Positions 1-64,000 of a stretch of DNA of 64,000 bases are shown here, piece after piece. The stretch's first letter is position 1. Every line of letters begins with the position of its first letter. The notes below the pieces were generated by a model. That model worked only from the letters and a program-made list of their open reading frames with translations. It was not told where the DNA came from and ran no database searches. Source of the DNA: a virus; the IMG/VR virus record IMGVR_UViG_3300011187_000003, positions 1-64,000 of that record. One strand, written 5' to 3'. Both the position numbers and the translations under genes were made by a program.

Positions 1-1371
1 AAAGTAATTACCTATGATAAAGCAGGAAATTCATCAGCTGATGGTTTTTATACCATGACTACAGATGATATTACTGAGCCTGTAATTGGCTACAATGTAA
101 ACTCTACTAGCTGGCAAAACACTGATGTAGACGAAACAGTTAATGTAGATGATGCAGGAGGCTCAGGAGTAGCAAACGCATGGTATAAGTGGACTAATTC
201 AGCCACACAACCTACTGATGGATGGGTAGTAATGGGTACAACTACAGACTTCTCTACACCACAATCACAGGAAGGTAAATGGTACTTACACATAAAAGCT
301 ACTGATAACTATGATAACACAGCGTACGACTACTCAGGAGCCTATAAGATTGATAAAACAGTACCAACTATCTCATCTACTAATATCTCAATTGACTCCC
401 CTACTGGCATTTATGATACATATACAGCTACAGTAACATGGACTATTGAAGATGACAGAGCAGGAGTAGATAGAACAGAGATAGGCTTTTATGTAGATGG
501 AACATGGTATTATGATGAGACCAACTTACCTGATGGAATAACAGCAGATATAGATATGGATAATGTAACAGGTAATGGTAGTAAGACAGCTACATTTAGT
601 AATGTACCTAGAGAGATTGATATTGCCACTAGTTGGCAAGGGTATGACATTGCGACTAATGAAACAGTTGAAGAGCAGAGTGAAACAGTTTATACACCTA
701 GAATATATGAAACATATACTACAGTTACACCAACTTCATATGAGATAGGAAAGACAGATACTTTAATTATTCCTACTGAATATGAAATAGGAATCACTGA
801 TAGTACTCAATCACCTAGTGAGTATATAATTGATGTGCTTTCAAAATCAACTTCAGCACCTAGTGTTTATGGAATAGGACTGACTCAAGCATCAACCATA
901 GCTCCTAGTGAATATGAGATAGGCATTACTGATTCAAAATCAGCCCCTAGTCTTTACGACATCATTGCCTTATATGATGAACCTATATTAGTTAGTGGTA
1001 AATACAAACAAGGCTTAAGAATAGGAACATCAGATATTGAGGTAGATGTTAGTGAATTTTCAGGTGGCTGGACAATGCACTTATTCAGAAGAGGAGAGCA
1101 AGATAAAGAATTTAGAGATATATTCGCTCTTTCAAGTGGGGATGTATATATAGATGGTGAAGTAGATGAATCCTATGACACTAGCTGGTTTACACACACT
1201 GAAGATAAAATAACAATTAAAAGTGGTGCAATAGATATAGATGAGTTATTAATTATACCATATGAATTAGTACCATCAGAGATAAAGACATTAACAGGTT
1301 CTGCTTTCTATGACACTAGTCCAAATATAACGATTGGCAAACCTAGTACAGCAAATATGGAGGTTTTATAA
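1..1371 (+). CDS. Tail/baseplate-associated structural protein, 5'-truncated
   Basis: Frame open from base 1; Thr/Asp-rich Ig-like segments (WYLHIKATD..N, DKAGN), repeated PS.Y.IG motif; lies upstream of the lysis genes. Confidence 0.6.
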   Translation, partial: KVITYDKAGNSSADGFYTMTTDDITEPVIGYNVNSTSWQNTDVDETVNVDDAGGSGVANAWYKWTNSATQPTDGWVVMGTTTDFSTPQSQEGKWYLHIKATDNYDNTAYDYSGAYKIDKTVPTISSTNISIDSPTGIYDTYTATVTWTIEDDRAGVDRTEIGFYVDGTWYYDETNLPDGITADIDMDNVTGNGSKTATFSNVPREIDIATSWQGYDIATNETVEEQSETVYTPRIYETYTTVTPTSYEIGKTDTLIIPTEYEIGITDSTQSPSEYIIDVLSKSTSAPSVYGIGLTQASTIAPSEYEIGITDSKSAPSLYDIIALYDEPILVSGKYKQGLRIGTSDIEVDVSEFSGGWTMHLFRRGEQDKEFRDIFALSSGDVYIDGEVDESYDTSWFTHTEDKITIKSGAIDIDELLIIPYELVPSEIKTLTGSAFYDTSPNITIGKPSTANMEVL

Positions 1372-1372
1372 A

Positions 1373-2593
1373 ATGGCAAAGGTATATAAGGATATTTACA
1401 TAGATTGGGACTGGACTGGAGATAATAATTTACTGAAGGGGTTTAATGTTGGAATTACCCCTTCCAGTGGTGACCCTAAGCATGATGCAATTATTATTCA
1501 AAAGACAAGTGCAGAAAAAACTGATATAAAAGATAAAGGTACAGAGCAGTATGAACATATTTTTAGAAATGTAATACTAGAGAAAGGTGTTGAACATATT
1601 GCATGGGTACAGGCATTAACTGAAGGAGACGACAGTGACTGGTTAAGTACTAACAAAATGGTAGTAGCAGATGATGGAACAGCTACAGTTGCTACTACAG
1701 ATGCAGATGGTAATCCTATTACAGCTTCAAGTGGAGATGTAGTAATTGACAACAGTGGTATTAGTATTGCCAATGGTAAACTAACCATTAATGGCTCTCA
1801 AGGAGCTAGCCAAGATGATGTTAGCAGTACGAAAACAGATGTTGAGAATTATGCAGATGGTGTTGCTGATACTGCTGAGGAAAATGCCAAAAACTATGCA
1901 CAGGCTAAAATACCAAAATCTATGACAGCACCAAGTAACCCGAATGATGGTGACTTATGGATAGACATTACCCCCATCCCTAACATCTTAAAAAGATACG
2001 AGTCAGATACAACTAGTTGGGTTAAATTAACACCTACTAGCCCTAATGATGTAGGAGCAGAGGGAGAGATAATTAAATCTAGCACAGCACCAAATAGCCC
2101 CTATACAGGTAAGTTATGGGTAGATACATCTATGTCACCTAGTGCACTTAAAAGATACAATGGTACATCTTGGGAGACAACAAGAATAACTGATACATCA
2201 CAAGTAAACGATGGTGCAGGATTAGGAAGTACAGCAGATTGGACACAAGTTAATGATGATGGTGGTAAACCTGTAGATAATGCGACTCCTAATGATTTTG
2301 ATTTATATGTAGGAATAGGTGGTGGTGGAGATGTAAGGATAGACTCAGATGGGCTAACCATAAACAATGGAAAGTTAACCATTAATGGTTCTACTCCTGA
2401 TAAGACATCTGAGAATCATGCTAAAGACCAACATGACTTTGACCAGCTGGAAGGAAGTGCTGGTAAGATAACAATTAATAGTGATGGAATAACAGCAGAG
2501 AACAGTGATGGATATAAAACAGTTGATATTGGCTCTGAACAAGGGGATGCTTTCTTTTCAGGTGATGTTGTTGGAGCAGTATATAATGAATAA
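1373..2593 (+). CDS. Tail fibre/host-specificity-type protein
   Basis: GGAGG RBS before ATG 1373; repeated AP..P..G.LW.D and ID..G++I.NGKLTING motifs typical of tail proteins. Confidence 0.65.
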   Translation: MAKVYKDIYIDWDWTGDNNLLKGFNVGITPSSGDPKHDAIIIQKTSAEKTDIKDKGTEQYEHIFRNVILEKGVEHIAWVQALTEGDDSDWLSTNKMVVADDGTATVATTDADGNPITASSGDVVIDNSGISIANGKLTINGSQGASQDDVSSTKTDVENYADGVADTAEENAKNYAQAKIPKSMTAPSNPNDGDLWIDITPIPNILKRYESDTTSWVKLTPTSPNDVGAEGEIIKSSTAPNSPYTGKLWVDTSMSPSALKRYNGTSWETTRITDTSQVNDGAGLGSTADWTQVNDDGGKPVDNATPNDFDLYVGIGGGGDVRIDSDGLTINNGKLTINGSTPDKTSENHAKDQHDFDQLEGSAGKITINSDGITAENSDGYKTVDIGSEQGDAFFSGDVVGAVYNE

Positions 2594-2616
2594 TTTAAAT
2601 AAATGTATAGTATTGG

Positions 2617-2645
2617 TTGAAAAAGTATAATGTTTTGTGTATAAT
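2617..2645 (+). promoter_or_regulatory. Promoter TTGAAA-17-TATAAT upstream of the Cys-repeat/radical SAM operon
   Basis: tggTTGAAA...tgtgTATAATaata; the same motif recurs at five other intergenic sites in the window. Confidence 0.65.
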
Positions 2646-2679
2646 AATATTAGAAAAGGAAAGAGGGAGGTGATATTTA

Positions 2680-4170
2680 ATGTCATATTGTGGTTCAGGA
2701 GATACAACTTCTTGGACTGACCCCTCTTTGGTGGCAAATAAAGCATCAGTTAGAGGAATACATATGAGGGAGTTAAGGAAAGCAGTTCAAGAATTTCATG
2801 TAGAAACTGCAGGTGGTGATGCTGGCAAAAGAGTCATTTGGGATAAAAATGATAACAACTGCACAACAGGAGAGTCAACAAGTTCTCCTAATTATGGAGT
2901 TGTTGACAAGGTTACTACTATAAAAGCTAAACATATAACACAACTTAGAAATATTTTAGATTCATATTCTAATTTGCAGGGGTTCTCATCCTTCTATTGG
3001 GAAGAAGATGATGTTAGTGGTGGCATTACAAAAATTAGAGCTACACATATTAAAAGATTAAGAAATGCAGTTAACCTAATAGAAGAAAGGGGAGCGCTTA
3101 ATTGTGAAAACTGTCAAACTTCTTATGAATACAATCCATGTGGCTCATCATGCCAAACAACTTCAGAAACAAACCCTTGTCAAACATGTGAATCAGTAAT
3201 TGAAGGATATGATTGTGACTCAAATTGTCAGGTTTCTTGCCAAAGAACCTGCCAGCTATGTGAAGCTTGCACAGAGACTGGTTGTGAAACTGGTTGTGAG
3301 GTAGCATGTGAATCGACTTGTGAAAAATCATGTCAAACCTCTACACAAACTTGCTCTACATGCGATATAAGTTGTCAAACAGCATGTGAAACTGACCCAT
3401 GTCAAGTTTGCCAAAGTACCTGTGAGTCAAGTTGTCAAAGTGGCTGTGAAGATAGCTGTGAGGGTACATGTGAGAATACATGCGAAACTGCATGTGAAGA
3501 TAGCTGTCAGGCTACTTGTCAGTCAGTTTGCCAAACTCAATGTGAGGCTGATTGCCAACAGGCATGTGAGTTATTCTGTGAGACAACCTGCGAACAATCA
3601 TGTGAAAGCTCTTGTGACACAGGGTGCGAAGATGCCTGTGAGGAAGGTTGTGAAACTAGTTGTGAAGTAAGTTGTCAGGACAGTTGTGAAACTGGATGTA
3701 TGACAACATGTGAAATTGGTTGCCAAATGTCATGTGAGCTTATGTGTGAAGATGCATGTGAGATAAACTGCATGACTGCTTGTGAGACTGGTTGTCAACT
3801 TTTATGTGAAATGAGTTGCCAAACAACTTGTGAACAATATTGTCAAGTAGGCTGTGAGGTAAGCTGTGAAACAGGATGTGAAGTTTCTTGTGAGGAAGGC
3901 TGTGAGGTAAGCTGTGAAACAGGATGTGAAGTAAGTTGTCAGGACAGTTGTGAAACTGGATGTATGACAACATGTGAAATTGGGTGTGAAACTGGTTGTC
4001 AGGTTAATTGTCAATATGCTTGTGAGTATGAATCTCAGCACAGTGACCACAGTGACCACAGTGACCACAGTGACCACAGTGACCACAGTGACCACAGTGA
4101 CCACAGTGATTATTCAAATACATGGTCAGGAGATGCACCAGGATGTGGTACAGGTGATACAATTGGCTAA
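2680..4170 (+). CDS. Cys-rich repeat protein (74 Cys in C(E/Q)xx register plus (HSD)8); putative radical SAM substrate
   Basis: GGAGGTG RBS; N-terminal domain with three I(K/R)A.H+..LR repeats; Cys core 3103-4023; directly upstream of three radical SAM genes. Confidence 0.85.
   Translation: MSYCGSGDTTSWTDPSLVANKASVRGIHMRELRKAVQEFHVETAGGDAGKRVIWDKNDNNCTTGESTSSPNYGVVDKVTTIKAKHITQLRNILDSYSNLQGFSSFYWEEDDVSGGITKIRATHIKRLRNAVNLIEERGALNCENCQTSYEYNPCGSSCQTTSETNPCQTCESVIEGYDCDSNCQVSCQRTCQLCEACTETGCETGCEVACESTCEKSCQTSTQTCSTCDISCQTACETDPCQVCQSTCESSCQSGCEDSCEGTCENTCETACEDSCQATCQSVCQTQCEADCQQACELFCETTCEQSCESSCDTGCEDACEEGCETSCEVSCQDSCETGCMTTCEIGCQMSCELMCEDACEINCMTACETGCQLLCEMSCQTTCEQYCQVGCEVSCETGCEVSCEEGCEVSCETGCEVSCQDSCETGCMTTCEIGCETGCQVNCQYACEYESQHSDHSDHSDHSDHSDHSDHSDHSDYSNTWSGDAPGCGTGDTIG
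3661..3983 (+). repeat. Internal exact duplications in the Cys-repeat gene
   Basis: 3661-3719 recurs at 3925-3983; 3850-3884 recurs at 3898-3932. Confidence 0.85.
4039..4110 (+). repeat. Tandem repeat (CACAGTGAC)x8 encoding (His-Ser-Asp)8
   Basis: Eight 9-bp units read directly, last unit ends GAT. Confidence 0.97.
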
Positions 4171-4192
4171 AAAGAACAAAAGGAGGGGTATT

Positions 4193-5041
4193 TTGTACCT
4201 TGATTTACATATCACAAAAAGATGTAACTTAGATTGTAAACATTGCTATTTAAGCAGTAAAGAAAAAGAGCAGGGTAGTGATATGAGTTTTAAAGTACTA
4301 AAAAACATAGCAAATAATTACTTAAATATTAATCATCCTTCTACAGCAGAGAAAAGAATTATAATAAGTGGGGGAGAACCAACATTACACCCTGAAATTG
4401 ATAGATTTTTATCTTACATTAATAAAGTTTATGATGGAAGATTAATTATTCCCTCTAATGGAGTAGGTGTAAAGAGGCTGCTTGACACTGGAGCAGTCTC
4501 TAAACAAAATAGAATACAAATTAGCTTAGATGGCAATAAAAAAATACATGATTCTATAAGGGGAGAAGGTAGTTTTGGAACTGCTATAGAAGCGTTAAGG
4601 GAGCTAAAAAGAAGAGGGTTTAAAACACATATATTTTTTACTATCAACCAACATAATGAGCATACATTCTCAGAAGTTAAGAGGATAGCAAAAGGTCTTG
4701 GTGTAAAGGTCTTTCTTAATTACTACCATAGTGTAGACAACACAAAAGACAGCTTGGGGATGATAAGTAAGTCAAAGTTTATAAAATATTTAAAGAATTA
4801 TAACAATACAAATAAATGCTATTTAAATAATTGTGTTGCTGGGATAGAAGGATGTGTTGTTATGCCAAATGGTGAATATTATGACTGCACAAGGAACATG
4901 AAATACTTAGGAAAGTACCCATCAAAATTAGAAGAGGTTTTGTTGATGAGTAGAGCCAAGGACTATGACTATAAAAACCCTTGTAATACTTGTATGTCAC
5001 TAGAGGTTGATAATTTTGAATTTAGTTGTTTAGGAAGGTAG
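4193..5041 (+). CDS. Radical SAM protein 1 with short Cys-rich C-terminal (twitch/SPASM-like) domain
   Basis: AGGAGG then TTG 4193 (ORF-track start 3974 is spurious); CNLDCKHC, SGGEP, ISLDG, C-terminal CYLNNCVAG...C...C..C. Confidence 0.9.
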   Translation: MYLDLHITKRCNLDCKHCYLSSKEKEQGSDMSFKVLKNIANNYLNINHPSTAEKRIIISGGEPTLHPEIDRFLSYINKVYDGRLIIPSNGVGVKRLLDTGAVSKQNRIQISLDGNKKIHDSIRGEGSFGTAIEALRELKRRGFKTHIFFTINQHNEHTFSEVKRIAKGLGVKVFLNYYHSVDNTKDSLGMISKSKFIKYLKNYNNTNKCYLNNCVAGIEGCVVMPNGEYYDCTRNMKYLGKYPSKLEEVLLMSRAKDYDYKNPCNTCMSLEVDNFEFSCLGR

Positions 5042-5051
5042 GGGATAGATA

Positions 5052-5936
5052 TTGTTTATTGATTTACATGTGACTGAAAGATGCAACCTTAGATGTAAAC
5101 ATTGCTATCTTGATGAGGAGTACTTTGAGAATGGAAAGCAAATGTCATTTGATATGTACACTTCATTAGTAGATAAGCTTTACACAATGGAACACAAAGA
5201 TGACCATAGAAAGGTCTACTTAAGTGGTGGGGAATGTACTACCCACCCAAGAATTGGAGATATGATTAAGTATATTCATTATAAATATAATGATTCTATA
5301 GCAATGGTAACAAATGGCTATAAAATTCCTGAATTATTAAAGGGGACTGCACTTACCCCTGATGATGGCCTCTCTATTAGCCTAGATGGTAATAAAGAGG
5401 TTCATAATTGGGTAAGGGGGGATGGTTCCTTTCAACAGGTCAAAGAGGCACTAAAAGCTTTACAGAACCATAATCACCATAATTATAATTTACACCTTAC
5501 TGTTCATCAAAAAAACATAGACCAAGTTGAAGAGGTTTGTGAGTTTGGTAAAAAGTATGGCGCAGGTATGGTTGGGATTAACTTCTTTCAACCAGTTAGG
5601 GGAGAGGAGCATCCATTTGACTCTGTGTCACTAGACCAATATTGGGATGCAGTAGAAACTGCAAAAGAATATTTTGGTCACAAGAAATACAGGACACCAT
5701 GTTATGTGAATGGTTGTCATGCAGGAATAGATGCTCTAGCAATATTACCTGATGGTACTTATTGGGATTGTGCTAGAAACCAAAAAGAATTAGGTAAGTA
5801 TCCTGAAGATTTTGAAAAAGCTATATATAGAAACTTGCTTGAATTATATGGAAAAAGGGACTCTAGGGAAACATGCATGAAGGGATATGTGGAAACTATA
5901 GGAGAAATAAAAAACTATAAGGGAGAGGATAATTAA
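5052..5936 (+). CDS. Radical SAM protein 2, paralogue of protein 1
   Basis: CNLRCKHC, SGGE, ISLDG, CYVNGCHAG...DC...C; colinear with 4193-5041. Confidence 0.92.
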   Translation: MFIDLHVTERCNLRCKHCYLDEEYFENGKQMSFDMYTSLVDKLYTMEHKDDHRKVYLSGGECTTHPRIGDMIKYIHYKYNDSIAMVTNGYKIPELLKGTALTPDDGLSISLDGNKEVHNWVRGDGSFQQVKEALKALQNHNHHNYNLHLTVHQKNIDQVEEVCEFGKKYGAGMVGINFFQPVRGEEHPFDSVSLDQYWDAVETAKEYFGHKKYRTPCYVNGCHAGIDALAILPDGTYWDCARNQKELGKYPEDFEKAIYRNLLELYGKRDSRETCMKGYVETIGEIKNYKGEDN

Positions 5937-5937
5937 T

Positions 5938-7248
5938 ATGGAGAACAATAACTTTAAGGAAATTTCAAACATTTCACTATTATTAACTGAGGATTGTAAC
6001 TTTAGATGTGAGTATTGCTTTATTGACAAAAACCCTAGTGAAATATCACTTGAAACTGCTAAAGATGCAGTTGATTGGCTGGTAGGGCAAAATGAAAATG
6101 ATAGATTACATATTAACTTTTTTGGAGGAGAACCAATGTTGAAGTTTGACCTAATCAAAAAAATTGTTCTATATGCAGAAAATAACTATGATAGACAATT
6201 TGGTTTTGGTGTAACAACTAATGGTTCTTTATTTAATGATGAAAGATTAGACTTCTTTGAAGAGCATAATATGTCAGCACTATTTTCTATAGATGGTATT
6301 GAAGAAGTACATAATAGACATAGGAAATATAAGGATGGCTCAGGAACTTTTAAAGATGTTGAAGAGAACATGAAAAAATGTGTAGAAAGAGGGATATCAA
6401 GAGTAGGTAGGCCAACATATACTCCTGAAACCTTACCACATTTATATGAAACAGTTAAATATCTACTGGATGAGATTGGGTTTAAGTCTGTATCACCAAC
6501 ACCAGCTGTAGATGGTTTCATTGAGTTTACTGAGGAAGATTATGAGGAGTATGACAAGCAATGGAAGAAAATTAATAAGTATTTTAAAGATAGCATCCTA
6601 ATGGAAGAGGATGTAGGTTTAGGGTATTACAGCAAATGCTTTAGACAGCATTTTGGACAACATAAAATGCAAACTCCATGTGGTGCAGGTAAAAAGTATG
6701 TAGGTATCAATCATAAAGGAGATATCTTTCCCTGTCACAGATTCGTGCAATGGCAAGAATGGAAGTTAGGTGATGTTTATGATGGCATAAAATATAATCA
6801 AAGAAGAAGTATTTTTCATGACTTTCATAATGATGATACTAGTGAAGAGTGCAGGAAGTGTGATAATAAATTCTGTGGTGGTGGATGTTTTGCAGTAAAC
6901 TATTCTACTACAGGAGATATTCATAAAACCAGTAAGGATAGCTGTAAGCTATCTAAATTACAGTGGGATAATGCAATGGATATTTATGAAGAGCTTAAGA
7001 TGTCAAATAAATTCCAACAAAAATATAGTCAATATATTGAAAATGCCCCTGAAGAAATAAAAGAAGAGATTGGGTATAATGATGAAGAAAAAAGAGATAA
7101 CAAACAAAGCAGGGACAAACAACAGTATCAATCCTCACAAAAGAGTAATGATATTGAGGAGCTAAAGAAAAGGGTTGATAATTTAGAGCAAGCAGTATCA
7201 TCAATTAGTAATATTATACTAGAAAATTCTAAGGAGGAAGGTAGATAA
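5938..7248 (+). CDS. Radical SAM/SPASM peptide maturase-like protein 3
   Basis: CNFRCEYC, FFGGEP, TTNG, SIDG; full SPASM CGAG...IFPCHRF...C..C....CGGGC...C; C-terminal coiled coil. Confidence 0.93.
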   Translation: MENNNFKEISNISLLLTEDCNFRCEYCFIDKNPSEISLETAKDAVDWLVGQNENDRLHINFFGGEPMLKFDLIKKIVLYAENNYDRQFGFGVTTNGSLFNDERLDFFEEHNMSALFSIDGIEEVHNRHRKYKDGSGTFKDVEENMKKCVERGISRVGRPTYTPETLPHLYETVKYLLDEIGFKSVSPTPAVDGFIEFTEEDYEEYDKQWKKINKYFKDSILMEEDVGLGYYSKCFRQHFGQHKMQTPCGAGKKYVGINHKGDIFPCHRFVQWQEWKLGDVYDGIKYNQRRSIFHDFHNDDTSEECRKCDNKFCGGGCFAVNYSTTGDIHKTSKDSCKLSKLQWDNAMDIYEELKMSNKFQQKYSQYIENAPEEIKEEIGYNDEEKRDNKQSRDKQQYQSSQKSNDIEELKKRVDNLEQAVSSISNIILENSKEEGR

Positions 7249-7568
7249 TGACAAAAGTTATTTTAAAAGATGCAGACAACACAGAACTATTTAGTAAGGC
7301 AGATAGTGAGTTTGAAAAAGCAGAGATTCTTAAGAGAAAAAGAACCAATGAAGGAGTGGTAGAACTCTTCTCGTTAGAACTTCCAATAGGTCAAGACACA
7401 TTTTTAGAGCAATACAACTCTCTCTCAGAAGGTACTATTGTATTTTCTGATGAAGAGGCTGGAATAAACAAAGGGTTAGAAATTAATGAGGTTGATGAGT
7501 ACAAAATATCAACTAATAGAAGTGGTCAGCTTGTAGAGGTACTTAGTTTCGCAGGCCAAATTCAATAA
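7248..7568 (+). CDS. Hypothetical protein, coupled to radical SAM 3
   Basis: AAGGAGG RBS, TAATG stop/start overlap. Confidence 0.75.
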   Translation: MTKVILKDADNTELFSKADSEFEKAEILKRKRTNEGVVELFSLELPIGQDTFLEQYNSLSEGTIVFSDEEAGINKGLEINEVDEYKISTNRSGQLVEVLSFAGQIQ

Positions 7569-7621
7569 CTAAAAGGGGTGAGACTCCCCTCCTCTGTTTG
7601 CAGTTAAATATTCAGAATATT

Positions 7622-7858
7622 ATGAAAAGGAGTGATAATTTGGGAAGAGATAAGAAGTTACACTTTTTAGTTGGTGCTTTAATTGCCCTTATTGGTGGGG
7701 TTGTAATTTCCCCACTGACAGGCTTTATCTTAGCCTCTATAGCAGGAGTAGTTAAAGATGTTGGTTACGACCTAATACTAGACAAAGGGTGTTTTGAGGT
7801 ACTAGACATTGTTTACACAGTACTAGGGGGTTTATTAATATATATTATTTTAATTTAA
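7622..7858 (+). CDS. Small membrane protein (holin-like), start uncertain
   Basis: DK..HF motif, two to three hydrophobic segments, precedes the endolysin. Confidence 0.6.
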   Translation: MKRSDNLGRDKKLHFLVGALIALIGGVVISPLTGFILASIAGVVKDVGYDLILDKGCFEVLDIVYTVLGGLLIYIILI

Positions 7859-7871
7859 AAGGAGTGATTAA

Positions 7872-8438
7872 ATGATAATTGCACTAGATGCTGGACATGG
7901 GGCAAATGATGGGGGGGCTGTTGATGGAATAGGTGATGATGAGATTTACGAGGATGAGATTTACACTGAAGAAAGTGAGTTAGTATTAAGATACACTAAA
8001 GTACTTAAACAAAAGCTTGAAAGTAAATATGATATCTTACTCACTAGACATGACGATACATTTATCCCACTACATTGCAGAACAGATATAGCAGATGCTA
8101 ATGGAGCTGACCTATTTATCTCCATACATGCTAATTCTTTCTCAGACAGTGATGCAAAAGGTGCTGAGACGATTCATTACCCTACAAGTACAAAAGGCCA
8201 ACAGTTAGCTGTAACTGTACAGAATGGCCTTGTACGAGCCACAGGAGCAGTTGATAGAGGTACAAAGGGTAGAAATAACCTGTATGTACTTGAAGAAGTA
8301 CAAGCACCTGCAATATTAATTGAGTTAGGGTTTATATCAAACCCTGAAGAAGAAGAAAAATTACATAATGAAGAATATTTAGATAAAGCAACTAATGGAA
8401 TAGTTGAAGGAATTAACAAATACATAGAGAGGTGTTAG
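7872..8438 (+). CDS. N-acetylmuramoyl-L-alanine amidase (Amidase_3) endolysin
   Basis: LDAGHG, E, FISIHAN, ILIELGFISN motifs; no cell-wall binding domain. Confidence 0.95.
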   Translation: MIIALDAGHGANDGGAVDGIGDDEIYEDEIYTEESELVLRYTKVLKQKLESKYDILLTRHDDTFIPLHCRTDIADANGADLFISIHANSFSDSDAKGAETIHYPTSTKGQQLAVTVQNGLVRATGAVDRGTKGRNNLYVLEEVQAPAILIELGFISNPEEEEKLHNEEYLDKATNGIVEGINKYIERC

Positions 8439-8439
8439 G

Positions 8440-8877
8440 ATGAGCGACTCCAACAAAAATAGTGAAGAGCTAGGTGGAATCAAAACAAATATTACACAAC
8501 TAAAGAAAAGAGTGGAAAAACTGGAGAATAGAATAAAGGAACTAGAAAGGAAGTTTAATAACTTAGATAAGTCACACTCTAGGTTAGAGACACTAACCTC
8601 AAATCTTTCAAGTAAGATTGGCAGTTTTGACGACAAGCTAGATAACATTGTCAAAGAGATTGAAAATTTGAATAAGCAGTTGGCTGTTAACTCCACAAGG
8701 CAAAATATAGAGAGAGAACAGCGCAACCAAGAGAGAGAGAGCAATAAACTTACAGACCAACTGCTTGATAAGAGGAATCGTACAATATTAATCCTTGTAG
8801 TGGGGTTAGTGTCAGCACTATTGATTAGTTTAGGAATGAATGTCAAAGATGTTGTTGAATTATTTAGTATTATCTAA
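8440..8877 (+). CDS. Coiled-coil protein with C-terminal TM (XhlA-like lysis protein)
   Basis: Heptad repeats then ILILVVGLVSALLISLG; inside the lysis cassette. Confidence 0.6.
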   Translation: MSDSNKNSEELGGIKTNITQLKKRVEKLENRIKELERKFNNLDKSHSRLETLTSNLSSKIGSFDDKLDNIVKEIENLNKQLAVNSTRQNIEREQRNQERESNKLTDQLLDKRNRTILILVVGLVSALLISLGMNVKDVVELFSII

Positions 8878-8888
8878 GGAGTGATGCA

Positions 8889-9089
8889 ATGGACAAAAAT
8901 GAGAATGGTGTTGCTGACAAAAAAGAAGCCTACATATCTTATGGTATAGCTGGCATAGGTCTTATAATGGCTATCTCAGCGTTTTATATGTATCAAGAGT
9001 TTGGGCTTGCTAAAGATTTTTTTTACGCTTCTGTACTGCTCTCAGGGTTTCGTGATGGGATAGATGGTTTAAAAAAGTTTGTTAAATAG
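8889..9089 (+). CDS. Putative holin
   Basis: 66 aa, hydrophobic segments, basic C-terminus, RBS. Confidence 0.55.
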   Translation: MDKNENGVADKKEAYISYGIAGIGLIMAISAFYMYQEFGLAKDFFYASVLLSGFRDGIDGLKKFVK

Positions 9090-9104
9090 GAAGGGGAAGG
9101 TAAT

Positions 9105-9482
9105 ATGTTAAATAAAATTAAGAAGTATGGCTGGATTGCACTATCTGCAATCTTAGCCATTATCACTTTAGGTAAAATGACACTTAGTCATAAGGTACAA
9201 GAGAAAGAAGAGGAGATTGACGAGATTGAGAAGGCTAAACAAAAAAGTAAAGCTAGAGAAAAAGAGATAGATAAAAAACTTGATAAACTTGACAAAAAGA
9301 AAGAAGATGAAAATCATGATAGAAAATTAAAAAGAATAGATAGAAAGACAAAAAAGCTTGAGGAAGAAGGAAAGAAGTTAAGTGAGACAATATCCCAGCT
9401 GGATAAAGAGGGAGATGATGTTGATGAGCAAGAAGATAATAGCGTTAATACTGATAAGCTTGATGATGCTCTCAATAAGTAG
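9105..9482 (+). CDS. N-terminal TM plus coiled coil (i-spanin-like)
   Basis: WIALSAILAIITLG then charged coiled coil. Confidence 0.55.
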   Translation: MLNKIKKYGWIALSAILAIITLGKMTLSHKVQEKEEEIDEIEKAKQKSKAREKEIDKKLDKLDKKKEDENHDRKLKRIDRKTKKLEEEGKKLSETISQLDKEGDDVDEQEDNSVNTDKLDDALNK

Positions 9483-9873
9483 TCCAGTACTGGCCTACTA
9501 CAAGAATGATAATGGTGAGCTAGTCTTTAAACCTGAAGAAGTAAATACCATGCTGGATAAGATAGATAAATCTGAGACTAGGAAGCAAATTATAGACAAA
9601 CAGAAAGAGAAGATATCTAATCTTGAGGAACAGTTAAAACAAAAAGATAAAAAGATAGCAGTCCTAGAAGGTAAGAATCAGGATTTAAATAAAGAAGTTA
9701 ACCTACTAGAGTCAAAGGTGCAAGAGGTAGAGTTCCAGTTAGAGAAGGCAAATGAGCAGTTAAAACTACGAAAAGAGCAAGTTGATACCCTTCAAAAAAG
9801 GGAAAGCTTGTCCTTTACCTCAGAGCTGAAGCTGTTAATCGCTTTAAAAGCCTTTAGTATGGTGGCAAACTAG
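9415..9873 (+). CDS. Signal-peptide coiled-coil protein overlapping the previous gene (spanin partner-like)
   Basis: MSKKIIALILISLMMLSISSPVLA signal, coiled coil, 5' end nested in 9105-9482. Confidence 0.55.
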   Translation: MMLMSKKIIALILISLMMLSISSPVLAYYKNDNGELVFKPEEVNTMLDKIDKSETRKQIIDKQKEKISNLEEQLKQKDKKIAVLEGKNQDLNKEVNLLESKVQEVEFQLEKANEQLKLRKEQVDTLQKRESLSFTSELKLLIALKAFSMVAN

Positions 9874-9880
9874 AATATTT

Positions 9881-9911
9881 AAGGGTATCCTCAACTGGAT
9901 ACCCTTTTTTT
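9881..9911. terminator. Intrinsic terminator between convergent blocks
   Basis: aagggtatcc-tcaact-ggataccctt followed by T-run. Confidence 0.85.
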
Positions 9912-9912
9912 G

Positions 9913-10347
9913 TCAATATGATGTTCTTTTACCTAGATAAAACTCTATAAATATTTTATCATCTTTCATATCTAGTTCAAACTCAGGTAATTTAAACTTA
10001 CCCTCATCTGAGATATTATCTAAATAATCTTTTAAATCAGGTGCAGTAATTTTCTTAGGTTTACCTCCATACTTATCATTCTTCTTTTTTAAAGTAAACA
10101 TAGTACTGTATTCATTTGGTGCATCACATACAGCACAAACTAATTTTTCACTATCTTTATCGAATCCAATCATTATGTGTAGTTTCCCATTATTTTTATC
10201 AAATACATTATCAAACTTAGAGTTAATTTCTTTTAATAAATTTGCAGTAAAATATATTTTAACTTTTCTATCTTGCTCATAGTTGACTGTCAAATAACTG
10301 TCATAACTTCCACCTAACCAATTAATGTTATCTTTATTCCCAATCAT
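9913..10347 (-). CDS. Hypothetical protein, paralogue of 10334-10753
   Basis: Shared KIYF...IG.D pattern; overlapping start/stop. Confidence 0.7.
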   Translation of the reverse strand: MIGNKDNINWLGGSYDSYLTVNYEQDRKVKIYFTANLLKEINSKFDNVFDKNNGKLHIMIGFDKDSEKLVCAVCDAPNEYSTMFTLKKKNDKYGGKPKKITAPDLKDYLDNISDEGKFKLPEFELDMKDDKIFIEFYLGKRTSY

Positions 10348-10753
10348 TTACTATTTCCCCTTTCATATTATCTAATGGTTTGGTAAAGTCTGCATAATAA
10401 GTATTGCCTTCTAACTGTTTAACTTCATATCTTTGCAAATCACCTTTGTTAATTCCTGCAATATTCACAACTTTTCTAGTTATTCTACTAATATTAATTG
10501 TTCCAGTGCCTCCACCATTAGATATTACCAACCTTAATGAATCTATATCATTTACAGTTGTTTCTTTAAAGTACATTCTCTTCTTTATTGCATCAATCCC
10601 TATCTTAATAAATCTATTATTGTTCAATATGTCCCTTACTACTTTAGAATTAAAGTATATTTTTGAATTGTCTCTATTTGCTATACTAACGAATGGAACT
10701 TTAGCCCTTCTATTCCCAATTGACTTTTTGGGTTTAACCCATTCTACACTCAT
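10334..10753 (-). CDS. Hypothetical protein
   Basis: RBS, 139-aa ORF in operon. Confidence 0.7.
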   Translation of the reverse strand: MSVEWVKPKKSIGNRRAKVPFVSIANRDNSKIYFNSKVVRDILNNNRFIKIGIDAIKKRMYFKETTVNDIDSLRLVISNGGGTGTINISRITRKVVNIAGINKGDLQRYEVKQLEGNTYYADFTKPLDNMKGEIVNDWE

Positions 10754-10756
10754 GTT

Positions 10757-11065
10757 TTATTCCCCTTTCCCAAACTCACCTATATTGTCAATAGTTTTGT
10801 TAAGCTCTTCATAGAGGTCTTTATCCTCAGTTTCTTGATAAATCTTAGTCGTACTAATTCTATGCTTAATATCCTGCAATGCCTCATTGTATAGCTGGCC
10901 TGTCTCATGCTTGTATAAAGTTTTAATAGCTCTTCTAACCAACTGAGACTTAGACAAAGACTCTAGTTGTTCCTCAACAAACTCTAACTCCTCTTTCTTC
11001 ATATTATTCTCAGAAAGCCTACCATAGAGCTTAACATGTTTAATCTTATCCCTCATTTTTATCAA
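10757..11065 (-). CDS. ParR-like adaptor (ribbon-helix-helix-like)
   Basis: Small ORF overlapping the 3' end of the actin-like gene; SKSQLVRRAI helix. Confidence 0.55.
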   Translation of the reverse strand: MIKMRDKIKHVKLYGRLSENNMKKEELEFVEEQLESLSKSQLVRRAIKTLYKHETGQLYNEALQDIKHRISTTKIYQETEDKDLYEELNKTIDNIGEFGKGE

Positions 11066-12077
11066 CTCTTTTGTTTTGGTAGACCCCTAATTTATAGTAT
11101 CCTTTTACATTAGATATCTGTGGGTCATCCATAAGGATTACCTCTTTATTAGCCCTGTTAATAAACTTCTTCTTAAGATAACCACCTACAGCCTTAGCAC
11201 CACCACCTGTAAGGATAATCTTATGAACATTATCTAAATAGCGATTCCATTGTGCTAACAACTTAGTGTATATTTCTTCAGCTAACAACTCAAACTGTTT
11301 ATCAGACCTACTCTGAAGGTTCCTGTAAGTCTTTCTACCATACTTAAATTCATCCTCTCCATTTAGATAATGGAATTGAATAATGTTATAGGGTAAACTA
11401 GGGTCAACAGCTTTAAAGGCATCACTTAACCCAACACCAAGTCCTACATCTGTACCTTTAGTTGGCACCATCCCTTTACCTGCAAAAGCATCTACTGTGT
11501 TACCTCCTATATCAACTAGTCCATATCTTTCATTTAGTAACTCATGGTCTTTGATTGCTCCTGAGTAAGTTAAAACTTCATCATAGTATGCTCCAATCCC
11601 CTGTGGAATACACATAACATCATTGATAATGACTTTTCTTTCCTCACCATTTGTTTTGTAGTGAAATACTCTATCTTTATAGAAGTCAATAAATTCTTCT
11701 CTAAACTCATAATAACTTCTTATAGATAAACCACCAACTAACTTACCAATCTCTACACTCTTTTCATTAGAATGTAGTGCAATACCAGCTAATAACTTAG
11801 CAACTTCACTTTCATCTTTAAATTTGTCATACTCAAAATTCCTGTTACCACCTTGTCCATCTTGCTGAATTGCATAGTTACCTAAGAAATACAGCTTATC
11901 ATTATACTGTATTGATATCTTATCAATTGTCAATGAGTTATCCTCATCAATTAAGATATCTCTACTTTGCTTAGGTAGGTAAGAGACAGAGGGGAATATG
12001 ATAGCTTCACTTGATTCTAACATTAGTTTATCACTATCATATCCATTATCCCAACCTATTTGTTCTAAATATTTCAT
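11046..12077 (-). CDS. parM: ParM/StbA-family actin-like ATPase
   Basis: GWDNGYDSDK (phosphate 1), PQG, DIGGNTVD (phosphate 2), ILTGGGA. Confidence 0.88.
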   Translation of the reverse strand: MKYLEQIGWDNGYDSDKLMLESSEAIIFPSVSYLPKQSRDILIDEDNSLTIDKISIQYNDKLYFLGNYAIQQDGQGGNRNFEYDKFKDESEVAKLLAGIALHSNEKSVEIGKLVGGLSIRSYYEFREEFIDFYKDRVFHYKTNGEERKVIINDVMCIPQGIGAYYDEVLTYSGAIKDHELLNERYGLVDIGGNTVDAFAGKGMVPTKGTDVGLGVGLSDAFKAVDPSLPYNIIQFHYLNGEDEFKYGRKTYRNLQSRSDKQFELLAEEIYTKLLAQWNRYLDNVHKIILTGGGAKAVGGYLKKKFINRANKEVILMDDPQISNVKGYYKLGVYQNKRVDKNEG

Positions 12078-12089
12078 TACATCAGCTCC

Positions 12090-12647
12090 TTATAGTTTAT
12101 TATTGTTGTTCTCTTTAGCTCTAGGTAAATACTTAGCATCTTCATATATTACTGCTAAATTAACCACCCCTGAACTTTCACCAAGAAACAAATTAATTAC
12201 TTGTGTATCATTCATCTCCCAACTATAAATGATTTCTACTTCACCAGTTTGAACAGCCCAACCTAAATCATCTTCAAACATAGGATTTGGTACCCAACTC
12301 ATTCTAGTTTCAGATGGCTCACCATATTTGTCTTTAAGTTGAGATATTAGTCTATCCATTTTGTCTATATATACATTAGGGTTAGATGGATTCATATTAA
12401 AAGCGTACATTCCTGATGCAAACTTTTTATCTTGTAGTTTAAATAAAATTGTTACATTTTCTCCTACTAGTGTATCTTTATACAGTAATCCTCCCACCTC
12501 TTCCTCAGTTGGTTGACCTTCCTTGTTCTTTATCTCTTTTGCAGTAGAACCAAACTCTACCCCTCTAAATTTAAGTTCTTCAGCACCAACTACACCAACA
12601 GAAACGAGTAAAAATGTAACCAACAATAAAATAACTAGTTTTTTCAT
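12090..12647 (-). CDS. Exported protein with signal peptide
   Basis: MKKLVILLLVTFLLVSVGVVGA; GGAGG RBS. Confidence 0.8.
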   Translation of the reverse strand: MKKLVILLLVTFLLVSVGVVGAEELKFRGVEFGSTAKEIKNKEGQPTEEEVGGLLYKDTLVGENVTILFKLQDKKFASGMYAFNMNPSNPNVYIDKMDRLISQLKDKYGEPSETRMSWVPNPMFEDDLGWAVQTGEVEIIYSWEMNDTQVINLFLGESSGVVNLAVIYEDAKYLPRAKENNNNKL

Positions 12648-12789
12648 TAATTAGCCTCCTTTTTTGTAATAAGCTGACACTTTGCTTACTATTATACTAA
12701 CATGTATCGCACTTCTTGTCAACGCTTTAGTGTAAAAAAATTAATTTTGTCAACACTTTAATTAAATAATGTTTAAGAGTGCCCTTAAA

Positions 12790-13125
12790 TCAAGCACCAT
12801 GAATGTCACCATCAATTTTGAGTCCTAAGTTGTTTTTGTTGTATGCATACTTACCTTCCTCAGTTAAAAACCTCTCTCTCTTCAGCCCTTCCTCTTTTAC
12901 ATCAACTAATAATTTTGCTTCTAATCTTATTAATGATTTTGCTATTAATGAAGTGGAAACATTAACGTTTCTCTTTTCTACTTCATTTTTGTATGAACTG
13001 TACAAGAAATCCTCAACATCTGTTTTACTTAGTATTTGCATTTCACCTATTAGTTTCATTATCAACTTTTCTCTCTTGTCTAATGTATCAAACATCACAT
13101 CTACGCACTCTTTTGTTAATCTCAT
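12790..13125 (-). CDS. Winged-helix DNA-binding protein
   Basis: SLIRLEAKLLV...LTEEG wing; AAGGAGG RBS. Confidence 0.6.
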   Translation of the reverse strand: MRLTKECVDVMFDTLDKREKLIMKLIGEMQILSKTDVEDFLYSSYKNEVEKRNVNVSTSLIAKSLIRLEAKLLVDVKEEGLKRERFLTEEGKYAYNKNNLGLKIDGDIHGA

Positions 13126-13341
13126 ATAAAAAACCTCCTTTGTTAGTATGTGTATATCTTACCATACTCCAAAGGAGGTGTCAAGTACTATATTAGATTT
13201 TATATCATCTTTAGTTATCTCTTTGTTTTAATCTTCCTGTACAGTTGCTACATTTCATGTCATTTGCTTCTGCAACTTCTTCTGCATATATCATTCTACA
13301 CTTTTCGCACATGTACTTATATCTTGTACTCATAGTGTTTA

Positions 13342-13596
13342 TCACTTCCTTCTAATAATATAAATGTCATGAATACTATGTGTTGTCATAACCCACAGTA
13401 GCCAACTAGAGAATATTGTGAGGAGCACTTTCTTTAAAGCTTCTATAGGTTTTTTTCTATTCTTTTCACTATATATTCCTACATATTCAAGATAATACTC
13501 TTGAAATACCACTGCAAGCACTACAGCAACATTAAACAGTAGTCCTACTATATAAGTATTGAGTAAGACTATTAACAAACTATTTACTAATTGCAT
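13342..13596 (-). CDS. Small membrane protein
   Basis: Two hydrophobic segments, coupled to dUTPase stop. Confidence 0.6.
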   Translation of the reverse strand: MQLVNSLLIVLLNTYIVGLLFNVAVVLAVVFQEYYLEYVGIYSEKNRKKPIEALKKVLLTIFSSWLLWVMTTHSIHDIYIIRRK

Positions 13597-14219
13597 TACT
13601 TACCACTATCTCCAAGTTTCCCTTCTCCTCTTTCACTATCAAATTGATTAATATCCTCAACTTGCTTTACTTCAAGATGTGGAGTTTTAACCAACAACAT
13701 TTGAGCAATAGCTTTATTGTAAGGATACTTTGTTTTAAATTTAGTCTCTTCAACTTCATCTTTAACTTCCTTAGTAATATAGAGTGCTTTATCTCTAGTA
13801 TTTTGAATTGCTACAAATACTTCTCCTCTGTATCCACTATCAACAACACCTGCTCTTACTGCCATACCAATAGTTCCTGTGCTTCCTCTTTCTCTAAATA
13901 AGGATGTATACCCTTGTGGGAAAGCCATTGCAATCTTAGTTGGGATTAACTTAATCTCACCTGCTTTAATCTTCATAAAATCATCTTCAAAGCAAGCATA
14001 TAAATCATACCCACCATCTTCCTCTCTCTTGGTTGGTGTAACAGCTCTAGGGTTTAATAGCTCAACATTTAATTTATCTTCCATTTTACCTTCCTCCTTT
14101 ATAGTTGTGACTGTAATTTCTGTACCAGCTGGTGTTGGGTCTGAATAAATGGTTGGTTCTCTTTGTGGTGGTAATGGGTCATATGGTATTGAACCTTCCT
14201 TAAAATAATTATTATTCAT
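13596..14219 (-). CDS. dut: Trimeric dUTPase (alternative start 14084)
   Basis: GYDL, ERGS, GVVDSGYRGE, IAQ, RGEGKLGDSG motifs. Confidence 0.93.
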   Translation of the reverse strand: MNNNYFKEGSIPYDPLPPQREPTIYSDPTPAGTEITVTTIKEEGKMEDKLNVELLNPRAVTPTKREEDGGYDLYACFEDDFMKIKAGEIKLIPTKIAMAFPQGYTSLFRERGSTGTIGMAVRAGVVDSGYRGEVFVAIQNTRDKALYITKEVKDEVEETKFKTKYPYNKAIAQMLLVKTPHLEVKQVEDINQFDSERGEGKLGDSGK

Positions 14220-14221
14220 AA

Positions 14222-14995
14222 CTACTCCTCCTTGTCCCATTGTTCAGTAATTTTTAACTTGTCAATTTTAAAATAAACCCTTGATATATTTCTCCAGCTT
14301 TTTTTATGTACTACAGTAAGTTTCTTTTTGTTCCTAGCTCCTATGTCCTGAACAGTAGATATTAAGCTATCAACTGTAAAGTCGTCTAAGTCATCTATGC
14401 CATAGTATCTTCTGACAAAATCTAACCTCTTAAACCTTTTGTGACCCATCTCTCCAAAAGTTATTATTAATCCATCTCTTGCCATCTTAATAGCCAAATC
14501 AAAGCAATCAAAAGCACTACCAAAGGGGTCTAGGTCTACTAGGTCATATTTATTATTCTTATAATATAAATAACACAATAAATTATGAGCATCCATATTG
14601 TAATCAGTGTCAAATTTGTCATTTATATCATTGGTAGTTAAATCAACATCATTATATCTATTGTAGTAGGGATTTGATGATGCATAGGCATCTAAGACAC
14701 TGTTAGGATTCAAATACTCCATGAAGTCCCCATTTACTTTATACTTTTTGTCTCTATAGGGTGCATTATAGTTACCATTCTTCTTTAACTCCCTCTTTAG
14801 CTTAATCCTAACTGAAACCTTAGTCCTGTCAACGCTTTGAGCTATTTTTTTATTATTAAACCCTTCTTCCCTTAAGGATTTACACCATTCTAGTTCTTTA
14901 TCAGTCCACCTTCTAGGGTTACTCTTTTTTTCCTGACTTCTTTTCATAATTTTACCTTTAAATTCATCAGGCATCTTTGGTACTGGTTTATCCAA
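14222..14995 (-). CDS. HTH fused to class I SAM methyltransferase with Trm1-like DLDPFGS motif
   Basis: N-terminal WT..E...L...G....IA HTH; VLDAYAS, TNDI, YDLVDLDPFGS. Confidence 0.65.
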   Translation of the reverse strand: MDKPVPKMPDEFKGKIMKRSQEKKSNPRRWTDKELEWCKSLREEGFNNKKIAQSVDRTKVSVRIKLKRELKKNGNYNAPYRDKKYKVNGDFMEYLNPNSVLDAYASSNPYYNRYNDVDLTTNDINDKFDTDYNMDAHNLLCYLYYKNNKYDLVDLDPFGSAFDCFDLAIKMARDGLIITFGEMGHKRFKRLDFVRRYYGIDDLDDFTVDSLISTVQDIGARNKKKLTVVHKKSWRNISRVYFKIDKLKITEQWDKEE

Positions 14996-14996
14996 A

Positions 14997-15179
14997 CTAT
15001 CCCTCCTTTACTTTAACAAATAATCCACAGTGACATTCGCCAGTCTCAATGAAATCACCACAAGGGCAGATGGTGTCCCTGCTTTGCTCAAGCTTACAGG
15101 GACAATGACCATCCTTCTTATCTAACCCCTCTCTTAGAGTCTCTAAGAGGTCTTTGTCGTCAGTTAATTTAAACATCAT
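14997..15179 (-). CDS. Ferredoxin:thioredoxin reductase catalytic subunit-like protein
   Basis: CPC...CPC...CHCGLF signature. Confidence 0.85.
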   Translation of the reverse strand: MMFKLTDDKDLLETLREGLDKKDGHCPCKLEQSRDTICPCGDFIETGECHCGLFVKVKEG

Positions 15180-15327
15180 TATATTGACTGGTATACATTC
15201 TCAACTACTTCTTGAATAGCTTCTTGTAGTTCAGCACGCTGTACACCTTTCTCCTTCTTTGAAACTTTCTTATCGTTTGTCTTGTTCTTAATAGCTAATT
15301 TAATTTCATATACCTGTGGTTCTTCCA

Positions 15328-15573
15328 TTATTTATCTTCCTCCCCTATAATATCCTGCATTTTACCCTTCATATTCTTATATTTACTAGTTCTTTCTGAA
15401 AGAGTTTGAGCAGTTTGTTCTAACTCTTTTTTGCGCTCATTGATTTCCTCAACAGTTTCCTCATTCTCTTCAATTTGATTATCCAGCTTACCAATAACTC
15501 CCTTGATTTCCTGAAAAACACTATCCTGTCTAACAACTTTCTTGAACTTCTTAAGAGGGTCAAATAATCTCAC
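15328..15573 (-). CDS. Coiled-coil hypothetical protein
   Basis: ORF in tightly packed operon. Confidence 0.65.
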   Translation of the reverse strand: MRLFDPLKKFKKVVRQDSVFQEIKGVIGKLDNQIEENEETVEEINERKKELEQTAQTLSERTSKYKNMKGKMQDIIGEEDK

Positions 15574-15812
15574 TAATTATCATCTCCTTGTAATTTTTTA
15601 ATTATGTAATCATAGCCTTCTCTTTGGTGTGGGAGGTTGCAGTCACTACAGTCCTTAGTGCCATCTTCTAAAATGGTGTAGTTGCCACCACAGTCATCTA
15701 ATTCATATAAGGGGCAGAAGCAAAAAAGGCAACTAAACCCCTCTTCTGCTACCCCTTCATGGCAAGGTAAAAATTCACAGCTTTTATTCTGACAAAATTT
15801 GTAGTTATCCAT
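15573..15812 (-). CDS. Cysteine-rich small domain (zf-like) protein
   Basis: N..CEFLPCH...CLFCFCPLY...C...DCSDC..PH. Confidence 0.8.
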   Translation of the reverse strand: MDNYKFCQNKSCEFLPCHEGVAEEGFSCLFCFCPLYELDDCGGNYTILEDGTKDCSDCNLPHQREGYDYIIKKLQGDDN

Positions 15813-15834
15813 ACTTAAAGCATCCTTTTATATA

Positions 15835-18800
15835 CTATATTGAACAAACACTAAATCCACATGATTTACATTCTTGACAGCCACCAGTATTGACTAGCTC
15901 ACCTTTACAATCAGGGCAAATACCCTGTTCAATTAAATCAGCATCATTTAGCTCTACTTTATTCTCACTATTATCATCACCACTACTTAGTATTCCTGAC
16001 CTTGCACAACCATCTCTATAGACTGTAATACCTTTTAAGTCTTTTTGCCAAGCATATTTGTAAACATCCTTAATCTCATCAACAGTTGTGCTATTATCTA
16101 AGTTAATGGTACTACTAATACTTGCATCTATGTACTTTTGCCACACTGACTGCATGTTAATTCTTTGCTTATAGTCTAAGTCGTGAGCAGTTACAAAAAT
16201 TTCAGGTAGGTCATCTTTATTATAAACACTCATTTCTTCCATATACTCTTCAACAATAGGAGTAAACACTTCATACTCTACATCTTCATCATAGAGCGTT
16301 TGAGTAGTCCTTGTGTAGCTTAAGTCAAATATAGGCTCTATACCACCACTAATTCCTAGCATGCTTGAAATACTTCCTGTAGGAGCTATAGTAAGCAATT
16401 GAGAGTTCCTTAGCCCATATTTTTTAATCTTATCTATAGTTTCAGGTGTACCAACTGAATTTAAGTAATCACTTTTTAAAACATCCTCACTATATTCAGG
16501 GTATGTAGCCTGTTCTTTTGCTAATTCTGCTGATGTTTTTAGTGCAGTATTTGCCATTTTGCTAGCAATAGAATCGTTGATATCTAGTGATTCTTCACTA
16601 CCATATTCAACATTTAACTTAATCAGCATATCTGCAATACCCATAACACCTAGTCCTATCTGCCTCCACTTATCTACACTATCTCTTTGTTCTTGCAGTG
16701 GATGGAGTGGCACACCTTCATCTAAGACCTCATTAAGGAATTTAACACCATCCTCAACAACCTCTTCAAACTTATCAAAGTTAAAGTAAGCCTCATCTGT
16801 AAATGGCTTCTCAACAAACTCTGAGAGGTTTAAGCTACTCAATAGACAACTACCACCAGCTGGTAATGGCTCTTCAGCGCAGTTATGTACAGTAGCACCC
16901 TCAACAACCCCCCAATGGGTTTTTGGCTCACTGAAATCAAATACCTCTTCTTTTTCTAACTTTTTAACACTTGTGACATATGGGGCTGTCTTTTGTATAA
17001 ACCTTATTAGCTTATCTTCTTTATACTTCTGAACAAAACCAATTTCTTCTAAAAACCTAACTTTGTCATCATGTTGCCTAAGATTTAAGTCATAGCTCTG
17101 CTTGCAGGTACATTCACCATTGTCAAACTCAGCATTAGTTGGCTTGACAGTGGTTGTTATATAAGGACTAAACCCTTGCTTTTCTAAAAATTCATAAACT
17201 TCTTTAACAAGCCCTTTTGATGTTGATTTTAAGGTGACTCTTCCATTGTAAATAGAACCAATTACAGAACCATTAGCACTATATAAACCTCTTATGAAAC
17301 TTAACTTACTAGTTTTATCCCAAACATTAAAGGTAGTTGGTAAGGTTCTTTTTGGTAAAGGTTTAGTTGAAAACCCAAGTGTGTCAATAATATCGTTAAA
17401 CTCATTAATATAATAAGTATAATTATCACTATAAACATCATCTTCACTAACTCCAAACAGCTCTAATAAATCATTATCATTCTCCCCAATATGAACATCA
17501 ATACCTTTATGCTCATCACTATTGACTCTTCCTAAGCTGGCATCACCTTGCATAAAGCCTAACTTTGTGAACTGGCTATTGTACATAGTGTTTTTGCCAA
17601 CATATGGCATAGTTCTTTTACCTTTCATATATTGTGCCTCTACTTGTTTACCTTCATTTGTCATAAAGACATGGTCAGGAGTGCATTTTATAGACTTCTT
17701 GTTATAGAAATTAACTTCTACAATATCTTTAAACCCATTAGACCAAACATTTCCACTAGTCACTTTGCCATCTTTATTTACCACATTAACTCTAGTGTTC
17801 AGTTTGGCTAACTCATCAAACCTTTTGTAGCCATCTTGAGTTAATAGCTCCATATCACCTGTAAAACAGGGGTTAACTCCAGAATACTCAAACCCATCTT
17901 CCTCTGAAAGCAAATTATAGTTTTCAATATTATCCCAAAACAAAAATCCAGGTTCTGCCATATTCCAATTAGAATAAGCAATCTTATTAAATACCCTTCT
18001 TGCATTTACTTCTCTCTTTATCTCTTCACCAGTATCATCTACATAGAAATAAAGCTCATGCTCCTCATCATTTGCAACAGCTTCCATAAAATCATCAGTG
18101 ATTTTTAGTGATATATTAGCCTTAGTTACTGCCTCAAGGTCATTCTTGATATCAATAAACTCTTCAATATCAGGATGGTTAATATCAAGGCTAATCATTA
18201 AGGCTCCACGCCTTCCACGCTGGCCTATGATGTTAGTAGTTAAGGAGTATAGTGGCATAAATGAAACTGCTCCACTAGTCTTTCTAGCACCATTATTAAC
18301 TATAGAATCTTTAGGTCTTAAATTGCTGATGTCAACACCAGCTCCACCACCATATGAGAATGTTCTTGCTAATTTTTTAGATACATCAAAAATAGATTCA
18401 ATGCTATCTTTAGGTGGAGTAATAACATAACAATTAGAATATGTAACCTTCTTACCACGCTTCTGTAGACCTCTATTGGCAAGGATTCTACCAGCTGGCA
18501 TGAAGTATTGGTCTTTAATATGTTTTTTAACCTTATTATTTCCTTCAGTTATTCTATTTAAAAATTCATCTAGGCTTTCACCATCTATTCTATACTTTCT
18601 TTCAAAGATTGACATTGGTAACTCACCAGTAAGCCAACTCTCACTGCGCTTTTTAGCTCTTTCTTGACGATAAATTATGTATCTCTTAGCTGTTTTTATG
18701 TAGCTGAACAACATTAATTTCTCCTCTACAATATCTTGAATTTGCTCTACATTTGGTAGGTTAGTCTCACTAAAGTTATCAACTAATACTTCTTCAATAG

Positions 18801-18945
18801 AGTTTATTAATTCATTCATATCATCAATGCTCTCTTCAGTTTCCTGCTCTGCTGACCTAATTGCCTGTACTACCTTTTCCTTATCATACCTTACAATATC
18901 TCCATCTCTCTTTATTACATTCTCTAACATGTTATTGTCTATCAT
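15835..18945 (-). CDS. nrdJ: Class II (AdoCbl-dependent) ribonucleotide reductase with ATP cone and intein
   Basis: VIKRDG ATP cone, SNCY, GGGAG, RRGA, NP[intein]CAEEPL, GSCLL, TIAPTG, C-terminal CPDC...C..C; no beta subunit gene nearby. Confidence 0.92.
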   Translation of the reverse strand: MIDNNMLENVIKRDGDIVRYDKEKVVQAIRSAEQETEESIDDMNELINSIEEVLVDNFSETNLPNVEQIQDIVEEKLMLFSYIKTAKRYIIYRQERAKKRSESWLTGELPMSIFERKYRIDGESLDEFLNRITEGNNKVKKHIKDQYFMPAGRILANRGLQKRGKKVTYSNCYVITPPKDSIESIFDVSKKLARTFSYGGGAGVDISNLRPKDSIVNNGARKTSGAVSFMPLYSLTTNIIGQRGRRGALMISLDINHPDIEEFIDIKNDLEAVTKANISLKITDDFMEAVANDEEHELYFYVDDTGEEIKREVNARRVFNKIAYSNWNMAEPGFLFWDNIENYNLLSEEDGFEYSGVNPCFTGDMELLTQDGYKRFDELAKLNTRVNVVNKDGKVTSGNVWSNGFKDIVEVNFYNKKSIKCTPDHVFMTNEGKQVEAQYMKGKRTMPYVGKNTMYNSQFTKLGFMQGDASLGRVNSDEHKGIDVHIGENDNDLLELFGVSEDDVYSDNYTYYINEFNDIIDTLGFSTKPLPKRTLPTTFNVWDKTSKLSFIRGLYSANGSVIGSIYNGRVTLKSTSKGLVKEVYEFLEKQGFSPYITTTVKPTNAEFDNGECTCKQSYDLNLRQHDDKVRFLEEIGFVQKYKEDKLIRFIQKTAPYVTSVKKLEKEEVFDFSEPKTHWGVVEGATVHNCAEEPLPAGGSCLLSSLNLSEFVEKPFTDEAYFNFDKFEEVVEDGVKFLNEVLDEGVPLHPLQEQRDSVDKWRQIGLGVMGIADMLIKLNVEYGSEESLDINDSIASKMANTALKTSAELAKEQATYPEYSEDVLKSDYLNSVGTPETIDKIKKYGLRNSQLLTIAPTGSISSMLGISGGIEPIFDLSYTRTTQTLYDEDVEYEVFTPIVEEYMEEMSVYNKDDLPEIFVTAHDLDYKQRINMQSVWQKYIDASISSTINLDNSTTVDEIKDVYKYAWQKDLKGITVYRDGCARSGILSSGDDNSENKVELNDADLIEQGICPDCKGELVNTGGCQECKSCGFSVCSI
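16882..17868 (-). mobile_element. Intein (329 aa) with LAGLIDADG homing endonuclease
   Basis: Starts CFTGD, block B CTPDH, LGFMQGDAS and FIRGLYSANGS, ends VHN before the extein Cys. Confidence 0.93.
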
Positions 18946-19171
18946 CTCCTTTTAAAATTTGTTGTAGTTCTAATAGCTTATCTTCCTCTTCATTGACAAT
19001 TAAAGGGAAGCTAGTATTTTCTATGTCCTCAATTAAGTTAAAATACTTTGACTGCTGTTCTGTACTCAACTCATGTTGCTGGTAATATCTAAATGTAACA
19101 TCAGCTTTATCTAAGAGCTTAATAACCTTAGTACATTCACTATCACCAACAAAGCCAACTACAGTAATCAT
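18932..19171 (-). CDS. Glutaredoxin/NrdH-like protein with a single Cys
   Basis: ITV...DSEC.KV.KLL...V.F...SFPLIV; overlaps RNR start. Confidence 0.55.
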   Translation of the reverse strand: MITVVGFVGDSECTKVIKLLDKADVTFRYYQQHELSTEQQSKYFNLIEDIENTSFPLIVNEEEDKLLELQQILKGDDRQ

Positions 19172-19181
19172 TATTAGCCTC

Positions 19182-20270
19182 CTAGTCTAAAATAATATAA
19201 CTTTGAGGGTCTATTTCAAGACCTCTATAGCTTCTACTATCTTTGCTATTATTGATAATTAAACTATACTTACCTCTCTTGGCATGGTAAATATCATTAT
19301 CAACATGTATTAGCTGTAACTCTGCATCTTTTGAATCTTTCCTTACTTTGATTAACCTATCAATTTTATCTTTTAGGTCATACCTAAAGTAATCATTCCA
19401 AAACACAACTACTGGATTATCTTGAAAAAATATGTAAGCATATGCTAGCTCTTTATTGCTCATTATTGCATCTTCATTAATATCTCTACTTCCTCTTTCA
19501 ATGTCATGGTTAGCAACAAAATTGACCTTTTTGCATGGACTAAAAGAATTACAGTTAGTTAAATTGACTATAGGATAGTCAGGATTCATACACATCTCTT
19601 TTAGCTTATAAAACAATGGGAAATTAAAAGTTGGTATATTTACTTGACTTTGAATACTCTGAAGCTTAACAGTGTCTCCACTCCAGTACTCCCCAACTAT
19701 AAACTCATCTTCAAATTCATTGGTAAACTCATTAACAAAATCTAAATCCATATCTTTAAGGTTGTCAAGGCGAAAACTATCAAACCCTATATCCTCTTTA
19801 AGCCAGCTAGCCCATTGTATTAGGCCATCTTTCATATGTTCATCATCACTGTAGTAATCAATGGTTTCCCCAAAATCACTCACATCTTCATCACCAGACT
19901 TAAAGTGCTTATAGTTTTTAGGGAACTTAGGTTCATCAAACTTAGTATATGTACGACAATCAGTATCAGGGTTATATTCTAGGTCTCCACCTAGCATATG
20001 CCCCATCACTAAATCTGCCATTACTCCAACATCTTCTTCATGGAAGCTGTTGATTAAGTTAGTTAAGGACTCCTTGTCCCCAAAGCGAGAGTTAAGGTTA
20101 TAATGCTCCATTACATCATAACCCATTGACCCTTCTCCATTCATACCCTTTGAGGGTGGTGGGAGCCAAACTGTGTCAAACCCCTTATCAGCTATACCTT
20201 TTGATATGGAGTCTAAATGCCCCCACCAATCTTTCAGGCAGTCCCAGTGGAACGCCTGTAATATTATCAT
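19182..20270 (-). CDS. GH13 alpha-amylase-like glycoside hydrolase
   Basis: LQAFHWD, WLPPPSKG..MGYD, DLVMGH, FRLD, GEYW, FVANHD (catalytic D/E/D present). Confidence 0.9.
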   Translation of the reverse strand: MIILQAFHWDCLKDWWGHLDSISKGIADKGFDTVWLPPPSKGMNGEGSMGYDVMEHYNLNSRFGDKESLTNLINSFHEEDVGVMADLVMGHMLGGDLEYNPDTDCRTYTKFDEPKFPKNYKHFKSGDEDVSDFGETIDYYSDDEHMKDGLIQWASWLKEDIGFDSFRLDNLKDMDLDFVNEFTNEFEDEFIVGEYWSGDTVKLQSIQSQVNIPTFNFPLFYKLKEMCMNPDYPIVNLTNCNSFSPCKKVNFVANHDIERGSRDINEDAIMSNKELAYAYIFFQDNPVVVFWNDYFRYDLKDKIDRLIKVRKDSKDAELQLIHVDNDIYHAKRGKYSLIINNSKDSRSYRGLEIDPQSYIILD

Positions 20271-20276
20271 TTTTAT

Positions 20277-20744
20277 TTACTCCTTATATGGTAAGTCAGT
20301 AATGTTTTCAGTCTCTTCATAGAAGTACTTGCAACCTTCAAGCTGTGCAACTCTATCACTCTTATAAGAGAGTACATAAAAGCTTTTATCATTAATGTTG
20401 TCATAAAGTAAATCTGACTCAACTACTGCTTTTCTATTATGTACTCCACTTGTAATAGTGTCACCTTTATCAAGTTCTTCAACATCTTTTTTCTCAAGTT
20501 TAGTTACTTCTTCTTCTGCATATGTAGTAAATACTCTTCTATTGCACATATTACTTTTAGGAACTAATATAGCTAATTCATCACTATATGCATCAGGCTC
20601 ATCAAGTACTGCTATTACCTCACCTATTGAGCCTGTAATGTTAATTTTTACTGTATCTCCCTCTTCTAATGAGTCCTCAAAAAACTCATCCATAATTTTA
20701 TCTAAACCTACGCCAACTTCCTTACTATTACTGTGTTCTCTCAT
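20277..20744 (-). CDS. Hypothetical protein
   Basis: Coupled ORF with two similar L..GDT+ halves. Confidence 0.7.
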   Translation of the reverse strand: MREHSNSKEVGVGLDKIMDEFFEDSLEEGDTVKINITGSIGEVIAVLDEPDAYSDELAILVPKSNMCNRRVFTTYAEEEVTKLEKKDVEELDKGDTITSGVHNRKAVVESDLLYDNINDKSFYVLSYKSDRVAQLEGCKYFYEETENITDLPYKE

Positions 20745-20962
20745 TATTTACACGCTCCCTTTAAAGTATACTCTGCTACACTTTTGTTGCCTTTTTTTAC
20801 CCTATTAGTCTCAATGTCATGCCCCTCTTGCCTAAGCTTGTAGATGGTAGCTGATAACCTTAAAGCACCATGTTCAATAATAGCCTCATACTGTGTCAAT
20901 GGTGTGCCAGTCTTTAAATGCCCTAGTACCTTTTCCTTAATAGTTTTACCCATAATACCCAC
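20744..20962 (-). CDS. Small HTH protein
   Basis: LT..EA....G..RLSA.I..LR..G..I.T. Confidence 0.8.
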   Translation of the reverse strand: MGIMGKTIKEKVLGHLKTGTPLTQYEAIIEHGALRLSATIYKLRQEGHDIETNRVKKGNKSVAEYTLKGACK

Positions 20963-20991
20963 TCCTTTTTTGATGTTTTTAAAATTTAAAA

Positions 20992-21339
20992 TTATTCATA
21001 ATAAACTTTTTCAATAGTCTCAGTTTTGCGCTCAACCACTTCAACTGTCATTTGGGTTGGCTGTCCCTCTTGCCTCTCTGTAGCTGGTGCCTGCCAATGA
21101 AATAATAAATACTCACCATCTACATCAAATACAACTTGCATATCATAAGACCAACGACCTCTGTACCCTGTTTCCTCTGACAACACTTCTTCTACTAAGC
21201 CTTCATCAAGTAATTCTTGTGCGCCTTCAACTTCTTCTTCAGCGAGTTGACTTATAGCTTGAAACAAAGATTCTTCAGGACAACCACAATAGTCACCAAT
21301 TTTTGTTTCAACCTCTGCTTTTAAAATATTTATATCCAT
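20992..21339 (-). CDS. Hypothetical phage protein
   Basis: RW...V..V.G...ATE.QE pattern. Confidence 0.7.
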   Translation of the reverse strand: MDINILKAEVETKIGDYCGCPEESLFQAISQLAEEEVEGAQELLDEGLVEEVLSEETGYRGRWSYDMQVVFDVDGEYLLFHWQAPATERQEGQPTQMTVEVVERKTETIEKVYYE

Positions 21340-21743
21340 TACTTTACCACCCTTTCTTCAACTTCTTTATGTAGATACTCAACTAAAACCTCTTCATCAA
21401 TTTTATTATCATACTTGATAGTAATTGTATTCTGAGGGTCGTCATCTAAGGAATTAACCTCACAATGTTTCTTTAGCTGGCGCTCTTTTTCTCTTTCCTC
21501 TAGCTCTTGTAATCTTTCTTGTAACCTTTCAACTTTTTGGGATAGATTAGTATTTTCATCATCTACCATATGAAGCTTGTACCCTATCTCTGATATTTTC
21601 ATTTCTAAGTTTTTTATCTTCTCACTACCTTGCCCTACTAGGCCTTGTTTCCTTATTATATATAACTCTTCATCTATTTGGTGAACAATATCTTTTAATC
21701 CCTCAAAATCACTGCTATTTACACCACTACCAAAAATACTCAC
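21339..21743 (-). CDS. Coiled-coil hypothetical protein
   Basis: ORF in operon. Confidence 0.65.
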   Translation of the reverse strand: MSIFGSGVNSSDFEGLKDIVHQIDEELYIIRKQGLVGQGSEKIKNLEMKISEIGYKLHMVDDENTNLSQKVERLQERLQELEEREKERQLKKHCEVNSLDDDPQNTITIKYDNKIDEEVLVEYLHKEVEERVVK

Positions 21744-21764
21744 TCAAATACCCCCAATTATTTA

Positions 21765-22220
21765 TTACATTAACCATTCAAGGTTCCATCCTTTTCCCTG
21801 TCTAGGAAGTTCTATTGCTAACTCTCTAAACATATCCAATGGAATACTTTTTCTATCAATAGTTTGCTCTATCTCTAAGAACTCACCTATCCTAAAGGCA
21901 AAACATTGCCCCTTTTTATTGTCAACCCATCTGAAGTTGACCATTACATAGGCTTTACTATTATCTCCTATCTGCTCAAACTCTTTTAGTCCTTCCCTTT
22001 GAACATCACTTAACCTGCTGAATGGAAAGCTCTTTGGATTTCCACTCTTTCTACCCCTAAGCAACTTCGCTTCAATTCCAATACTTTGCTTATTAGTTAA
22101 GAGTAGGTAATCAAAGGGACTGCTTGAACCTGCATACATTTGAACATCTCTAAACCTCCTGCTCCAAATGTCCTGTTCTTCAGCAGACTTCTTAATATCT
22201 TGTTCAAGTAAATTTGCCAA
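21765..22220 (-). CDS. recU: RecU-like Holliday junction resolvase
   Basis: PFDY, IEAK, SFPFSRL..VQ, RKSIP. Confidence 0.8.
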   Translation of the reverse strand: MANLLEQDIKKSAEEQDIWSRRFRDVQMYAGSSSPFDYLLLTNKQSIGIEAKLLRGRKSGNPKSFPFSRLSDVQREGLKEFEQIGDNSKAYVMVNFRWVDNKKGQCFAFRIGEFLEIEQTIDRKSIPLDMFRELAIELPRQGKGWNLEWLM

Positions 22221-22482
22221 TAATTCTTTCCTCCTCTGTCAAGTATTATTATACAAAATATAATGTATTCTGTCAAACTATACTAAGAATTATTTCAAAA
22301 AAAAAATTTTAAATGTTATTAAACATAGCTATTAAAAACCCTATAATAAATACTCCAATGTAGAATCCACCTACAAGAAGTGTTGGAAGTAAAACAAAAA
22401 TCCAGCCCCAATCAATAACTCCAGCTATCTTAAGCCCTATGAACATTACCTGCAATAATCCTGTGCAACCTAGCTCCATTAC

Positions 22483-22719
22483 TTAATCACTCCTTACTTT
22501 CATTTCCCCTGTAGCTTTTTTGACCCTCTCTACATTTGCATTACTAATCAAATCAGTAATAGCATCAATATAAGCTTCAGCCTTAACTTCACCTTTATCA
22601 TGGTGCCAATCACCATAGTGCTTAGTTTTCATGCCATCAATAAATATCTCAACAGAGCAAAAATCCTTTATAAAATCTTCATCATCTTTCTGATAATGGG
22701 TAATTTTTTTAACCTTCAT
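22483..22719 (-). CDS. Hypothetical protein
   Basis: AAGGAGG RBS, coupled ORF. Confidence 0.65.
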   Translation of the reverse strand: MKVKKITHYQKDDEDFIKDFCSVEIFIDGMKTKHYGDWHHDKGEVKAEAYIDAITDLISNANVERVKKATGEMKVRSD

Positions 22720-23593
22720 TATGATTAGCCCTCCTTAAATAACTTCTAACCACAAGGTCTAAATAAACATACCAATTATCAACAAACAAGAGGTTCCTAT
22801 CATCTATTAATACATCATAAAGTATTTTGCGAGATTCTTTGTAGTTATATTTTTCCCACTCATCCTCTGTTAAAGCATCATTAGAATTAATAGCATCAAC
22901 CTCTATATCATAAACATCTAACCATGTCTTTATTGGTTCAAGGTTGCTTCTGCAAGTCCAAATAACAGTTCTAATTCCAATATAATTAAACAACTTTAAA
23001 GCTGTAACAGCCATAGGCTTAGGTTCACCAATCTGTGGGTAATTTGAATTAACTATAGTATTGTCAAAATCTACAGCAACTACCATACCACTTTCTGAGG
23101 CAAAGTCTTTAACTAATTCAGGTTCAAACTTATCAAATCCCCAACCTTCTTGATTCTTTATATCATCCCTTATGTATGATGTAATACTTCTTTTGTCTAT
23201 GTCAATCTTTCTTGACAAATTTGATGCACTGTAATCTACATAAGTTTTACCTTCAGGAGATTTAGCAATGAAGTAAGTTTGCTCCCCTCTTTTTAATTTA
23301 AAGTTTGCATCTCTAGGTAGCCATATACATGTATCTTTTGAGTATATTTTTGAGCCTTTGCTGGTTTGCAGTAAATCTTTATCAATCTGTAGCTGACCAT
23401 CCATAAATTTATCTAAATCCCAACCAAAAATTTCTTTAGCATCTTCTCTAAAATTAGCATAACACTTCCATCTATCACTAACCTCAACATCTTTATCACC
23501 ATACGACCTATAACTTATATCCCCAACATTATAACACCTAGAAATAATTGAGTGCCAAGTGTCATAAAGTTTCATATTTTTTACTTTTCCCAT
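22709..23593 (-). CDS. HNH-type homing endonuclease domain fused to HAD-like domain
   Basis: W.SIISRCY..SYG...V..RW..YANF, LQIDKD, YS.DTC; C-terminal AVDFDNTIV, WTCR, IDDRN. Confidence 0.75.
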   Translation of the reverse strand: MGKVKNMKLYDTWHSIISRCYNVGDISYRSYGDKDVEVSDRWKCYANFREDAKEIFGWDLDKFMDGQLQIDKDLLQTSKGSKIYSKDTCIWLPRDANFKLKRGEQTYFIAKSPEGKTYVDYSASNLSRKIDIDKRSITSYIRDDIKNQEGWGFDKFEPELVKDFASESGMVVAVDFDNTIVNSNYPQIGEPKPMAVTALKLFNYIGIRTVIWTCRSNLEPIKTWLDVYDIEVDAINSNDALTEDEWEKYNYKESRKILYDVLIDDRNLLFVDNWYVYLDLVVRSYLRRANHNEG

Positions 23594-23977
23594 ATCTCCT
23601 AAACACCCAACTCCATAAACTGTTTTTGTGTATTTATCACGAACCTTACCAGCTTTTAAGTTGTTCTTGTAGCAGACAGTTTCATAACCTGTCTTTAAAA
23701 ACTCAACTCTATACTTTTCTTTTCCAACTTTTTATTTTACTTTAAATTTATCAAAGTTATTGCTTTCAAAGGTTTTGCCTATCAATTTATCTGTTCTATC
23801 TTTTACAGTACCTTTTTTGACAGAATCTCTTCTTGCACTATAACAATATCCTGTATCTAAAAATCTTATATTATAATACTTAATGCCATGCTTATTTTTT
23901 CTATCTATACTTAAAACTTTATAATCATTCCCACTCTTAGAGGTTTTTATTTTATCAGTTAAGTCATCTCCTATAAT
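23594..23977 (-). pseudogene. In-frame N-terminal extension of the HNH-HAD gene interrupted by one TAA
   Basis: Same frame reads ...FESNNFDKFKVK*KVGKEKYRVEFLKTGY...TVYGVGCLGD-M; stop at 23732-23734. Confidence 0.7.
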
Positions 23978-24198
23978 AAATCACTCCTATCATAAAGTTC
24001 TTCATCAAAATAAATCTCATTAATATCTTTTTCTAAAAGCTTGTGATATTCATCTTCCAGCTGGGCGTATGTATGTCTAGCATGCTCAACTTCTCCCCTT
24101 TTCTCTAAGAGATAGTCTTTAACTATTTGCTTCTTCTCATCATCAAGCGCATGCCTAACATCACTCATAACTGTTCTTGCTCTTACCATTAATACCAC
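23971..24198 (-). CDS. Hypothetical protein
   Basis: RBS, ORF in operon. Confidence 0.65.
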   Translation of the reverse strand: MVLMVRARTVMSDVRHALDDEKKQIVKDYLLEKRGEVEHARHTYAQLEDEYHKLLEKDINEIYFDEELYDRSDLL

Positions 24199-24201
24199 TC
24201 C

Positions 24202-24912
24202 TTAAAGTTTATTAATATTTTTGTCAACAACATCTGAAGGTAATAGCTTTAAAACCTTTTCAGCAACCATCTCAGTCCTCTGTACATCTCTTCTGCAGTG
24301 GGTGATTACATCATCAAGCTTACCTTGTTCAATAAGCTCTTTAGTTTTAGCCCCATCTATGTACTCCTCTTGCTGGTAAGGGTCAAAGAAAAACTGGTAA
24401 ACAGATTGTAAATCATTAGAGGAGATTGTTTTGTCCTCTTCATAATCTAACCAGTCAACATTTTTCATTTTAGTTAGTTTTTTATATGTTTTAGGTTTTG
24501 TGGTATACTCAACATCATTTGCTTTTGCTAACTTTTTAACATCAGACGCTCTCAATCTTGACTTTGGCACAGGCTCAGTAACATTGGTGCTAGTATTAAA
24601 ATACCTCTTTACGAGTGGGTAAATATCAATGTGATGTAAACCATCCATTGACCATTGTATCCCCTTTAAGCCTGCCTTAGTGCGCAAGAATGGGAAATCA
24701 AATCCTCCCTGATAATTCTCACCATTGTAGGTAACCACCAAAGTATCCCATCTACTAAGCTGTGACATAAAATTCATTAACCCTTGAAGGGTAGTATTAA
24801 TCTCATTAGCATTTCTTTTCCTTGTCACACTGCAAACAAAGTCATTGTCAATTGCTGATAGGCCAGTAGTTTCAATATCAAAAGTCGTTAAATTCCACCT
24901 TCCAAAACTCAT
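24202..24912 (-). CDS. DnaQ/RNase H-like 3'-5' exonuclease
   Basis: FDIETTG, YNG..FDFPFL, HIDI, HC..DV. Confidence 0.85.
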   Translation of the reverse strand: MSFGRWNLTTFDIETTGLSAIDNDFVCSVTRKRNANEINTTLQGLMNFMSQLSRWDTLVVTYNGENYQGGFDFPFLRTKAGLKGIQWSMDGLHHIDIYPLVKRYFNTSTNVTEPVPKSRLRASDVKKLAKANDVEYTTKPKTYKKLTKMKNVDWLDYEEDKTISSNDLQSVYQFFFDPYQQEEYIDGAKTKELIEQGKLDDVITHCRRDVQRTEMVAEKVLKLLPSDVVDKNINKL

Positions 24913-24985
24913 CCTATCTCCCCTTTTCCTCTTACTATTATTATACACAAATCGTTATCTTTTTTCAACCATTATTTTACACTTA

Positions 24986-25933
24986 TTACAATTTATCTCT
25001 ATTCTTGTAACATTTATCAAAAATACTTTTATCTTCAATATCAGCAATGTCTTTGTATTCTTCAGGCAATTCTATTACTTCAACATTCATCAATGCCAGT
25101 ATCTTTTTAATAGCCTTGTTTCTACCATTCACACCTTCTTCATCTGAATCAAAGCATAGCACAGCAGTGCTTCCCAACTGTCTAAGTATCCATTTTCTCT
25201 CACCTAAGTCATTATTACCTAGAGCTACAGCATTTTTATAACCCCATTGAGCCAACCTCAGTACAGATTTTTCATCCTCAACAACAATCACTTCATTAGT
25301 ATCTAGCTGGCTAACTCTATGTGCATTATAAAATGTCTTTGCTTTACTGCCACCTTTTTTAGTTTTATACTTAGCATCATGCTCATCAGTAACATCTCTC
25401 CCAGCTACAGCAACTAAATCACCATCAATATTACGCCAAGCAAATATTACTCTGTTGTGGAGGTCGTCAAAAGGGTCAGCACTATATCCCACATCATATT
25501 CTTCCAGTATTTCCTGCGAGAAGCCTTTGTCTAGCAGGTATTGGTGAGTATACTGTGAATACTCCTCAACAAGATTTTCATTAATGGTTTGATTATCTTC
25601 TTTGTCAACTAACTCTAGCAATGATTCTTGAGTTTTGGTTTGGCTATCAAAAACTATTTTCTGATTACTAAAACTTTCTCCAGTGATTATCTCTACTGCT
25701 TCTTTAAAGGTCACACCCTCATATTCTCTAACAAAGTCTATGGTGTCACCACTTGCACCACAACCCTGACAATGATAAACATTCTTGTCAGTATTGATAA
25801 AGAGGGAGGGGTCATTGTCGTCATGAAAGGGACAAACAGCCTTATACTCATCCCCCATTGCCCTTTCTATATCTATGTATTGCTCAATCACTCCCTCAAT
25901 TGCTATATCATTCTTTATTTCACTGACCTTCAT
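24986..25933 (-). CDS. dnaG: DNA primase (CHC2 zinc finger plus TOPRIM)
   Basis: CPFHDD..PS...C.GC, VVE, FDSD..G, KD. Confidence 0.93.
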   Translation of the reverse strand: MKVSEIKNDIAIEGVIEQYIDIERAMGDEYKAVCPFHDDNDPSLFINTDKNVYHCQGCGASGDTIDFVREYEGVTFKEAVEIITGESFSNQKIVFDSQTKTQESLLELVDKEDNQTINENLVEEYSQYTHQYLLDKGFSQEILEEYDVGYSADPFDDLHNRVIFAWRNIDGDLVAVAGRDVTDEHDAKYKTKKGGSKAKTFYNAHRVSQLDTNEVIVVEDEKSVLRLAQWGYKNAVALGNNDLGERKWILRQLGSTAVLCFDSDEEGVNGRNKAIKKILALMNVEVIELPEEYKDIADIEDKSIFDKCYKNRDKL

Positions 25934-25935
25934 AG

Positions 25936-26292
25936 TTACACTCTGTCATTTACTTCAGGGTTTTTAGCAACATAGACTTTACTATTGAACTTAATTACCA
26001 CTACATCACCTGAACGAACAGTCATGTCTCCATCATGCTCATATGCCCTTGAGACCATACCATCAATCTCTTCATCACTAAGCTCAACACCAGTAACTGG
26101 TTTGAAATTATCAGGATACACATCCACAGCCTCAACCTCTGGTACTTTGTACATGTTATCATCAGGGCTATTAATAAGGGATACTACATAATCATCTCCT
26201 TTATTATATTCTAACTTTGCATATGAACCTACTAGTTTTTTCCTAACATATGGTAAACAACTATCAACATCCTTAACCAAAACAACTCCCAT
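25936..26292 (-). CDS. Hypothetical protein
   Basis: RBS, ORF between helicase and primase. Confidence 0.65.
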   Translation of the reverse strand: MGVVLVKDVDSCLPYVRKKLVGSYAKLEYNKGDDYVVSLINSPDDNMYKVPEVEAVDVYPDNFKPVTGVELSDEEIDGMVSRAYEHDGDMTVRSGDVVVIKFNSKVYVAKNPEVNDRV

Positions 26293-26325
26293 ATATTATT
26301 CACTCCTCTTAGTATTATTTCACAT

Positions 26326-27720
26326 CTATTGTTCTACAAATAATAATCTTTCTTGGTCTAAATTCATCTCAATACATTCTCCATTGTTAGTGAAGTCATG
26401 CTCACTACCATGTCTATTTTTCTTGATTACAAAAGCATAGTCACCCATCAATAAGTGTTCTTCTCTCTCTTCATTAGAGATTTTCTTTAAGATAGCATAA
26501 GCTGTTGAATGTCTCTCAATATCCTGTGATTCTGCAGAGAACATTTCCTGATATGTCTTTGCCTGACTAGCTGTTGCCACCCAAATACCTAGTGGGTCAG
26601 CGATATCTTCCTTCATTCTATTAACAACATCACCTAACCAGTGGCGTAAAGCTTCATCACTGCCACCAAAGGCAGAACTACGCTTAACATAGTCCCAAAC
26701 AAATCCTTGAATATCATATTTATTTTTGTAGTATCTAGCTCTACGAACAAGTTTATCTGCTGAGTATCCTCTAATTAAGTCTATGTAGATGGGGGATTCT
26801 TCAAGGGTTTTTACTGCATCAAGTACTCTCTTCCTCATCTTTTCATTACCCTTCTTGTTATAAATACCATTCTCTATGTAGTTTGGTGGTAGGCCAGCTA
26901 TCTCAGCTACCATTCTGTCTCTCTGCTCATGTTTAGGCATCTCATTAGCTCCCCAATATACTGGTTTACCATCATCAACACCAACTTTTTTAACTATATT
27001 CTTCAGCATGATTGATTTACCCACACCAGTTTGAGCATTGATTATAAGGACACTACCATCTCTTAATAGCCCCTGTGAAAAGGTATCAACTTGTGGGTAT
27101 GGTGAAGGCTGACCAGTAAATCCTTTATTGTTGACTTCTCTGCTTAGGTACTCATCCCTCATACCTTCAGCAATATGCTCTGCTTGGTGAGTTTGATTAG
27201 TATACTCATCAGTAACCTCAAGTGTTGTCCTCTCAGCAAGGCCTAATACTTCCTCTAAGCTCATCTTTTGATAATCCTGAATAAATTTATCCTTGAGATT
27301 ATCATTCCTTGCTATCAAATCATTAATAGCAACATCTTTCTGAAGGTCTTTTATGTACATATCTATACTACTAGGGTCAACATCAAGCTTCTTAAGTGTT
27401 CTTATGTATTTTGATATTGCCTGTTCAGCATTATCATTCTTGTCACCTAACTCTTCCTCAAAAATTTCTCTAACATTATGGAATTTATCTATATAATTAA
27501 TAAGTGTTACTTCATCAAACCTACCATGCTCCATATCTTTCTTTCTTGCTATGTAGTCCAGTATCTCAAACAATGACCTGTTGTACTCAACATCAGTGTA
27601 CTTGTCAAAATCCTCTTCAGTTAATTCAACCTGATAAATAAGTGGTGGATTCTGAGCAATACAAGCTAAGATGCTTTGTTCAATAATCTTAGTGTCTATT
27701 ATCTCATCCTGCACAAACAT
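26326..27720 (-). CDS. dnaB: DnaB-like replicative helicase
   Basis: AQTGVGKS, NEM, DY, SQ, KNRHG. Confidence 0.9.
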   Translation of the reverse strand: MFVQDEIIDTKIIEQSILACIAQNPPLIYQVELTEEDFDKYTDVEYNRSLFEILDYIARKKDMEHGRFDEVTLINYIDKFHNVREIFEEELGDKNDNAEQAISKYIRTLKKLDVDPSSIDMYIKDLQKDVAINDLIARNDNLKDKFIQDYQKMSLEEVLGLAERTTLEVTDEYTNQTHQAEHIAEGMRDEYLSREVNNKGFTGQPSPYPQVDTFSQGLLRDGSVLIINAQTGVGKSIMLKNIVKKVGVDDGKPVYWGANEMPKHEQRDRMVAEIAGLPPNYIENGIYNKKGNEKMRKRVLDAVKTLEESPIYIDLIRGYSADKLVRRARYYKNKYDIQGFVWDYVKRSSAFGGSDEALRHWLGDVVNRMKEDIADPLGIWVATASQAKTYQEMFSAESQDIERHSTAYAILKKISNEEREEHLLMGDYAFVIKKNRHGSEHDFTNNGECIEMNLDQERLLFVEQ

Positions 27721-27728
27721 CCCTCCTA

Positions 27729-28160
27729 TTAAACTGTTTTTCCTTTTGAATATAAGATATATGATGTATTAATTGTAAAAAGGAGCATCAGATTTCTGTT
27801 AGATAATTTTCCAGAACCATCTAAGTGAAGCTCACAAAAACTATTTATCATAGAGGCATACTTCTTTTTGTCGAGCCTTCTTAGTTTATATGTTTTTTTA
27901 AACTGCAAGAAAAGCTCTATAATTTCTTGCTCATATAACCCTCTTTCTAGTAATAGAGAAATAATATCTTTATTGAAGCTTTGACATGTTGCAGTTATGT
28001 CTATATCAGCCTTAAGATACAAGTCTAAAAGAGTTTTATCTAAGCCTCTTACAACACTTGCTACCATCTCACTAGAGGTAGTTCTGTGTCCTAGCTCACC
28101 AAAATAACCTCTTAAAATATCAATATAGTCATGTGTTAAGCTTCTTGTAGTGGTCATCAT
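27729..28160 (-). CDS. Hypothetical protein
   Basis: Coupled ORF. Confidence 0.6.
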   Translation of the reverse strand: MMTTTRSLTHDYIDILRGYFGELGHRTTSSEMVASVVRGLDKTLLDLYLKADIDITATCQSFNKDIISLLLERGLYEQEIIELFLQFKKTYKLRRLDKKKYASMINSFCELHLDGSGKLSNRNLMLLFTINTSYILYSKGKTV

Positions 28161-28795
28161 ATTTTACTCCCCTTCCTGTTTTGTTCCATTAATTTTGAGT
28201 GATAAGTAATTCTTCCCAGCACTTCCATAACATATTTTCTCCATCTCTCTTTATTTTCATCAACTGAAGGGTTGTTATAAGACATAATTGCAGTAAATCT
28301 ATCCTTCTTTTGTTGTAGCTGGTGGTAGTAATAGTACACAGCAAGCTTAGCCTGAGTATTAGTATCTTCTGCAAGTAAATCTCTGTCGTATTTCCAGCCT
28401 CTGCTGTTAGCAATTCCTTTTGCTGTATTCCACTGCATAGAGAATACACCAAATGATGTACCATTATCTATATAATTATTATAATTGACAAAACCAGTCT
28501 CCAACTCAACAATTGCAAAAATATCCTTAGCAACTCTCTTATAATGAACTTCAGGGTACATATAATTTAGTTTTTTGCTCCACTCAATAATAGAATCAAC
28601 CCTTTTTTGTGCCTGTTTAAATGTCATAGCATCAGCTGTATCCAATTCAGGCCTATTTCTTACCCACTTATCATTGATAAACATTGCCCTCTTAATTCCA
28701 AACTCTCTAAAAGAAGCTGTTTGACCCACAACTGTAAATATCAACACAAGCAATGCTAATAGGGCTATAGTTAACGCTTCCTGTTTAGATAACAT
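28157..28795 (-). CDS. Membrane-anchored lytic transglycosylase (SLT-like)
   Basis: N-terminal TM; AI.ELETGF, GVFSM, A+MSYN, YV..V. Confidence 0.65.
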   Translation of the reverse strand: MLSKQEALTIALLALLVLIFTVVGQTASFREFGIKRAMFINDKWVRNRPELDTADAMTFKQAQKRVDSIIEWSKKLNYMYPEVHYKRVAKDIFAIVELETGFVNYNNYIDNGTSFGVFSMQWNTAKGIANSRGWKYDRDLLAEDTNTQAKLAVYYYYHQLQQKKDRFTAIMSYNNPSVDENKERWRKYVMEVLGRITYHSKLMEQNRKGSKI

Positions 28796-28861
28796 AATAT
28801 ACCTCCTTATAATTTAAAGGGAGAGAAAGGCCTGTTTTGGCCTTCCTATCCCAATATGTAC

Positions 28862-29821
28862 TTACAGTAATTCTTCATATTCCTCTGACTCAATAATACC
28901 TTGGTAACTATCAATTTCCTCAATAGTTAACTCATTAACTTTTTCTTTGCCAAACTTCTTCTTCAGAATCTTTCTGCTTTCAGCTGGCTTAATGCCTGCA
29001 TCTTTGATTTTAGAGATTAACTCTTTTTTCTTAGGCTTTTTGTCTTGCCTTTTGTAATAATCATCAATCATCTGCTGAGTTACACCTTGTTCTTCATTGT
29101 TTCTCTCAATGGCCTCATCAAAGGCTTCTTTTAGCTCATCAAAATCTAGGTCAATCTTATCTGTATTGAAGTCTAAGCGTGACCCTGCTTCCTGATGATT
29201 GGTAGGTCTAACAAAGAGCTTTCTCTGCCCTTCTTCATCAAAGTCAGCAAGTAAGAAGATGTCAGTCATATTCTTAAGGAACTTACCTGCTTTGCCACCT
29301 ACATCTAAGTCAATCTTATTTTTCTCCCCACCTAAACCATCTTTCTCAGTGGTGGTTTTCATATGTGCTACAAAGATTACACCAAACCCATTTGATAAGA
29401 GTTTTCTAATGATACCTTCAACTTCATCATTGACGAACCCCCAACCCTTACCAAAATCTCCTATATCAGCTGGAGAATCAACATTATATTTCTTTTTGAT
29501 ATAATCCTTAGCCAAATCATATGGCACGCCAAATGGGTCGAATATGGCTGTTTTAAAGCCATATCCATCATTCTCAATAAACTCATTCACACCAGCCTTA
29601 AAAACTACCCATGCATGTTTATTTAACTCATTTGATTTCTTCATTACATCAAACTCATGTGTTAATAGTCCTGATGTAGATGGTTCAAACTTAAAGTGGT
29701 ATGGTTTTGGAAAGTCATTTGCTAGTGTAGTCTTACCAACCTTATTTCTACCTGTTATTACCCAAATATACTCTTCCATCTTTTGCTTTGGGATGGAAGG
29801 TTCTAAATCAAGAATACCCAT
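28862..29821 (-). CDS. Sak4/AAA_24 single-strand annealing ATPase
   Basis: GRNKVGKTT, FD, FGKGW, FVAH, AGSR. Confidence 0.8.
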   Translation of the reverse strand: MGILDLEPSIPKQKMEEYIWVITGRNKVGKTTLANDFPKPYHFKFEPSTSGLLTHEFDVMKKSNELNKHAWVVFKAGVNEFIENDGYGFKTAIFDPFGVPYDLAKDYIKKKYNVDSPADIGDFGKGWGFVNDEVEGIIRKLLSNGFGVIFVAHMKTTTEKDGLGGEKNKIDLDVGGKAGKFLKNMTDIFLLADFDEEGQRKLFVRPTNHQEAGSRLDFNTDKIDLDFDELKEAFDEAIERNNEEQGVTQQMIDDYYKRQDKKPKKKELISKIKDAGIKPAESRKILKKKFGKEKVNELTIEEIDSYQGIIESEEYEELL

Positions 29822-29886
29822 ATATTTATCACTCCTATTTTTTTAATTTATAATATTATTTTACTACTCTTTGTTATACTTTACAT

Positions 29887-30807
29887 TTAATAGCCAGATT
29901 CAAAATTGTTATCAAAGCCATCTTCAAACCCACCTAACTCATCAACATCAGCCTGCTCATGCACTGTACCAATAAAGCCAACTTCAAGCTCATTTAAGTT
30001 ACCTTGAACGATATCATACTTGTTAGTGATTACCTCAGTGTTGATATCACAGCCAACTGTAATATTATCATACTGCTTAATCTTATCATCAAACTGTTCA
30101 GCGATATCACCATATGCTACTAAGTGGAATAGCTCTAAGTTATATAATCCATCCTTAGCCTCATCTAGTTTCTCAGCTAGCATGTAAAGCTTCTTGATAT
30201 CAGTGGTATCCTCAATCTTTTCTTTTAACCTAATGATTTCTGCATCAACATCATCATTTGTATCTATGTAGTATTCAACTTCATTAAGTAAGACTTCCTG
30301 TCTAGTCATATCATCATTGTTCTCACCTTTTTCAACATCAAACTGGTCAAAAATACCAAGTGTGATTTCAGCTTTAGGGGTTTTTTCTTCAACTTCCTGA
30401 CCTCTAACTTCTTTAACAAGGTTAATCTCTTTAGTTACTACATCTCCTGAAAGTCTTGCAGTAGCCATTTCTTCAGAAGTTTCAGAGACCTTATCAATAC
30501 CATATACTTTATTTTTTCTCTTGCTAATCATTCTATTAGCAATTCTTCTCTGCCAATCTCCATTGAACTTACTTTCATCTAGCTCTCCACTGATGCGATA
30601 CTTATCACCATCTACAAGGCTCTTAAGGGCATCCTTTACAATACTAAGTGGTTTACCATTATCTTTCTTTTCCCACATCTGCACAGTAATATTATTACCA
30701 TCTGCATTGAGTCTAACTTTGCCAAGTGGGGTACCAATATCTGTATTGTACCCAATATCCTCAACTGTTCCTACTACCTTTGCACTATTCCCAAATCTAC
30801 TATCCAT
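29887..30807 (-). CDS. Putative ssDNA-binding protein
   Basis: OB-like strands, acidic/aromatic C-terminal tail, adjacent to Sak4. Confidence 0.5.
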   Translation of the reverse strand: MDSRFGNSAKVVGTVEDIGYNTDIGTPLGKVRLNADGNNITVQMWEKKDNGKPLSIVKDALKSLVDGDKYRISGELDESKFNGDWQRRIANRMISKRKNKVYGIDKVSETSEEMATARLSGDVVTKEINLVKEVRGQEVEEKTPKAEITLGIFDQFDVEKGENNDDMTRQEVLLNEVEYYIDTNDDVDAEIIRLKEKIEDTTDIKKLYMLAEKLDEAKDGLYNLELFHLVAYGDIAEQFDDKIKQYDNITVGCDINTEVITNKYDIVQGNLNELEVGFIGTVHEQADVDELGGFEDGFDNNFESGY

Positions 30808-30867
30808 TATTATCCTCTCCTTTAAATAATTTTATTAAAAGACTTATGTACAAGAACATTTATGTTA

Positions 30868-30893
30868 ATCAGAGGGGAGGGTAGACCCCTCTG
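30868..30893. terminator. Hairpin downstream of the initiator gene region
   Basis: tcagagggg...cccctctga inverted repeat. Confidence 0.55.
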
Positions 30894-31211
30894 AAGGCTT
30901 AACTGAGAACCTCAATTGCTTCTAATAACTTCTCTTCTTCCTTATCTTCTATGTCCCCCCCAAATTTTCTCAGGGTCATTATACAAAACTCTTTGCATTG
31001 CTCAATTACTTTTGCTCCTAGTGACCTATTTTCTGATAGGCAATTACATTTATCATCTTCTTTTTCCACTACAGACCACTCCTTGTTGAGATTTTGTTGT
31101 ATTTTTTATCATTTGTCCCCAATTTTACCCTGTCTAATATTATTATACAAGTGAGACACTAATTTTTCAACCAGATTTTGGGATTTTTTTTGAGAAATTT
31201 TTAATTAACTA

Positions 31212-32255
31212 TTATTTTTGGTTTAATTTCCTTGCTCTGAGATGAGGGAACAGCTGTTTTTTACCTTCCACTCTGCTTTTTGCAAAGTCATCCAGTAATG
31301 TAAAGAAGTATCCAATATTAGCTCCTTTTTTAGCTGTCATCTCCAGTGCTTCAAAAACTAAGGTATTGTCAAAGTAATATCCAAAAGCTATCTCCATCTG
31401 TTTCAATGTTGGTAGCTGGCTAAATGTTTTATCAAACTCTTTTATAAATTCTACACCTAGCTCCTCAGAAATATATTTAGGCAAGTTATCCACAAGCTGT
31501 TTAATTTTAATTTCAAACTCCCCTAGTTCTTTTTCTTTTTCTTTAATTCTTGTTAATAAAGAACTATGGTTCTTCTTTGTGGGGATGTTTTGACACAGTG
31601 CGAATACATCCCCCTGCGAATCTCCACATGGGGAACTATTATCCCCCTGCGAGGATTCCTGTTGTGACAGTGTTCCATCCACTTTTTCATCTTTTTGGTC
31701 ACATGGGGAACTATTATCCCCCTGTGATTTTGCCCCCTGTGGATAACTTTCAGGTGGAGACTCAATTTTACCCTGTGGATAACTTTCTTCTACATCATCT
31801 TCAGGGAATAAAGAGTAAAAAGAACTGGTAAAATTACCTAACTTTTTTTCAAGAATTTCATCCCTTGCTTTTTTGTTAACATCCTCTCCCTTTTTATTCC
31901 TTTTAACAGGGAGTCTTTCATATGCTAATTCTTTAGTCCATAGTTTTCTTTTGGTATAGATGTAACCTTTCTTCACCAAAAATGGGATTCCTTTCTTTTT
32001 TATATAGCCTTTACTATACCCTGTTTCTTTTGCAATGGTTTTTCTACTGACCCAGCAAGTGCCATCTGCATCCATATGAAGGGCAAGGCAGATAAATACT
32101 GAGAGAGAGCAACCCTTAAGCTCATTCAACTGTTGTTCTCTAAACAATGTATTAAGCTTAATATAAACATTCCTTGAGAACTCTTTATCTTGATTTAACC
32201 TGCCCTCTCTACCAAAGCTAACTGTAATATCTTTTTTCTCTGTCACTGGCATCAC
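31212..32255 (-). CDS. Phage replication initiator (N-terminal wHTH, DnaD-like C-terminus)
   Basis: L.VFICLALH.D..G.CW.S.KTIAKETGYS; low-complexity repeat linker; EAL..A.....Y...L. Confidence 0.8.
   Translation of the reverse strand: MMPVTEKKDITVSFGREGRLNQDKEFSRNVYIKLNTLFREQQLNELKGCSLSVFICLALHMDADGTCWVSRKTIAKETGYSKGYIKKKGIPFLVKKGYIYTKRKLWTKELAYERLPVKRNKKGEDVNKKARDEILEKKLGNFTSSFYSLFPEDDVEESYPQGKIESPPESYPQGAKSQGDNSSPCDQKDEKVDGTLSQQESSQGDNSSPCGDSQGDVFALCQNIPTKKNHSSLLTRIKEKEKELGEFEIKIKQLVDNLPKYISEELGVEFIKEFDKTFSQLPTLKQMEIAFGYYFDNTLVFEALEMTAKKGANIGYFFTLLDDFAKSRVEGKKQLFPHLRARKLNQK
31486..31790. repeat. Iteron-like repeats and DnaA boxes inside the initiator gene
   Basis: cacatggggaactattatccccctg x2; ccctgtggataactttc x2; TTATCCACA at 31486, TGTGGATAA at 31738 and 31774. 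Confidence 0.75.
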
Positions 32256-32319
32256 CTGCTTCCTTTTTTTAGCATCTCACTTGTTCTACATATTACTATA
32301 TCAAGCACACTATAATTTA

Positions 32320-32907
32320 TCAAGCATAACTAAGAATTTTTTTCAGTTTTTTCTTAATCTTTTTCATTCTCTTCCCAATTGCCTGATGTGTGATGCCTAG
32401 CCTTTTGCCAATCTCTTCATATGTGCATTGTTCATAGTAATAACATTCTAACACGAACAACTGTTCACTGTCAAGCTTATCCTTTAGGAAATCAACTACA
32501 CTATTATTAAGAGCAGTGGCCTCTGTATCCTTATCTGATTCCACCTCTAATGTTTTATCATCCTCATACTCATAGTTCAAACTCAGACAATCATCAATAG
32601 CATCATTGCCTCTCTCTATGTAGTTAATCTTCCTAGATTCTAAAACATGCTTTAAATATGTATTAAATCTTGTTGACCTATTAGGATTATAATTATTGAC
32701 ACCAACTTCAATAGTCTTTAACATTAAATGTTGTAGTAGGTCATCATCTAAACCTCTCCTTGTTGTAGCAACCTGCTTGATAGTACCTATATTATTACTG
32801 ATTATCTTATGCAACTCATCTCCATCACCTGCTTTGGCCTTCTCCCAATTAACCTCCTTTTTTTCACTGTCAAATCTGTAATTGGACAAAGAGAAAACTT
32901 TACTCAT
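32320..32907 (-). CDS. Sigma-70 family sigma factor
   Basis: AKAGD, DDLLQ, YNP.R..RF.TY region 2; TYEEIGKRLGITHQAI region 4. Confidence 0.85.
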   Translation of the reverse strand: MSKVFSLSNYRFDSEKKEVNWEKAKAGDGDELHKIISNNIGTIKQVATTRRGLDDDLLQHLMLKTIEVGVNNYNPNRSTRFNTYLKHVLESRKINYIERGNDAIDDCLSLNYEYEDDKTLEVESDKDTEATALNNSVVDFLKDKLDSEQLFVLECYYYEQCTYEEIGKRLGITHQAIGKRMKKIKKKLKKILSYA

Positions 32908-32952
32908 TTATTTTTTGCCCCCTCTTTTGATGCTATAATTATGATACCACAT

Positions 32953-33043
32953 TTGACACAGTTTGTCAAGTAATATTATAAATCTAATTTATTTCCATTT
33001 TTTTCAAACAATACTTGACAATTTTTATAAGTTATACTATAAT
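32953..33043. promoter_or_regulatory. Divergent promoter/operator region between sigma and repressor genes
   Basis: Palindrome TTGACA-cagtt-TGTCAA at 32953-32969; TTGACA 33015 with TATAAT 33038. Confidence 0.6.
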
Positions 33044-33115
33044 ATAGTTAAGTTGAATGAATCATCACAACACTTCAACAAAGTTCTACAAAGTTTTAAA
33101 AGGAGATGATTAACA

Positions 33116-33520
33116 ATGGCTATCCAAGAGAAGGTAGACCAAAGAAAATTAAATAAAGAGGAATTTGCCAAGCTAGTAGGTGAAAAGATTAAGTACTACA
33201 GAAATGAAAGTGGATTAACACTAAGAGGAATTGCTAGAAGAACTGAGTATACTGCAGGATATATAGGATTATTAGAAAAAGGTGAGGCAGTACCTAACAG
33301 TTATGTATTAGTCCAGCTAGCAGATGTAATGGGTATTCCTATTAATTACCTCTTAGGACAGGATGATATCAACCATGAAAAAAATAAGCTCCAAGACCCT
33401 GTATTAACTAATCCTAAAAATGAAGAGTATATTAATGTTATGAAGTACTTAATCTCTAAAGGAATTTCTCCTGAAAAAATCAAGCAAGCCATTGAGTTTG
33501 TAGAGGGAATGAATAACTAA
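33116..33520 (+). CDS. XRE-family HTH repressor
   Basis: IKYYR...GLT...IA......YI..LEKG...P......LA...I..LLG; only plus-strand gene in a long minus block. Confidence 0.88.
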   Translation: MAIQEKVDQRKLNKEEFAKLVGEKIKYYRNESGLTLRGIARRTEYTAGYIGLLEKGEAVPNSYVLVQLADVMGIPINYLLGQDDINHEKNKLQDPVLTNPKNEEYINVMKYLISKGISPEKIKQAIEFVEGMNN

Positions 33521-33575
33521 TGAATGTTAGTGGAGTAAAAAGAACAATGATGAATAAAAAGCCACCTGATTGATA

Positions 33576-33615
33576 AAGGGATATACTCTATTATGAGTAT
33601 ACCCCTTATTTTTTT
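33576..33615. terminator. Terminator between repressor and recJ
   Basis: aaggg.tatactc...gagtata.ccctt plus T-run. Confidence 0.7.
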
Positions 33616-35194
33616 ATAAAACTCTTTTTATGTAAACCTGAAGGTTTTTGTATCCATTCCATTCATTGATTCCTAGAGTACCAATAATTCCACAATTAAG
33701 CTGATGAAATTTATCTGACATTCCAAAACCTATAGCATCAATACCATCTATACTTGCTGATAAATGCTCTCCTCTGCTTCCTACTAACTCTTTACTACCT
33801 ATTTCTCCAGTGATTTCAAACTTTGGAGTAGGATTACCTCTACCAGTAGGATTAAATACTTTTAAGTCATTAATTAAACTTAAGTTAATATCATCAGTTT
33901 CAATCTCCATATCAGCTTGCACCTTTTTGTAGCTTATATCTTTAGTATAATCAAGCATGTATTCTTTAAAGTCATCAATATTATCTTGCCTAATGGATAG
34001 GCCACAAGCGAACTTATGCCCTCCAAAGTTTTCTAAGTATGTATCAGCTGTTTTAAGTGATTCATATATGTTTAATGGTCTTACTGAACGACCACTACCT
34101 TTACAATTACCATCCTCATCAGGCTCACCAATCACAATAACAGGTAGATTTAATTTTTCCTTGATATCTCCTGCTACTAGTCCAACTACACCAGCTGGAA
34201 TGTCCTCTTGAACGATTATAATATTATCATGTTCATTTGTTTTCTTAAGCGCACTCTTAAGCGCTCTCTTAGATATCTCTTTCCTTCTCTCATTAATATT
34301 TCTAAGCTCTCTTGCAGTAGAACTAACATCTAGCTGGCCTGATAAATACTCAAAACCTTTTTGATTCTCACTCAATCTACCTTGAGCATTAATCAGTGGA
34401 GCTATTTGGTAACCAATCTTACCTGCAGTTATATCTCCTATCTTTTTATTCTGTACATTAGCCAGCTCTCTAAGTGGCTCCATAGGATTACTGTTAAATT
34501 TCTTTAGCCCTTCAGCAACTATAGCTCTGTTGTCGTCTCTTAGAGGCACCACATCAGCCACTGTAGCAAATGCTACAAGGTCTAATACCTCATAAAACTC
34601 TTCCTTGAGCAGGTGCCTTGCAACCATCCATGCTATACCTGCACCACAGTACTCAGTAAACTCTAAGTCACCACTCTCTACCTTTAAATCAACAAACTCA
34701 GTACCAATTGATTCTTCAGCTTCATGGTGGTCTATTACTATCACATCAATACCTTCTTCTTTTAATTGTTTTATGTATTCCCAATCACTAATACCACAGT
34801 CAACTGTGATAACTAAATCTTTACCTTGTTCTAATATGTAATCAACTACCCTCTGAGAAAGGCCATAACCATCCTTAAACCTACTGCTAATCATACCCTC
34901 TACATTATCTGCCCCTAACTTTTCAAGCATCTTATAGAGGATTGTCGCACCTGATGTACCATCTACATCATAATCACCATAGACAAGAATCTGGCTTTGG
35001 TATTCTAGATGCTGAGAAATTATCGCCTCTATTCTATCAATATTTGGTATATTATTAGTGTCCTGTAGGTTATCTATGCTAGGGTGAAGAAAATTTCTAA
35101 GCTCAGAATAAGAAGAAGCAAGCCCTCTTTTTTCTAAGAGCTTACTTATTATTTCATCAAACCCAAAATCATCTAAGACTTCTTGTTCTTTCAT
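33614..35194 (-). CDS. recJ: RecJ single-stranded DNA exonuclease
   Basis: GDYDVDG, TVDCG, DHH, TVAD, GSGRS, GGH. Confidence 0.95.
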   Translation of the reverse strand: MKEQEVLDDFGFDEIISKLLEKRGLASSYSELRNFLHPSIDNLQDTNNIPNIDRIEAIISQHLEYQSQILVYGDYDVDGTSGATILYKMLEKLGADNVEGMISSRFKDGYGLSQRVVDYILEQGKDLVITVDCGISDWEYIKQLKEEGIDVIVIDHHEAEESIGTEFVDLKVESGDLEFTEYCGAGIAWMVARHLLKEEFYEVLDLVAFATVADVVPLRDDNRAIVAEGLKKFNSNPMEPLRELANVQNKKIGDITAGKIGYQIAPLINAQGRLSENQKGFEYLSGQLDVSSTARELRNINERRKEISKRALKSALKKTNEHDNIIIVQEDIPAGVVGLVAGDIKEKLNLPVIVIGEPDEDGNCKGSGRSVRPLNIYESLKTADTYLENFGGHKFACGLSIRQDNIDDFKEYMLDYTKDISYKKVQADMEIETDDINLSLINDLKVFNPTGRGNPTPKFEITGEIGSKELVGSRGEHLSASIDGIDAIGFGMSDKFHQLNCGIIGTLGINEWNGYKNLQVYIKRVL

Positions 35195-35246
35195 TTTACT
35201 AATACCATCCCTTCCTTATTTGCAAAAATCCAATATTTGAAAATAA

Positions 35247-35507
35247 CTAAATAATCAAAGCGTTTTCTACTCTCTCCATATCTTCACCTAAAATGGTAAC
35301 AATACTCATTGTCTTATTGTTCATTGTAAAAATTAATGAACCAATACCACTCTTAAAACATAGATAGCCATCAGTAAACCTATTTAACTTTATAGTTTTA
35401 TATTTATCATGGAGAAGATAGGCCAGCTGGTCAGTAGATATATCTCTGTCATCCAGCCTATCCTCAGCATGGTCAGTTAACTTAACATGAATATCATTAA
35501 TCTGCAT
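35247..35507 (-). CDS. Small protein with T.HA..R..R motif (DUF4258/RelE-like fold)
   Basis: LTDHAEDRLDDR...IVTI. Confidence 0.5.
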   Translation of the reverse strand: MQINDIHVKLTDHAEDRLDDRDISTDQLAYLLHDKYKTIKLNRFTDGYLCFKSGIGSLIFTMNNKTMSIVTILGEDMERVENALII

Positions 35508-35522
35508 TGCGATTACCTCCTT

Positions 35523-36410
35523 CTAAAAACTTAACGAATTAACCTGCTTCTTCTTCTTCTTACTATCAACATGAGTATAAATCTGTGTAGTAGCAAGGTC
35601 AGAATGTCCTAGTATCTCCTGTAAAGCCTTGATATCTTTAGTCTTTTTATAGAACAGAGTACTGAAAGTATGTCTAAGCTTATGTGGGGTAATTCTCTTA
35701 TTAATATTAGCTTGATTAACATAAGCTTTAACCAGCCTCTGTACAGTCCTCTTACTCACAGCATTTCCCCTATTAGACAAGAATACAGGCTCTTTATCTT
35801 TCTTGTAGCAGGTACCTCTTTCATTATTAATGTAATCAACCAAGTATTCCTTAGCCTTATCATGTAGTGGGACAACTCTGTCCTTATTGCCCTTACCTTT
35901 TTCAACATCAATAACACCATTACTAAAGTCTATGTTATCAAGGTCTAAACTACATACCTCACTTACTCTCAATCCTGAGAAGGTCATTAAATAAACAATG
36001 GCTTTGTTCCTCTTAGGAGACCTGCTGTCATCACCATCAACAGCCTTAAAGAATTGCTTAAGCTCATGCTCATCCATATACACTGGCTTCTTATTGCTTC
36101 TCTCTTTAACTTTTTCTAAACCTGTAGCTGGAGAAGTTAGAATTTTGTCCTTATCTTCAAGGTAGCTGTAGTATTTTTTAATAGAGTACATCTTCCTGTT
36201 TCTTGTGGATGATGCATTGTTTTGATTAACATAATTTAAAAACTCATTAATCTCCTTTGCAGAATAGCTCTCGTATTCTGCATCACTGCTGTTATGAAAG
36301 TTTATAAACTGCTTAATATCATTAGAATAATTCTCTGCAGTCAACTCACTATGTCCCCTCTCAGTAATAAGATAATCTTTGAAATTCTGAATAGTCTTAG
36401 AAAATTTCAT
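35523..36410 (-). CDS. XerC/D-like tyrosine recombinase
   Basis: SGLRVSE, GKGNKDR, PHKLRH, LGHS, TTQIYTH; SAM-like N-domain, no arm-binding domain. Confidence 0.93.
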   Translation of the reverse strand: MKFSKTIQNFKDYLITERGHSELTAENYSNDIKQFINFHNSSDAEYESYSAKEINEFLNYVNQNNASSTRNRKMYSIKKYYSYLEDKDKILTSPATGLEKVKERSNKKPVYMDEHELKQFFKAVDGDDSRSPKRNKAIVYLMTFSGLRVSEVCSLDLDNIDFSNGVIDVEKGKGNKDRVVPLHDKAKEYLVDYINNERGTCYKKDKEPVFLSNRGNAVSKRTVQRLVKAYVNQANINKRITPHKLRHTFSTLFYKKTKDIKALQEILGHSDLATTQIYTHVDSKKKKKQVNSLSF

Positions 36411-36488
36411 TGTTTATTACCTCCTCTTCATTTGTTAAGTTTATTATACCATCCATAATATTACTTGTCAAGGATTTTTTATAATAAT

Positions 36489-37016
36489 TTACATTTGTAA
36501 TACATTAGAAAAATATTTCAGCTGTTCTTTAATTTCCTGAGATTGTCTATCAAATAATTTATAGGGTTTTAGTACACCAACAATCTTACCATCATCAATG
36601 ATTGTTAGTACCTCACTGTTCTCTTTGTATCCAAATTCCTTGTTCTCAAATATCTTAAGATAGTTACTATTAATACAACCAAACCTATTACCTGCAATAA
36701 ATAATGGATTACCCTTAAAGGATATTTCAGTAACAGTAGCTGAGTTATCACTGCTTGCAGGTGTACCAAGCGTTTCTGCAGTAGGATTATATTCATTCTC
36801 CTCTGCATCATACTTAATAGCATCACCTATCTGTAGAGTAGGAGCCTCAGCTCTTTTTTTATACCCACTCCATTTGTTAATGAATGTCTTATATCCTTCT
36901 AAGTCTAGCTTAAGCATCAGGATTAAGTCACTCACTAAGAACTCATCATCAGCAGGGCGTTCAATCCACAGCCTGCCAGTCTTATTAAAAGCTTGTGCAA
37001 TCTTTTTGTGCTTCAT
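36489..37016 (-). CDS. Hypothetical protein
   Basis: GAGGAGG RBS and own promoter. Confidence 0.7.
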   Translation of the reverse strand: MKHKKIAQAFNKTGRLWIERPADDEFLVSDLILMLKLDLEGYKTFINKWSGYKKRAEAPTLQIGDAIKYDAEENEYNPTAETLGTPASSDNSATVTEISFKGNPLFIAGNRFGCINSNYLKIFENKEFGYKENSEVLTIIDDGKIVGVLKPYKLFDRQSQEIKEQLKYFSNVLQM

Positions 37017-37053
37017 TTTTTTCCCTCCTCTACTATTATTATACACATCTAAG

Positions 37054-37437
37054 CTAATTTTTTAAACCAATAATTGAATTAAATTTTATTTTTTCTTTGA
37101 GATAGTTAATCATCTTATCATCAGGGTAGTTTTTATCATAATATTCCAGCATATTCTCTACCTCACCAGCTGTTACTTGAGCTAAGAATTGATTAGCCCT
37201 CTGCTTAAATTGCTCTACTTCAAAATCATTATGTTCTTTGTCACCCTGAAATTTAAACTTCTTTTCACATAGATTAAACCTCCAATAAAATAGAAGTGTA
37301 TCAATTGCATCATAAAAGCTAACAGTATTGATATTGGTACCCTCATCTGCATAGACTTCTTCAAGGCTAAAGTCAGTTCTTTTTACCTGTGGAGAGTTTT
37401 TAAATCTTATAAGCTTACTTCTCCATCTACTTTGCAT
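37054..37437 (-). CDS. Hypothetical protein
   Basis: RBS, ORF. Confidence 0.65.
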   Translation of the reverse strand: MQSRWRSKLIRFKNSPQVKRTDFSLEEVYADEGTNINTVSFYDAIDTLLFYWRFNLCEKKFKFQGDKEHNDFEVEQFKQRANQFLAQVTAGEVENMLEYYDKNYPDDKMINYLKEKIKFNSIIGLKN

Positions 37438-37631
37438 TATTTATCATCCCCTTCTATAGTTAAGTTATAGTCAACTTCATCCCTAATACCTTCTATTTCA
37501 GTAATCTCCCCATCTCTCTCCTCAACTTCCTTGGTATCAATGTCACCTAATTCAAAAGATGCTGTCACCTCTGCATCATAACCACCATTATCATTTTTGG
37601 TTAACTTAATATCCATTATTATTATCTCCTT

Positions 37632-37967
37632 TTATTTATCATACTCATTTAATCCTAAGCTAACATCCTCCAGTTTTTGAAGCAGGCCAAAATACTCTTT
37701 TGTGTCAAGTTCTTTATTATTGAATTGTTCAGTAGCACAATTACCTATAGTTTCAAATGCATTATAAACACTCATTTCAGCAAATATATCTTTAATCTGC
37801 CCCTTATCATCTTCATAAAACTCACAGGCCAGACTCCACCCTTCCTCAATTATGCTCTTAGCCTCAGCATAAGATATATCATACTTTTGTGCATATTCTT
37901 TAGCCTTACCCTTTCTTATCTCTTTAAAGGTAGCCTCTAACTCTTTAACTTTATTAGGTTTCTTCAT
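37632..37967 (-). CDS. Hypothetical protein
   Basis: AGGAGG RBS. Confidence 0.7.
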   Translation of the reverse strand: MKKPNKVKELEATFKEIRKGKAKEYAQKYDISYAEAKSIIEEGWSLACEFYEDDKGQIKDIFAEMSVYNAFETIGNCATEQFNNKELDTKEYFGLLQKLEDVSLGLNEYDK

Positions 37968-37992
37968 TATATCTCCTCCTATAATATATTTT

Positions 37993-38286
37993 TTATTCCA
38001 TATACCTATCTAGTCCATCTATCTTAATTATAGCTTGCCAGCTGACATACCATTCATAGAGTTCCTTCTCATTACTGACTAAATACTGGCCTTCAGTGGA
38101 ACCAACATCAAGCAGGTCATAGCTTCTACCTATCTTCCCATAGAATAAGCTTCCCACCTTATCTACCTTATGGTAGATATGGTCATAAAACTCATCTCTG
38201 TCTAGGTCTTTTGGTAGCTGGTCACCTAATGTATCATCCAAAAACTCTGCCCCATCATTGTAATATTTCATGTTAACTTCCTTCAT
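37993..38286 (-). CDS. Hypothetical protein
   Basis: GGAGG RBS, coupled. Confidence 0.7.
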   Translation of the reverse strand: MKEVNMKYYNDGAEFLDDTLGDQLPKDLDRDEFYDHIYHKVDKVGSLFYGKIGRSYDLLDVGSTEGQYLVSNEKELYEWYVSWQAIIKIDGLDRYME

Positions 38287-38687
38287 TATTTATTACCTCC
38301 TCTAGTTAGTCCCATAATTGAACGCCTAACTCTAATAGCTTGCTCAGTCCTCTCTAGTAAATCAGCTATCTTCTTGTCCTCAACTCCTTGATTATATAGA
38401 AACTCAAGTAATCTCATATCCTTGCTAGTCCAAATAAACATGTTCCTACTATCAGTAAACTTACTATCAGCATCAAACTTAATAGCATAACCTGTCGTAT
38501 TACTGAAGATTACTGTTAAGTCATCAACTGTTTTTAAATCCTCTAAATACCTAAACACAGTTCTCCTGCAAACACCTAAGTATTCAGCTATCTCCTCAGC
38601 AGTCAGTGCAAGGTTGTTATTGATATAATCTATCATCCTTAACAACCTTACAAACTTTTTCTCTAAGCGTTTATCCTTCATAGCCAT
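38286..38687 (-). CDS. Double-HTH transcriptional regulator
   Basis: TAEEIAEYLGVCRRTVFRYLEDL and WT..D...L....G....IA..L.RT. Confidence 0.8.
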   Translation of the reverse strand: MAMKDKRLEKKFVRLLRMIDYINNNLALTAEEIAEYLGVCRRTVFRYLEDLKTVDDLTVIFSNTTGYAIKFDADSKFTDSRNMFIWTSKDMRLLEFLYNQGVEDKKIADLLERTEQAIRVRRSIMGLTRGGNK

Positions 38688-39069
38688 ACACAGTCTTGTA
38701 GCTTACCCCCTCTTCAATATCTTTTAAGCAATCACCATCTGATTTATATATTTGACCTATTGAGTGATATTGGTGTTTGTCCTTGCTAGATTGCATATAG
38801 ATTGTCCAAAAACGACCTGTATATTGCCCCTTAACTTCAGACTCTAATACATAACTTTTTTCATCTTCACCCCAATTGATGAGCTTGTACACCTTGCCAT
38901 CAATAGTTTTTGTGTTATCATATCCCCCCATATAGAAGTCAGGGTCATCAATGATATCTACCTCTGCTATCACATACTTAGGCTGTTCACCTTCAAAATG
39001 GAAGTCCCTCTTGTAATCACTAATGTCAGCATCCTTAACATAATCAAACAGGTTATCAAATAATTTCAT
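38671..39069 (-). CDS. Hypothetical protein
   Basis: GGAGGT RBS. Confidence 0.7.
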   Translation of the reverse strand: MKLFDNLFDYVKDADISDYKRDFHFEGEQPKYVIAEVDIIDDPDFYMGGYDNTKTIDGKVYKLINWGEDEKSYVLESEVKGQYTGRFWTIYMQSSKDKHQYHSIGQIYKSDGDCLKDIEEGVSYKTVYGYEG

Positions 39070-39121
39070 TTTATTACCTCCTAAGTTTTTTTGGTCACTC
39101 TGCTTTTAGACTGTTGCTGTT

Positions 39122-39607
39122 TTAGATATGGAGAATATTCTTTCTGAGCAAGAAGTTAACTGCACCTCTTACACTATCAAAGTCAACTTCTTTTTTCTTT
39201 TCTCCATTTACATACTTATTATAATACACTTTGTCACTACCTACAATTTTTACCTCAAGTACTTTGTCATGCCCCCTGTTGTCATTATACTCAAACCTAT
39301 ACTGCTTATTGTTCATCAGCTCCTCCATTATTTGTTTTGCTTTAATCTTTTGATACTGACTCTTATAGTCACTGAGCTGTCCATACTCCATATGAGTAGT
39401 GAAGTCCCTCATCTTATCTATGTCATCATCATCCCACATCCTGTTGCCACCATCAGTCCACTTAGGCTCAGGAACTAGCCTGCCCATACCAACCTCTTTA
39501 CCTTTTCTACTTAATACATCCCATTTATGAACAGTCAGTTTAGTAACACCTACAAGCTCTGCTGTTTCATTTATAGTATAATACCTTCTACCATCTATTA
39601 CTTTCAT
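39122..39607 (-). CDS. MerR-type HTH protein
   Basis: YTINETAELVGV...TVH.WD...P......R.W...DI. Confidence 0.75.
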   Translation of the reverse strand: MKVIDGRRYYTINETAELVGVTKLTVHKWDVLSRKGKEVGMGRLVPEPKWTDGGNRMWDDDDIDKMRDFTTHMEYGQLSDYKSQYQKIKAKQIMEELMNNKQYRFEYNDNRGHDKVLEVKIVGSDKVYYNKYVNGEKKKEVDFDSVRGAVNFLLRKNILHI

Positions 39608-39710
39608 TATTTATTACCTCCCTTTCATTCTACTTGTTATAATAACATATCCAGTATAATATGTCAACCTTTAATTTGGATTAATTACCTCTGTTATTAG
39701 AGTGTTGCTG

Positions 39711-40343
39711 TTAAGCAAAATCAAGGTTATTAAATAGCTTTTGTGCTTGCTCCATTGATATCATATCACCAGCATGCTCCATTAGGCCATTGCTTTCAAA
39801 CTCATTGCCATAAAAACCAAAGCAGGAGTCAATTAACTCCTTTTCTGTATGTCCACAATGCTCACAGGCCTCTTTTTTAAAGAGTTCAAACCCATATACT
39901 TTACCCTGAAGGTAATTGTTATAAGTTTTAACTTCTCCTTTTAACATTTTTCTAGTAAGCTCCAAAGTATCCTCTGTTATTTCATCTGTCATAAACCATT
40001 CTTTAATATCTTCATAAGTAGCATAGATAAACCCAATCTCTCCTGAATCCCACTCAGCATGATGTGCTCTGCCTACAAATGATTTAGTATCCATTGCTAG
40101 CTGGGAATGGTCATAGAGGTATAGAGGCAGAATAACAGCTTTCTCAGGCTCTTCTACCTGATGTTCTATTTCCCCTTGCCAACTACCTTCTTTACCTGTA
40201 GCCTGTGCATCCCCTAAGTCATATCTTTTATGCTCACACACCATTGTTCCTAAGTTATCCCACTCTCTAGGGGTTTTAGCATGCTCATCATTATATATCT
40301 CCAGCATTAAATCCTCTGTCTTTGCTTTATATACTTTTCTCAT
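39711..40343 (-). CDS. Hypothetical protein
   Basis: PREWDNLG, LPLYLYDHS, WDSG.+GFIY, DSC.GFYG motifs; RBS. Confidence 0.75.
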   Translation of the reverse strand: MRKVYKAKTEDLMLEIYNDEHAKTPREWDNLGTMVCEHKRYDLGDAQATGKEGSWQGEIEHQVEEPEKAVILPLYLYDHSQLAMDTKSFVGRAHHAEWDSGEIGFIYATYEDIKEWFMTDEITEDTLELTRKMLKGEVKTYNNYLQGKVYGFELFKKEACEHCGHTEKELIDSCFGFYGNEFESNGLMEHAGDMISMEQAQKLFNNLDFA

Positions 40344-40460
40344 TATTTATAACCTCCTCAAGGTTTTTAATTCCAGTAACTGCTTTCACCTGACAACAAA
40401 GCTGATATCAGGTACATTATATCATATAAATTTTGCATCTGATATCAGCCCCTCTCTGTT

Positions 40461-40946
40461 TTACTCTTCTTCTTTATCATGCCATTGAAGGCCTCTTGCT
40501 TCATAAAGTGGTGTCCAGTGATGGGAATAAAAGTCATAATCAGCACCATCAATACCAAAGTATAGAGTGCCTGTTTCAATAAATTCATATACCCTGAACC
40601 CACACTGCTTCATGATATCAATGTTTTCTCTAGCCCATTCCTCATCGAACCCTGAACCAAATGTCCACAGCGTACCCCACATAGGGAGGAATGAATCAGG
40701 CTCATCATAAAGGTCATCAATGTCAACCTCAACCTCCCCTTCTACTATTGCCTTATCTCCACTAACCTCCATTACTTCAACCTTGCGCTGAAGCTCATTG
40801 CTCCAAACATAATCTCCTTCTACAATAACACTTCTAGTTAACTCATAAAATGAATCAATATTATTTTTAAGCACACTCTCAATCAAACTGTATTCTACTG
40901 CATCAAACCCATTTGCCCACTCTCTAACTGCATCTTTTTTATCCAA
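40461..40946 (-). CDS. Hypothetical protein
   Basis: PMWGTLW...GIDGA.YDFY..HW.PLY motif; RBS. Confidence 0.75.
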   Translation of the reverse strand: MDKKDAVREWANGFDAVEYSLIESVLKNNIDSFYELTRSVIVEGDYVWSNELQRKVEVMEVSGDKAIVEGEVEVDIDDLYDEPDSFLPMWGTLWTFGSGFDEEWARENIDIMKQCGFRVYEFIETGTLYFGIDGADYDFYSHHWTPLYEARGLQWHDKEEE

Positions 40947-41025
40947 AGTTATAACCTCCTCAAGGTTAATGTCTTATTAACTTCACTATAATTATTATAA
41001 CATAATCACTATACCATGTCAAACA

Positions 41026-41370
41026 TTAATTAACATGTTTTTGATATGATTCTTCAGGAATAAAAATCTTTCTTGCTAAGATAACATCCTGATTAGTAGG
41101 CTTCCTTCTATCTCCAGCCACATAGCACTCAACAATAACTCTGTCCTTCTCTGTCCTGAAGTTATCTAAGTAGTCCTCAGTCTGCTCTTTAGTAGGCAGT
41201 ACATGGATGCCTGTTACATAGTATCTATCATTACCACCATCTCTACCCCACCTAATCTCTGCCTCATACCATCTATTAGGGAGCAGTGTTCTGTTCCTGT
41301 TAATCCCCTTAAATAAATTTTTAAGTTTATCATCTTTCCTTAACATTATTTTATATGCTTTTTGAATCAT
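41026..41370 (-). CDS. Hypothetical protein
   Basis: GGAGGT RBS. Confidence 0.7.
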   Translation of the reverse strand: MIQKAYKIMLRKDDKLKNLFKGINRNRTLLPNRWYEAEIRWGRDGGNDRYYVTGIHVLPTKEQTEDYLDNFRTEKDRVIVECYVAGDRRKPTNQDVILARKIFIPEESYQKHVN

Positions 41371-41565
41371 ATGTATTTACCTCCTCTGTCGTATTTGAAG
41401 GCCACACTGTTAGGAGCTTATAACCCCTAACAGTAAGGAGCTGACACATCTATATAGCAAGGAGCTGATTTCTCACTACTTTGTGGCCTTATTACCTTCA
41501 CTAATTATATTGTATCAAGCATGGTATAGTTTGTCAAGTCATATATGGAATTTATTAAAATTATT

Positions 41566-41973
41566 TTATTCTCTTCTCTCAAACTGTAACCTGAAGTCAC
41601 CTTCAAAGATAAACATAATATACACATCATCATTATTGATGTTTAAGTTTTCATTTAAGTATTCACTTGCTACATCTACAAGTCTATTGCTCCAGTAAAT
41701 GTGCTCTTCAAGCTGTTCATGATATCTATCCTCATCCACTTTAAACCCAAACATCTCTAAGGCCTCTTTGACTAAGTACTGCCCTGCTCTGTCAGGCACT
41801 AGTATATCAATAACACCTACTTTTCTATCATCAATATCAGGGTAGATTTCCAAATCATTTTCTGCTCTGTTATTTACTTCTTCTTCAACACTTTCCCAAT
41901 AAAAATTATCATCTAAGTGATTCTTTACCTGCTTGTCAAACTCTTCCTTAGTTAACTCTGTTACATCTGTCAT
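41566..41973 (-). CDS. Acidic hypothetical protein
   Basis: Promoter plus GGAGGT RBS. Confidence 0.7.
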   Translation of the reverse strand: MTDVTELTKEEFDKQVKNHLDDNFYWESVEEEVNNRAENDLEIYPDIDDRKVGVIDILVPDRAGQYLVKEALEMFGFKVDEDRYHEQLEEHIYWSNRLVDVASEYLNENLNINNDDVYIMFIFEGDFRLQFERRE

Positions 41974-42274
41974 ATTATTTTTACCTCCTCAATTTTTTAT
42001 CTTCACTATTAATAGTATAACAAATACATAACATGTTGTCAAGTAATATATCAAATTTATTCCAAAAACAACAATGGAATCCAGCACACCACAACAACAA
42101 TAAAGAATGTTAAGCTGTCTGTCATTGACAAGCTTGTCAGTCCACCTATAGCAAGCAATAAGAACATGTTAATGTAATAAGTCATGTAATCCCCCTCCTT
42201 CGATAGAGGCCACTCTCAGGCCTCTTAGAAGCTTTGATAATATCTCTCTCCTTCATGTACTCTACATCTAGTTT

Positions 42275-42514
42275 TTATCCCCAATACGCTTTGACATAAT
42301 CTTTAAACACCTTATTTGCATCTTTCCTTGTTGTAACTTTAGTCTTATACTTGCTAATCTCTGCAATAGCCTCTTTGCTCTCATTATCCTCATAAACCCT
42401 TATCTCAGCCACCGTCAATGAGTTTTCTTCTTCATATATTTGATATACTTCCTCAACCTCTATGTCAGTATTGTTTAATAAGTGTTGGCGTACAATCTCT
42501 GTTAATCTTTGCAT
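42275..42514 (-). CDS. Hypothetical protein
   Basis: GGAGGT RBS. Confidence 0.65.
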   Translation of the reverse strand: MQRLTEIVRQHLLNNTDIEVEEVYQIYEEENSLTVAEIRVYEDNESKEAIAEISKYKTKVTTRKDANKVFKDYVKAYWG

Positions 42515-42520
42515 ATTTTA

Positions 42521-42739
42521 TTACCTCCTATAGTTTTCCTTTTGAAGATTTGGGTAAAAAGGTTTAGCTTTATTGAATGTTAGCTTGTCCCCATGAGTTT
42601 TAACAAACTCATCTGAGCCAACACCCATGTAAACTGCCTTCATACCAAATGCATCCTGAGTTAATACAAACTTAATTATACCTCTATCCTCAGTCCCTTT
42701 AGGTGCTAGTGGGCTGTCACTATCAATAACTTTATTCAT
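42521..42739 (-). CDS. Hypothetical protein
   Basis: AAGGAGGT RBS before MNKVID. Confidence 0.65.
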   Translation of the reverse strand: MNKVIDSDSPLAPKGTEDRGIIKFVLTQDAFGMKAVYMGVGSDEFVKTHGDKLTFNKAKPFYPNLQKENYRR

Positions 42740-42817
42740 ATTTATTACCTCCTTAATTGATTCTAAACTTAGTATAACACAACCAGTACATGTTGTCAAA
42801 CAATATATCAAATTATT

Positions 42818-43531
42818 TTAAAAATACAAGTGACTGTAAAACTCTATCTCATGCTTGTTACCTTCAACATCTACAAACCATACCTGTTCACTCCCAACAT
42901 CTATTTCTATTTCCTCACCTTCAAAATCAAACTCAACATCTCCACCACCACGAAAATTATAACCTGCATTTTCTGAACAAGCAGTGCCTACTCCATCTAT
43001 ATTAGCACTAACATCCCTAAGACCCATTAAGAAGTAGTCAAATGCAGGGAGCTTAAAGATAACAGGCTTAGTATACCCTCCACGAATGTCGCATCCATTG
43101 TGGATGGACAAGATGATATACTCTGCATCATAGAAATCATCATCATATGGTATAACAAACTGTATATTTTGGTCAAGTACACATTCTTGATTATAAGTAT
43201 TGCGCACTAACTTATTATCTGCCAGCTGGTCAGCAAATGTCTCCATATCTGCTAAGTATGAATCCTCTGAATGTTCCATATACTGCTCAAACTTTTTGTT
43301 CATTTTTTCAGCATCCTCATCAAACTCTAGCATGTTGGTCAGGTAATGATAGACAGGTACATGAAATAGTAACTCATCCTCAAAGTAATCTATCTTTATC
43401 TCAGGCTCATCCTCAAAGTCTTTACCTTGATTCTCCTCCCAATGTCTACCATATACACTGCCTGAATCTAAAAAGTGACTGCCTGTGTTTTTTGTTAGCA
43501 TATCCTTTACAGTATCCTTAATATCCATCAT
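42818..43531 (-). CDS. Acidic hypothetical phage protein
   Basis: NTG.HFLDSG..YGR.WE.NQ, IHNGCD.RGGYT.P motifs; promoter and RBS. Confidence 0.75.
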   Translation of the reverse strand: MMDIKDTVKDMLTKNTGSHFLDSGSVYGRHWEENQGKDFEDEPEIKIDYFEDELLFHVPVYHYLTNMLEFDEDAEKMNKKFEQYMEHSEDSYLADMETFADQLADNKLVRNTYNQECVLDQNIQFVIPYDDDFYDAEYIILSIHNGCDIRGGYTKPVIFKLPAFDYFLMGLRDVSANIDGVGTACSENAGYNFRGGGDVEFDFEGEEIEIDVGSEQVWFVDVEGNKHEIEFYSHLYF

Positions 43532-43647
43532 AATTTTTACCTCCTAATTTTTTTGGTCAACTTAACTTCACTAATAATAGTATAACAGTTATGTAATATC
43601 ATGTCAAGGGTAAATTCAAATTTATTTTACCCTTGACAAAATCTTTG

Positions 43648-44301
43648 TTAGAGCAGGCTGTTTAAGTAATCACCTAAACCTATTTCTTGAATCTTATTAT
43701 TGCGCTCAAAATCAATCTCATAGTTATTGAGCTGTTCAGGCTCATTTGCTTCAGATTCTAACCAATTCTCCATTACTTGTTTTTGGTGATAGCCTCTACC
43801 TTTCTCCAGCTTTTCTCTAATCTTTTTTCTAATTTTTTCTCTTGCAGATGGATAATTATCAACGACACAATCTGTTAATACATCACCTTTATTATCCCTT
43901 GCAATGTAGCGCTTATATTTATCAGGCTTTAGCTGGCCAGCATCAACTATCTTATAGAGCCTATCATCATGTACAACTACATTAAAACGCTGTTTAGTCT
44001 GCAGGTAATTAAGTAAAGTCATATCATTGCAATCATCATAGCTTTGAAACTCATCATCAATAGATGCTTCTGCAATTTTATTAACTGCAAAGTTTAATCT
44101 TTTAACATCCCTGTACTCACCACGCTCTAAGCTATAGCTCCAGCCATACCAATTATCACTATTGTTACCACTCTGTAAAGTAATCTTGCCTGCATTTCTG
44201 TATTCCCCATCAAGTCCTTCCTTCACATACAGTAAAATACTAACACTCTGAAAACTGCCCTCATTTCTAACATCAGTAACTCTTAACCCTACATATTTCA
44301 T
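43648..44301 (-). CDS. Hypothetical protein
   Basis: Promoter and GGAGGT RBS. Confidence 0.7.
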   Translation of the reverse strand: MKYVGLRVTDVRNEGSFQSVSILLYVKEGLDGEYRNAGKITLQSGNNSDNWYGWSYSLERGEYRDVKRLNFAVNKIAEASIDDEFQSYDDCNDMTLLNYLQTKQRFNVVVHDDRLYKIVDAGQLKPDKYKRYIARDNKGDVLTDCVVDNYPSAREKIRKKIREKLEKGRGYHQKQVMENWLESEANEPEQLNNYEIDFERNNKIQEIGLGDYLNSLL

Positions 44302-44644
44302 ATAATTATTACCTCCTCAAAATTTTGTGTTTTAACTTCACTAATTAATATGATAACACAACTAATATACTATGTCAAGAAAAAATTAAAATTAATCTGT
44401 AATTAAAATATAGTCATCCTTAATTATTACCTCCTAATTTTTTGTGCCTTTCAACCTCACTACAATTAGTATAACATAATCATTATAGTATGTCAAGAAA
44501 AAAATAGAATTAATTTATAAAGGTACTTGCGCCAGCTACAGAACAAGTACCTCTACATTATTTTATATCAATTAAAGGAGCTGATGCTTCAATTGATTAC
44601 TAATAATAGTATAGCAAACTTAATAACACATGTCAATGATTAAT

Positions 44645-44835
44645 TATAAATTATTACTATTACTATTGTTATTATTATTATTAAGTATATTATTAATAAG
44701 GTTATTAGAAGTATTATTAAGTATATTGTTATTAATGTTATTAAGTATATTATTAATAAGGTTATTAGAAGTATTATTAAGTATATATTATTTATTACTA
44801 TTGTTATTATTATTATTAAGTATATTGTTAATACT
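44645..44835. repeat. AT-rich imperfect tandem repeats (~60-bp period)
   Basis: ttattaagtatattattaataaggttattagaagtattattaagtatat twice; ttattaagtatat five times. Confidence 0.85.
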
Positions 44836-45106
44836 TTTTTGTTACTATTTTTATTATCTTATTAGGAATATGTTTTAGGAATCTTATTAGTAGTTCTTAA
44901 CTTCAAGTACAAGTTCAAATTCTATTAATTAAAGCAAGTTAAAACTTAGTTTTGTTAGTGGTAAAATATAAATTAATTAAATTAAAAGTATTCTGATAAT
45001 TATAACCCTAGCTGGCAGGTCTTGAATTTAAAAGCTCTGTCGTATTTCAGTAGTTTTCTGTTAAAATAAAAAAGAGCGTCGTATTTCAGAGGTTCGCTGT
45101 TATAAA

Positions 45107-45165
45107 TATGTAACGCGCACATACACACACACGCGCAGGCGCGCACACACGCACACACACGCGCG
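45107..45165. repeat. Alternating purine-pyrimidine (CA/CG)n tract
   Basis: acgcgcacatacacacacacgcgcaggcgcgcacacacgcacacacacgcgcg. Confidence 0.9.
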
Positions 45166-45624
45166 ATTATATCACAAATCACATTGAATGTCAAGTAATA
45201 TATCAAATTCTTTATATTTTTAATTGTTTGAATTGTGTACACAATTCACCTGTGGATAACTTTATCCACAAACTATACCAAACTACTAAAGATTAATTAT
45301 ATAATCAGATCAAAGTTATAGCTACTCCACATAAAAATCTATATTTTACAGAATCTACCATTTTGGTATAAATTACCAAAGCAGGTAGTCTTTTAAGATA
45401 TACTATAATCTTACAAAAATCAGGCTCCTTTTTTTAACATAGAAGTCCCAAGAAAAAGATGGCCATATTTAATTATCAATGTTCAAATCTTCAAGGTTCA
45501 ATAATACAATAACACAAAAAAATAATATCGTCAAATTTAACTTTTCCCTTGACAAAGTATATCAAGGCTGATATAGTATTAAGTAGTAAGACAGAAAAAC
45601 AAAAAATTAAAGGAGCTGAGGCAA

Positions 45625-45900
45625 ATGTTAGATATTAAAATTTCAGGACATGCAAGCAGTCAGGCCAGCGACAGACATTTAAAAAAGCAGTCATTATTAA
45701 ATATTATATTAGAGCTTAAGCAGGCAGATTTTAACGAATTTATAAATTCTAAATATATATATGCTTGCTTAAGAGACAGGCAGAAAAAAGAGTCTGTAGT
45801 TATTGCAGTTAATAACTCTACAATTACTATTGTAACAGTAATTAACAAAGTTATGCGCTGTAATAACTACCCTGATACGATAATAATAAATGTTAAATAA
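45625..45900 (+). CDS. Small protein with S.HA..R motif, similar to 35247-35507
   Basis: ISGHASSQASDR...TIVTVI. Confidence 0.6.
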   Translation: MLDIKISGHASSQASDRHLKKQSLLNIILELKQADFNEFINSKYIYACLRDRQKKESVVIAVNNSTITIVTVINKVMRCNNYPDTIIINVK

Positions 45901-46024
45901 AATTTGACAAAGTATAATGAATCTGATAACATGTTAAATAGTGAAGATGAAAAACATTAAATATTAGCTTGCTCAAAGGCCTGAGAAGGCCTGAGAAGCA
46001 GGCTAAAAAAAGGAGCTGATATTA

Positions 46025-46273
46025 ATGGATAAAAAATTAAAAGATGTTGAGAAGCTGGCAGATGTTGAAGAGGCAGGCACTAAAGTAGTAAGTAATTGTT
46101 TTAGTATCACAGCAATTGTTGATGGTTTAACAGAATCAGTTTTTTATCAGTATAATGGAGCTTTAACAGGTGATATCAAAAAAGCTAAAATTAAATATAA
46201 TTCATTTACTGGAGCGCCTTATTTTATAGATGATAGACAAATAAAACATGAATTATGTAAATTTATTAGCTAA
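46025..46273 (+). CDS. Hypothetical early protein
   Basis: AAGGAG RBS in cassette. Confidence 0.65.
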   Translation: MDKKLKDVEKLADVEEAGTKVVSNCFSITAIVDGLTESVFYQYNGALTGDIKKAKIKYNSFTGAPYFIDDRQIKHELCKFIS

Positions 46274-46446
46274 AAAAAGGAGCTGATATTAATGAATAAA
46301 AAGAAGCGCTTGCAGATTGATTTTATTGCAGAGGATGCAGAAAATTTATTAAATAATTCTAATTAATTCTTGACAAAGTATAATAGAGCTGATATAGTAT
46401 TAAGTAGTAAGACAGAAAAACAAAAAATTAAAGGAGCTGGTTAAGA

Positions 46447-46775
46447 TGATTATTACTTTTAACATTCCAAAGCAGGACAACGACAAGAATAAATTTGACG
46501 ACAGCAAGCTACAAGGTTATATCAAGCAGGTATGTAAAGTGACTGGTGGCACTACCACCTATCAGGCCAAAGGTCAGTATATAATGGAATCTGGCAAGAT
46601 GACAAGCGATAATAATTATATGGTTAAAACAAGCACTGATTCAAGGCAGGACTTGCAAGAAGTTAAAAGAATAATTGCAGGCATGGCCAAAGATTTAAGT
46701 CAAGAATCAATCTATTTTGAAGTGCAGCAGGCAGATGTTGAGTTTATAACTGCTGACATGAATCAGGCAGTATAG
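46447..46775 (+). CDS. Small ferredoxin-fold (P-II/DUF3574/SAM-lyase-like) early protein
   Basis: GGTT...A.G.Y....LSQESIYF pattern; promoter and RBS. Confidence 0.45.
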
Positions 46776-46909
46776 TCAGATCAAAAAACAGGCCTTGTAA
46801 AAGAGGCCTGATAAAAAATAATTCTAATTATTATTTGACAAAGTTTAATGCATCTGATATAGTGTTAAGTAGTGAAGATGAAAACAAAAAATTAAAGGAG
46901 ATGATAATT

Positions 46910-47188
46910 ATGAAAACAAACGACAAAAAAATTGAATCTATTGAAGGCCTGCAGGATGCAATTAAGGACTTGAAGAATCAGGACATTTATTTGATTGAAA
47001 ATGTGGAGCTTGAAGCAGGCGACATCTATCAAGTTTTAAAAGATGTTGACATTGCAGATCAAAGATATATGGAGACTTTAAAAGATACAGTAGAGTTTTA
47101 CGCAAGACCTGAATGGGACAGAGATAAAAAAATTTATCCTGCAATCTGGATTAATCCAACATCTGAAAAGTTAGTATTTGAGTATTAA
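46910..47188 (+). CDS. Hypothetical early protein
   Basis: AAGGAG RBS before MKTND. Confidence 0.65.
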   Translation: MKTNDKKIESIEGLQDAIKDLKNQDIYLIENVELEAGDIYQVLKDVDIADQRYMETLKDTVEFYARPEWDRDKKIYPAIWINPTSEKLVFEY

Positions 47189-47341
47189 AGGTTAAAAAAT
47201 ATCAGGTCTGCAAAAATCAGGCCTGATAAAAATAAAATAAAATTTAAAATAATTCTTGATATTACTTGACAAAGTATAATAAACTTGTTATACTATAGAT
47301 AGTGAAGATGAAAACAACACAAAAAAAGGAGCTGGTTTTTG

Positions 47342-47605
47342 ATGATTAAAAGAAAAGAATTAATTAAACTTGTTGAGGAGAATAAAAGAGAAAAAAGACA
47401 AGAAAAGTGGATGATAATAGAGAAGTGCGAAGCACTTACAGAAAAGAGAAAAAGAGGCAATTTAATAGCTGAAAGTATCATTGAAATTCTAAAGCAAGGT
47501 AATGACTTTTATGCGAGTGAAGTTAATAACTCAAAAAATAATTTGAGATTCGTTTTGAATATATTGGATAACAAAGATTATATAATTGATATTGACAAAA
47601 AATAA
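47342..47605 (+). CDS. Hypothetical early protein
   Basis: Promoter plus RBS. Confidence 0.65.
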   Translation: MIKRKELIKLVEENKREKRQEKWMIIEKCEALTEKRKRGNLIAESIIEILKQGNDFYASEVNNSKNNLRFVLNILDNKDYIIDIDKK

Positions 47606-47678
47606 TTATAATTATCAGGCCTTGTAAAAGAGGCCTGATAATTATTAAATAACTTAGATCAAAACCAATTAGGAGCTG

Positions 47679-47960
47679 ATGCAAATGGAGAAAAAAATTA
47701 AAAAGATGCAAGAATTTTTTGAAGGCAGAGAAGTTAAGGTAACAGGCTGGAGTGAAGACACCACTAAAGAGATGGTGATGGAAGTAGAGAACAATAAAGA
47801 AACGATAACTTTAAAAGATTCTAACAGTCAAATTTTTTTATTAGTTAGCAAAAAAGCACTTGACAGAATTGATATTTTAGAACACTTAAGAGAAGGCAAA
47901 AAAGCAAGCATTCTAATCTATGGTGATGGTATCACAGTTTATGTTCAAACAATAAAATAA
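47679..47960 (+). CDS. Hypothetical early protein, N-terminus similar to 48838-49110
   Basis: I.K+..FFE.RE shared; RBS. Confidence 0.65.
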   Translation: MQMEKKIKKMQEFFEGREVKVTGWSEDTTKEMVMEVENNKETITLKDSNSQIFLLVSKKALDRIDILEHLREGKKASILIYGDGITVYVQTIK

Positions 47961-48047
47961 TCAAATAGCAAGGCCTGAAAAAAAGGCCTTGCTTCTATCT
48001 TAAAGAATCAGATCAAAGTTAATAAGTTAAAATAATATTAGTCAATT

Positions 48048-48078
48048 CGCTTCAAGCTTAAGAGCTTGGAGCTTTTTT
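48048..48078 (+). terminator. Intrinsic terminator
   Basis: gcttcaagct-taag-agcttggagc plus T-run. Confidence 0.75.
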
Positions 48079-48625
48079 GTATTTATACCATGTAACTATA
48101 TTATTAAAAGCTATATAGAAGCGCTAAGAAGCTCATTAAGCACTTTTAAGCGAATCATGGTATTATGAGGCCTTGAATAAATAAAAGGCCTTAAATAACT
48201 ATTTAAATCTTTATAAGGTGCTATATAATTATAATATACATATTATATCAATAATAGCATACTATCATATATTAGAACCTTATAAGAGGCCATGAGAAGC
48301 GCTTTAAATAGCTTGCAGTTATATATACATATTAATAGGCCTGCAGTAACTAAAAGCTTTATATGGAGCTTTTAGCGCTTTTTGAGACCTGCAGCACTAT
48401 TAAGTATAGTACTACTAAAACTATTTGAATTAATTTAATATATAGCTTGACAAAGTATAACTAAAGCCTTATAATGGTACATAGTGAGACAGGGAAGAAA
48501 AAAGAGTGCTGGCAAAACTTTTTAAAAAATATCAAATAAAGCTTGACAAAGTATAACAAACTTGTTATTATGTTAAGTAGTGAGGGACACAAAAGAACAA
48601 CAAATTTTAAAAGGAGATGATAATT

Positions 48626-48772
48626 ATGTTTTATGTTGGATGGGAAGAATTGAAGAGCTGGAAACCAGAGCTAACAGAGAAAGAAGCAAAGAAGCAAGCA
48701 AGGCAGATTGACAAAGATTGCGTAGAGCTGGAAAGAGAATTAAGAGAATCAGGAGAATACGAAAACTTATAA
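48626..48772 (+). CDS. 48-aa hypothetical protein (not in ORF track)
   Basis: Promoter 48543, AAGGAG RBS, MFYVGWEELK...YENL*. Confidence 0.6.
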   Translation: MFYVGWEELKSWKPELTEKEAKKQARQIDKDCVELERELRESGEYENL

Positions 48773-48837
48773 GAATCAAAGGCCTTGTGATAGCAAGCAA
48801 GGCCACAATATAAAAAATTAAAAGGAGCTGATAGAAG

Positions 48838-49110
48838 ATGAATAATATTGATAAAATAGCAAAGTTTTTTGAGGAAAGAGAAGGCAAAGAATTTATAGAA
48901 TTAGGATATAATCAAGGTAAAAGATTAATAGATTTTAGCTTTAAATTAGATAAAATTAATCGTAAAAGAGAAACAAGAATAAAATTAATATTAAATAATA
49001 ATGAGCCACAAAGGTTTGTAGAATCAAATATTAAAGAACTATATAGTGGTGATTATTTGCTAAAAATTGAGCTTATAAATGGTCTGATTCTTAGAATTAT
49101 TAAAAAATAA
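48838..49110 (+). CDS. Hypothetical early protein
   Basis: AAGGAG RBS. Confidence 0.65.
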   Translation: MNNIDKIAKFFEEREGKEFIELGYNQGKRLIDFSFKLDKINRKRETRIKLILNNNEPQRFVESNIKELYSGDYLLKIELINGLILRIIKK

Positions 49111-49126
49111 AACTAAAAAGCCTGAG

Positions 49127-49290
49127 TTATCCACAAGCTCAGGTTTAAGTTATCCACATTTGAGAGAGAGTTATCCACAATATTAAGTTAGTTATCCACA
49201 GGAAAGAGAGAATTATCCACAAGTTATCCACAAAACAAATGATAAATTATAAATAAATGATAAATAATAAAATTTATATGAATTAAAAAA
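49127..49290 (+). promoter_or_regulatory. Six co-oriented perfect DnaA boxes plus AT-rich tract (oriC-like)
   Basis: TTATCCACA at 49127, 49150, 49171, 49192, 49213, 49224. Confidence 0.85.
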
Positions 49291-49349
49291 CGAATTTCAA
49301 CACTCCCCTGTTACTATAAAATTTTTTTCTGATTCTGGCCTGATTGTTT

Positions 49350-49377
49350 TTGTCGTATAATACAGATTATAAGACAA
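49350..49377. other. dif-like 11-6-11 tyrosine recombinase site
   Basis: TTGTCGTATAA-TACAGA-TTATAAGACAA. Confidence 0.6.
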
Positions 49378-49714
49378 AACATCCACGAAGCCTGCCATGA
49401 CAGGAATGGTGAGGGGTGTCGATTCAAGATAGAAAACCAAAAAAAAGAAATAGAAGGAAGAATAGGTTTTTGCACTCCCCTACCAACTCCTCTAATATCT
49501 ATCCCTATAAGACTCTAGATACCAACGACTCTAATTTGGCACCCTATACCTTTTTAATTAGTTAACTTTAATATTTGCCCCTATTGAGTCCTAATCACTA
49601 ACCTCTCTAAGGTATATCCCTACCCCAACCTATATTAGGGGGTGTCAAATAATGCTTGACATATAATATTATATTATGTATAATAATAATAGAAAATTAA
49701 AGGAGGTATTGATA

Positions 49715-50128
49715 ATGAAAGATGTAGAGTATATTTATAATTACTTTAAGGAACTGTCACCAATATGTTTACCTAACACCACATATATTGTAAAATACAA
49801 TACTATCTTACATGAAGCTAAAAAAGCAAAACTCATTGAGATTAAAGAAAACTGCCTTGCTAAGTGGTTACCTAAGAATGGTAGAGATATTGACTTTTAT
49901 GATGATAATATTATTACTTTCAGCTCCTTTTACGCCTTTGGGTACTTAACCTATACATATCATAACTACGACCATGTTGATGATTTAATCTTATCAGGAT
50001 TTGAACAAGGGGACTTTGATAATTATAAGATTTATGATAAACAATCAAACAGCAGTAATGCTAGTTCAGCTGGAGATATGAGAGAACAATGTACTTGGGA
50101 AACTTTCTCAACCCCACAACCATTTTAA
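49715..50128 (+). CDS. Hypothetical protein
   Basis: TTGACA/TATAAT promoter and AAGGAGGT RBS. Confidence 0.65.
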   Translation: MKDVEYIYNYFKELSPICLPNTTYIVKYNTILHEAKKAKLIEIKENCLAKWLPKNGRDIDFYDDNIITFSSFYAFGYLTYTYHNYDHVDDLILSGFEQGDFDNYKIYDKQSNSSNASSAGDMREQCTWETFSTPQPF

Positions 50129-50393
50129 AAATCAGATAAGGGGGGTGGAAATAATTTAAGATTTTAGTTACAATTTTTCACTCGCATGTGTATAATAATA
50201 ATGAAGGAGGTGATAGCAATGCTGTTCCTAAGAGGTATCTCAGTTGGAATAATGATTGGGGTTATAATCTACAAACTCTTTGACCAAGATAGTAGAGAAT
50301 TTGAGGAAGAAATATATGAGAATGGCTACAGTGATGGTTATGAAGATGGTTACTATAAGAGTGACTATAAATACTCATGAGGAGGTGATAGCA

Positions 50394-50717
50394 ATGAATG
50401 AAGTTGAAGAGGTTCTTAAAGATGGTAGGAACAATATTAATGATAAGTTTCTTGACACCAAACAAGTTAATATTATCAACCAAGAAGCCTTAAATACAGG
50501 TGATTGTATCAAAGTTAGAATTAACTCTAATGATGGTGAGGTTAGAAATGTTATTGTACGATATACTGATGAAGAGGGAGTCCATTGTATAGACCTAAAC
50601 TCAAGGAGGGACAGTAAAACATTCGCTATTCTTGCTAAATACTTGGCTAATGGCAATGTTGAAATATTAGATATAATGAGGGAAGGGGGGAACAGTAGAT
50701 GGATAAAGAAGGAGTAA
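50394..50717 (+). CDS. Hypothetical protein
   Basis: GGAGGTG RBS before MNEVEE. Confidence 0.65.
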   Translation: MNEVEEVLKDGRNNINDKFLDTKQVNIINQEALNTGDCIKVRINSNDGEVRNVIVRYTDEEGVHCIDLNSRRDSKTFAILAKYLANGNVEILDIMREGGNSRWIKKE

Positions 50718-50967
50718 TCCAAGTACTAGAAGCTTTTATTTTAGAGATTGAGAATGATGAGATTGAGGTTTCTAAGATTGAGAAGCAAGATACTGAAAAG
50801 TACAAAGAGAGCTTTAGTGGTACAGAGACCTTTCATAATAAGAAATTTATATTTGAGATGAAAGGGTCTTACAACCTAGAAGAATAAAAAAAAAATCAAA
50901 TTATCTCTTGACAAAAGGTGTTATAGTATGTATAATTATAATTGCAATGTGAAAGGGGAGATAAAAA

Positions 50968-51242
50968 ATGTTTGAAGAACTTGATAAGATAATTGAGGAA
51001 GCCAAAACTGTGGCTTTGAAATTGATGAAGTATCTAGGATTACTCGTAAAAACAGCAGACTATCCAATAAGCCACAGGTTAGCATGATATATGTAACTAA
51101 AGAGATTCAGGATAAATATGAGGAAAAGAAACAAGAAGCAAAAGAGAAATACAAGCACATTAAGAAAAGTATAGAGGATAGCTTAAAACCCCCTAAAACA
51201 AACGCTATTCTCCATCATTATGACCTAGCTGGAGACAAGTAA
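50968..51242 (+). pseudogene. Small gene with apparent -1 frameshift in an A-run near 51005
   Basis: MFEELDKIIEEAK continues as NCGFEIDEV...LAGDK* only if one A is added. Confidence 0.5.
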
Positions 51243-51447
51243 GGAGGGTTAATATGTTTGCAGTATTTATTACAATTTATTTATTAATACTAAGTATGTT
51301 TCTTGGGATTCCTCCAATTTTTATCCTGTTTTTAATATTATTAATTGTTCTTATCCCACCATTAAGTTAGAGTATTTGGTTGAAAAATATCGCTATTATG
51401 TGTATAATAATAATAGAGAGTGATAAATAATAATTAACATTTAAGGA

Positions 51448-51681
51448 GTGATAACTTTGCCAATAACAACTTCTAGTAGGAGAGTGTACTTTACAGAAGA
51501 AGCTACAGATAAAGAAGCAAAAGATATTAAAGATATGTTTGATGATGAAGGCTACCTTTTAGAAAGTGACTTAGATGACCCAGCTAGGTATATTGTAGTT
51601 AGAGGGGCTCAAAGAGAGTTATTAAAACTAGATTTGATTTCACCAACTCTTAGTAAGATTAAAGTAGTTAAACCACTATAA
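51448..51681 (+). CDS. Hypothetical protein
   Basis: Promoter 51380-51408 and RBS. Confidence 0.6.
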   Translation: MITLPITTSSRRVYFTEEATDKEAKDIKDMFDDEGYLLESDLDDPARYIVVRGAQRELLKLDLISPTLSKIKVVKPL

Positions 51682-51690
51682 AGGAGGCTA

Positions 51691-51827
51691 ATGATGTATA
51701 AGAAGATATGCCCTGAATGTGATAGTGCATCTTATAGCAGTGGCAAAAAGGTGAATGGATTTGTCCTTATTGTGATGAAGATATAGGTGATATAGAAGTT
51801 GAAAGAACAAAAGAGGATGGTGATTAA
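51691..51827 (+). pseudogene. Small Zn-ribbon gene split by a -1 frameshift at GGC AAA AAG
   Basis: CPEC..SYSS in frame 0 and GEWICPYC in frame -1. Confidence 0.6.
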
Positions 51828-51830
51828 TAT

Positions 51831-52136
51831 ATGGTAATTGTCTTAAGTGCGCTAGGTATTGCTGTACTACTCCTGTTAGGTAATAACATAAGCAAGCTTA
51901 AAACCTATGAATGTTTGGGGTGTGGTTATAAAGAGTCACTAAGTAGATTCTTTACTAGGCATATTCCTTTTGGTAGCCAAACTATTTGCCCTAAGTGTCA
52001 TAGTGAAAAAGTTTACCTTGTAGGTGAAGCTCGCAAAAAGAAAATAGATGAAATATTTGAACAAGAAAAAGATAGTGGAAGAGTAAAAAGAGGTAGTACA
52101 GTAGGAAGGAGTATTAATTTTGATAGTAGACAATAA
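51831..52136 (+). CDS. Membrane-anchored Zn-ribbon protein
   Basis: N-terminal TM, CLGC...CPKC. Confidence 0.7.
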   Translation: MVIVLSALGIAVLLLLGNNISKLKTYECLGCGYKESLSRFFTRHIPFGSQTICPKCHSEKVYLVGEARKKKIDEIFEQEKDSGRVKRGSTVGRSINFDSRQ

Positions 52137-52542
52137 AAAGATGAGATGTGTCAAGTGTCCAGCTACAGATGAGTGGCAGTTACTTAAGGAATGTTTAGGT
52201 TGTGGAGCCTCTGACCAAATACTTAGTGGTGAAGAGGGTAAGTTTGAGTGTAACTATAAAGAAAAACAAAAAGAATACCTAGAGGAAGATATCCATGACT
52301 ATATTATGGATGAGATGGGTATTGTAGAACTTGATGACTATGTAGATAAAAAAGTTAGAATGGAATTTGAGCAGTTAGGCGATACCTGTTTTCGCTATGA
52401 CCCTGAAGAAGTTGAATTAACTGATGAACTACTTGACTACATGATAGAGTTATCTGAAACCACTAATGAACTTGAGTATAGACTAGAAGCTGATGGTGAT
52501 GATGTTATTTCCAAAAGAAGGGGTACTTATTACAACACCTAA
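52120..52542 (+). CDS. Hypothetical protein
   Basis: RBS, Cys-containing N-terminus, acidic. Confidence 0.6.
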   Translation: MIVDNKKMRCVKCPATDEWQLLKECLGCGASDQILSGEEGKFECNYKEKQKEYLEEDIHDYIMDEMGIVELDDYVDKKVRMEFEQLGDTCFRYDPEEVELTDELLDYMIELSETTNELEYRLEADGDDVISKRRGTYYNT

Positions 52543-52552
52543 AAAATTTGAT

Positions 52553-52846
52553 ATGCTTGATTTTATCAATAGGCGTAGAAAGCAGATACTTGTACATAGT
52601 TGTGTTTATTATCGCTTTGGTACAAGTATAATCAGTGATGATAAGTTTGACACTTGGGGTTACCAGCTGGTAGATGCTGAACTGTCACATCCTAAGTTGG
52701 CTGAAAAAGCTGACTACCATGAAGTATTTAAGGACTTTGATGGTAGCACAGGGTACTATCTTCCAATAGGTGAACCTGAGATAGTTAACATTGCTCATAG
52801 GTTAATAAAAATGAAGGAGGACAATTATGGAGGAAATTTCAGATAA
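52553..52846 (+). CDS. Stand-alone NAD-dependent DNA ligase domain Ia-like protein
   Basis: HS..YY....IISD..FD motif; start uncertain. Confidence 0.65.
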   Translation: MLDFINRRRKQILVHSCVYYRFGTSIISDDKFDTWGYQLVDAELSHPKLAEKADYHEVFKDFDGSTGYYLPIGEPEIVNIAHRLIKMKEDNYGGNFR

Positions 52847-53603
52847 AGAAATCTATAATAATTCAATGAGTAAGTCAGTGCTTGATAAGATGTTTTTCCT
52901 TGATAAAGTCCCTGATAATATAGCAATCCTAGATTGGGGATGTGCAGATGGGACACTGCTTAAAGAGGTTATGAGGTTTTTCCCTGAGAATGAATATTTA
53001 GGGTATGATATTGATGAAGATATGTGCAAAAAAGCTATGGATAATATTGATGAAGAAGTATTTATTGGTTGGGATATCAATAATATCTTTAGAATAATAG
53101 CTGATGAATATCCTGACAAAAAAGTAGTAGTTAACCTTTCTTCAGTAATCCATGAGGTCTACAGCTATAGGAATACTGAGGAAATAGATGCCTTTTGGGA
53201 AGATGTATTTCAGCTGGCAGATATTGTGGTTATCAGAGATATGGTTTTTAGGCAGTCAATGGATAGAAATGCCTGCCCTAATGATGTAAGAAAAATACGC
53301 TCCAATGCTGACAGAAGATATCTTCAGGATTTTGAGAGTATTGAAGGGTCAATCACCAACAACAAAAATTTGATTCATTATTTAATGAAGTATAGATACA
53401 AGGATAATTGGGAAAGGGAAGTTAGGGAGAATTATTTCCCACTTTCAAGAGAGCGACTGGATAGAATTATACCTAGTAATTTTAAAATTAGGTATGATAG
53501 CATGTTTGCACTACCTTATACTCAGCGTAGAGTTGAGGAAGATTTTGGGGTAGAGATTAAAGATGACACACACTTGAAATTAATATTAGAAAAGGATGGT
53601 TAG
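52827..53603 (+). CDS. Class I SAM-dependent methyltransferase
   Basis: ILDWGCADG, GYDI, SSVIHEV, IRD. Confidence 0.8.
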   Translation: MEEISDKEIYNNSMSKSVLDKMFFLDKVPDNIAILDWGCADGTLLKEVMRFFPENEYLGYDIDEDMCKKAMDNIDEEVFIGWDINNIFRIIADEYPDKKVVVNLSSVIHEVYSYRNTEEIDAFWEDVFQLADIVVIRDMVFRQSMDRNACPNDVRKIRSNADRRYLQDFESIEGSITNNKNLIHYLMKYRYKDNWEREVRENYFPLSRERLDRIIPSNFKIRYDSMFALPYTQRRVEEDFGVEIKDDTHLKLILEKDG

Positions 53604-54015
53604 AATGTATGAATATAAAGCAGTTGTAGAGGATGCAATTGATGGAGATACCATTGATGTAAAGGTTGACTTGGGGTTTTCCATATTTAAGAAGGCAAGG
53701 TTAAGGTTAAATGGAATAGATACTCCTGAGACTAGTAGATGTAGCAAAAAACAGGAGAGAGCTGGAGAATTGGTTAGTAAATTTGTTGAGGATATTTTAT
53801 TTGACAATAAGCTGGTATATATCACTACCCATAAAAAGGGTAGTTTTGGTAGGTACCTTGCAGATGTTTATATTCCTAATCTTGATAAATCATTTAACCA
53901 GTTTCTTTATGATGAAGGGTATGCTATCAAGTATGGTAGGCATACTGAATGGAAAGGTAAAAAACTTAATAAAATTATAGAAGAGTTATCATACCTAGAA
54001 GATAAGGAGGAGTAA
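53596..54015 (+). CDS. Thermonuclease (SNase-like)
   Basis: IDGDT, RL.GIDTPE, FGRYLA. Confidence 0.9.
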   Translation: MVRMYEYKAVVEDAIDGDTIDVKVDLGFSIFKKARLRLNGIDTPETSRCSKKQERAGELVSKFVEDILFDNKLVYITTHKKGSFGRYLADVYIPNLDKSFNQFLYDEGYAIKYGRHTEWKGKKLNKIIEELSYLEDKEE

Positions 54016-54219
54016 CATGAATAGTGATACAACTGAAGATGTGGTTAGAAATTTGACTGTCAATGTTGAATATAAAACTTGGTTTGATGATTACTTAAAT
54101 GACTTAGAAGGTATGGCTAAAAACTTACTTCGCTCAGGAGTGCCTAAAGCTAAAGTGAAAAAGATTGTAGCCATGAACATAAAAGAAGTAGCCCCTGAAG
54201 CAACAGAGGTTAGGTTTTA

Positions 54220-54714
54220 ATGATTTACTTAATTGCTGATACTCATTTTGGTCATAAAAATATTATAGAGTATGAAGATAGACCCTTTGATAATATAGAC
54301 GATATGGATAGTGAGCTGATTAAAAGGTGGAATAGCGTGGTTGATGAAAATGATTTAGTCTACCACTTAGGTGATGTATTTCTTTGCAACACTGATAGAC
54401 AGTTCAAGATATTTAACCAGCTAAATGGTACTATTCATTTAATCAGAGGGAATCATGACAAGCAAACTAAAACTAAATTAGTTGATAGGTTAGGTTTTGA
54501 GAGTGTTAGAGGCCAATATCAGCACAAAGGCATGCTGTTGACACACAAACCTAAAGAAGATACAGGGATATTTAATATTCATGGTCATTCACATAGTAGA
54601 AGGAAAAAAGATGCTAGTCACTTTTGTGTTTCAGTAGAGGAGAATAACTATACTCCAGTTAGTTTCAGAAGAATTTTAGCATACAAACATGCACAATATT
54701 TTAATTTTAGATAA
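54220..54714 (+). CDS. Calcineurin-like metallophosphoesterase
   Basis: DTHFGH, LGD, GNHD, H.P, HGHSH. Confidence 0.92.
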   Translation: MIYLIADTHFGHKNIIEYEDRPFDNIDDMDSELIKRWNSVVDENDLVYHLGDVFLCNTDRQFKIFNQLNGTIHLIRGNHDKQTKTKLVDRLGFESVRGQYQHKGMLLTHKPKEDTGIFNIHGHSHSRRKKDASHFCVSVEENNYTPVSFRRILAYKHAQYFNFR

Positions 54715-54726
54715 AGGAGGGAGATA

Positions 54727-55005
54727 ATGGAAATACCAATTGATGACGACCTGTACATAAAGGATAACAATTTAAACATTTCACTTGCTAAATACAAAGG
54801 GAAAGATAAAAAAGGTCAGGATAAATGGGAGTACATAGCTCATAAGCGTAGTATCAGTTCAGTTCTAAGGTCTTATAGGTATTACATAGTAAGAACCTGT
54901 GATGCAAAAAGCTTTGGTGAATTAAGGGAAGTATTTTTAAGAACTGAAGAGGTTATCCAAAGTATTGATGATAAGTTAGATGTAGAATTATCATTAAAGG
55001 AGTGA
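54727..55005 (+). CDS. Hypothetical phage protein
   Basis: AAGGAGG RBS. Confidence 0.65.
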   Translation: MEIPIDDDLYIKDNNLNISLAKYKGKDKKGQDKWEYIAHKRSISSVLRSYRYYIVRTCDAKSFGELREVFLRTEEVIQSIDDKLDVELSLKE

Positions 55006-55262
55006 TTAAAATGGCCAAATGTCCAGTATGCAAGAGTGAACTTGATGGTGCTGTAAATCAATATAATGGCACTTTGATTGAGGAATTTCAAGATTGCCCT
55101 GAGTGTAGTTATGAATATGATTTTGTCTATGGAGCTGAAAGATATAGGGTAGATGGCAAGACTTTTGTTTGGCCTGATGTAACAGATATCCCCTTAGAGG
55201 AGCAGAAAGAAAAAGACAAAGCTATTGCTTATGCAAGGAAGAATTATAACTCAAATAATTAG
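55002..55262 (+). CDS. Zn-ribbon protein
   Basis: CPVC...CPEC. Confidence 0.65.
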   Translation: MIKMAKCPVCKSELDGAVNQYNGTLIEEFQDCPECSYEYDFVYGAERYRVDGKTFVWPDVTDIPLEEQKEKDKAIAYARKNYNSNN

Positions 55263-55802
55263 GCAGGTGATTGTGTATTAGTTGGAATGACTATCACAGG
55301 GAAGTTAATGAAAAACACGCTAAGTTTTTAATCAGTATTGGTAAGGTAAATAGCATTTTAGATGACTGTCCTTATTGCCAGCTACCAATAGCTGACTGTA
55401 GACACTGGACAGAAGAGGCTAAGTTACAACTGAAGGGTGGTAAGTATTTATGATTTGGGTGATTGGGAACCATTATCTCAAGGGTAGAATGGCAATACCT
55501 ATAGATGAAGATGATGATATACATGAAGTACATAAAGAGCTAAAAAAGAAAATGAAGGTAGAAGATATTGTTAGAACAGACCATGAGCTAAAGGAGGAGT
55601 TAGACATTGAGAGTTAGTAACGATTTATTAAAAAAGATAGTGCTTGCCTTAAAAGATGGCAATATTGAAGAAGCTTTAGAGTTATCTGAAGATGTACCAT
55701 TAATTATAGATGTAAATACTGATGAATGGGAGTTTGCTGAAGGCAATGTACTTACATTAAATGACCTAACAGAAACTTTAATCAAAAGGGAGGAAAATAA
55801 GC

Positions 55803-56060
55803 GTGGATAGCGAAACAATTCTTGACTTAATAAAAAAAGAGCTTGACACTTTCAAAGAGACATACCCTAATAATGAGCCTGCTATAATTATGGGGAATAG
55901 TACATATAAAGTTTTCTTAGAAGAGTCTCAAAGAAGGCTTATGAGTGATGATATAAATGTTGCTCATGAGCCAATCACAAATTATTTGGATTGTAAGATA
56001 TATGTTGTTGATAGAGATAGTTACTTAAATATTTTAAAGGAGAGTGATGTAGTTGGGTAA
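55803..56060 (+). CDS. Hypothetical protein
   Basis: GGAGG RBS, coupled. Confidence 0.6.
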   Translation: MDSETILDLIKKELDTFKETYPNNEPAIIMGNSTYKVFLEESQRRLMSDDINVAHEPITNYLDCKIYVVDRDSYLNILKESDVVG

Positions 56061-56206
56061 GAAGAGCTATAAATGCCCTAGATGTGGTTCAATGTATCCT
56101 AGAAGAGTATGGAAAAATGCAAAGAGCATATATGGTACTTTTTATTTCTGCCCTGATTGTGAGACCAAACACCACTGGAATGACCTAAGAGTGGTGAGGC
56201 CTAAAG

Positions 56207-56452
56207 ATGTATAAACAACTAGAATCTGATTTTACAAAAGACAAGATAGAGGATGGGGAGATATGGATAGTTGACTTGATGACAGCTATTTTTGGGGATA
56301 GAACTACAGCTAGAAAAATGATTAAAGATGAAGAGTTAGAGATTACCCTTAACAAAGAGCCATTGCCAACTAGGATAGATACAGATATTGAGATACAGCA
56401 TAGTGATGTTGTGGGGATTAGAGACCACAATGTAAGAATTATGCTTAAATAA
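56207..56452 (+). CDS. Small S4-like domain protein
   Basis: IVDLM......RTTARKMI...I.LN. Confidence 0.45.
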   Translation: MYKQLESDFTKDKIEDGEIWIVDLMTAIFGDRTTARKMIKDEELEITLNKEPLPTRIDTDIEIQHSDVVGIRDHNVRIMLK

Positions 56453-56739
56453 ATGTAAATTATTACAAAGAATCTTTAGTAATGGTTGAAATTTTATACT
56501 CAAATGTGTATAATAATAGTAGAAGGGATAAAAAGAGCAGGGAAACCTGTTCTTTTTTTACCATCATTCTTAGTAATACTTTACAGTGGGGGTGATATAT
56601 TATTAAAAATCAGTTAGATGATATTGATATCAGCCTTAATAAGTTTGAAAAAGAGCTGAAGTATATAGAAACACCTGATACAACATCAAGGGCAGAGCTT
56701 ACTGAAAGAAATGGCTTCCCTTACATAAATGAAACACTA

Positions 56740-57216
56740 ATGGAACTATTGATTGAGAATCAGAAAGTACCATCACCCTTCGATGTGTTTGTTCGATACT
56801 TACATAATAATGAGGGTGACTACAATGTCAAAGAAGCTTTAGGTAGAGGGTTTAAACGCCAACTAAGAGACAGAGTTTACAGGGCTTATTACTCATTAAT
56901 AAGGGAGATTCACTTCGCAATGATGCTTAGTGATTTAGACTTAAAGGTTGTTTACAGCACTGAGATAGACTTGGATAAAGGTATTGATGTGTTGATTGAC
57001 AATCAAGGAATTACATATGGTTTACATTTATTTTTAGATAGTAAGAGAAGCATTCAGCATAGGCAAAGAAAAAAGAGGTCAGAGTATGATGTTGATGTCT
57101 CAATTGAAGTACCATTCACAAGTGGTAGAGCAGTTGGGGGTTTTGACCTTTATACTACTGAGTATATTGTTGATGTGCTGGAAGAAATAATTAAATATCA
57201 TGGAAAGGTGGCATAA
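56740..57216 (+). CDS. Putative PD-(D/E)XK restriction-endonuclease-like nuclease
   Basis: RE.HF, D..KGIDVL motif; frame stays open upstream to ~56600 where an RBS lies. Confidence 0.45.
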   Translation: MELLIENQKVPSPFDVFVRYLHNNEGDYNVKEALGRGFKRQLRDRVYRAYYSLIREIHFAMMLSDLDLKVVYSTEIDLDKGIDVLIDNQGITYGLHLFLDSKRSIQHRQRKKRSEYDVDVSIEVPFTSGRAVGGFDLYTTEYIVDVLEEIIKYHGKVA

Positions 57217-57219
57217 TAT

Positions 57220-57771
57220 ATGCAAAAAGTTGTTGCTATTGGTGGTCATGCTGAACATGGCAAGGATACATTGGCAGATATGATAAAAGAAAAATTAGAA
57301 GAGAAGGATGAAGAGGTTGCAAGGTATGCTTTTGCAGAGTCCTTAAAAATGATTGCAGAATCTATATTTGATTGGGATGGGAGCAAAGATAAATATGGTA
57401 GAACCCTACTGCAAGAGTTGGGTAGTTTTGCAAGAGAATATATTGATGAAGACTTTTGGGTAAAAGATGTAGCTGAACAGATTGATGCTTTTAAAAATGC
57501 AGTTGACTATCATCTTATCTCAGATTTAAGATACCCAAATGAAGCAGAGTATTTTAGGGAGAATGACTATGATAACTTAATAGTTAAAGTAACTAGATTG
57601 GATGAAGATGGTAATCTTTACTCAAATTCCCTCTCAGGGGAGCAGAAGGAGCATCACAGTGAAACAAGCATTGACCTTATTGATTATGACCTACATGTAG
57701 TTGCTGACTCGCTAGACACCCTTGAGGAGTCTGCAGAAAAGATTACAGAGATGATAACTGAAGGAGAGTAA
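57220..57771 (+). CDS. Deoxynucleoside monophosphate kinase
   Basis: G.A..GKDT, FA..LK, R.LLQ.LG, D.RYPNE, H.SE. Confidence 0.85.
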   Translation: MQKVVAIGGHAEHGKDTLADMIKEKLEEKDEEVARYAFAESLKMIAESIFDWDGSKDKYGRTLLQELGSFAREYIDEDFWVKDVAEQIDAFKNAVDYHLISDLRYPNEAEYFRENDYDNLIVKVTRLDEDGNLYSNSLSGEQKEHHSETSIDLIDYDLHVVADSLDTLEESAEKITEMITEGE

Positions 57772-57775
57772 TAGT

Positions 57776-60700
57776 ATGAGTAAATTTATTCACTTACATA
57801 ATCATACAGCTAGAGGGTCACTTCTTGACTCTATGGTAAATACAGAAGAGCTGGTGAAAAAGGCTAAAGAACACGACATGCCAGCTATAGCAATCTCTGA
57901 CCATGCTACTTTATCATCTTTTGTAAGGTTTTATAAAGTTTGCAGAGAGCATGATGTAAAACCCATCTTTGGTGTAGAGATGTACATGGTAGATAACATA
58001 AATATTAAAGATAAAGATGAAAAGAAAAACCACTTATTGTTGTTGGCTAAAAACAAGAAGGGTCTTAAAAACTTATTTAAGCTTATCACAATAGGTAATA
58101 AGCACTTCTACAAAAAGCCTAACATAGATTTTGAGACATTAAAGAAACATAAGGAGGGCTTAATCGTCTCTTCTGCATGTCTAGCTGGTAAGGTTTCACA
58201 GCTGGCATTGAGTGAGCAATATAATGAAATGGAAGAGGCTATCAAGAAGTATAAAAATGAGTTTGGTGATGATTTCTATTTGGAAGTTATGGCTAATAAG
58301 ATGGATGACCAAATTCAAGCCAATAAAGTGATTGCTACTGCAAGCAGGAAATTTAATATGCCAACAATTGCTACAAATGACCTACATTATTTAGAGAAAG
58401 ATGATTATGAGACTCATGATGTGTTGTTGGCTGTCCAAACTCGTGCAAAACTAGATGATGAAGATAGGTTCAGATTTTCAGCTAATGAATTTTACTTCAA
58501 GGATTATGAGGAAATGAAGCAGGGGTTATTCAATGGTGAAGAGCAGTTTAATGGTTTCGCTGAACAAGCATTAGCCAACACCCTAGAAGTTGCTGAGAAG
58601 ATAGAGAAGTTTGAAATACAGTTAGGTCAAACTAATTTCCCTGAGTATGAAGTGCCTGAAGGGTATGACCCTGATAGTTACCTAAAAGCAGTTACCCATC
58701 ACAGATTAAAAGACCTTGTGAATAAAAAGGGAGTTGACTATGAGGAGTATAAAGAAAGGCTAGAGTATGAGCTAGACATAATCATAGAGAAGGGTTTTTC
58801 TACATACTTTTTGATTGTAGCTGATGTAATAGGTTGGGGGAAGAAAAATGATATCCTATTCAATTTTGGCAGGGGGAGTGCTGGTTCAAGTCTTGCTTCT
58901 TACCTGCTAGGAATAATTGAAATTGACCCTATAAAATATAACTTGGTATTTAGTAGATTCTTAAACAAAGAGAGGGATTCTGACCCTGATATTGATATAG
59001 ATACAAGCAATGAAGATAGAGAAAGAATTATTAATTACCTGCAAGAGAAATATGGTAAAGAGTATGTAGCACAGATTTGTACTTTTGGTACTATGTCAAT
59101 GAAGGCTGTAATCAAAGATGTTGGTAGAGTAATGGGAATAGACTTTGACATTCTCAATGATGAAATTGTGCCTCTCATTGATGATGATGCAGATGGCTTA
59201 CAAGATGCCTTAGACCAAAGCTATGAGCTACAGAAGTATAAAGAAAGATATCCTGACTTATTTAAGCATGCATTAAAACTTGAAGATATGCCTAGACATT
59301 TCAGTAAGCATGCAGGTGCAGTTGTTGTCTCACCTAAGCCAATTACTGACATAGCACCATTGTCAAAGGTTAAAGGTGACATGATAACTCAAACTGAGAT
59401 GCATGACTCTGAGGATTTAGGGATGCTTAAGATTGACTTCTTAGGGTTAAAAACCTTAGACCTAGTTAAAACTACAATTAAGTTTGTACATAATAGAGAT
59501 GATTTAGATAAGTTTGATTGGATTCCAACTACAAAGAATCTAAAGAACATAAATCTTGAAGATAAAAATGTTTATGAAGGTATTTATAAATCAAAAGATG
59601 TGAGTGGGGTTTTTCAGGTAGAGTCAGATTTATATAGACAGTTGCTTGACAAGATGCAACCTGAAAGCTTTGAGCAAATAATAGCCTTACTTGCTATTGG
59701 TAGACCATCAATACTACAGGCTGACCTAGACCAAACTTATATTGATAGGTTACATGGTCGTGAAGAGCCAGAGTATCCTCATCCTGATTTAAAGGAAGCT
59801 TTAAAACCTACATTTGGTATTATGCTTTATCAGGAGCAGGTACTTGAAACAGCTAGGACTATTGCAGGCTTTAGTTATGGTGAGGGTGATATTTTACGCA
59901 GATTGATTGGGAAAAAGAAGCCTGAAAAACTAAAGAAAATGAAAGATAAATTTGTGAGTGACTCAATAGAGAATGGGTACACAGAAAAATTTGCCAATGA
60001 GATATTTGAGCTAATTGAATACTTTGCTGGTTATGGATTTAATAAATCTCATTCAACAGCCTATGCAAAGTTAAGTTATGTGACAGCATACTTAAAGCAC
60101 TACTTTTCAACAGAGTTTTACGCTTCATTATTAACACTGGAGTCAGATAAGTCTCCTAAAGATAGTAAGATGAATCAGTACATAAGTGAGTGCTATCAAA
60201 AAGAGATTGAGATTAAACCTCCACATATTAATAAAAGTGCTGAAGATTTTAATGTTGTGGATGGAATTATTCGCTTTGGGCTTAGGAGTATTAATCATGT
60301 TGGTGACTCAGCTCTTGAAGTTATCATGGAGAAGAGACCATTTGATGATTTCTTAGACTTCTATGAAAGAACAAACTCAAGAGTGGTCAATAAGACTGTA
60401 GTTGAAGCATTACTGAAGTCAGGAGCTTTTAACTGGTGTGATTATGACAGAAATAGATTAATCCATTGCTATTATGAGTTAAGAGACAATGATATGGTTC
60501 AACAGTATTTAATTCCACAATTTGAGCCAACTACAAAAAAGGATGTAATGATGTATGAAAGAGACTTGCTAAGCTTTTCAATCACCCATCCTTCTAAGTG
60601 GGAACAGGCTCAAACTGGAGATAAAATACTTTATGAAGGAACAATAAGAAACTATAGAGGTCACACTACAAAGGGTAATCATCAGATGGCATTTTTTGAC

Positions 60701-60847
60701 TTAGAGTTTGATGGTGGCATTGTTGATGTGGTTGTGTTCCCTAAGAGATTTTATAAATACAGAGAGAATTTAGAGAATAATAAAGATATTAAAATACTGG
60801 GAGAAAAAACAGAGAATAACTCATTAAAACTAATTGGGGTGAAGTAA
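57776..60847 (+). CDS. dnaE: DNA polymerase III alpha subunit (C family)
   Basis: PHP HLHNHT..SLLD, GRGSAG, PDIDID, KIDFLGL, YQEQ, FNKSHS, OB fold. Confidence 0.97.
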   Translation: MSKFIHLHNHTARGSLLDSMVNTEELVKKAKEHDMPAIAISDHATLSSFVRFYKVCREHDVKPIFGVEMYMVDNINIKDKDEKKNHLLLLAKNKKGLKNLFKLITIGNKHFYKKPNIDFETLKKHKEGLIVSSACLAGKVSQLALSEQYNEMEEAIKKYKNEFGDDFYLEVMANKMDDQIQANKVIATASRKFNMPTIATNDLHYLEKDDYETHDVLLAVQTRAKLDDEDRFRFSANEFYFKDYEEMKQGLFNGEEQFNGFAEQALANTLEVAEKIEKFEIQLGQTNFPEYEVPEGYDPDSYLKAVTHHRLKDLVNKKGVDYEEYKERLEYELDIIIEKGFSTYFLIVADVIGWGKKNDILFNFGRGSAGSSLASYLLGIIEIDPIKYNLVFSRFLNKERDSDPDIDIDTSNEDRERIINYLQEKYGKEYVAQICTFGTMSMKAVIKDVGRVMGIDFDILNDEIVPLIDDDADGLQDALDQSYELQKYKERYPDLFKHALKLEDMPRHFSKHAGAVVVSPKPITDIAPLSKVKGDMITQTEMHDSEDLGMLKIDFLGLKTLDLVKTTIKFVHNRDDLDKFDWIPTTKNLKNINLEDKNVYEGIYKSKDVSGVFQVESDLYRQLLDKMQPESFEQIIALLAIGRPSILQADLDQTYIDRLHGREEPEYPHPDLKEALKPTFGIMLYQEQVLETARTIAGFSYGEGDILRRLIGKKKPEKLKKMKDKFVSDSIENGYTEKFANEIFELIEYFAGYGFNKSHSTAYAKLSYVTAYLKHYFSTEFYASLLTLESDKSPKDSKMNQYISECYQKEIEIKPPHINKSAEDFNVVDGIIRFGLRSINHVGDSALEVIMEKRPFDDFLDFYERTNSRVVNKTVVEALLKSGAFNWCDYDRNRLIHCYYELRDNDMVQQYLIPQFEPTTKKDVMMYERDLLSFSITHPSKWEQAQTGDKILYEGTIRNYRGHTTKGNHQMAFFDLEFDGGIVDVVVFPKRFYKYRENLENNKDIKILGEKTENNSLKLIGVK

Positions 60848-61074
60848 TGGAAGAAGAAGAGCTTGAGAATCTTGAGTACAATATTTATGAAGATATTATA
60901 GAGGATGCTAATAATGGAGATGAGATTGCTTCTTCAAAAATGGTTGCAATCCAAATTGGTAATTTTTATCAAACGCTCCTTGAAGAAGGAGTGGGTGAAA
61001 ACTTAGCCTATGAGTTAACATTTATGTTTGCTAGCCAGCTTATGGGTGTGGAAGATGATGGTATTCCATTCTAA
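60847..61074 (+). CDS. Acidic hypothetical protein
   Basis: Coupled to dnaE stop. Confidence 0.6.
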   Translation: MEEEELENLEYNIYEDIIEDANNGDEIASSKMVAIQIGNFYQTLLEEGVGENLAYELTFMFASQLMGVEDDGIPF

Positions 61075-61084
61075 ATAATGGATA

Positions 61085-61112
61085 ATGTCGCATAATATAA
61101 ATTATATGGACA
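61085..61112. other. Second dif-like site
   Basis: ATGTCGCATAA-TATAAA-TTATATGGACA, intergenic. Confidence 0.55.
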
Positions 61113-61357
61113 TTTAAAATTGATGTTTTATAACTCAAGTTAGCATTATTAAGATATAGGGAGGATTAGAGAGCCTCCCTCCCCTTGATTTTATTGAATG
61201 TGAACTATTAAATAAATCAGCTTAATCTTAGCTGAGAGCTTCTCAAGTGCTAAGAGAGTTTATAATTAGGTTATAGGGGAAAAATTAATATAAATGTGAA
61301 TAAATAAAATACATAGTACAGTAATAAGTTTTTAATAATAATAAGAGGAGAGATAAG

Positions 61358-61549
61358 ATGTCAAAAATAGCAACATTATTAATACTTGCACTTCAAGTTA
61401 TGGGTAGCCTTTCTCTTTTGGGGAAAGCTGTCACTGGTGAGAGAGAGTACAAACATAAAGACTCTTCTGACTTTTATGCTGAATTTATAGTTAGTTTACT
61501 TTGGATAGCTTGGTTGGTAAATATTGCCAGCAAGCTTCAATACATATAA
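61358..61549 (+). CDS. Small membrane protein
   Basis: Two hydrophobic segments, RBS. Confidence 0.6.
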   Translation: MSKIATLLILALQVMGSLSLLGKAVTGEREYKHKDSSDFYAEFIVSLLWIAWLVNIASKLQYI

Positions 61550-61561
61550 GGGGGGTAATTA

Positions 61562-62197
61562 ATGGCAACAGAGGTAAAACCACAAGCAGAACTATTAGAT
61601 TATTTAGGGGATTCAGAATTAAATGTGGCAACATCAGCTAGGTTAACTCATTCTGATAAATCACCTGAAGAAATAAAAGGAGATATGAGTGAAGAGACAA
61701 AAGAGAGAATGGTCAAGTATATGATTGAGCTAGGACATGATTCAACATTAGAAAATTCCTTCTTTTACTTTAAGATTAGATGTTCTAGGGTTGCTAGTCA
61801 CCAGCTAGTGAGACATAGAATAGGGGTGAGCGTGGCACAGCGTAGTCAACGCTATGTAGAAGAAGATGATTTTGAGTTTATTGTTCCACCAACAATTAAA
61901 GGGAATAAAGCAGAATATGAAATGTTTATAGACCATATGGAATATAGTCGTAACCTCTATCAGCACTATAGAAGTGTTGGTATTCCAAAGGAGGATGCAA
62001 GGTTTATTCTGCCACAAATAGCAACCTACTTAACAGTAGGGTTTAACGCTAGAGCATTGAGACATTTTCTAAAGTTAAGACTTGATAAAACAGCTCAATG
62101 GGAAATTCGCCAGCTGGCAGAACAAATACTGAAGCAAGTTAAAGAAGTAACACCAAACTTATTCCATGACCTTGAATTACAGGAGGAGAATAATTAA
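61562..62197 (+). CDS. thyX: Flavin-dependent thymidylate synthase
   Basis: GHDS.LE, SR...HQLVRHR......SQRY, EDAR, AQWEIR. Confidence 0.95.
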   Translation: MATEVKPQAELLDYLGDSELNVATSARLTHSDKSPEEIKGDMSEETKERMVKYMIELGHDSTLENSFFYFKIRCSRVASHQLVRHRIGVSVAQRSQRYVEEDDFEFIVPPTIKGNKAEYEMFIDHMEYSRNLYQHYRSVGIPKEDARFILPQIATYLTVGFNARALRHFLKLRLDKTAQWEIRQLAEQILKQVKEVTPNLFHDLELQEENN

Positions 62198-63343
62198 ATG
62201 GGGCAAAAAACATATACAGTCTTAGACACAAGTGTTCTTTTAGATAATCCTAATGTTTTATATGAAGTAGACAATCCACTCGTTCCATACTGTGTTCTTA
62301 GTGAGGTTGATGACAAAAAGACTCATAAGTATGTTGGGTTTAAAGCTAGAGAAGTTGTTAGAACTATACTAGGCTCAGATAGGATTGAATGTACTGAGCT
62401 AGATGTATCTGCTAAAGAAACAGATGATAGATTAGTTAGAGTTTCAATTGAGGACAACATGAGAATTATTACTAATGATGGCGCATTGCATATGAAGGCA
62501 GTAGCAATTAGTGGAGATTCTACATATTATGACTTAGAAGATGTTGAGCAATATACAGGAGTGAAAAAAGTTTCATTCCCTGCAGAAACAGTTAATAGAT
62601 TGCACGACAACCATCAGGCAAGTAATCCTTTTGATGATTTATATCAGAATCAATTTGTAACAGATGGAAGGATGATAGCAAGGCACTATGAAGATGTCTT
62701 ATATCTTGTAGGGAGGAATACAACAGTCAGAGGTATTAATGCTTTAAATGATAGGCAGTTAATGGCAACAGATTTAATTTACGACCCACTGGTAACAGTT
62801 GTGTCTATGCTAGGGTCAGCTGGAACAGGTAAAACTAGCTTGGCTATTAATGGAGCTATGGACTTAGTTCAGAGTAACTCTTTTGAAAAGATAATCATAA
62901 GTCGACCCAAAATACAAAAAGGTGTCAATGAAGAAAAGCTAGGGTATTTATCAGGTGGTATTGAGGAAAAGTTATCACCATTCCTACAGCCATTCTTTGA
63001 TAACCTAAGTAAAGATAATAGTCTTAACCTAATTGAAACTGAGCCACTTAGTATGGTGCAAGGTAGAGACTTAGAAAATAGTATTTGGATAATCACAGAG
63101 TTTCAGGATGTTAGACCACAAGATGTAGATGGTATTGTGGAAAGAGTTGGAAAAGGAAGCAAGTTAATTGTAGAAGGTGATATCAACCAAACATCAAGAA
63201 GCTACTTAAATAAATTTAATAATGGTTTGCTGTTTTTGGCAAATAACCTAAAAGAATCAGAGTTAACTAGTACAGTAACATTGGATGAAGTAATGAGAAG
63301 TGAGACAGCTAAGTTAGGTAAGCAATTAAGGGAGTGTAGATAA
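62198..63343 (+). CDS. phoH: PhoH-family ATPase with N-terminal PIN domain
   Basis: LDTSVLL PIN; GSAGTGKT, LGYL.G, GR, GD..Q, RS. Confidence 0.9.
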   Translation: MGQKTYTVLDTSVLLDNPNVLYEVDNPLVPYCVLSEVDDKKTHKYVGFKAREVVRTILGSDRIECTELDVSAKETDDRLVRVSIEDNMRIITNDGALHMKAVAISGDSTYYDLEDVEQYTGVKKVSFPAETVNRLHDNHQASNPFDDLYQNQFVTDGRMIARHYEDVLYLVGRNTTVRGINALNDRQLMATDLIYDPLVTVVSMLGSAGTGKTSLAINGAMDLVQSNSFEKIIISRPKIQKGVNEEKLGYLSGGIEEKLSPFLQPFFDNLSKDNSLNLIETEPLSMVQGRDLENSIWIITEFQDVRPQDVDGIVERVGKGSKLIVEGDINQTSRSYLNKFNNGLLFLANNLKESELTSTVTLDEVMRSETAKLGKQLRECR

Positions 63344-63507
63344 TGTTTAAAATACTTTTATCGTTAATTAGTTATACAATTGAAGGTGGATTTTTTACTT
63401 TGGTCGCTATGTCTATTACACAGGGTGACTGGTGGTATACATTCAGCTTCTCCACTTTATTAGTCTTTTGGTCAATTGCAATTTATTTTGCAATCACAGG
63501 GGAGTAG
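63343..63507 (+). CDS. 54-aa membrane protein (not in ORF track)
   Basis: TAATG coupling to phoH, two hydrophobic segments. Confidence 0.5.
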   Translation: MFKILLSLISYTIEGGFFTLVAMSITQGDWWYTFSFSTLLVFWSIAIYFAITGE

Positions 63508-63516
63508 ATATTATAA

Positions 63517-64000
63517 ATGACTGAGACAGGAGAGATTATAATAGATATAAAAGAAAATGGAGAAAATCGTTACAATGACCTATGGGAACAAGTTAAGAGG
63601 TTAGTTTTTAGTATTGCCTTTGACTACGCAAGGAAGTATGATTTTGAGTTTGATGATGTGAAGCAAAATGCTTATATAGCTTGGAAGAGTTTGTCAGAAG
63701 GTTTTAGTATGAATAAGATGACAGAAGGGAACATTGAATCCAACTACATAAGTTACATAAATAAGTATTTACCTAAAAGACTACATAATTATGCTGAAGA
63801 TTACTCAATGTTTAATGATTGGAAGATTATGTCTTATGACCAATTTAGTGACCCTTGCTTCCTTTCAGATGAACTTGTTGATGAAGGACATGGGGAATTA
63901 GATGATACAGTTATAATGACCATTGAGAATAACCTAGATAAGTTGACTGAGAAAGAAAAAGAAACTTACTTCTTGCTGAAGGAAGGATATAGGCAGGTGG
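63517..64000 (+). CDS. Second sigma-70-like factor, 3'-truncated
   Basis: Manual translation: YNDLWEQVKRLVFSIA...FDDVKQNAYIA...LDKLTEKEK...LL.EGY. Confidence 0.6.
   Translation, partial: MTETGEIIIDIKENGENRYNDLWEQVKRLVFSIAFDYARKYDFEFDDVKQNAYIAWKSLSEGFSMNKMTEGNIESNYISYINKYLPKRLHNYAEDYSMFNDWKIMSYDQFSDPCFLSDELVDEGHGELDDTVIMTIENNLDKLTEKEKETYFLLKEGYRQV

Follow-up and report, generated by a model that had tools for sequence, protein, structure and literature searches.

In a 64,000-nt stretch of viral DNA (IMG/VR record IMGVR_UViG_3300011187_000003, positions 1 to 64,000; referred to as the window), a gene for a large protein whose cysteines recur every four residues stands next to genes for three radical SAM enzymes. 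From this we infer that the salt-lake phage probably staples one of its own proteins through dozens of links that cannot be reduced. Directly observed are the gene set and its conservation, the class of the enzymes and the register of the repeat. Judged from the sequence, ranthipeptide-type thioether stapling of a phage protein is likely, and attachment of the product to the virion is plausible, if tentative. The explanation as a whole, a phage-encoded ranthipeptide-type system that crosslinks a phage protein, probably one mounted on the tail, is modestly favoured. A preliminary description had interpreted the locus along the same lines, and this interpretation is partly supported: the enzyme class, the association of Cys protein and enzymes and the lack of RRE, protease and transporter agree with it, and the virion-associated rigid rod that it proposed stays a hypothesis. 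The cassette runs, on the + strand like all features given below, from the Cys-ladder gene through enzymes A, B and C to a 106-aa ORF and is followed by lysis genes.

The Cys-ladder protein (2680..4170) has 496 aa, a mass of 53.5 kDa, a calculated pI of 4.1 and no signal peptide. It contains 77 cysteines, of which 74, as previously described, lie in a core of 307 aa (residues 142-448), the remainder being C4, C61 and C489; the core has 59 acidic versus 2 basic residues. Between C244 and C448, 52 consecutive cysteines are each spaced by exactly four residues. They form an uninterrupted CXXX array (3409..4023) of 51 units C-[E/Q]-x-[S/G/T/A] plus a closing Cys. Position 2 of the units is E (33), Q (14), M (3) or D (1), and position 4 is S, G, T or A in 42 of 51. 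Cys accounts for 15.5% of the protein, compared with at most 2.9% in the 51 other six-frame ORFs of at least 150 aa in the genome; given this share and the exact spacing of 52 cysteines, chance was rejected as an origin of the array. Recent simple amplification was rejected as well, since the 51 12-nt units comprise 44 different sequences and two units agree on average at 6.6 of 12 nt, with codons 1 and 2 conserved.

The array is preceded by an N-terminal folded domain (residues 1-140; 2680..3099) with three copies of the repeat WTDP...(I/V)(K/R)xxH(I/L)xxLRxA and by an irregular Cys module (residues 141-218; 3100..3333) that has invariant columns from N141 to C218 and is near-invariant in all seven homologues. 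phrog_6085 covers residues 116-229 (E 2e-5). The N-domain matches 563 representative proteins (E<=1e-3); its repeat co-occurs with Big_9, fn3, He_PIG, LRR and CBM domains, in many cases in extracellular multidomain proteins. Downstream of the array, a (His-Ser-Asp)8 tract is encoded by a perfect 9-bp tandem repeat (4039..4109; TRF: period 9, 7.9 copies, 100% matches). This recent DNA repeat was not found in the aligned relatives and is therefore not regarded as a conserved part of the system. The C-terminal motif W-(S/T)-G-D-x-P-G-C-x-T-x-D-x-(I/V)-G (4123..4167), in contrast, is conserved, with W482, G484, D485, P487, G488, C489, T491, D493 and G496 invariant among five close homologues. The C-terminus also carries His-rich and W/Y-S-x motifs.

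CxxxCxxC, GGE and a Pfam Radical_SAM match are common to all three enzymes. Enzyme A (4193..5041; 282 aa, TTG start) and its paralogue enzyme B (5052..5936; 294 aa) are 33.6% identical and share a 4-Cys twitch-like Cx4C...C...C tail. For enzyme A, the GTG start at 3974 in the mechanical ORF list was rejected because TTG 4193 is preceded by AAGGAGG at 4181-4187. Pfam SPASM is matched only by enzyme C (5938..7248; 436 aa, PapB/CteB/QhpD-like, with a C-terminal extension of ~90 aa), and all seven SPASM cysteines are present; the preliminary description of one full SPASM enzyme and two short paralogues thus holds. The best NCBIfam scores of enzyme C are to PapB (280.7 bits), nif11-type (240), QhpD-type (208.6) and SCIFF (206) maturases, all Cys-thioether maturases and none of them nucleotide- or cofactor-directed, as the earlier proposal had anticipated. 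The anaerobic sulfatase maturase profile scores far lower (97.9 bits). Enzyme C is under the cut-off of every named family (NF047865, PapB, 340; TIGR03906, QhpD, 453; TIGR03974, SCIFF maturase, 425), and its chemistry is therefore extrapolated. The best solved structure is CteB (5WGG, E 2e-50; residues 11-347 versus CteB 98-446), with the seven SPASM cysteines aligned; neither this alignment nor the profile search revealed an RRE at the N-terminus. Enzymes A and B have no family match beyond the radical SAM core, their weak profile matches including cyclophane-forming YhhB and anaerobic sulfatase maturase. In the cassette block, Pfam/NCBIfam profiles gave no match to a transporter, a protease or an RRE/PqqD family, in agreement with the first description.

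The closest family of enzyme C is that of the freyrasin system PapA/PapB (NF047865), matched over the whole 330-position profile, although below cut-off. PapB is reported to join Cys to the carbon adjoining the carboxylate of a downstream Asp/Glu (i+1 to i+7), to be limited to acidic side chains, to dock the leader on an RRE and to make six tandem thioethers (PMC12373016). The phage system differs in the absence of an RRE match, in its motif (C-E/Q-x-x-C versus C-x3-D in PapA) and in that Gln or Met, not known as acceptors for PapB, make up one third of the putative acceptor residues. Register and composition of the array are those of SCIFF peptides (CteA/CteB, Tte1186a; TIGR03974), which have C-[Q/K]-x-[S/A] every four residues; in L012, a SCIFF precursor with the core CQTS-CQSA-CKTS-CT is encoded next to a SCIFF maturase of 451 aa. 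The maturase of this system likewise combines radical SAM with a 7-Cys SPASM domain. The SCIFF thioether links Cys to a side-chain carbon, and only one thioether has been found despite six Cys (PMC8326336), so that a full thioether ladder is an extrapolation. SCIFF peptides are widespread in Clostridia, which the review authors consider to argue against an antimicrobial role (PMC8326336). In contrast to the phage protein of 496 aa with 52 uninterrupted units (closing Cys included) and a folded N-domain, the SCIFF substrate has ~47 aa, six Cys and a leader peptide. Enzyme C lacks the first ~97 residues of CteB (RRE), and the cassette is phage-encoded and has two extra twitch-type enzymes.

Radical SAM thioether crosslinking at the protein scale has already been published. 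The QhpC/QhpD system of quinohemoprotein amine dehydrogenase (TIGR03906) resembles the cassette in the score of enzyme C, but QhpD uses an RRE and QhpC, a bacterial enzyme subunit, has three links versus the dozens proposed here. In Methanococcus voltae, the neighbouring SPASM enzyme CrpC puts ranthionine links in the 28.8-kDa repeat protein CrpA, as described in 2026 (PMC13692751). CrpA is also a large Cys-rich repeat protein with an N-terminal recognition region and C-terminal repeats with C-x-x-Q/D motifs; it differs in its repeat length (17 residues versus 4) and in that CrpC has an RRE. Enzyme C scores 64 bits versus the TIGR04463 cut-off of 525, the system is archaeal and without phage context, and the word phage is absent from the main text of PMC13692751. 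The CXXX-repeat radical SAM target system (TIGR04115, TIGR04119, TIGR04116, TIGR04117) is similar in that its target, too, has an extended array of Cys spaced by four residues and is encoded next to a PapB-related radical SAM enzyme. A true member of the target family is encoded in MT837480.1 (L010). Here, however, enzyme C scores 139 bits versus a cut-off of 350 and the TIGR04119/TIGR04116 partner is absent, while the CXXX-repeat target carries a twin-arginine signal, is built of Gly/Ser/Lys-rich units and lies near tatA/tatC. To our knowledge, this system is uncharacterised. The earlier statement that no phage example is characterised agrees with the literature searched, in which no such thioether-stapled phage protein was found, but has to be qualified by the precedents QhpC and CrpA and the bioinformatically defined CXXX-repeat family.

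In the proposed mechanism, enzyme C would abstract a hydrogen from a side-chain carbon adjoining a functional group; a Cys sulfur bound to an auxiliary Fe-S cluster would then be attached to this carbon, as in CteB, PapB and QhpD. Moving along the C-[E/Q]-x-[small] array, it could form up to some 50-70 intrachain thioether rings. E, Q, M and D all have a side-chain methylene flanked by a carboxyl, amide or thioether group. Since the position following each Cys, which is E or Q and rarely M or D, offers such a methylene and is the most constrained non-Cys position of the array, it is taken to be where the sulfur is accepted (S to C-gamma/C-beta). The sulfur would come from the directly preceding Cys (i+1) or from the Cys of the unit before (i+5, the register of CteA Cys32-Thr37). 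An RRE is missing from all three enzymes; the substrate is probably recognised through its folded N-domain, through its invariant Cys module (141-218) or through the repeat. A second modification, of the irregular Cys module or of the aromatic/His C-terminal motifs, is probably contributed by the two short twitch-type enzymes.

Enzyme C is followed by a small conserved ORF (7248..7568) of 106 aa, whose start overlaps the enzyme C stop by one base and which is translationally coupled to enzyme C. Its AF2 model, a confident one (pLDDT 89.3), has a predicted tail-tube/Hcp-type beta-sandwich fold: the top Foldseek matches in PDB and BFVD are tail tube, baseplate or Hcp proteins (E about 1e-3), and VIA structure comparison gave a best Z of 8.6, with tube-type proteins in 48 of the 50 rows listed. 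This middling match points to a fold rather than a function. Upstream of the cassette are a tape measure gene, a 1155-aa tail-fibre/minor-tail protein and two further large ORFs. The nearest, a 419-aa fibre-like ORF (1334..2593), resembles by eye, in its last ~25 residues, the C-terminus of the 926-aa fibre-like protein of relatives. Downstream (7598..8438) follow an 86-aa membrane ORF (putative holin) and an Amidase_3 endolysin (7872-8438). Of the placement between tail and lysis genes proposed earlier, the lysis side stands, whereas the assignment of the two ORFs directly upstream to the tail depends on position and weak PHROG matches.

The cassette order of Cys protein, short radical SAM, SPASM radical SAM, small ORF and lysis genes recurs in all four related contigs that extend beyond the Cys gene on its downstream side (L003, L004, L006 and L007; L005 is the same contig as L003), so that the expected association of Cys protein and radical SAM genes was found. 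This count leaves out three more distant Cys-core homologues (P0003, P0006, P0007). Array length differs among relatives, the homologous proteins having 335-421 aa versus 496 aa here. In all three relatives with upstream sequence, a reverse-transcriptase cassette (diversity-generating retroelement) separates the fibre genes from the Cys gene, and a terminator hairpin lies between them in both of those whose upstream DNA was read (L003, L007). A sigma-70-type promoter-like site TTGAAA-17-TATAAT (2617..2645), the best match within 1-10500 (11/12), carries the phage's extended -35 motif TTGAMAAAGTWTA. This motif has 9 matches in the window versus 0.03 expected, 7 of them at 45.5-48.6 kb in a block of short ORFs. 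By sequence, the cassette has its own predicted promoter from the phage's stereotyped family. The only strong terminator is at 9881-9906, and the cassette promoter would therefore also read into the holin and endolysin genes.

Lacking a signal peptide, transporter and protease, the mature acidic protein would exit the cell only at lysis. It probably forms an exposed appendage at the end of the tail, along with the tube-fold 106-aa protein; provided that stapling leaves the array helical, the regular stretch by itself would measure about 30 nm. A virion location is plausible from the position of the cassette between tape measure/fibre genes and holin/endolysin, from the predicted tail-tube-type fold encoded by its last gene and from an N-domain repeat that is typical of extracellular proteins. 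Against a virion role, the retroelement and the terminator hairpin set the cassette apart from the fibre genes in relatives, and tblastn with the N-domain found no annotated phage protein. A promoter whose family is otherwise concentrated at 45.5-48.6 kb fits an independently expressed accessory gene.

The same chemistry could accordingly yield a non-virion product, a giant SCIFF-like accessory ('moron') protein that is freed at lysis or intracellular. The tail-lysis interval is a usual place for accessory genes, and 'moron' genes often have their own promoter, as predicted directly upstream here. Together with the retroelement and hairpin of the relatives, this makes such a product conceivable, with possible roles in signalling (quorum sensing is listed as the SCIFF function in a review table, PMC8326336), competitor antagonism, metal capture (suggested for CrpA in PMC13692751) or, given the regular acidic charge of the core, nucleic-acid mimicry against host defences. 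It is nevertheless unlikely: a conserved, translationally coupled tail-tube-fold gene closes the cassette, the N-domain belongs to a type that occurs in extracellular proteins with structural or adhesive roles, a folded domain and a mass of 53 kDa do not suggest a diffusible signal, and transcription into holin and endolysin is a poor fit to a purely early function.

Quite improbable is an uncrosslinked array whose Cys/Glu pairs bind metals or iron-sulfur clusters together with (HSD)8, the enzymes performing other chemistry (epimerisation, Cys-to-formylglycine conversion or cyclophane formation at aromatic/His motifs) on this or another phage protein. Cys-rich repeat proteins are mostly metal ligands according to PMC13692751, the C-terminus has His-rich and W/Y-S-x motifs, the short enzymes match YhhB and anaerobic sulfatase maturase weakly and no assignable family, and in the AF2 model, which has low confidence, the unmodified array forms long helices; but the best matches of enzyme C are all thioether synthases, the array has the SCIFF register, and (HSD)8 is recent and missing in all relatives. 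Repetitive multi-core precursors are known in RiPP biology, and the protein might be one, with the N-domain as a long leader and host proteases cutting the array into many small stapled peptides. The layout recalls the leader and core of SCIFF and of CrpA. This seems barely credible for a cassette without protease or exporter, an array in whose 51 units no recurring cleavage motif or spacer was seen, and an N-domain that is a widespread folded repeat domain rather than a leader; the conserved C-terminal motif after the array also argues for an intact protein.

If the Cys-ladder protein is stapled by the adjoining enzymes, as favoured here, the phage would apply to it a chemistry whose only demonstrated substrates so far are small peptides from bacteria and a few proteins of cellular organisms.

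The Cys protein is encoded on the plus strand at positions 2680-4170 of the window, which forms the first 64 kb of a parent record that comprises 87,725 bp and carries 123-bp direct terminal repeats. As stated in the preliminary description, it has 496 aa with 74 Cys in a core of about 307 aa; in total 77 Cys were counted, 74 of them in residues 142-448. This corresponds to a Cys content of 15.5%, compared with at most 2.9% in 51 other long ORFs. From C244 to C448, 52 Cys follow one another in an unbroken run with a spacing of exactly four residues. Position 2 of the 51 units of this array is occupied by E (33), Q (14), M (3) or D (1), and position 4 is S, G, T or A in 42 units. At the DNA level, 44 of the 51 units are distinct, with a mean pairwise identity of 6.6 of 12 nt and conservation of codons 1 and 2. 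Since the units have diverged while these two codons were kept, the array is old and under selection. The core contains 59 acidic and two basic residues. Downstream of the array, a perfect (CACAGTGAC)x7.9 repeat encodes (His-Ser-Asp)8; this tract was considered as a conserved second substrate and dropped, as the repeat is perfect and recent and is missing in relatives. The protein ends with a conserved W-S/T-G-D-x-P-G-C motif. A lipoprotein site at the N-terminal YCG was likewise rejected, given that there is no signal peptide. The AF2 model of the protein, based on an alignment of five sequences, has a mean pLDDT of 36.3 with the array modelled as long helices (pLDDT at most ~71) and was too poor for a fold search.

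The three genes directly after the Cys gene all match Pfam Radical_SAM and contain the CxxxCxxC motif. Enzyme A (4193-5041, plus strand) starts with TTG at 4193, preceded by AAGGAGG, and enzyme B (5052-5936, plus strand) is 33.6% identical to it. Both share a Cx4C...C...C tail that is retained in more distant homologues and that we infer to be a twitch-type site for a single auxiliary cluster. Enzyme C (5938-7248, plus strand), with its cluster motif from residue 20, is the only one with a full SPASM domain, so that the initial view of one SPASM enzyme and two paralogues with shorter Cys tails stands. The seven Cys of its complete SPASM domain align with those of CteB, which is also the closest solved structure (5WGG, E 2e-50). 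Residues 11-347 align with CteB 98-446, and because the alignment begins only at CteB residue 98, the N-terminal RRE is missing from enzyme C. About 90 additional residues are found at the C-terminus, ending in a heptad-like pattern (by eye) that the relatives have as well. In line with the earlier claim that the block lacks a transporter, protease or RRE gene, no match to RRE/PqqD, protease or transporter families was found anywhere in it with Pfam and NCBIfam. A homologue of the short enzymes, P0174 (494 aa, from a 53-kb NCBI/ENA contig), is a twitch-type protein fused to a C-terminal region of ~220 aa; this fusion might hint at a partner or substrate of the short enzymes.

HMM searches against curated families, proposed in the preliminary description as a check, placed enzyme C nearest to known peptide-modifying enzymes and gave no family for enzymes A and B. 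For enzyme C, the scores were 280.7 bits for NF047865 (PapB family; cut-off 340), 240 bits for a nif11-type family, 208.6 bits for TIGR03906 (QhpD; cut-off 453), 206.1 bits for TIGR03974 (SCIFF maturase; cut-off 425, match from profile position 95), 139.2 bits for TIGR04115 (CXXX-repeat target maturase; cut-off 350) and 64 bits for TIGR04463 (CrpC family; cut-off 525). By these NCBIfam scores, enzyme C lies below the cut-off of every named family. Its orthologue in the related contig L003 reaches 257.2 bits for NF047865 (cut-off 340). Enzymes A and B match nothing in NCBIfam beyond the radical SAM core, with top scores of ~88 bits vs cut-offs of 340-650, and TIGR04119 is not among the best 25 of the 72-73 families matched by them.

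The cassette is completed by a small ORF of 106 aa (7248-7568, plus strand) that overlaps the stop codon of enzyme C by one base. No match was found for it in Pfam, NCBIfam or PHROG. An AF2 model from four sequences is confidently all-beta (pLDDT 89.3), and its Foldseek matches in the PDB and among viral models are nearly all tail-tube, baseplate-hub, Hcp or contractile-injection tube proteins (E ~1e-3, TM 0.5-0.6), with the monocin tube 8qhs on top. A VIA comparison gave a best Z of 8.6 for 6v8i_AB (phage 80alpha baseplate; rmsd 3.9, 102 of 106 residues aligned); Z was at least 8 in five of 997 chains and tube-type proteins made up 48 of the 50 rows listed, where according to the tool's own warning a Z near 8 may just reflect a common arrangement. 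The Atlas independently gave the clusters Sipho_Gp37, Prophage_tailD1 and YQBQ for this ORF; like its look-alikes of the N-domain of the Cys protein, they are to be taken as leads only. On the basis of the model, the small ORF probably adopts a tail-tube/Hcp beta-sandwich fold across the whole chain. A complex prediction of its product with the N-domain of the Cys protein returned 'no answer' with a score of 0.00.

Alignment-based scans identified four distinct related contigs, namely L003 (identical to L005), L004, L006 and L007. IMG/VR scans with the single sequences of the Cys protein or of enzyme C returned nothing, whereas the alignment-based approach recovered L003 and L004. The gene order is the same in all four contigs: Cys protein, short radical SAM enzyme, SPASM enzyme and a 108-aa ORF, followed by holin-like and lysin genes. 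The association of Cys-repeat gene and radical SAM genes, for which a neighbourhood search had been suggested, thus holds in each of them. The Cys proteins of L003, L004, L006 and L007 have 395, 371, 395 and 335 aa, respectively, and array length among the relatives differs by whole unit blocks. The relatives encode one short enzyme of 276 aa, 38-41% identical to either A or B, and a SPASM enzyme of 441-443 aa. Their 108-aa ORF is 39-40% identical to the small ORF at the same place. Searches of a phage collection gave no match by megablast with positions 1-12000 and none by tblastn with the N-domain. With the complete Cys protein, tblastn found MT837480.1 alone, which was rejected as a phage relative, being a Bacteroides-type CXXX/Tat locus on probably bacterial DNA. 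GTDB genomes scanned with A3, the alignment of Cys-protein homologues, and with the distant homologue P0006 contained no relative, and therefore no host or prophage copy was identified.

A word-indexed search with residues 1-150 of the Cys protein, which include the N-domain, detected two proteins with 65-66% identity. When residues 1-145 were compared exhaustively and without a profile, 563 representative proteins matched at E<=1e-3. Three of twelve fetched matches, P0003 (376 aa), P0006 (398 aa) and P0007 (421 aa), are built like the phage protein, with N-domain, an almost invariant Cys module at residues 141-218 and a less regular Cys/Glu-rich core. The other fetched matches contain the WTDP...H(I/L)xELR repeat alone, often three times, and many such repeat-only proteins have a signal peptide or carry the repeat at the end of a long protein. 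Among 91 of the 150 listed matches (P0008-P0100 minus two of >1000 aa), a domain scan revealed Big_9 (7), fn3 (6) and He_PIG (5) as well as LRR, CBM and Calx-beta. Because of this spread and the co-occurring domains, the N-domain is a widespread extracellular module and not a leader peptide.

Thioether stapling of the Cys protein is the probable function of the enzymes. CteB links Cys32 to Thr37 (i+5) or Thr34, and in the available text of PMC8326336 the acceptor carbon of a thioether always adjoins a functional group; the same text describes an N-terminal RRE by which CteB holds the leader. For PapB, the available part of PMC12373016 reports joining of Cys to the carbon beside the carboxylate of an Asp or Glu that follows at i+1 to i+7. 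E, Q, M or D at position 2 would be the acceptor, since this is the only constrained non-Cys position of the array and each of these residues has a methylene beside its functional group. Each Cys sulfur could be linked to C-gamma or C-beta of the next residue (i+1) or of the one that follows the next Cys (i+5), and such links along the array would produce small rings in series. The missing RRE may be replaced by the N-domain or by the invariant Cys module (141-218); a precedent for domain-level recognition is provided by the CrpA study, as far as its available text goes (PMC13692751).

Enzyme C led to a SCIFF locus in L012, where a 47-aa precursor has the core CQTS-CQSA-CKTS-CT, which matches the phage array in its four-residue register and in composition. 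SCIFF precursors have ~45 aa and six Cys, compared with 496 aa and 77 Cys in the phage protein, so that only the register is shared. The SCIFF maturase also has an N-terminal RRE, which enzyme C lacks. In the PapB system, tandem Cys-x3-Asp motifs follow an RRE-bound leader, whereas the phage array reads C-[E/Q]-x-[small], has D at position 2 in one of 51 units and is accompanied by no RRE. QhpD is encoded next to other qhp genes, while the neighbours of enzyme C are phage genes. In the CXXX-repeat system, TIGR04115 occurs with the partners TIGR04119 and TIGR04116, whereas the phage small ORF matches no NCBIfam family; in a true member, L010, the three proteins score 630 (TIGR04115), 235 (TIGR04119) and 105 (TIGR04116) bits. 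The phage cassette is not a TIGR04115/04119/04116 system. It probably works like SCIFF, PapB, QhpD and CrpC maturation but, by curated scores, is a member of none of them. The two comparison records, L010 (MT837480.1) and L012 (MT835472.1), are both annotated as 'UNVERIFIED Bacteriophage sp.' from human faeces and contain bacterial-looking loci. L010 encodes a CXXX-repeat target with a Tat signal and TatA/TatC-like ORFs (by eye). In L012, a classical SCIFF peptide and maturase are followed by a SecDF-like (by eye) multi-pass membrane ORF of 716 aa; this locus is probably bacterial DNA.

Attachment of the Cys protein to the particle is a quite possible but tentative reading. The alternative is an accessory protein from an independently expressed cassette. 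The end of the record encodes a terminase, a 1650-aa tape measure protein and a 1155-aa tail-fibre/minor-tail protein; one large ORF spans the record end into 1-1371, and a fibre-like ORF of 419 aa (1334-2593, plus strand) is separated from the Cys gene by 86 nt. The cassette thus lies where the tail module ends, which argues for a virion role, as do the modelled tube fold of its last gene, the extracellular type of the N-domain and a repeat number that varies as in fibres. In addition, there is no export signal, and release would therefore occur at lysis only.

An accessory role is favoured by signs of separate expression. A promoter-like site at 2617-2645 on the plus strand, the best in the first 10.5 kb, contains the extended motif TTGAMAAAGTWTA, and the cassette thereby has a putative promoter of its own. 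This motif has nine matches in the window vs 0.03 expected, at 2617, 21002 and 45549-48555; seven copies precede short ORFs within a 3-kb block (45.5-48.6 kb), and alignment of the sites shows that they have a TG-n-TATA-type -10 region in common as well, with an AGTGA box downstream. In the relatives, the motif does not occur in front of the Cys gene. In the two of them for which the DNA ahead of this gene was read, a terminator hairpin immediately precedes it, which likewise speaks against a virion role. Furthermore, in L003, L004 and L007 the Cys gene is preceded by a gene for a 926-aa fibre-like protein and then by genes for a 337-aa protein and a 376-377-aa reverse transcriptase as well as small ORFs, and the reverse-transcriptase region (L003 6596-9833, L004 6597-9834, L007 1-2484) separates cassette and fibre genes. 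The C-terminal ~35 residues of the 337-aa virion-type protein differ between L003 and L004, and the region resembles a diversity-generating retroelement with a receptor-binding protein as its target. A 124-aa ORF in the L007 region is possibly Avd-like. The reverse transcriptase has no match in the genome of the window. A role as early anti-restriction DNA mimic was dropped, as the Cys gene belongs to the late region, with read-through into the lysis genes. The most far-reaching version of virion attachment, which we consider rather unlikely, is that the phage 'vulcanises' its own particle: an array of 50-70 Cys/Glu units would become a continuous, non-reducible thioether ladder, forming a rigid, highly acidic rod of ~30 nm that resists proteases and reductants, sits on the tail tip via the tube-fold adaptor and is tuned in length by repeat gain or loss. 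If true, this would be the first case of a virion protein matured by radical SAM enzymes, and no known ribosomal product would come close to its density of cross-links.

Downstream of the endolysin gene, positions 8440-9873 encode coiled-coil and membrane-anchored ORFs of 145, 66, 125 and 163 aa, which may be spanin-like or otherwise accessory to lysis; a strong terminator comes after them at 9881-9906. On the minus strand, 11046-12077 encodes an actin-like ALP/ParM-type protein (ALP_N and MreB-like_C) that may serve genome segregation or positioning. The large subunit of a ribonucleotide reductase (15835-18945, minus strand) comprises ATP-cone and barrel and is interrupted by a LAGLIDADG intein; according to Pfam it is not an anaerobic class III enzyme and therefore says nothing about oxygen. 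A 362-aa protein with an alpha-amylase catalytic domain (19182-20270, minus strand) adjoins nucleotide-metabolism genes.

Besides the possible source run, which was left out, four runs with the label lake water or salt lake metagenome contain contigs at least 99% alike. No RNA data set containing the phage is listed among 24 runs. Compared with positions 2500-7700, their contigs represent the same phage (at least 99%) with no indels listed and patchy coverage of the array. Loose contig ends indicate that a Cys gene like that of the relatives is present too, at higher depth. In two of these runs, X3 and X4, a higher-depth contig joins 52 letters of the promoter region (2598-2649) to the opposite strand of ~7625-7700, the start of the holin gene. 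No inverted repeat accounting for this 2649/~7700 joint was found in the window, and it possibly stems from a related phage with another arrangement. A Bacillota host is our guess from the matches of DNA polymerase III alpha to Moorella, Bacillus and Geobacillus phages (33-39% identity).

Studies of radical-SAM thioether chemistry have dealt with short peptides, and protein substrates such as QhpC and CrpA (2026) are rare. A study of archaeal CrpA/CrpC from September 2026 (PMC13692751) describes ranthionine formation at protein scale, and the word 'phage' is absent from its main text. A cyanophage paper, in its available part, does no more than name a radical SAM maturase as an 'antibiotic synthesis gene'. 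The literature searched yielded no description of a phage radical-SAM/Cys-repeat system, although the supplementary cluster list of PMC13692751 could hold viral entries; the earlier remark that no characterised phage example is known agrees with this. The cassette described here is compact and conserved and combines an extreme substrate, a 53-kDa protein with a folded domain and 52 uninterrupted units, with RRE-less enzymes. The recognition and processing of a long repeat, and the effect of a thioether ladder on a protein, can therefore be tested directly by co-expression. Should the product be on the particle, it would represent a new class of virion maturation, with a bearing on phage stability in harsh, saline and reducing habitats, and would offer a genetically encoded route to stapled rods of defined length.

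Follow-up and report, generated by a model that had tools for sequence, protein, structure and literature searches.

The gene considered here belongs to a lake phage known from metagenomes only, whose genome comprises 87.7 kb and of which positions 1 to 64,000 constitute the stretch of DNA that was analysed, hereafter called the window. The gene occupies 2680..4170 on the + strand (stop codon included in the end), as do all the features described below, and encodes a Cys-ladder protein of 496 amino acids with 77 cysteines. In its own genome the genes for TerL, the tape measure and a tail fibre are followed by window 1-2593, the array gene, the radical SAM genes, a holin-like gene and an endolysin gene, the array gene being the last of the tail module and the lysis genes coming after the radical SAM module. 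A sigma-70-like promoter match (2617..2645, +; TTGAAA-17-TATAAT, 11 of 12) lies 35 nt before the array gene and scores best within 2300-8000, but it is a consensus match only, and the 27 matches in this region are not in excess of shuffled sequences (22.5 +/- 5.3). Downstream of the array gene are two short radical SAM enzymes, w1 (4193..5041, +; 282 aa, TTG start after AGGAGG), which has a CxxxCxxC motif at 11-18 and a reduced C-terminal set of cysteines, and its paralogue w2 (5052..5936, +; 294 aa, 34% identity), and then a radical SAM/SPASM enzyme, w3 (5938..7248, +; 436 aa), which is PapB/CteB/QhpD-like and is lengthened at its C-terminus by about 90 aa. A 106-aa ORF (7248..7568, +), found only in close relatives and matching no family, overlaps the w3 stop codon, and directly after this ORF there is a terminator-like hairpin (7574..7590, +; 5 pairs, 4 of them G-C), again a consensus match only. 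It counts against a structural role that the module appears to possess a promoter and a terminator of its own and sits beside the lysis genes, where accessory 'moron' genes are typically found.

The array protein consists of several distinct parts. Its N-terminal domain (aa 1-141; 2680..3102, +) contains three helices of the H-x-x-(E/Q/R)-L-R-x-A type and 28 residues that are invariant across 8 sequences; it matched no family in Pfam or NCBIfam, and word-based searches returned no longer or shorter relatives of it. AF2 places helices at 26-42, 83-99 and 121-139 of this domain in what is a poor model (pLDDT 34), the fold of aa 1-245 from an 8-row alignment having a mean pLDDT of 34 and a pTM of 0.26. 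There follows an irregular Cys-rich stretch (aa 142-243; 3103..3408, +), conserved in the close family, with Cys spacings of 3, 4, 5, 7 and 9. The first-pass annotation gave its feature the start 3103, which is the codon of C142, the first cysteine of this irregular stretch, while its claim of 52 consecutive cysteines at a spacing of exactly four within the ORF is borne out by the translation. The units, all of the form C-[E/Q/M/D]-x-x and 52 in unbroken succession (aa 244-451; 3409..4032, +), begin at C244 (unit CQST, nt 3409) and finish with C448 (unit CEYE, Cys codon 4021-4023, unit ending at 4032), with Q453 closing the array at +5 of the last Cys, and the residue after Cys is E in 34, Q in 14, M in 3 and D in 1, in agreement with the same annotation. 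The regular part is without His and without a CxxC pattern. Beyond it lies (His-Ser-Asp)x8, a perfect 9-bp tandem repeat (4039..4109, +; period 9, 7.9 copies, 100% matches), which is absent from relatives, where segments of the D-W-S-G-D-Y-S-D-C-G type stand instead. The protein ends in a tip of the form W-S/T-G-D-x-P-G-C...G (4110..4167, +), conserved in close relatives, with W482, G484, D485, P487, G488, C489, T491, D493 and G496 invariant in 3 sequences.

The regularity of the array far exceeds that given by composition: when aa 142-451 (310 aa, of which 74 are Cys) were shuffled 10,000 times, no spacing-4 run was longer than 6 (mean 2.6), as against the 52 observed. A reading of the ORF as a DNA microsatellite or non-coding tandem repeat, the latter of which does hold for 58 other matches of a pattern scan, can be ruled out here, 45 of the 52 12-nt units and 36 of the 52 4-aa units being distinct; 53-nt stretches of the array resemble one another at 60-72%, the exception being a single 138-nt duplication (82%). 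The reading frame is real, for homologues keep both the N-terminal domain (about 65% identity) and the Cys pattern while differing in array length, and the same architecture recurs in the homologues P0001, P0002, L001 and L002.

Which E/Q belongs to which Cys can be asked at the edges and at the gaps of such arrays. In the edge tests, whose rows are the best matches to the window protein itself and for that reason favour E/Q-type arrays, and in which one protein may give several rows, the first Cys of 81 true array starts has E/Q at +1 in 26%, at +5 in 90% and at -3 in 7% of cases. At 28 true array ends the last Cys has E/Q at +5 in 79% and D in a further 7%, never has Cys at +4, and is followed by E/Q at +4 in 21%, at +6 in 11% and at +9 in 18%. 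Likewise, at 72 in-register sites p from which the Cys is missing, E/Q is kept at p+1 (69 of 72, 96%) and relaxed at p+5 (29 of 72, 40%; Fisher p = 1.3e-13 for p+1 vs p+5). The same trend is apparent in 22 array ORFs from viral loci, where E/Q is found at +1 in 3 of 12 starts vs 10 of 12 at +5, and at +5 in 7 of 7 ends vs 0 of 7 at +4. In the window protein E/Q/M/D stands at +5 of 67 of the 74 Cys, and the array closes with C448-E-Y-E-S-Q453. The register of E/Q thus runs one unit behind that of Cys, a finding that is new here, and the working unit would be C-x-x-x-x-[E/Q], not C-[E/Q]-x-x; the alternative registers i+1, i-3 and i+9 are ruled out by the tests on array starts and ends.

Outside the regular runs the rule is less apparent. 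Among 13 Cys lacking a Cys at +4 in the irregular part of the window protein, E/Q/D/M occurs at +5 in 6 vs at +1 in 11, such that the +5 rule is not distinctive there, and across the family the +5 peak of such Cys is only weak (35% vs 26-31% at +4 and +6). The pairing register Cys(i)-E/Q(i+5), put forward in the first-pass annotation, is supported by array starts, array ends and in-register missing Cys alike, the conserved E/Q going with the Cys five residues upstream and not with the one directly before it, and these statistics suggest that each Cys is paired with the Glu/Gln five residues downstream. Such i/i+5 coupling would arise also from a non-covalent or metal-mediated contact.

The candidate for a covalent connection is w3. 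Its Radical_SAM domain (PF04055) scores 71.4 bits (Pfam cut-off 29.5), with the CxxxCxxC motif C-N-F-R-C-E-Y-C at 20-27, and its SPASM domain (PF13186) 24.5 bits (Pfam cut-off 21.5), Cys 234, 248, 266, 305, 308, 313, 317 and 336, the set expected of two auxiliary clusters, aligning with the SPASM region of CteB. Its best NCBIfam match is PapB (280.7 bits), followed by nif11 rSAM, QhpD and the SCIFF maturase; w3 lies under the curated cut-off of every NCBIfam family and its reaction therefore cannot be assigned by family membership. By these scores w3 is nearest to the enzymes that link Cys to Asp/Glu/Thr side chains, namely PapB, QhpD and CteB, while sactisynthase, sulfatase-maturase and cyclophane-forming families stand lower in the match lists of w1-w3. 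Among the ORFs of 2680-7568, comparison with Pfam, NCBIfam and PHROGs revealed no RRE, protease or exporter/transporter, with the proviso that divergent RREs can escape such models. A search of the genome contigs with w3 found only one distant radical SAM protein, from an archaeon.

The association of array and enzyme extends well beyond this genome. There are 812 relatives of the array protein, and the best 150 of them include Cys runs of 64, 98, 108 and 142, so that 52 units are not exceptional. Among 14 more viral loci that carry diverse E/Q arrays, 11 have a w3-like radical SAM gene adjoining the array gene, 8 times within the locus, with gaps of 0-4617 nt, and 3 times as found by contig searches; of the other three loci, two are cut off at the array and one, itself doubtful, is without the enzyme. 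An adjacent radical SAM gene occurs also at L016, L096 and L092, loci below the array threshold, as against 0 of 102 other loci of the same scan within the locus DNA examined. Across diverse phages the w3 type alone is linked to arrays, the w1 and w2 types being confined to close relatives.

A second regularity, absent from the first-pass annotation, concerns the proteins in which these arrays are embedded. In other phages they form C-terminal or internal parts of 800-1800-aa proteins, in P0007, P0021, P0026 and P0059 they lie between globular domains, and in one case the array protein is fused to a Tail_P2_I (P2 gpI) domain scoring above the Pfam cut-off. Of 7 loci tested there, 6 have the array gene behind a gene for a tape measure or a baseplate wedge. 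The matches of other array proteins to tail families in PHROGs are mostly weak (E 1e-4 to 1e-6), and the window array protein matches no tail family in Pfam, NCBIfam or PHROGs, its only match being phrog_6085 of unknown function (E 2.1e-5). By its sequence context the array is a module of phage tail and baseplate proteins.

As to known systems, the earlier description of the array as SCIFF-like but expanded proves to be the wrong frame: w3 attains only 206 bits against the SCIFF maturase cut-off of 425 and is without an RRE. The array is better placed in a class curated in silico, the 'CXXX-repeat radical SAM target'. NCBIfam curates targets with Cys-Xaa-Xaa-Xaa repeats as TIGR04114 ('tSAM_targ_Cxxx') and TIGR04117 and a maturase family as TIGR04115, and the CXXX-repeat target family PF27846 of Pfam (tSAM_targ_Cxxx_rpt) is named in the Atlas output. 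Like the window, this system has a Cys at every fourth residue, a long array and an adjacent SPASM radical SAM enzyme, but w3 reaches only 139.2 bits on TIGR04115 (cut-off 350) and is nearer to PapB, TIGR04115 is not among the best 25 NCBIfam matches of w1 or w2, and the window adds two short radical SAM paralogues and an N-terminal domain of 140 aa. Against the TIGR04117 cut-off of 50 bits the array part 3400-4170 attains 24.8, and the whole protein gives no match at E <= 0.01 to TIGR04117 or TIGR04114 (cut-off 20 bits). A true TIGR04115 enzyme (485.6 bits vs the cut-off of 350) is nonetheless found in a phage, at locus L145/G022, where a tape-measure gene and a small array ORF passing TIGR04114 are its neighbours. 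To our knowledge these families are in-silico definitions without known chemistry. In literature searches that had most subscription journals outside their reach, we found neither a paper on the CXXX-repeat families nor one on phage Cxxx arrays with radical SAM enzymes.

The enzymes of known chemistry each resemble w3 in part. QhpC contains few thioether links, three in number, and no repeat ladder, whereas the window protein is a ladder, and w3 scores 208.6 bits on QhpD against a cut-off of 453. QhpD, a radical SAM/SPASM enzyme, forms Cys-Asp (Cbeta) and Cys-Glu (Cgamma) thioethers in a subunit that is kept in a larger assembly (PMC8326336). The closest solved structure to w3 is that of CteB (PDB 5WGG/5WHY; E 2.2e-50), and of the six residues of CteB named for 'catalytic site proximity', five are the same in w3 (F28, F62, T93, S117 and H267), Gln364 being replaced by R268 (PMC10288494). 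The i+5 link of CteB, cited as known in the first-pass annotation, holds for the in vitro product, Cys32-Thr37, which spans a Cxxx-spaced core as does the coupling in the window, yet it is contested, co-expression having yielded Cys32-Thr34 (PMC8326336). Alignment of w3 is confined to CteB chain residues 98-446, and its match to the SCIFF maturase profile (TIGR03974, 206.1 bits vs 425) starts at position 95, the RRE therefore being absent; moreover, SCIFF peptides have about 45 aa and six Cys, as against 496 aa and 77 Cys.

PapB (NF047865) makes Cys-to-Asp/Glu side-chain thioethers and is the family that w3 matches best, as do 6 of 8 further array-linked enzymes that were tested; the 280.7 bits of w3 cover profile positions 2-329 of 330 without reaching the cut-off of 340. 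The native substrate of PapB is a short peptide with six C-X3-D motifs, compared with up to 67 C-X4-E/Q pairs in the 496 aa of the window protein, in which the C-X3-D/E motif does not apply, since +4 is the next Cys and the coupled residue stands at +5, and in which Gln and Met also occupy the acceptor place. PapB does, however, accept Cys-Xn-Asp/Glu with n = 0-6, so n = 4 is included (PMC9413430). Another precedent is CrpC of Methanococcus voltae, a SPASM enzyme introducing ranthionine links into CrpA, a Cys-repeat protein of 28.8 kDa; as in our proposal, what is modified is an entire Cys-repeat protein and not a short peptide, Cys precedes the acceptor, and acceptors of the Met, Asp and Gln types occur (PMC13692751, 2026). 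Nevertheless CrpC belongs to TIGR04463 and has an RRE, whereas w3 has none and scores 64 bits against a cut-off of 525; CrpA has 17-residue repeats with C-x-x-Q/D and no four-residue register, and the pair is archaeal and cellular while the window array lies in a phage tail module (PMC13692751).

Starting from the observed sequence pattern, i/i+5 coupling, gene linkage and tail-module context, we infer a covalent bond, together with its atom and completeness, parts for w1, w2 and the 106-aa ORF, and presence of the protein in the virion. The 496-aa protein would be the last product of the tail-gene block, and its Cys-rich part would serve as substrate for the radical SAM enzymes that the phage itself encodes, chiefly w3 (5938-7248). 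The partner of each Cys would be the Glu/Gln, rarely Met/Asp, at i+5, the residue after the next Cys; w3 most likely abstracts a side-chain hydrogen of this residue and joins that carbon to the Cys sulphur, resulting in a ranthionine-type thioether such as is made by QhpD, PapB and CrpC. Up to 67 overlapping six-residue rings could form in the window protein, turning the array into a covalently stapled rod with no need of disulfides, presumably a tail-appendage stalk that the conserved N-terminal domain holds in place and that ends in the conserved tip. In short, a chain of thioether rings probably stiffens a virion fibre, and we consider this whole reading, with the array as w3 substrate and the stapled rod as stalk, to be somewhat favoured by the evidence. 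More tentatively, and in our judgement with the balance slightly against it, ladders of overlapping Cys(i)-Glu/Gln(i+5) thioether rings, tens to >100 per chain, may be a novel type of protein polymer that makes up part of the tail appendages in many phages, each ladder formed by a radical SAM enzyme which the phage encodes and which works without a leader-binding domain; the product would be a redox-insensitive, protease-resistant rod replacing disulfides in virions assembled in the reducing cytoplasm.

The same rings could be formed on a protein that is no part of the virion, but a precursor of RiPP-like kind and giant size, or else the product of an accessory 'moron' gene, with the 140-aa N-terminal domain as leader or recognition domain and the product, whole or cleaved, released at lysis and acting on competitors, the host envelope or metals. 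The enzymes are indeed of the RiPP-maturase type, a promoter-like site precedes and a terminator-like site follows the module, holin-like and endolysin genes come directly after it, and the combination of an N-terminal domain and a C-terminal Cys core recalls a leader followed by its core, as noted for CrpA (PMC13692751). Yet the module ORFs include no protease, transporter or RRE recognised by Pfam, NCBIfam or PHROGs, the array is followed by a conserved tip, and elsewhere the same arrays are found within 800-1800-aa proteins, including a baseplate protein of the P2 gpI type, and come after tape-measure or baseplate genes, all of which makes this interpretation unlikely, though worth keeping in mind.

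A metal- or iron-sulphur-binding rod, perhaps an oligomeric fibre in which Cys and Glu/Gln serve as ligands or second shell, is in our estimation improbable; here the radical SAM enzymes would do other work or use the array as a cluster donor only. In its favour, some phage fibre tips do have metal ions along their core, Cys is extremely dense here (74 in 310 aa), and the pairwise Cys/E-Q coupling could reflect a shared metal site. CrpA too is discussed as a possible metal binder (PMC13692751). Against this, the array recurs in tight linkage with a SPASM enzyme of the thioether type, its regular part offers neither His nor CxxC, and Gln and Met freely replace Glu at the paired position, so that the aliphatic side-chain CH2 which they share would fit better than a carboxylate ligand. 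Equally poor are the prospects of a different radical chemistry, whether the enzymes form sactionine links to Calpha, oxidise Cys in the manner of anaerobic sulfatase maturases or, in the case of w1/w2, place C-C links on the tail's aromatic-Ser-x triplets. Such a reading can invoke the sactisynthase, sulfatase-maturase and cyclophane-forming families lower in the w1-w3 match lists, the unassigned functions of w1 and w2, and the aromatic-x-x triplets of the (HSD)8-YSN-WSG tail and of the relatives' D-W-S-G-D-Y-S-D motifs, but has against it that the four best w3 families are thioether-forming or close kin, that w3 keeps 5 of 6 CteB proximity residues, and that only the w3 type is array-linked across diverse phages, the w1/w2 types being limited to close relatives.

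If the thioether ladder exists, no other known ribosomal product would come near it in density of cross-links; it would also be a first case of radical SAM thioether chemistry building a virus particle, and it would account for a gene set without an assigned role that recurs in the tail modules of very different phages. A further suggestion of the i/i+5 rule is that C-x4-E/Q repeats may suffice as the minimal substrate of an RRE-less enzyme, the practical interest being in peptide stapling.

Some further observations concern the array protein itself. The phage GenBank collection contained no DNA match to window 1-12000 and gave one weak tblastn match to the array, and a PDB sequence search with the protein returned nothing besides one chance match at E 0.14. 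Ig/fn3-type phage proteins appeared as structure neighbours in the Atlas, but were set aside because its whole-protein model is poor (pTM 0.27, pLDDT 0.43). Contigs from sequencing runs over the array are fragmentary and show no indels in it, while a joint of 2799 to 3922, with 21 letters on one side, together with loose ends resembling the relative with the shorter array, gives at most a hint of a co-occurring relative.

The array protein, a 496-aa product with 77 Cys encoded at 2680-4170 (+), consists by translation of five parts: an N-domain of 141 aa that contains three helix motifs, a family-conserved stretch rich in irregularly spaced Cys (aa 142-243), the array of 52 Cys-x-x-x units, the segment (His-Ser-Asp)x8, or (HSD)8, encoded by a perfect 9-bp repeat at 4039-4109, and a short C-terminal tip conserved among close relatives. 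The first-pass annotation had described 52 consecutive Cys exactly four residues apart, each followed only by E, Q, D or M, and both statements hold: the run extends from C244 (CQST, nt 3409) to C448 (CEYE, Cys codon 4021-4023) and the following residue is E in 34, Q in 14, M in 3 and D in 1 of the units. The interval given by that annotation starts at 3103, where C142 is encoded, which is the first Cys of the irregular stretch and not of the run. Shuffling aa 142-451 10,000 times gave a maximum run of 6 Cys at spacing four, as against the 52 seen. A microsatellite origin of the array is rejected, as 45 of its 52 12-nt units are distinct, and the DNA contains a single duplicated block of 138 nt, 82% alike. 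Y-S-N and W-S-G come after (HSD)8, where relatives carry D-W-S-G-D-Y-S-D-C-G segments instead.

An exhaustive phmmer search returned 812 related proteins at E <= 1e-3. Among the best 150 of these 812, only seven have the N-domain in common with the array protein, the others sharing the array, which lies mostly at the C-terminal side of long proteins (median N-flank 403 aa in 142 of these 150), with more than 300 aa preceding it in 87/142 and more than 100 aa following it in 34/142, for example in P0007, P0059 and P0021/P0026. In the latter pair an array stalk of ~270 aa lies between a 110-aa N-domain and Ig-like domains, and the C-terminus is hydrophobic, an architecture that is membrane- or envelope-anchored rather than that of a tail protein. 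The longest uninterrupted Cys runs among the same best 150 number 142, 108, 98, 89 and 80, and hence 52 units are not extreme. Over all their runs of at least five Cys, the +1 residue is Q in 34.5% and E in 32.0%, a preference absent from one subgroup resembling P0018. Eight proteins of this type (P0018, P0022, P0024, P0027, P0029, P0030, P0045 and P0048; 1460-1800 aa, Cxxx runs reaching 142 Cys) have residues other than E/Q at +1, commonly G, K, T or S, and P0018 contains a Listeria-Bacteroides repeat domain; they could form a subclass of their own that has different partners.

Which residue is coupled to which Cys can be read from the places where the register begins, ends or is broken, in rows drawn from the best matches to the window's array protein, some proteins supplying several rows. 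At true array starts, those with no Cys in the preceding 12 residues (n=81), E/Q occupies +5 of the first Cys in 90%, +1 in 26% and -3 in 7%, and Met stands at +5 in a further 6/81. At true ends (n=28) the last Cys has E/Q at +1 in 89%, and at +5 E/Q in 79% and D in 7%, though +4 is not Cys; E/Q is found at +4 in 21%, at +6 in 11% and at +9 in 18%. Where a Cys is missing in register (position p, n=72 sites), E/Q is kept at p+1 in 69/72 and relaxed at p+5, right after the next Cys, to 29/72, the baseline at p-3 being 64/72 (Fisher p = 1.3e-13 for the contrast). In 22 array ORFs from viral loci, E/Q is at +1 in 3/12 vs +5 in 10/12 starts, at +5 in 7/7 vs +4 in 0/7 ends, and at p+1 in 4/4 vs p+5 in 2/4 missing-Cys sites. 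N Cys therefore have N E/Q counterparts, offset by five positions. The start, end and missing-Cys tests reject the registers i+1, i-3 and i+9, each of which fails two or more of them. In the window protein, E/Q/M/D stands at +5 of 67/74 Cys, and C448-E-Y-E-S-Q453 closes the array; in irregular Cys stretches +5 gives a weak signal. The pairing of Cys(i) with E/Q(i+5), proposed initially as a thioether link, is thus borne out as a sequence coupling, which as such falls short of proving a bond.

The array gene is followed on the same strand by two short radical SAM genes, w1 (4193-5041, +) and its paralogue w2 (5052-5936, +; 34% identity), both with a reduced C-terminal Cys set and with weak matches to many SPASM/twitch families, specific to none, then by the full radical SAM/SPASM gene w3 (5938-7248, +) and a 106-aa ORF that follows and overlaps w3. 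A near-consensus promoter match upstream of the five genes (2617-2645) and a terminator-like hairpin downstream (7574-7590) are consensus matches only. The top NCBIfam families of w3 are PapB (280.7 bits, cut-off 340), nif11 radical SAM, QhpD and SCIFF maturase, the CXXX-repeat maturase TIGR04115 coming lower (139 bits, cut-off 350) and the CrpC family TIGR04463 scoring 64 bits (cut-off 525); with all scores under cut-off, w3 belongs to no NCBIfam family. Its nearest solved structure is CteB (E 2.2e-50), and the alignment spans CteB chain residues 98-446, so that the N-terminal leader-binding domain (RRE) is absent from w3. Of the six residues that PMC10288494 places in the 'catalytic site proximity' of CteB, five are identical in w3 (F28, F62, T93, S117, H267) and Gln364 is replaced by Arg268, by a manual count on the alignment with CteB chain numbering offset by 3. 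A charged, helix-like C-terminal extension of ~90 aa (6985-7245, w3 aa 350-436) is kept in the close relatives L001/L002, has no counterpart in CteB and PapB profile matches, and is a candidate to take the place of the RRE in docking.

In the mechanism we propose, w3 would bind the array directly, because it is without an RRE, while its extension may, speculatively, dock the N-domain; each Cys sulphur would be joined by w3 to a side-chain carbon of the +5 residue. Glu, Gln and Met have in common an unbranched CH2-CH2 side chain. This fits an attack at Cgamma, as by QhpD on Glu (PMC8326336); CrpA acceptors include Met and Asp (PMC13692751), which fits the proposed chemistry, and PapB accepts Cys-Xn-Asp/Glu with n = 0-6 (PMC9413430). 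With an overlap of two residues between neighbouring rings, one continuous ladder would form. Candidate targets of w1/w2 are Cys of the irregular stretch, or else aromatic-Ser-x triplets in the C-terminal tail, possibly a second substrate. Cxxx-repeat radical SAM targets are of a kind already curated in NCBIfam and Pfam, a literature search found no experimental paper on them, and CrpA/CrpC (2026) is the nearest worked example. New in the window are a PapB/CteB-like enzyme rather than TIGR04115, two extra short radical SAM paralogues, a dedicated N-domain and, as a rule derived from sequence, the i/i+5 register.

Searching viral DNA with a degenerate pattern for six C-[E/Q]-x-x units gave at least 119 stretches, and the 119 listed comprise 14 diverse arrays (8 or more distinct units, these making up half or more of all units, and E/Q 60% or more), 60 of low diversity and 45 without an in-frame E/Q array. 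A w3-like ORF is present within the locus in 8/14 diverse loci (gaps 0, 0, 0, 0, 4, 4, 763 and 4617 nt) and on the contig in three more (G014, G023, G013); two others (L020, L074) are cut at the array, and L047/G012, whose 'arrays' are 55-103-aa ORFs of doubtful reality, has none. Adjacent radical SAM genes also occur at L092 and at L016 and L096, the last two classed as low-diversity by run length alone (7/7 units distinct). The other 102 of the 119 yielded no w3-like ORF within the available locus DNA, which gives a rough control inside the same data set. Counted raw, 12/29 records have a match, and 2/9 among those at least 90% complete; these figures look weaker only because they include tandem-repeat false positives. 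Most of the other 58 low-diversity loci consist of a 12-bp DNA unit in tandem that falls within a short ORF, frequently at the end of a contig; they mimic Cxxx arrays and probably represent terminal or iteron-like repeats that are non-coding. Those of L004, L006, L010, L022, L024, L071, L094, L122 and others read CEPS/CERS/CEYN/CQGR; such mimics lie at both ends of G009 and one end of G003 and G029, with no radical SAM gene nearby.

For eight array-linked enzymes scanned, the best family is PapB in six, SCIFF maturase in one and TIGR04115 in one. At L145/G022 the enzyme, with 485.6 bits, truly belongs to TIGR04115, and the small array ORF of this locus clears the TIGR04114 cut-off. Among the loci compared, the w1/w2 type, the 106-aa ORF and the N-domain were found only in L001 and L002, which have one short radical SAM gene vs two in the window. 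L151 (1133-2971, -; contig G013) encodes a protein of 613 aa that contains 138 Cys, up to 64 of them in a single run within the sequence available, and is followed by a PapB-like ORF cut by the contig end. The array-linked enzyme of L141 (9169-11721, -; contig G014) lies in an 851-aa open frame, ~2x the usual length, and its match to w3 is split in three pieces; the frame may be a fusion or contain an inserted element such as an intein.

A tail gene precedes the array gene in 6/7 loci tested, the large ORF being a tape-measure protein in L148, L144, L145 and, weakly, L140, and a baseplate wedge subunit in L146 and L142; that of L147 has no match. The L146 array protein (403 aa) contains a Tail_P2_I domain (26.0 bits vs a Pfam cut-off of 20.6) and other array proteins have weak tail PHROG matches; the window's own array protein has no tail-family match in Pfam, NCBIfam or PHROGs. 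The IMG/VR record (87,725 bp, direct terminal repeats; the window being bases 1-64000) holds in its remainder a large terminase, a 1650-aa tape-measure protein and tail-fibre/minor-tail genes up to its end, and a holin-like ORF and then an amidase endolysin lie 3' of the five-gene module. Because the tail-fibre/minor-tail genes run to the record's end, the array gene is the last of the tail block, just before lysis. Between tail-fibre gene and array gene, L001 (6596-9833) and L002 (6597-9834) carry a 337-aa protein, a 377-aa reverse-transcriptase-like ORF (Y-M-D-D) and a 126-aa ORF, an insert absent from the window that resembles a diversity-generating retroelement with a tail protein as its target.

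Near-identical DNA is present in lake-water and salt-lake metagenome runs, with 59-69% of sampled words in each of three runs besides the possible source; all are from 2017 and could stem from a single campaign. In three lake metagenome runs the contigs match the window only over 2779-2799 and 3922-3954, with just 21 letters fitting on one side; their loose ends read like the shorter-array relative resembling P0001, which weakly suggests that phages of differing array length co-occur.
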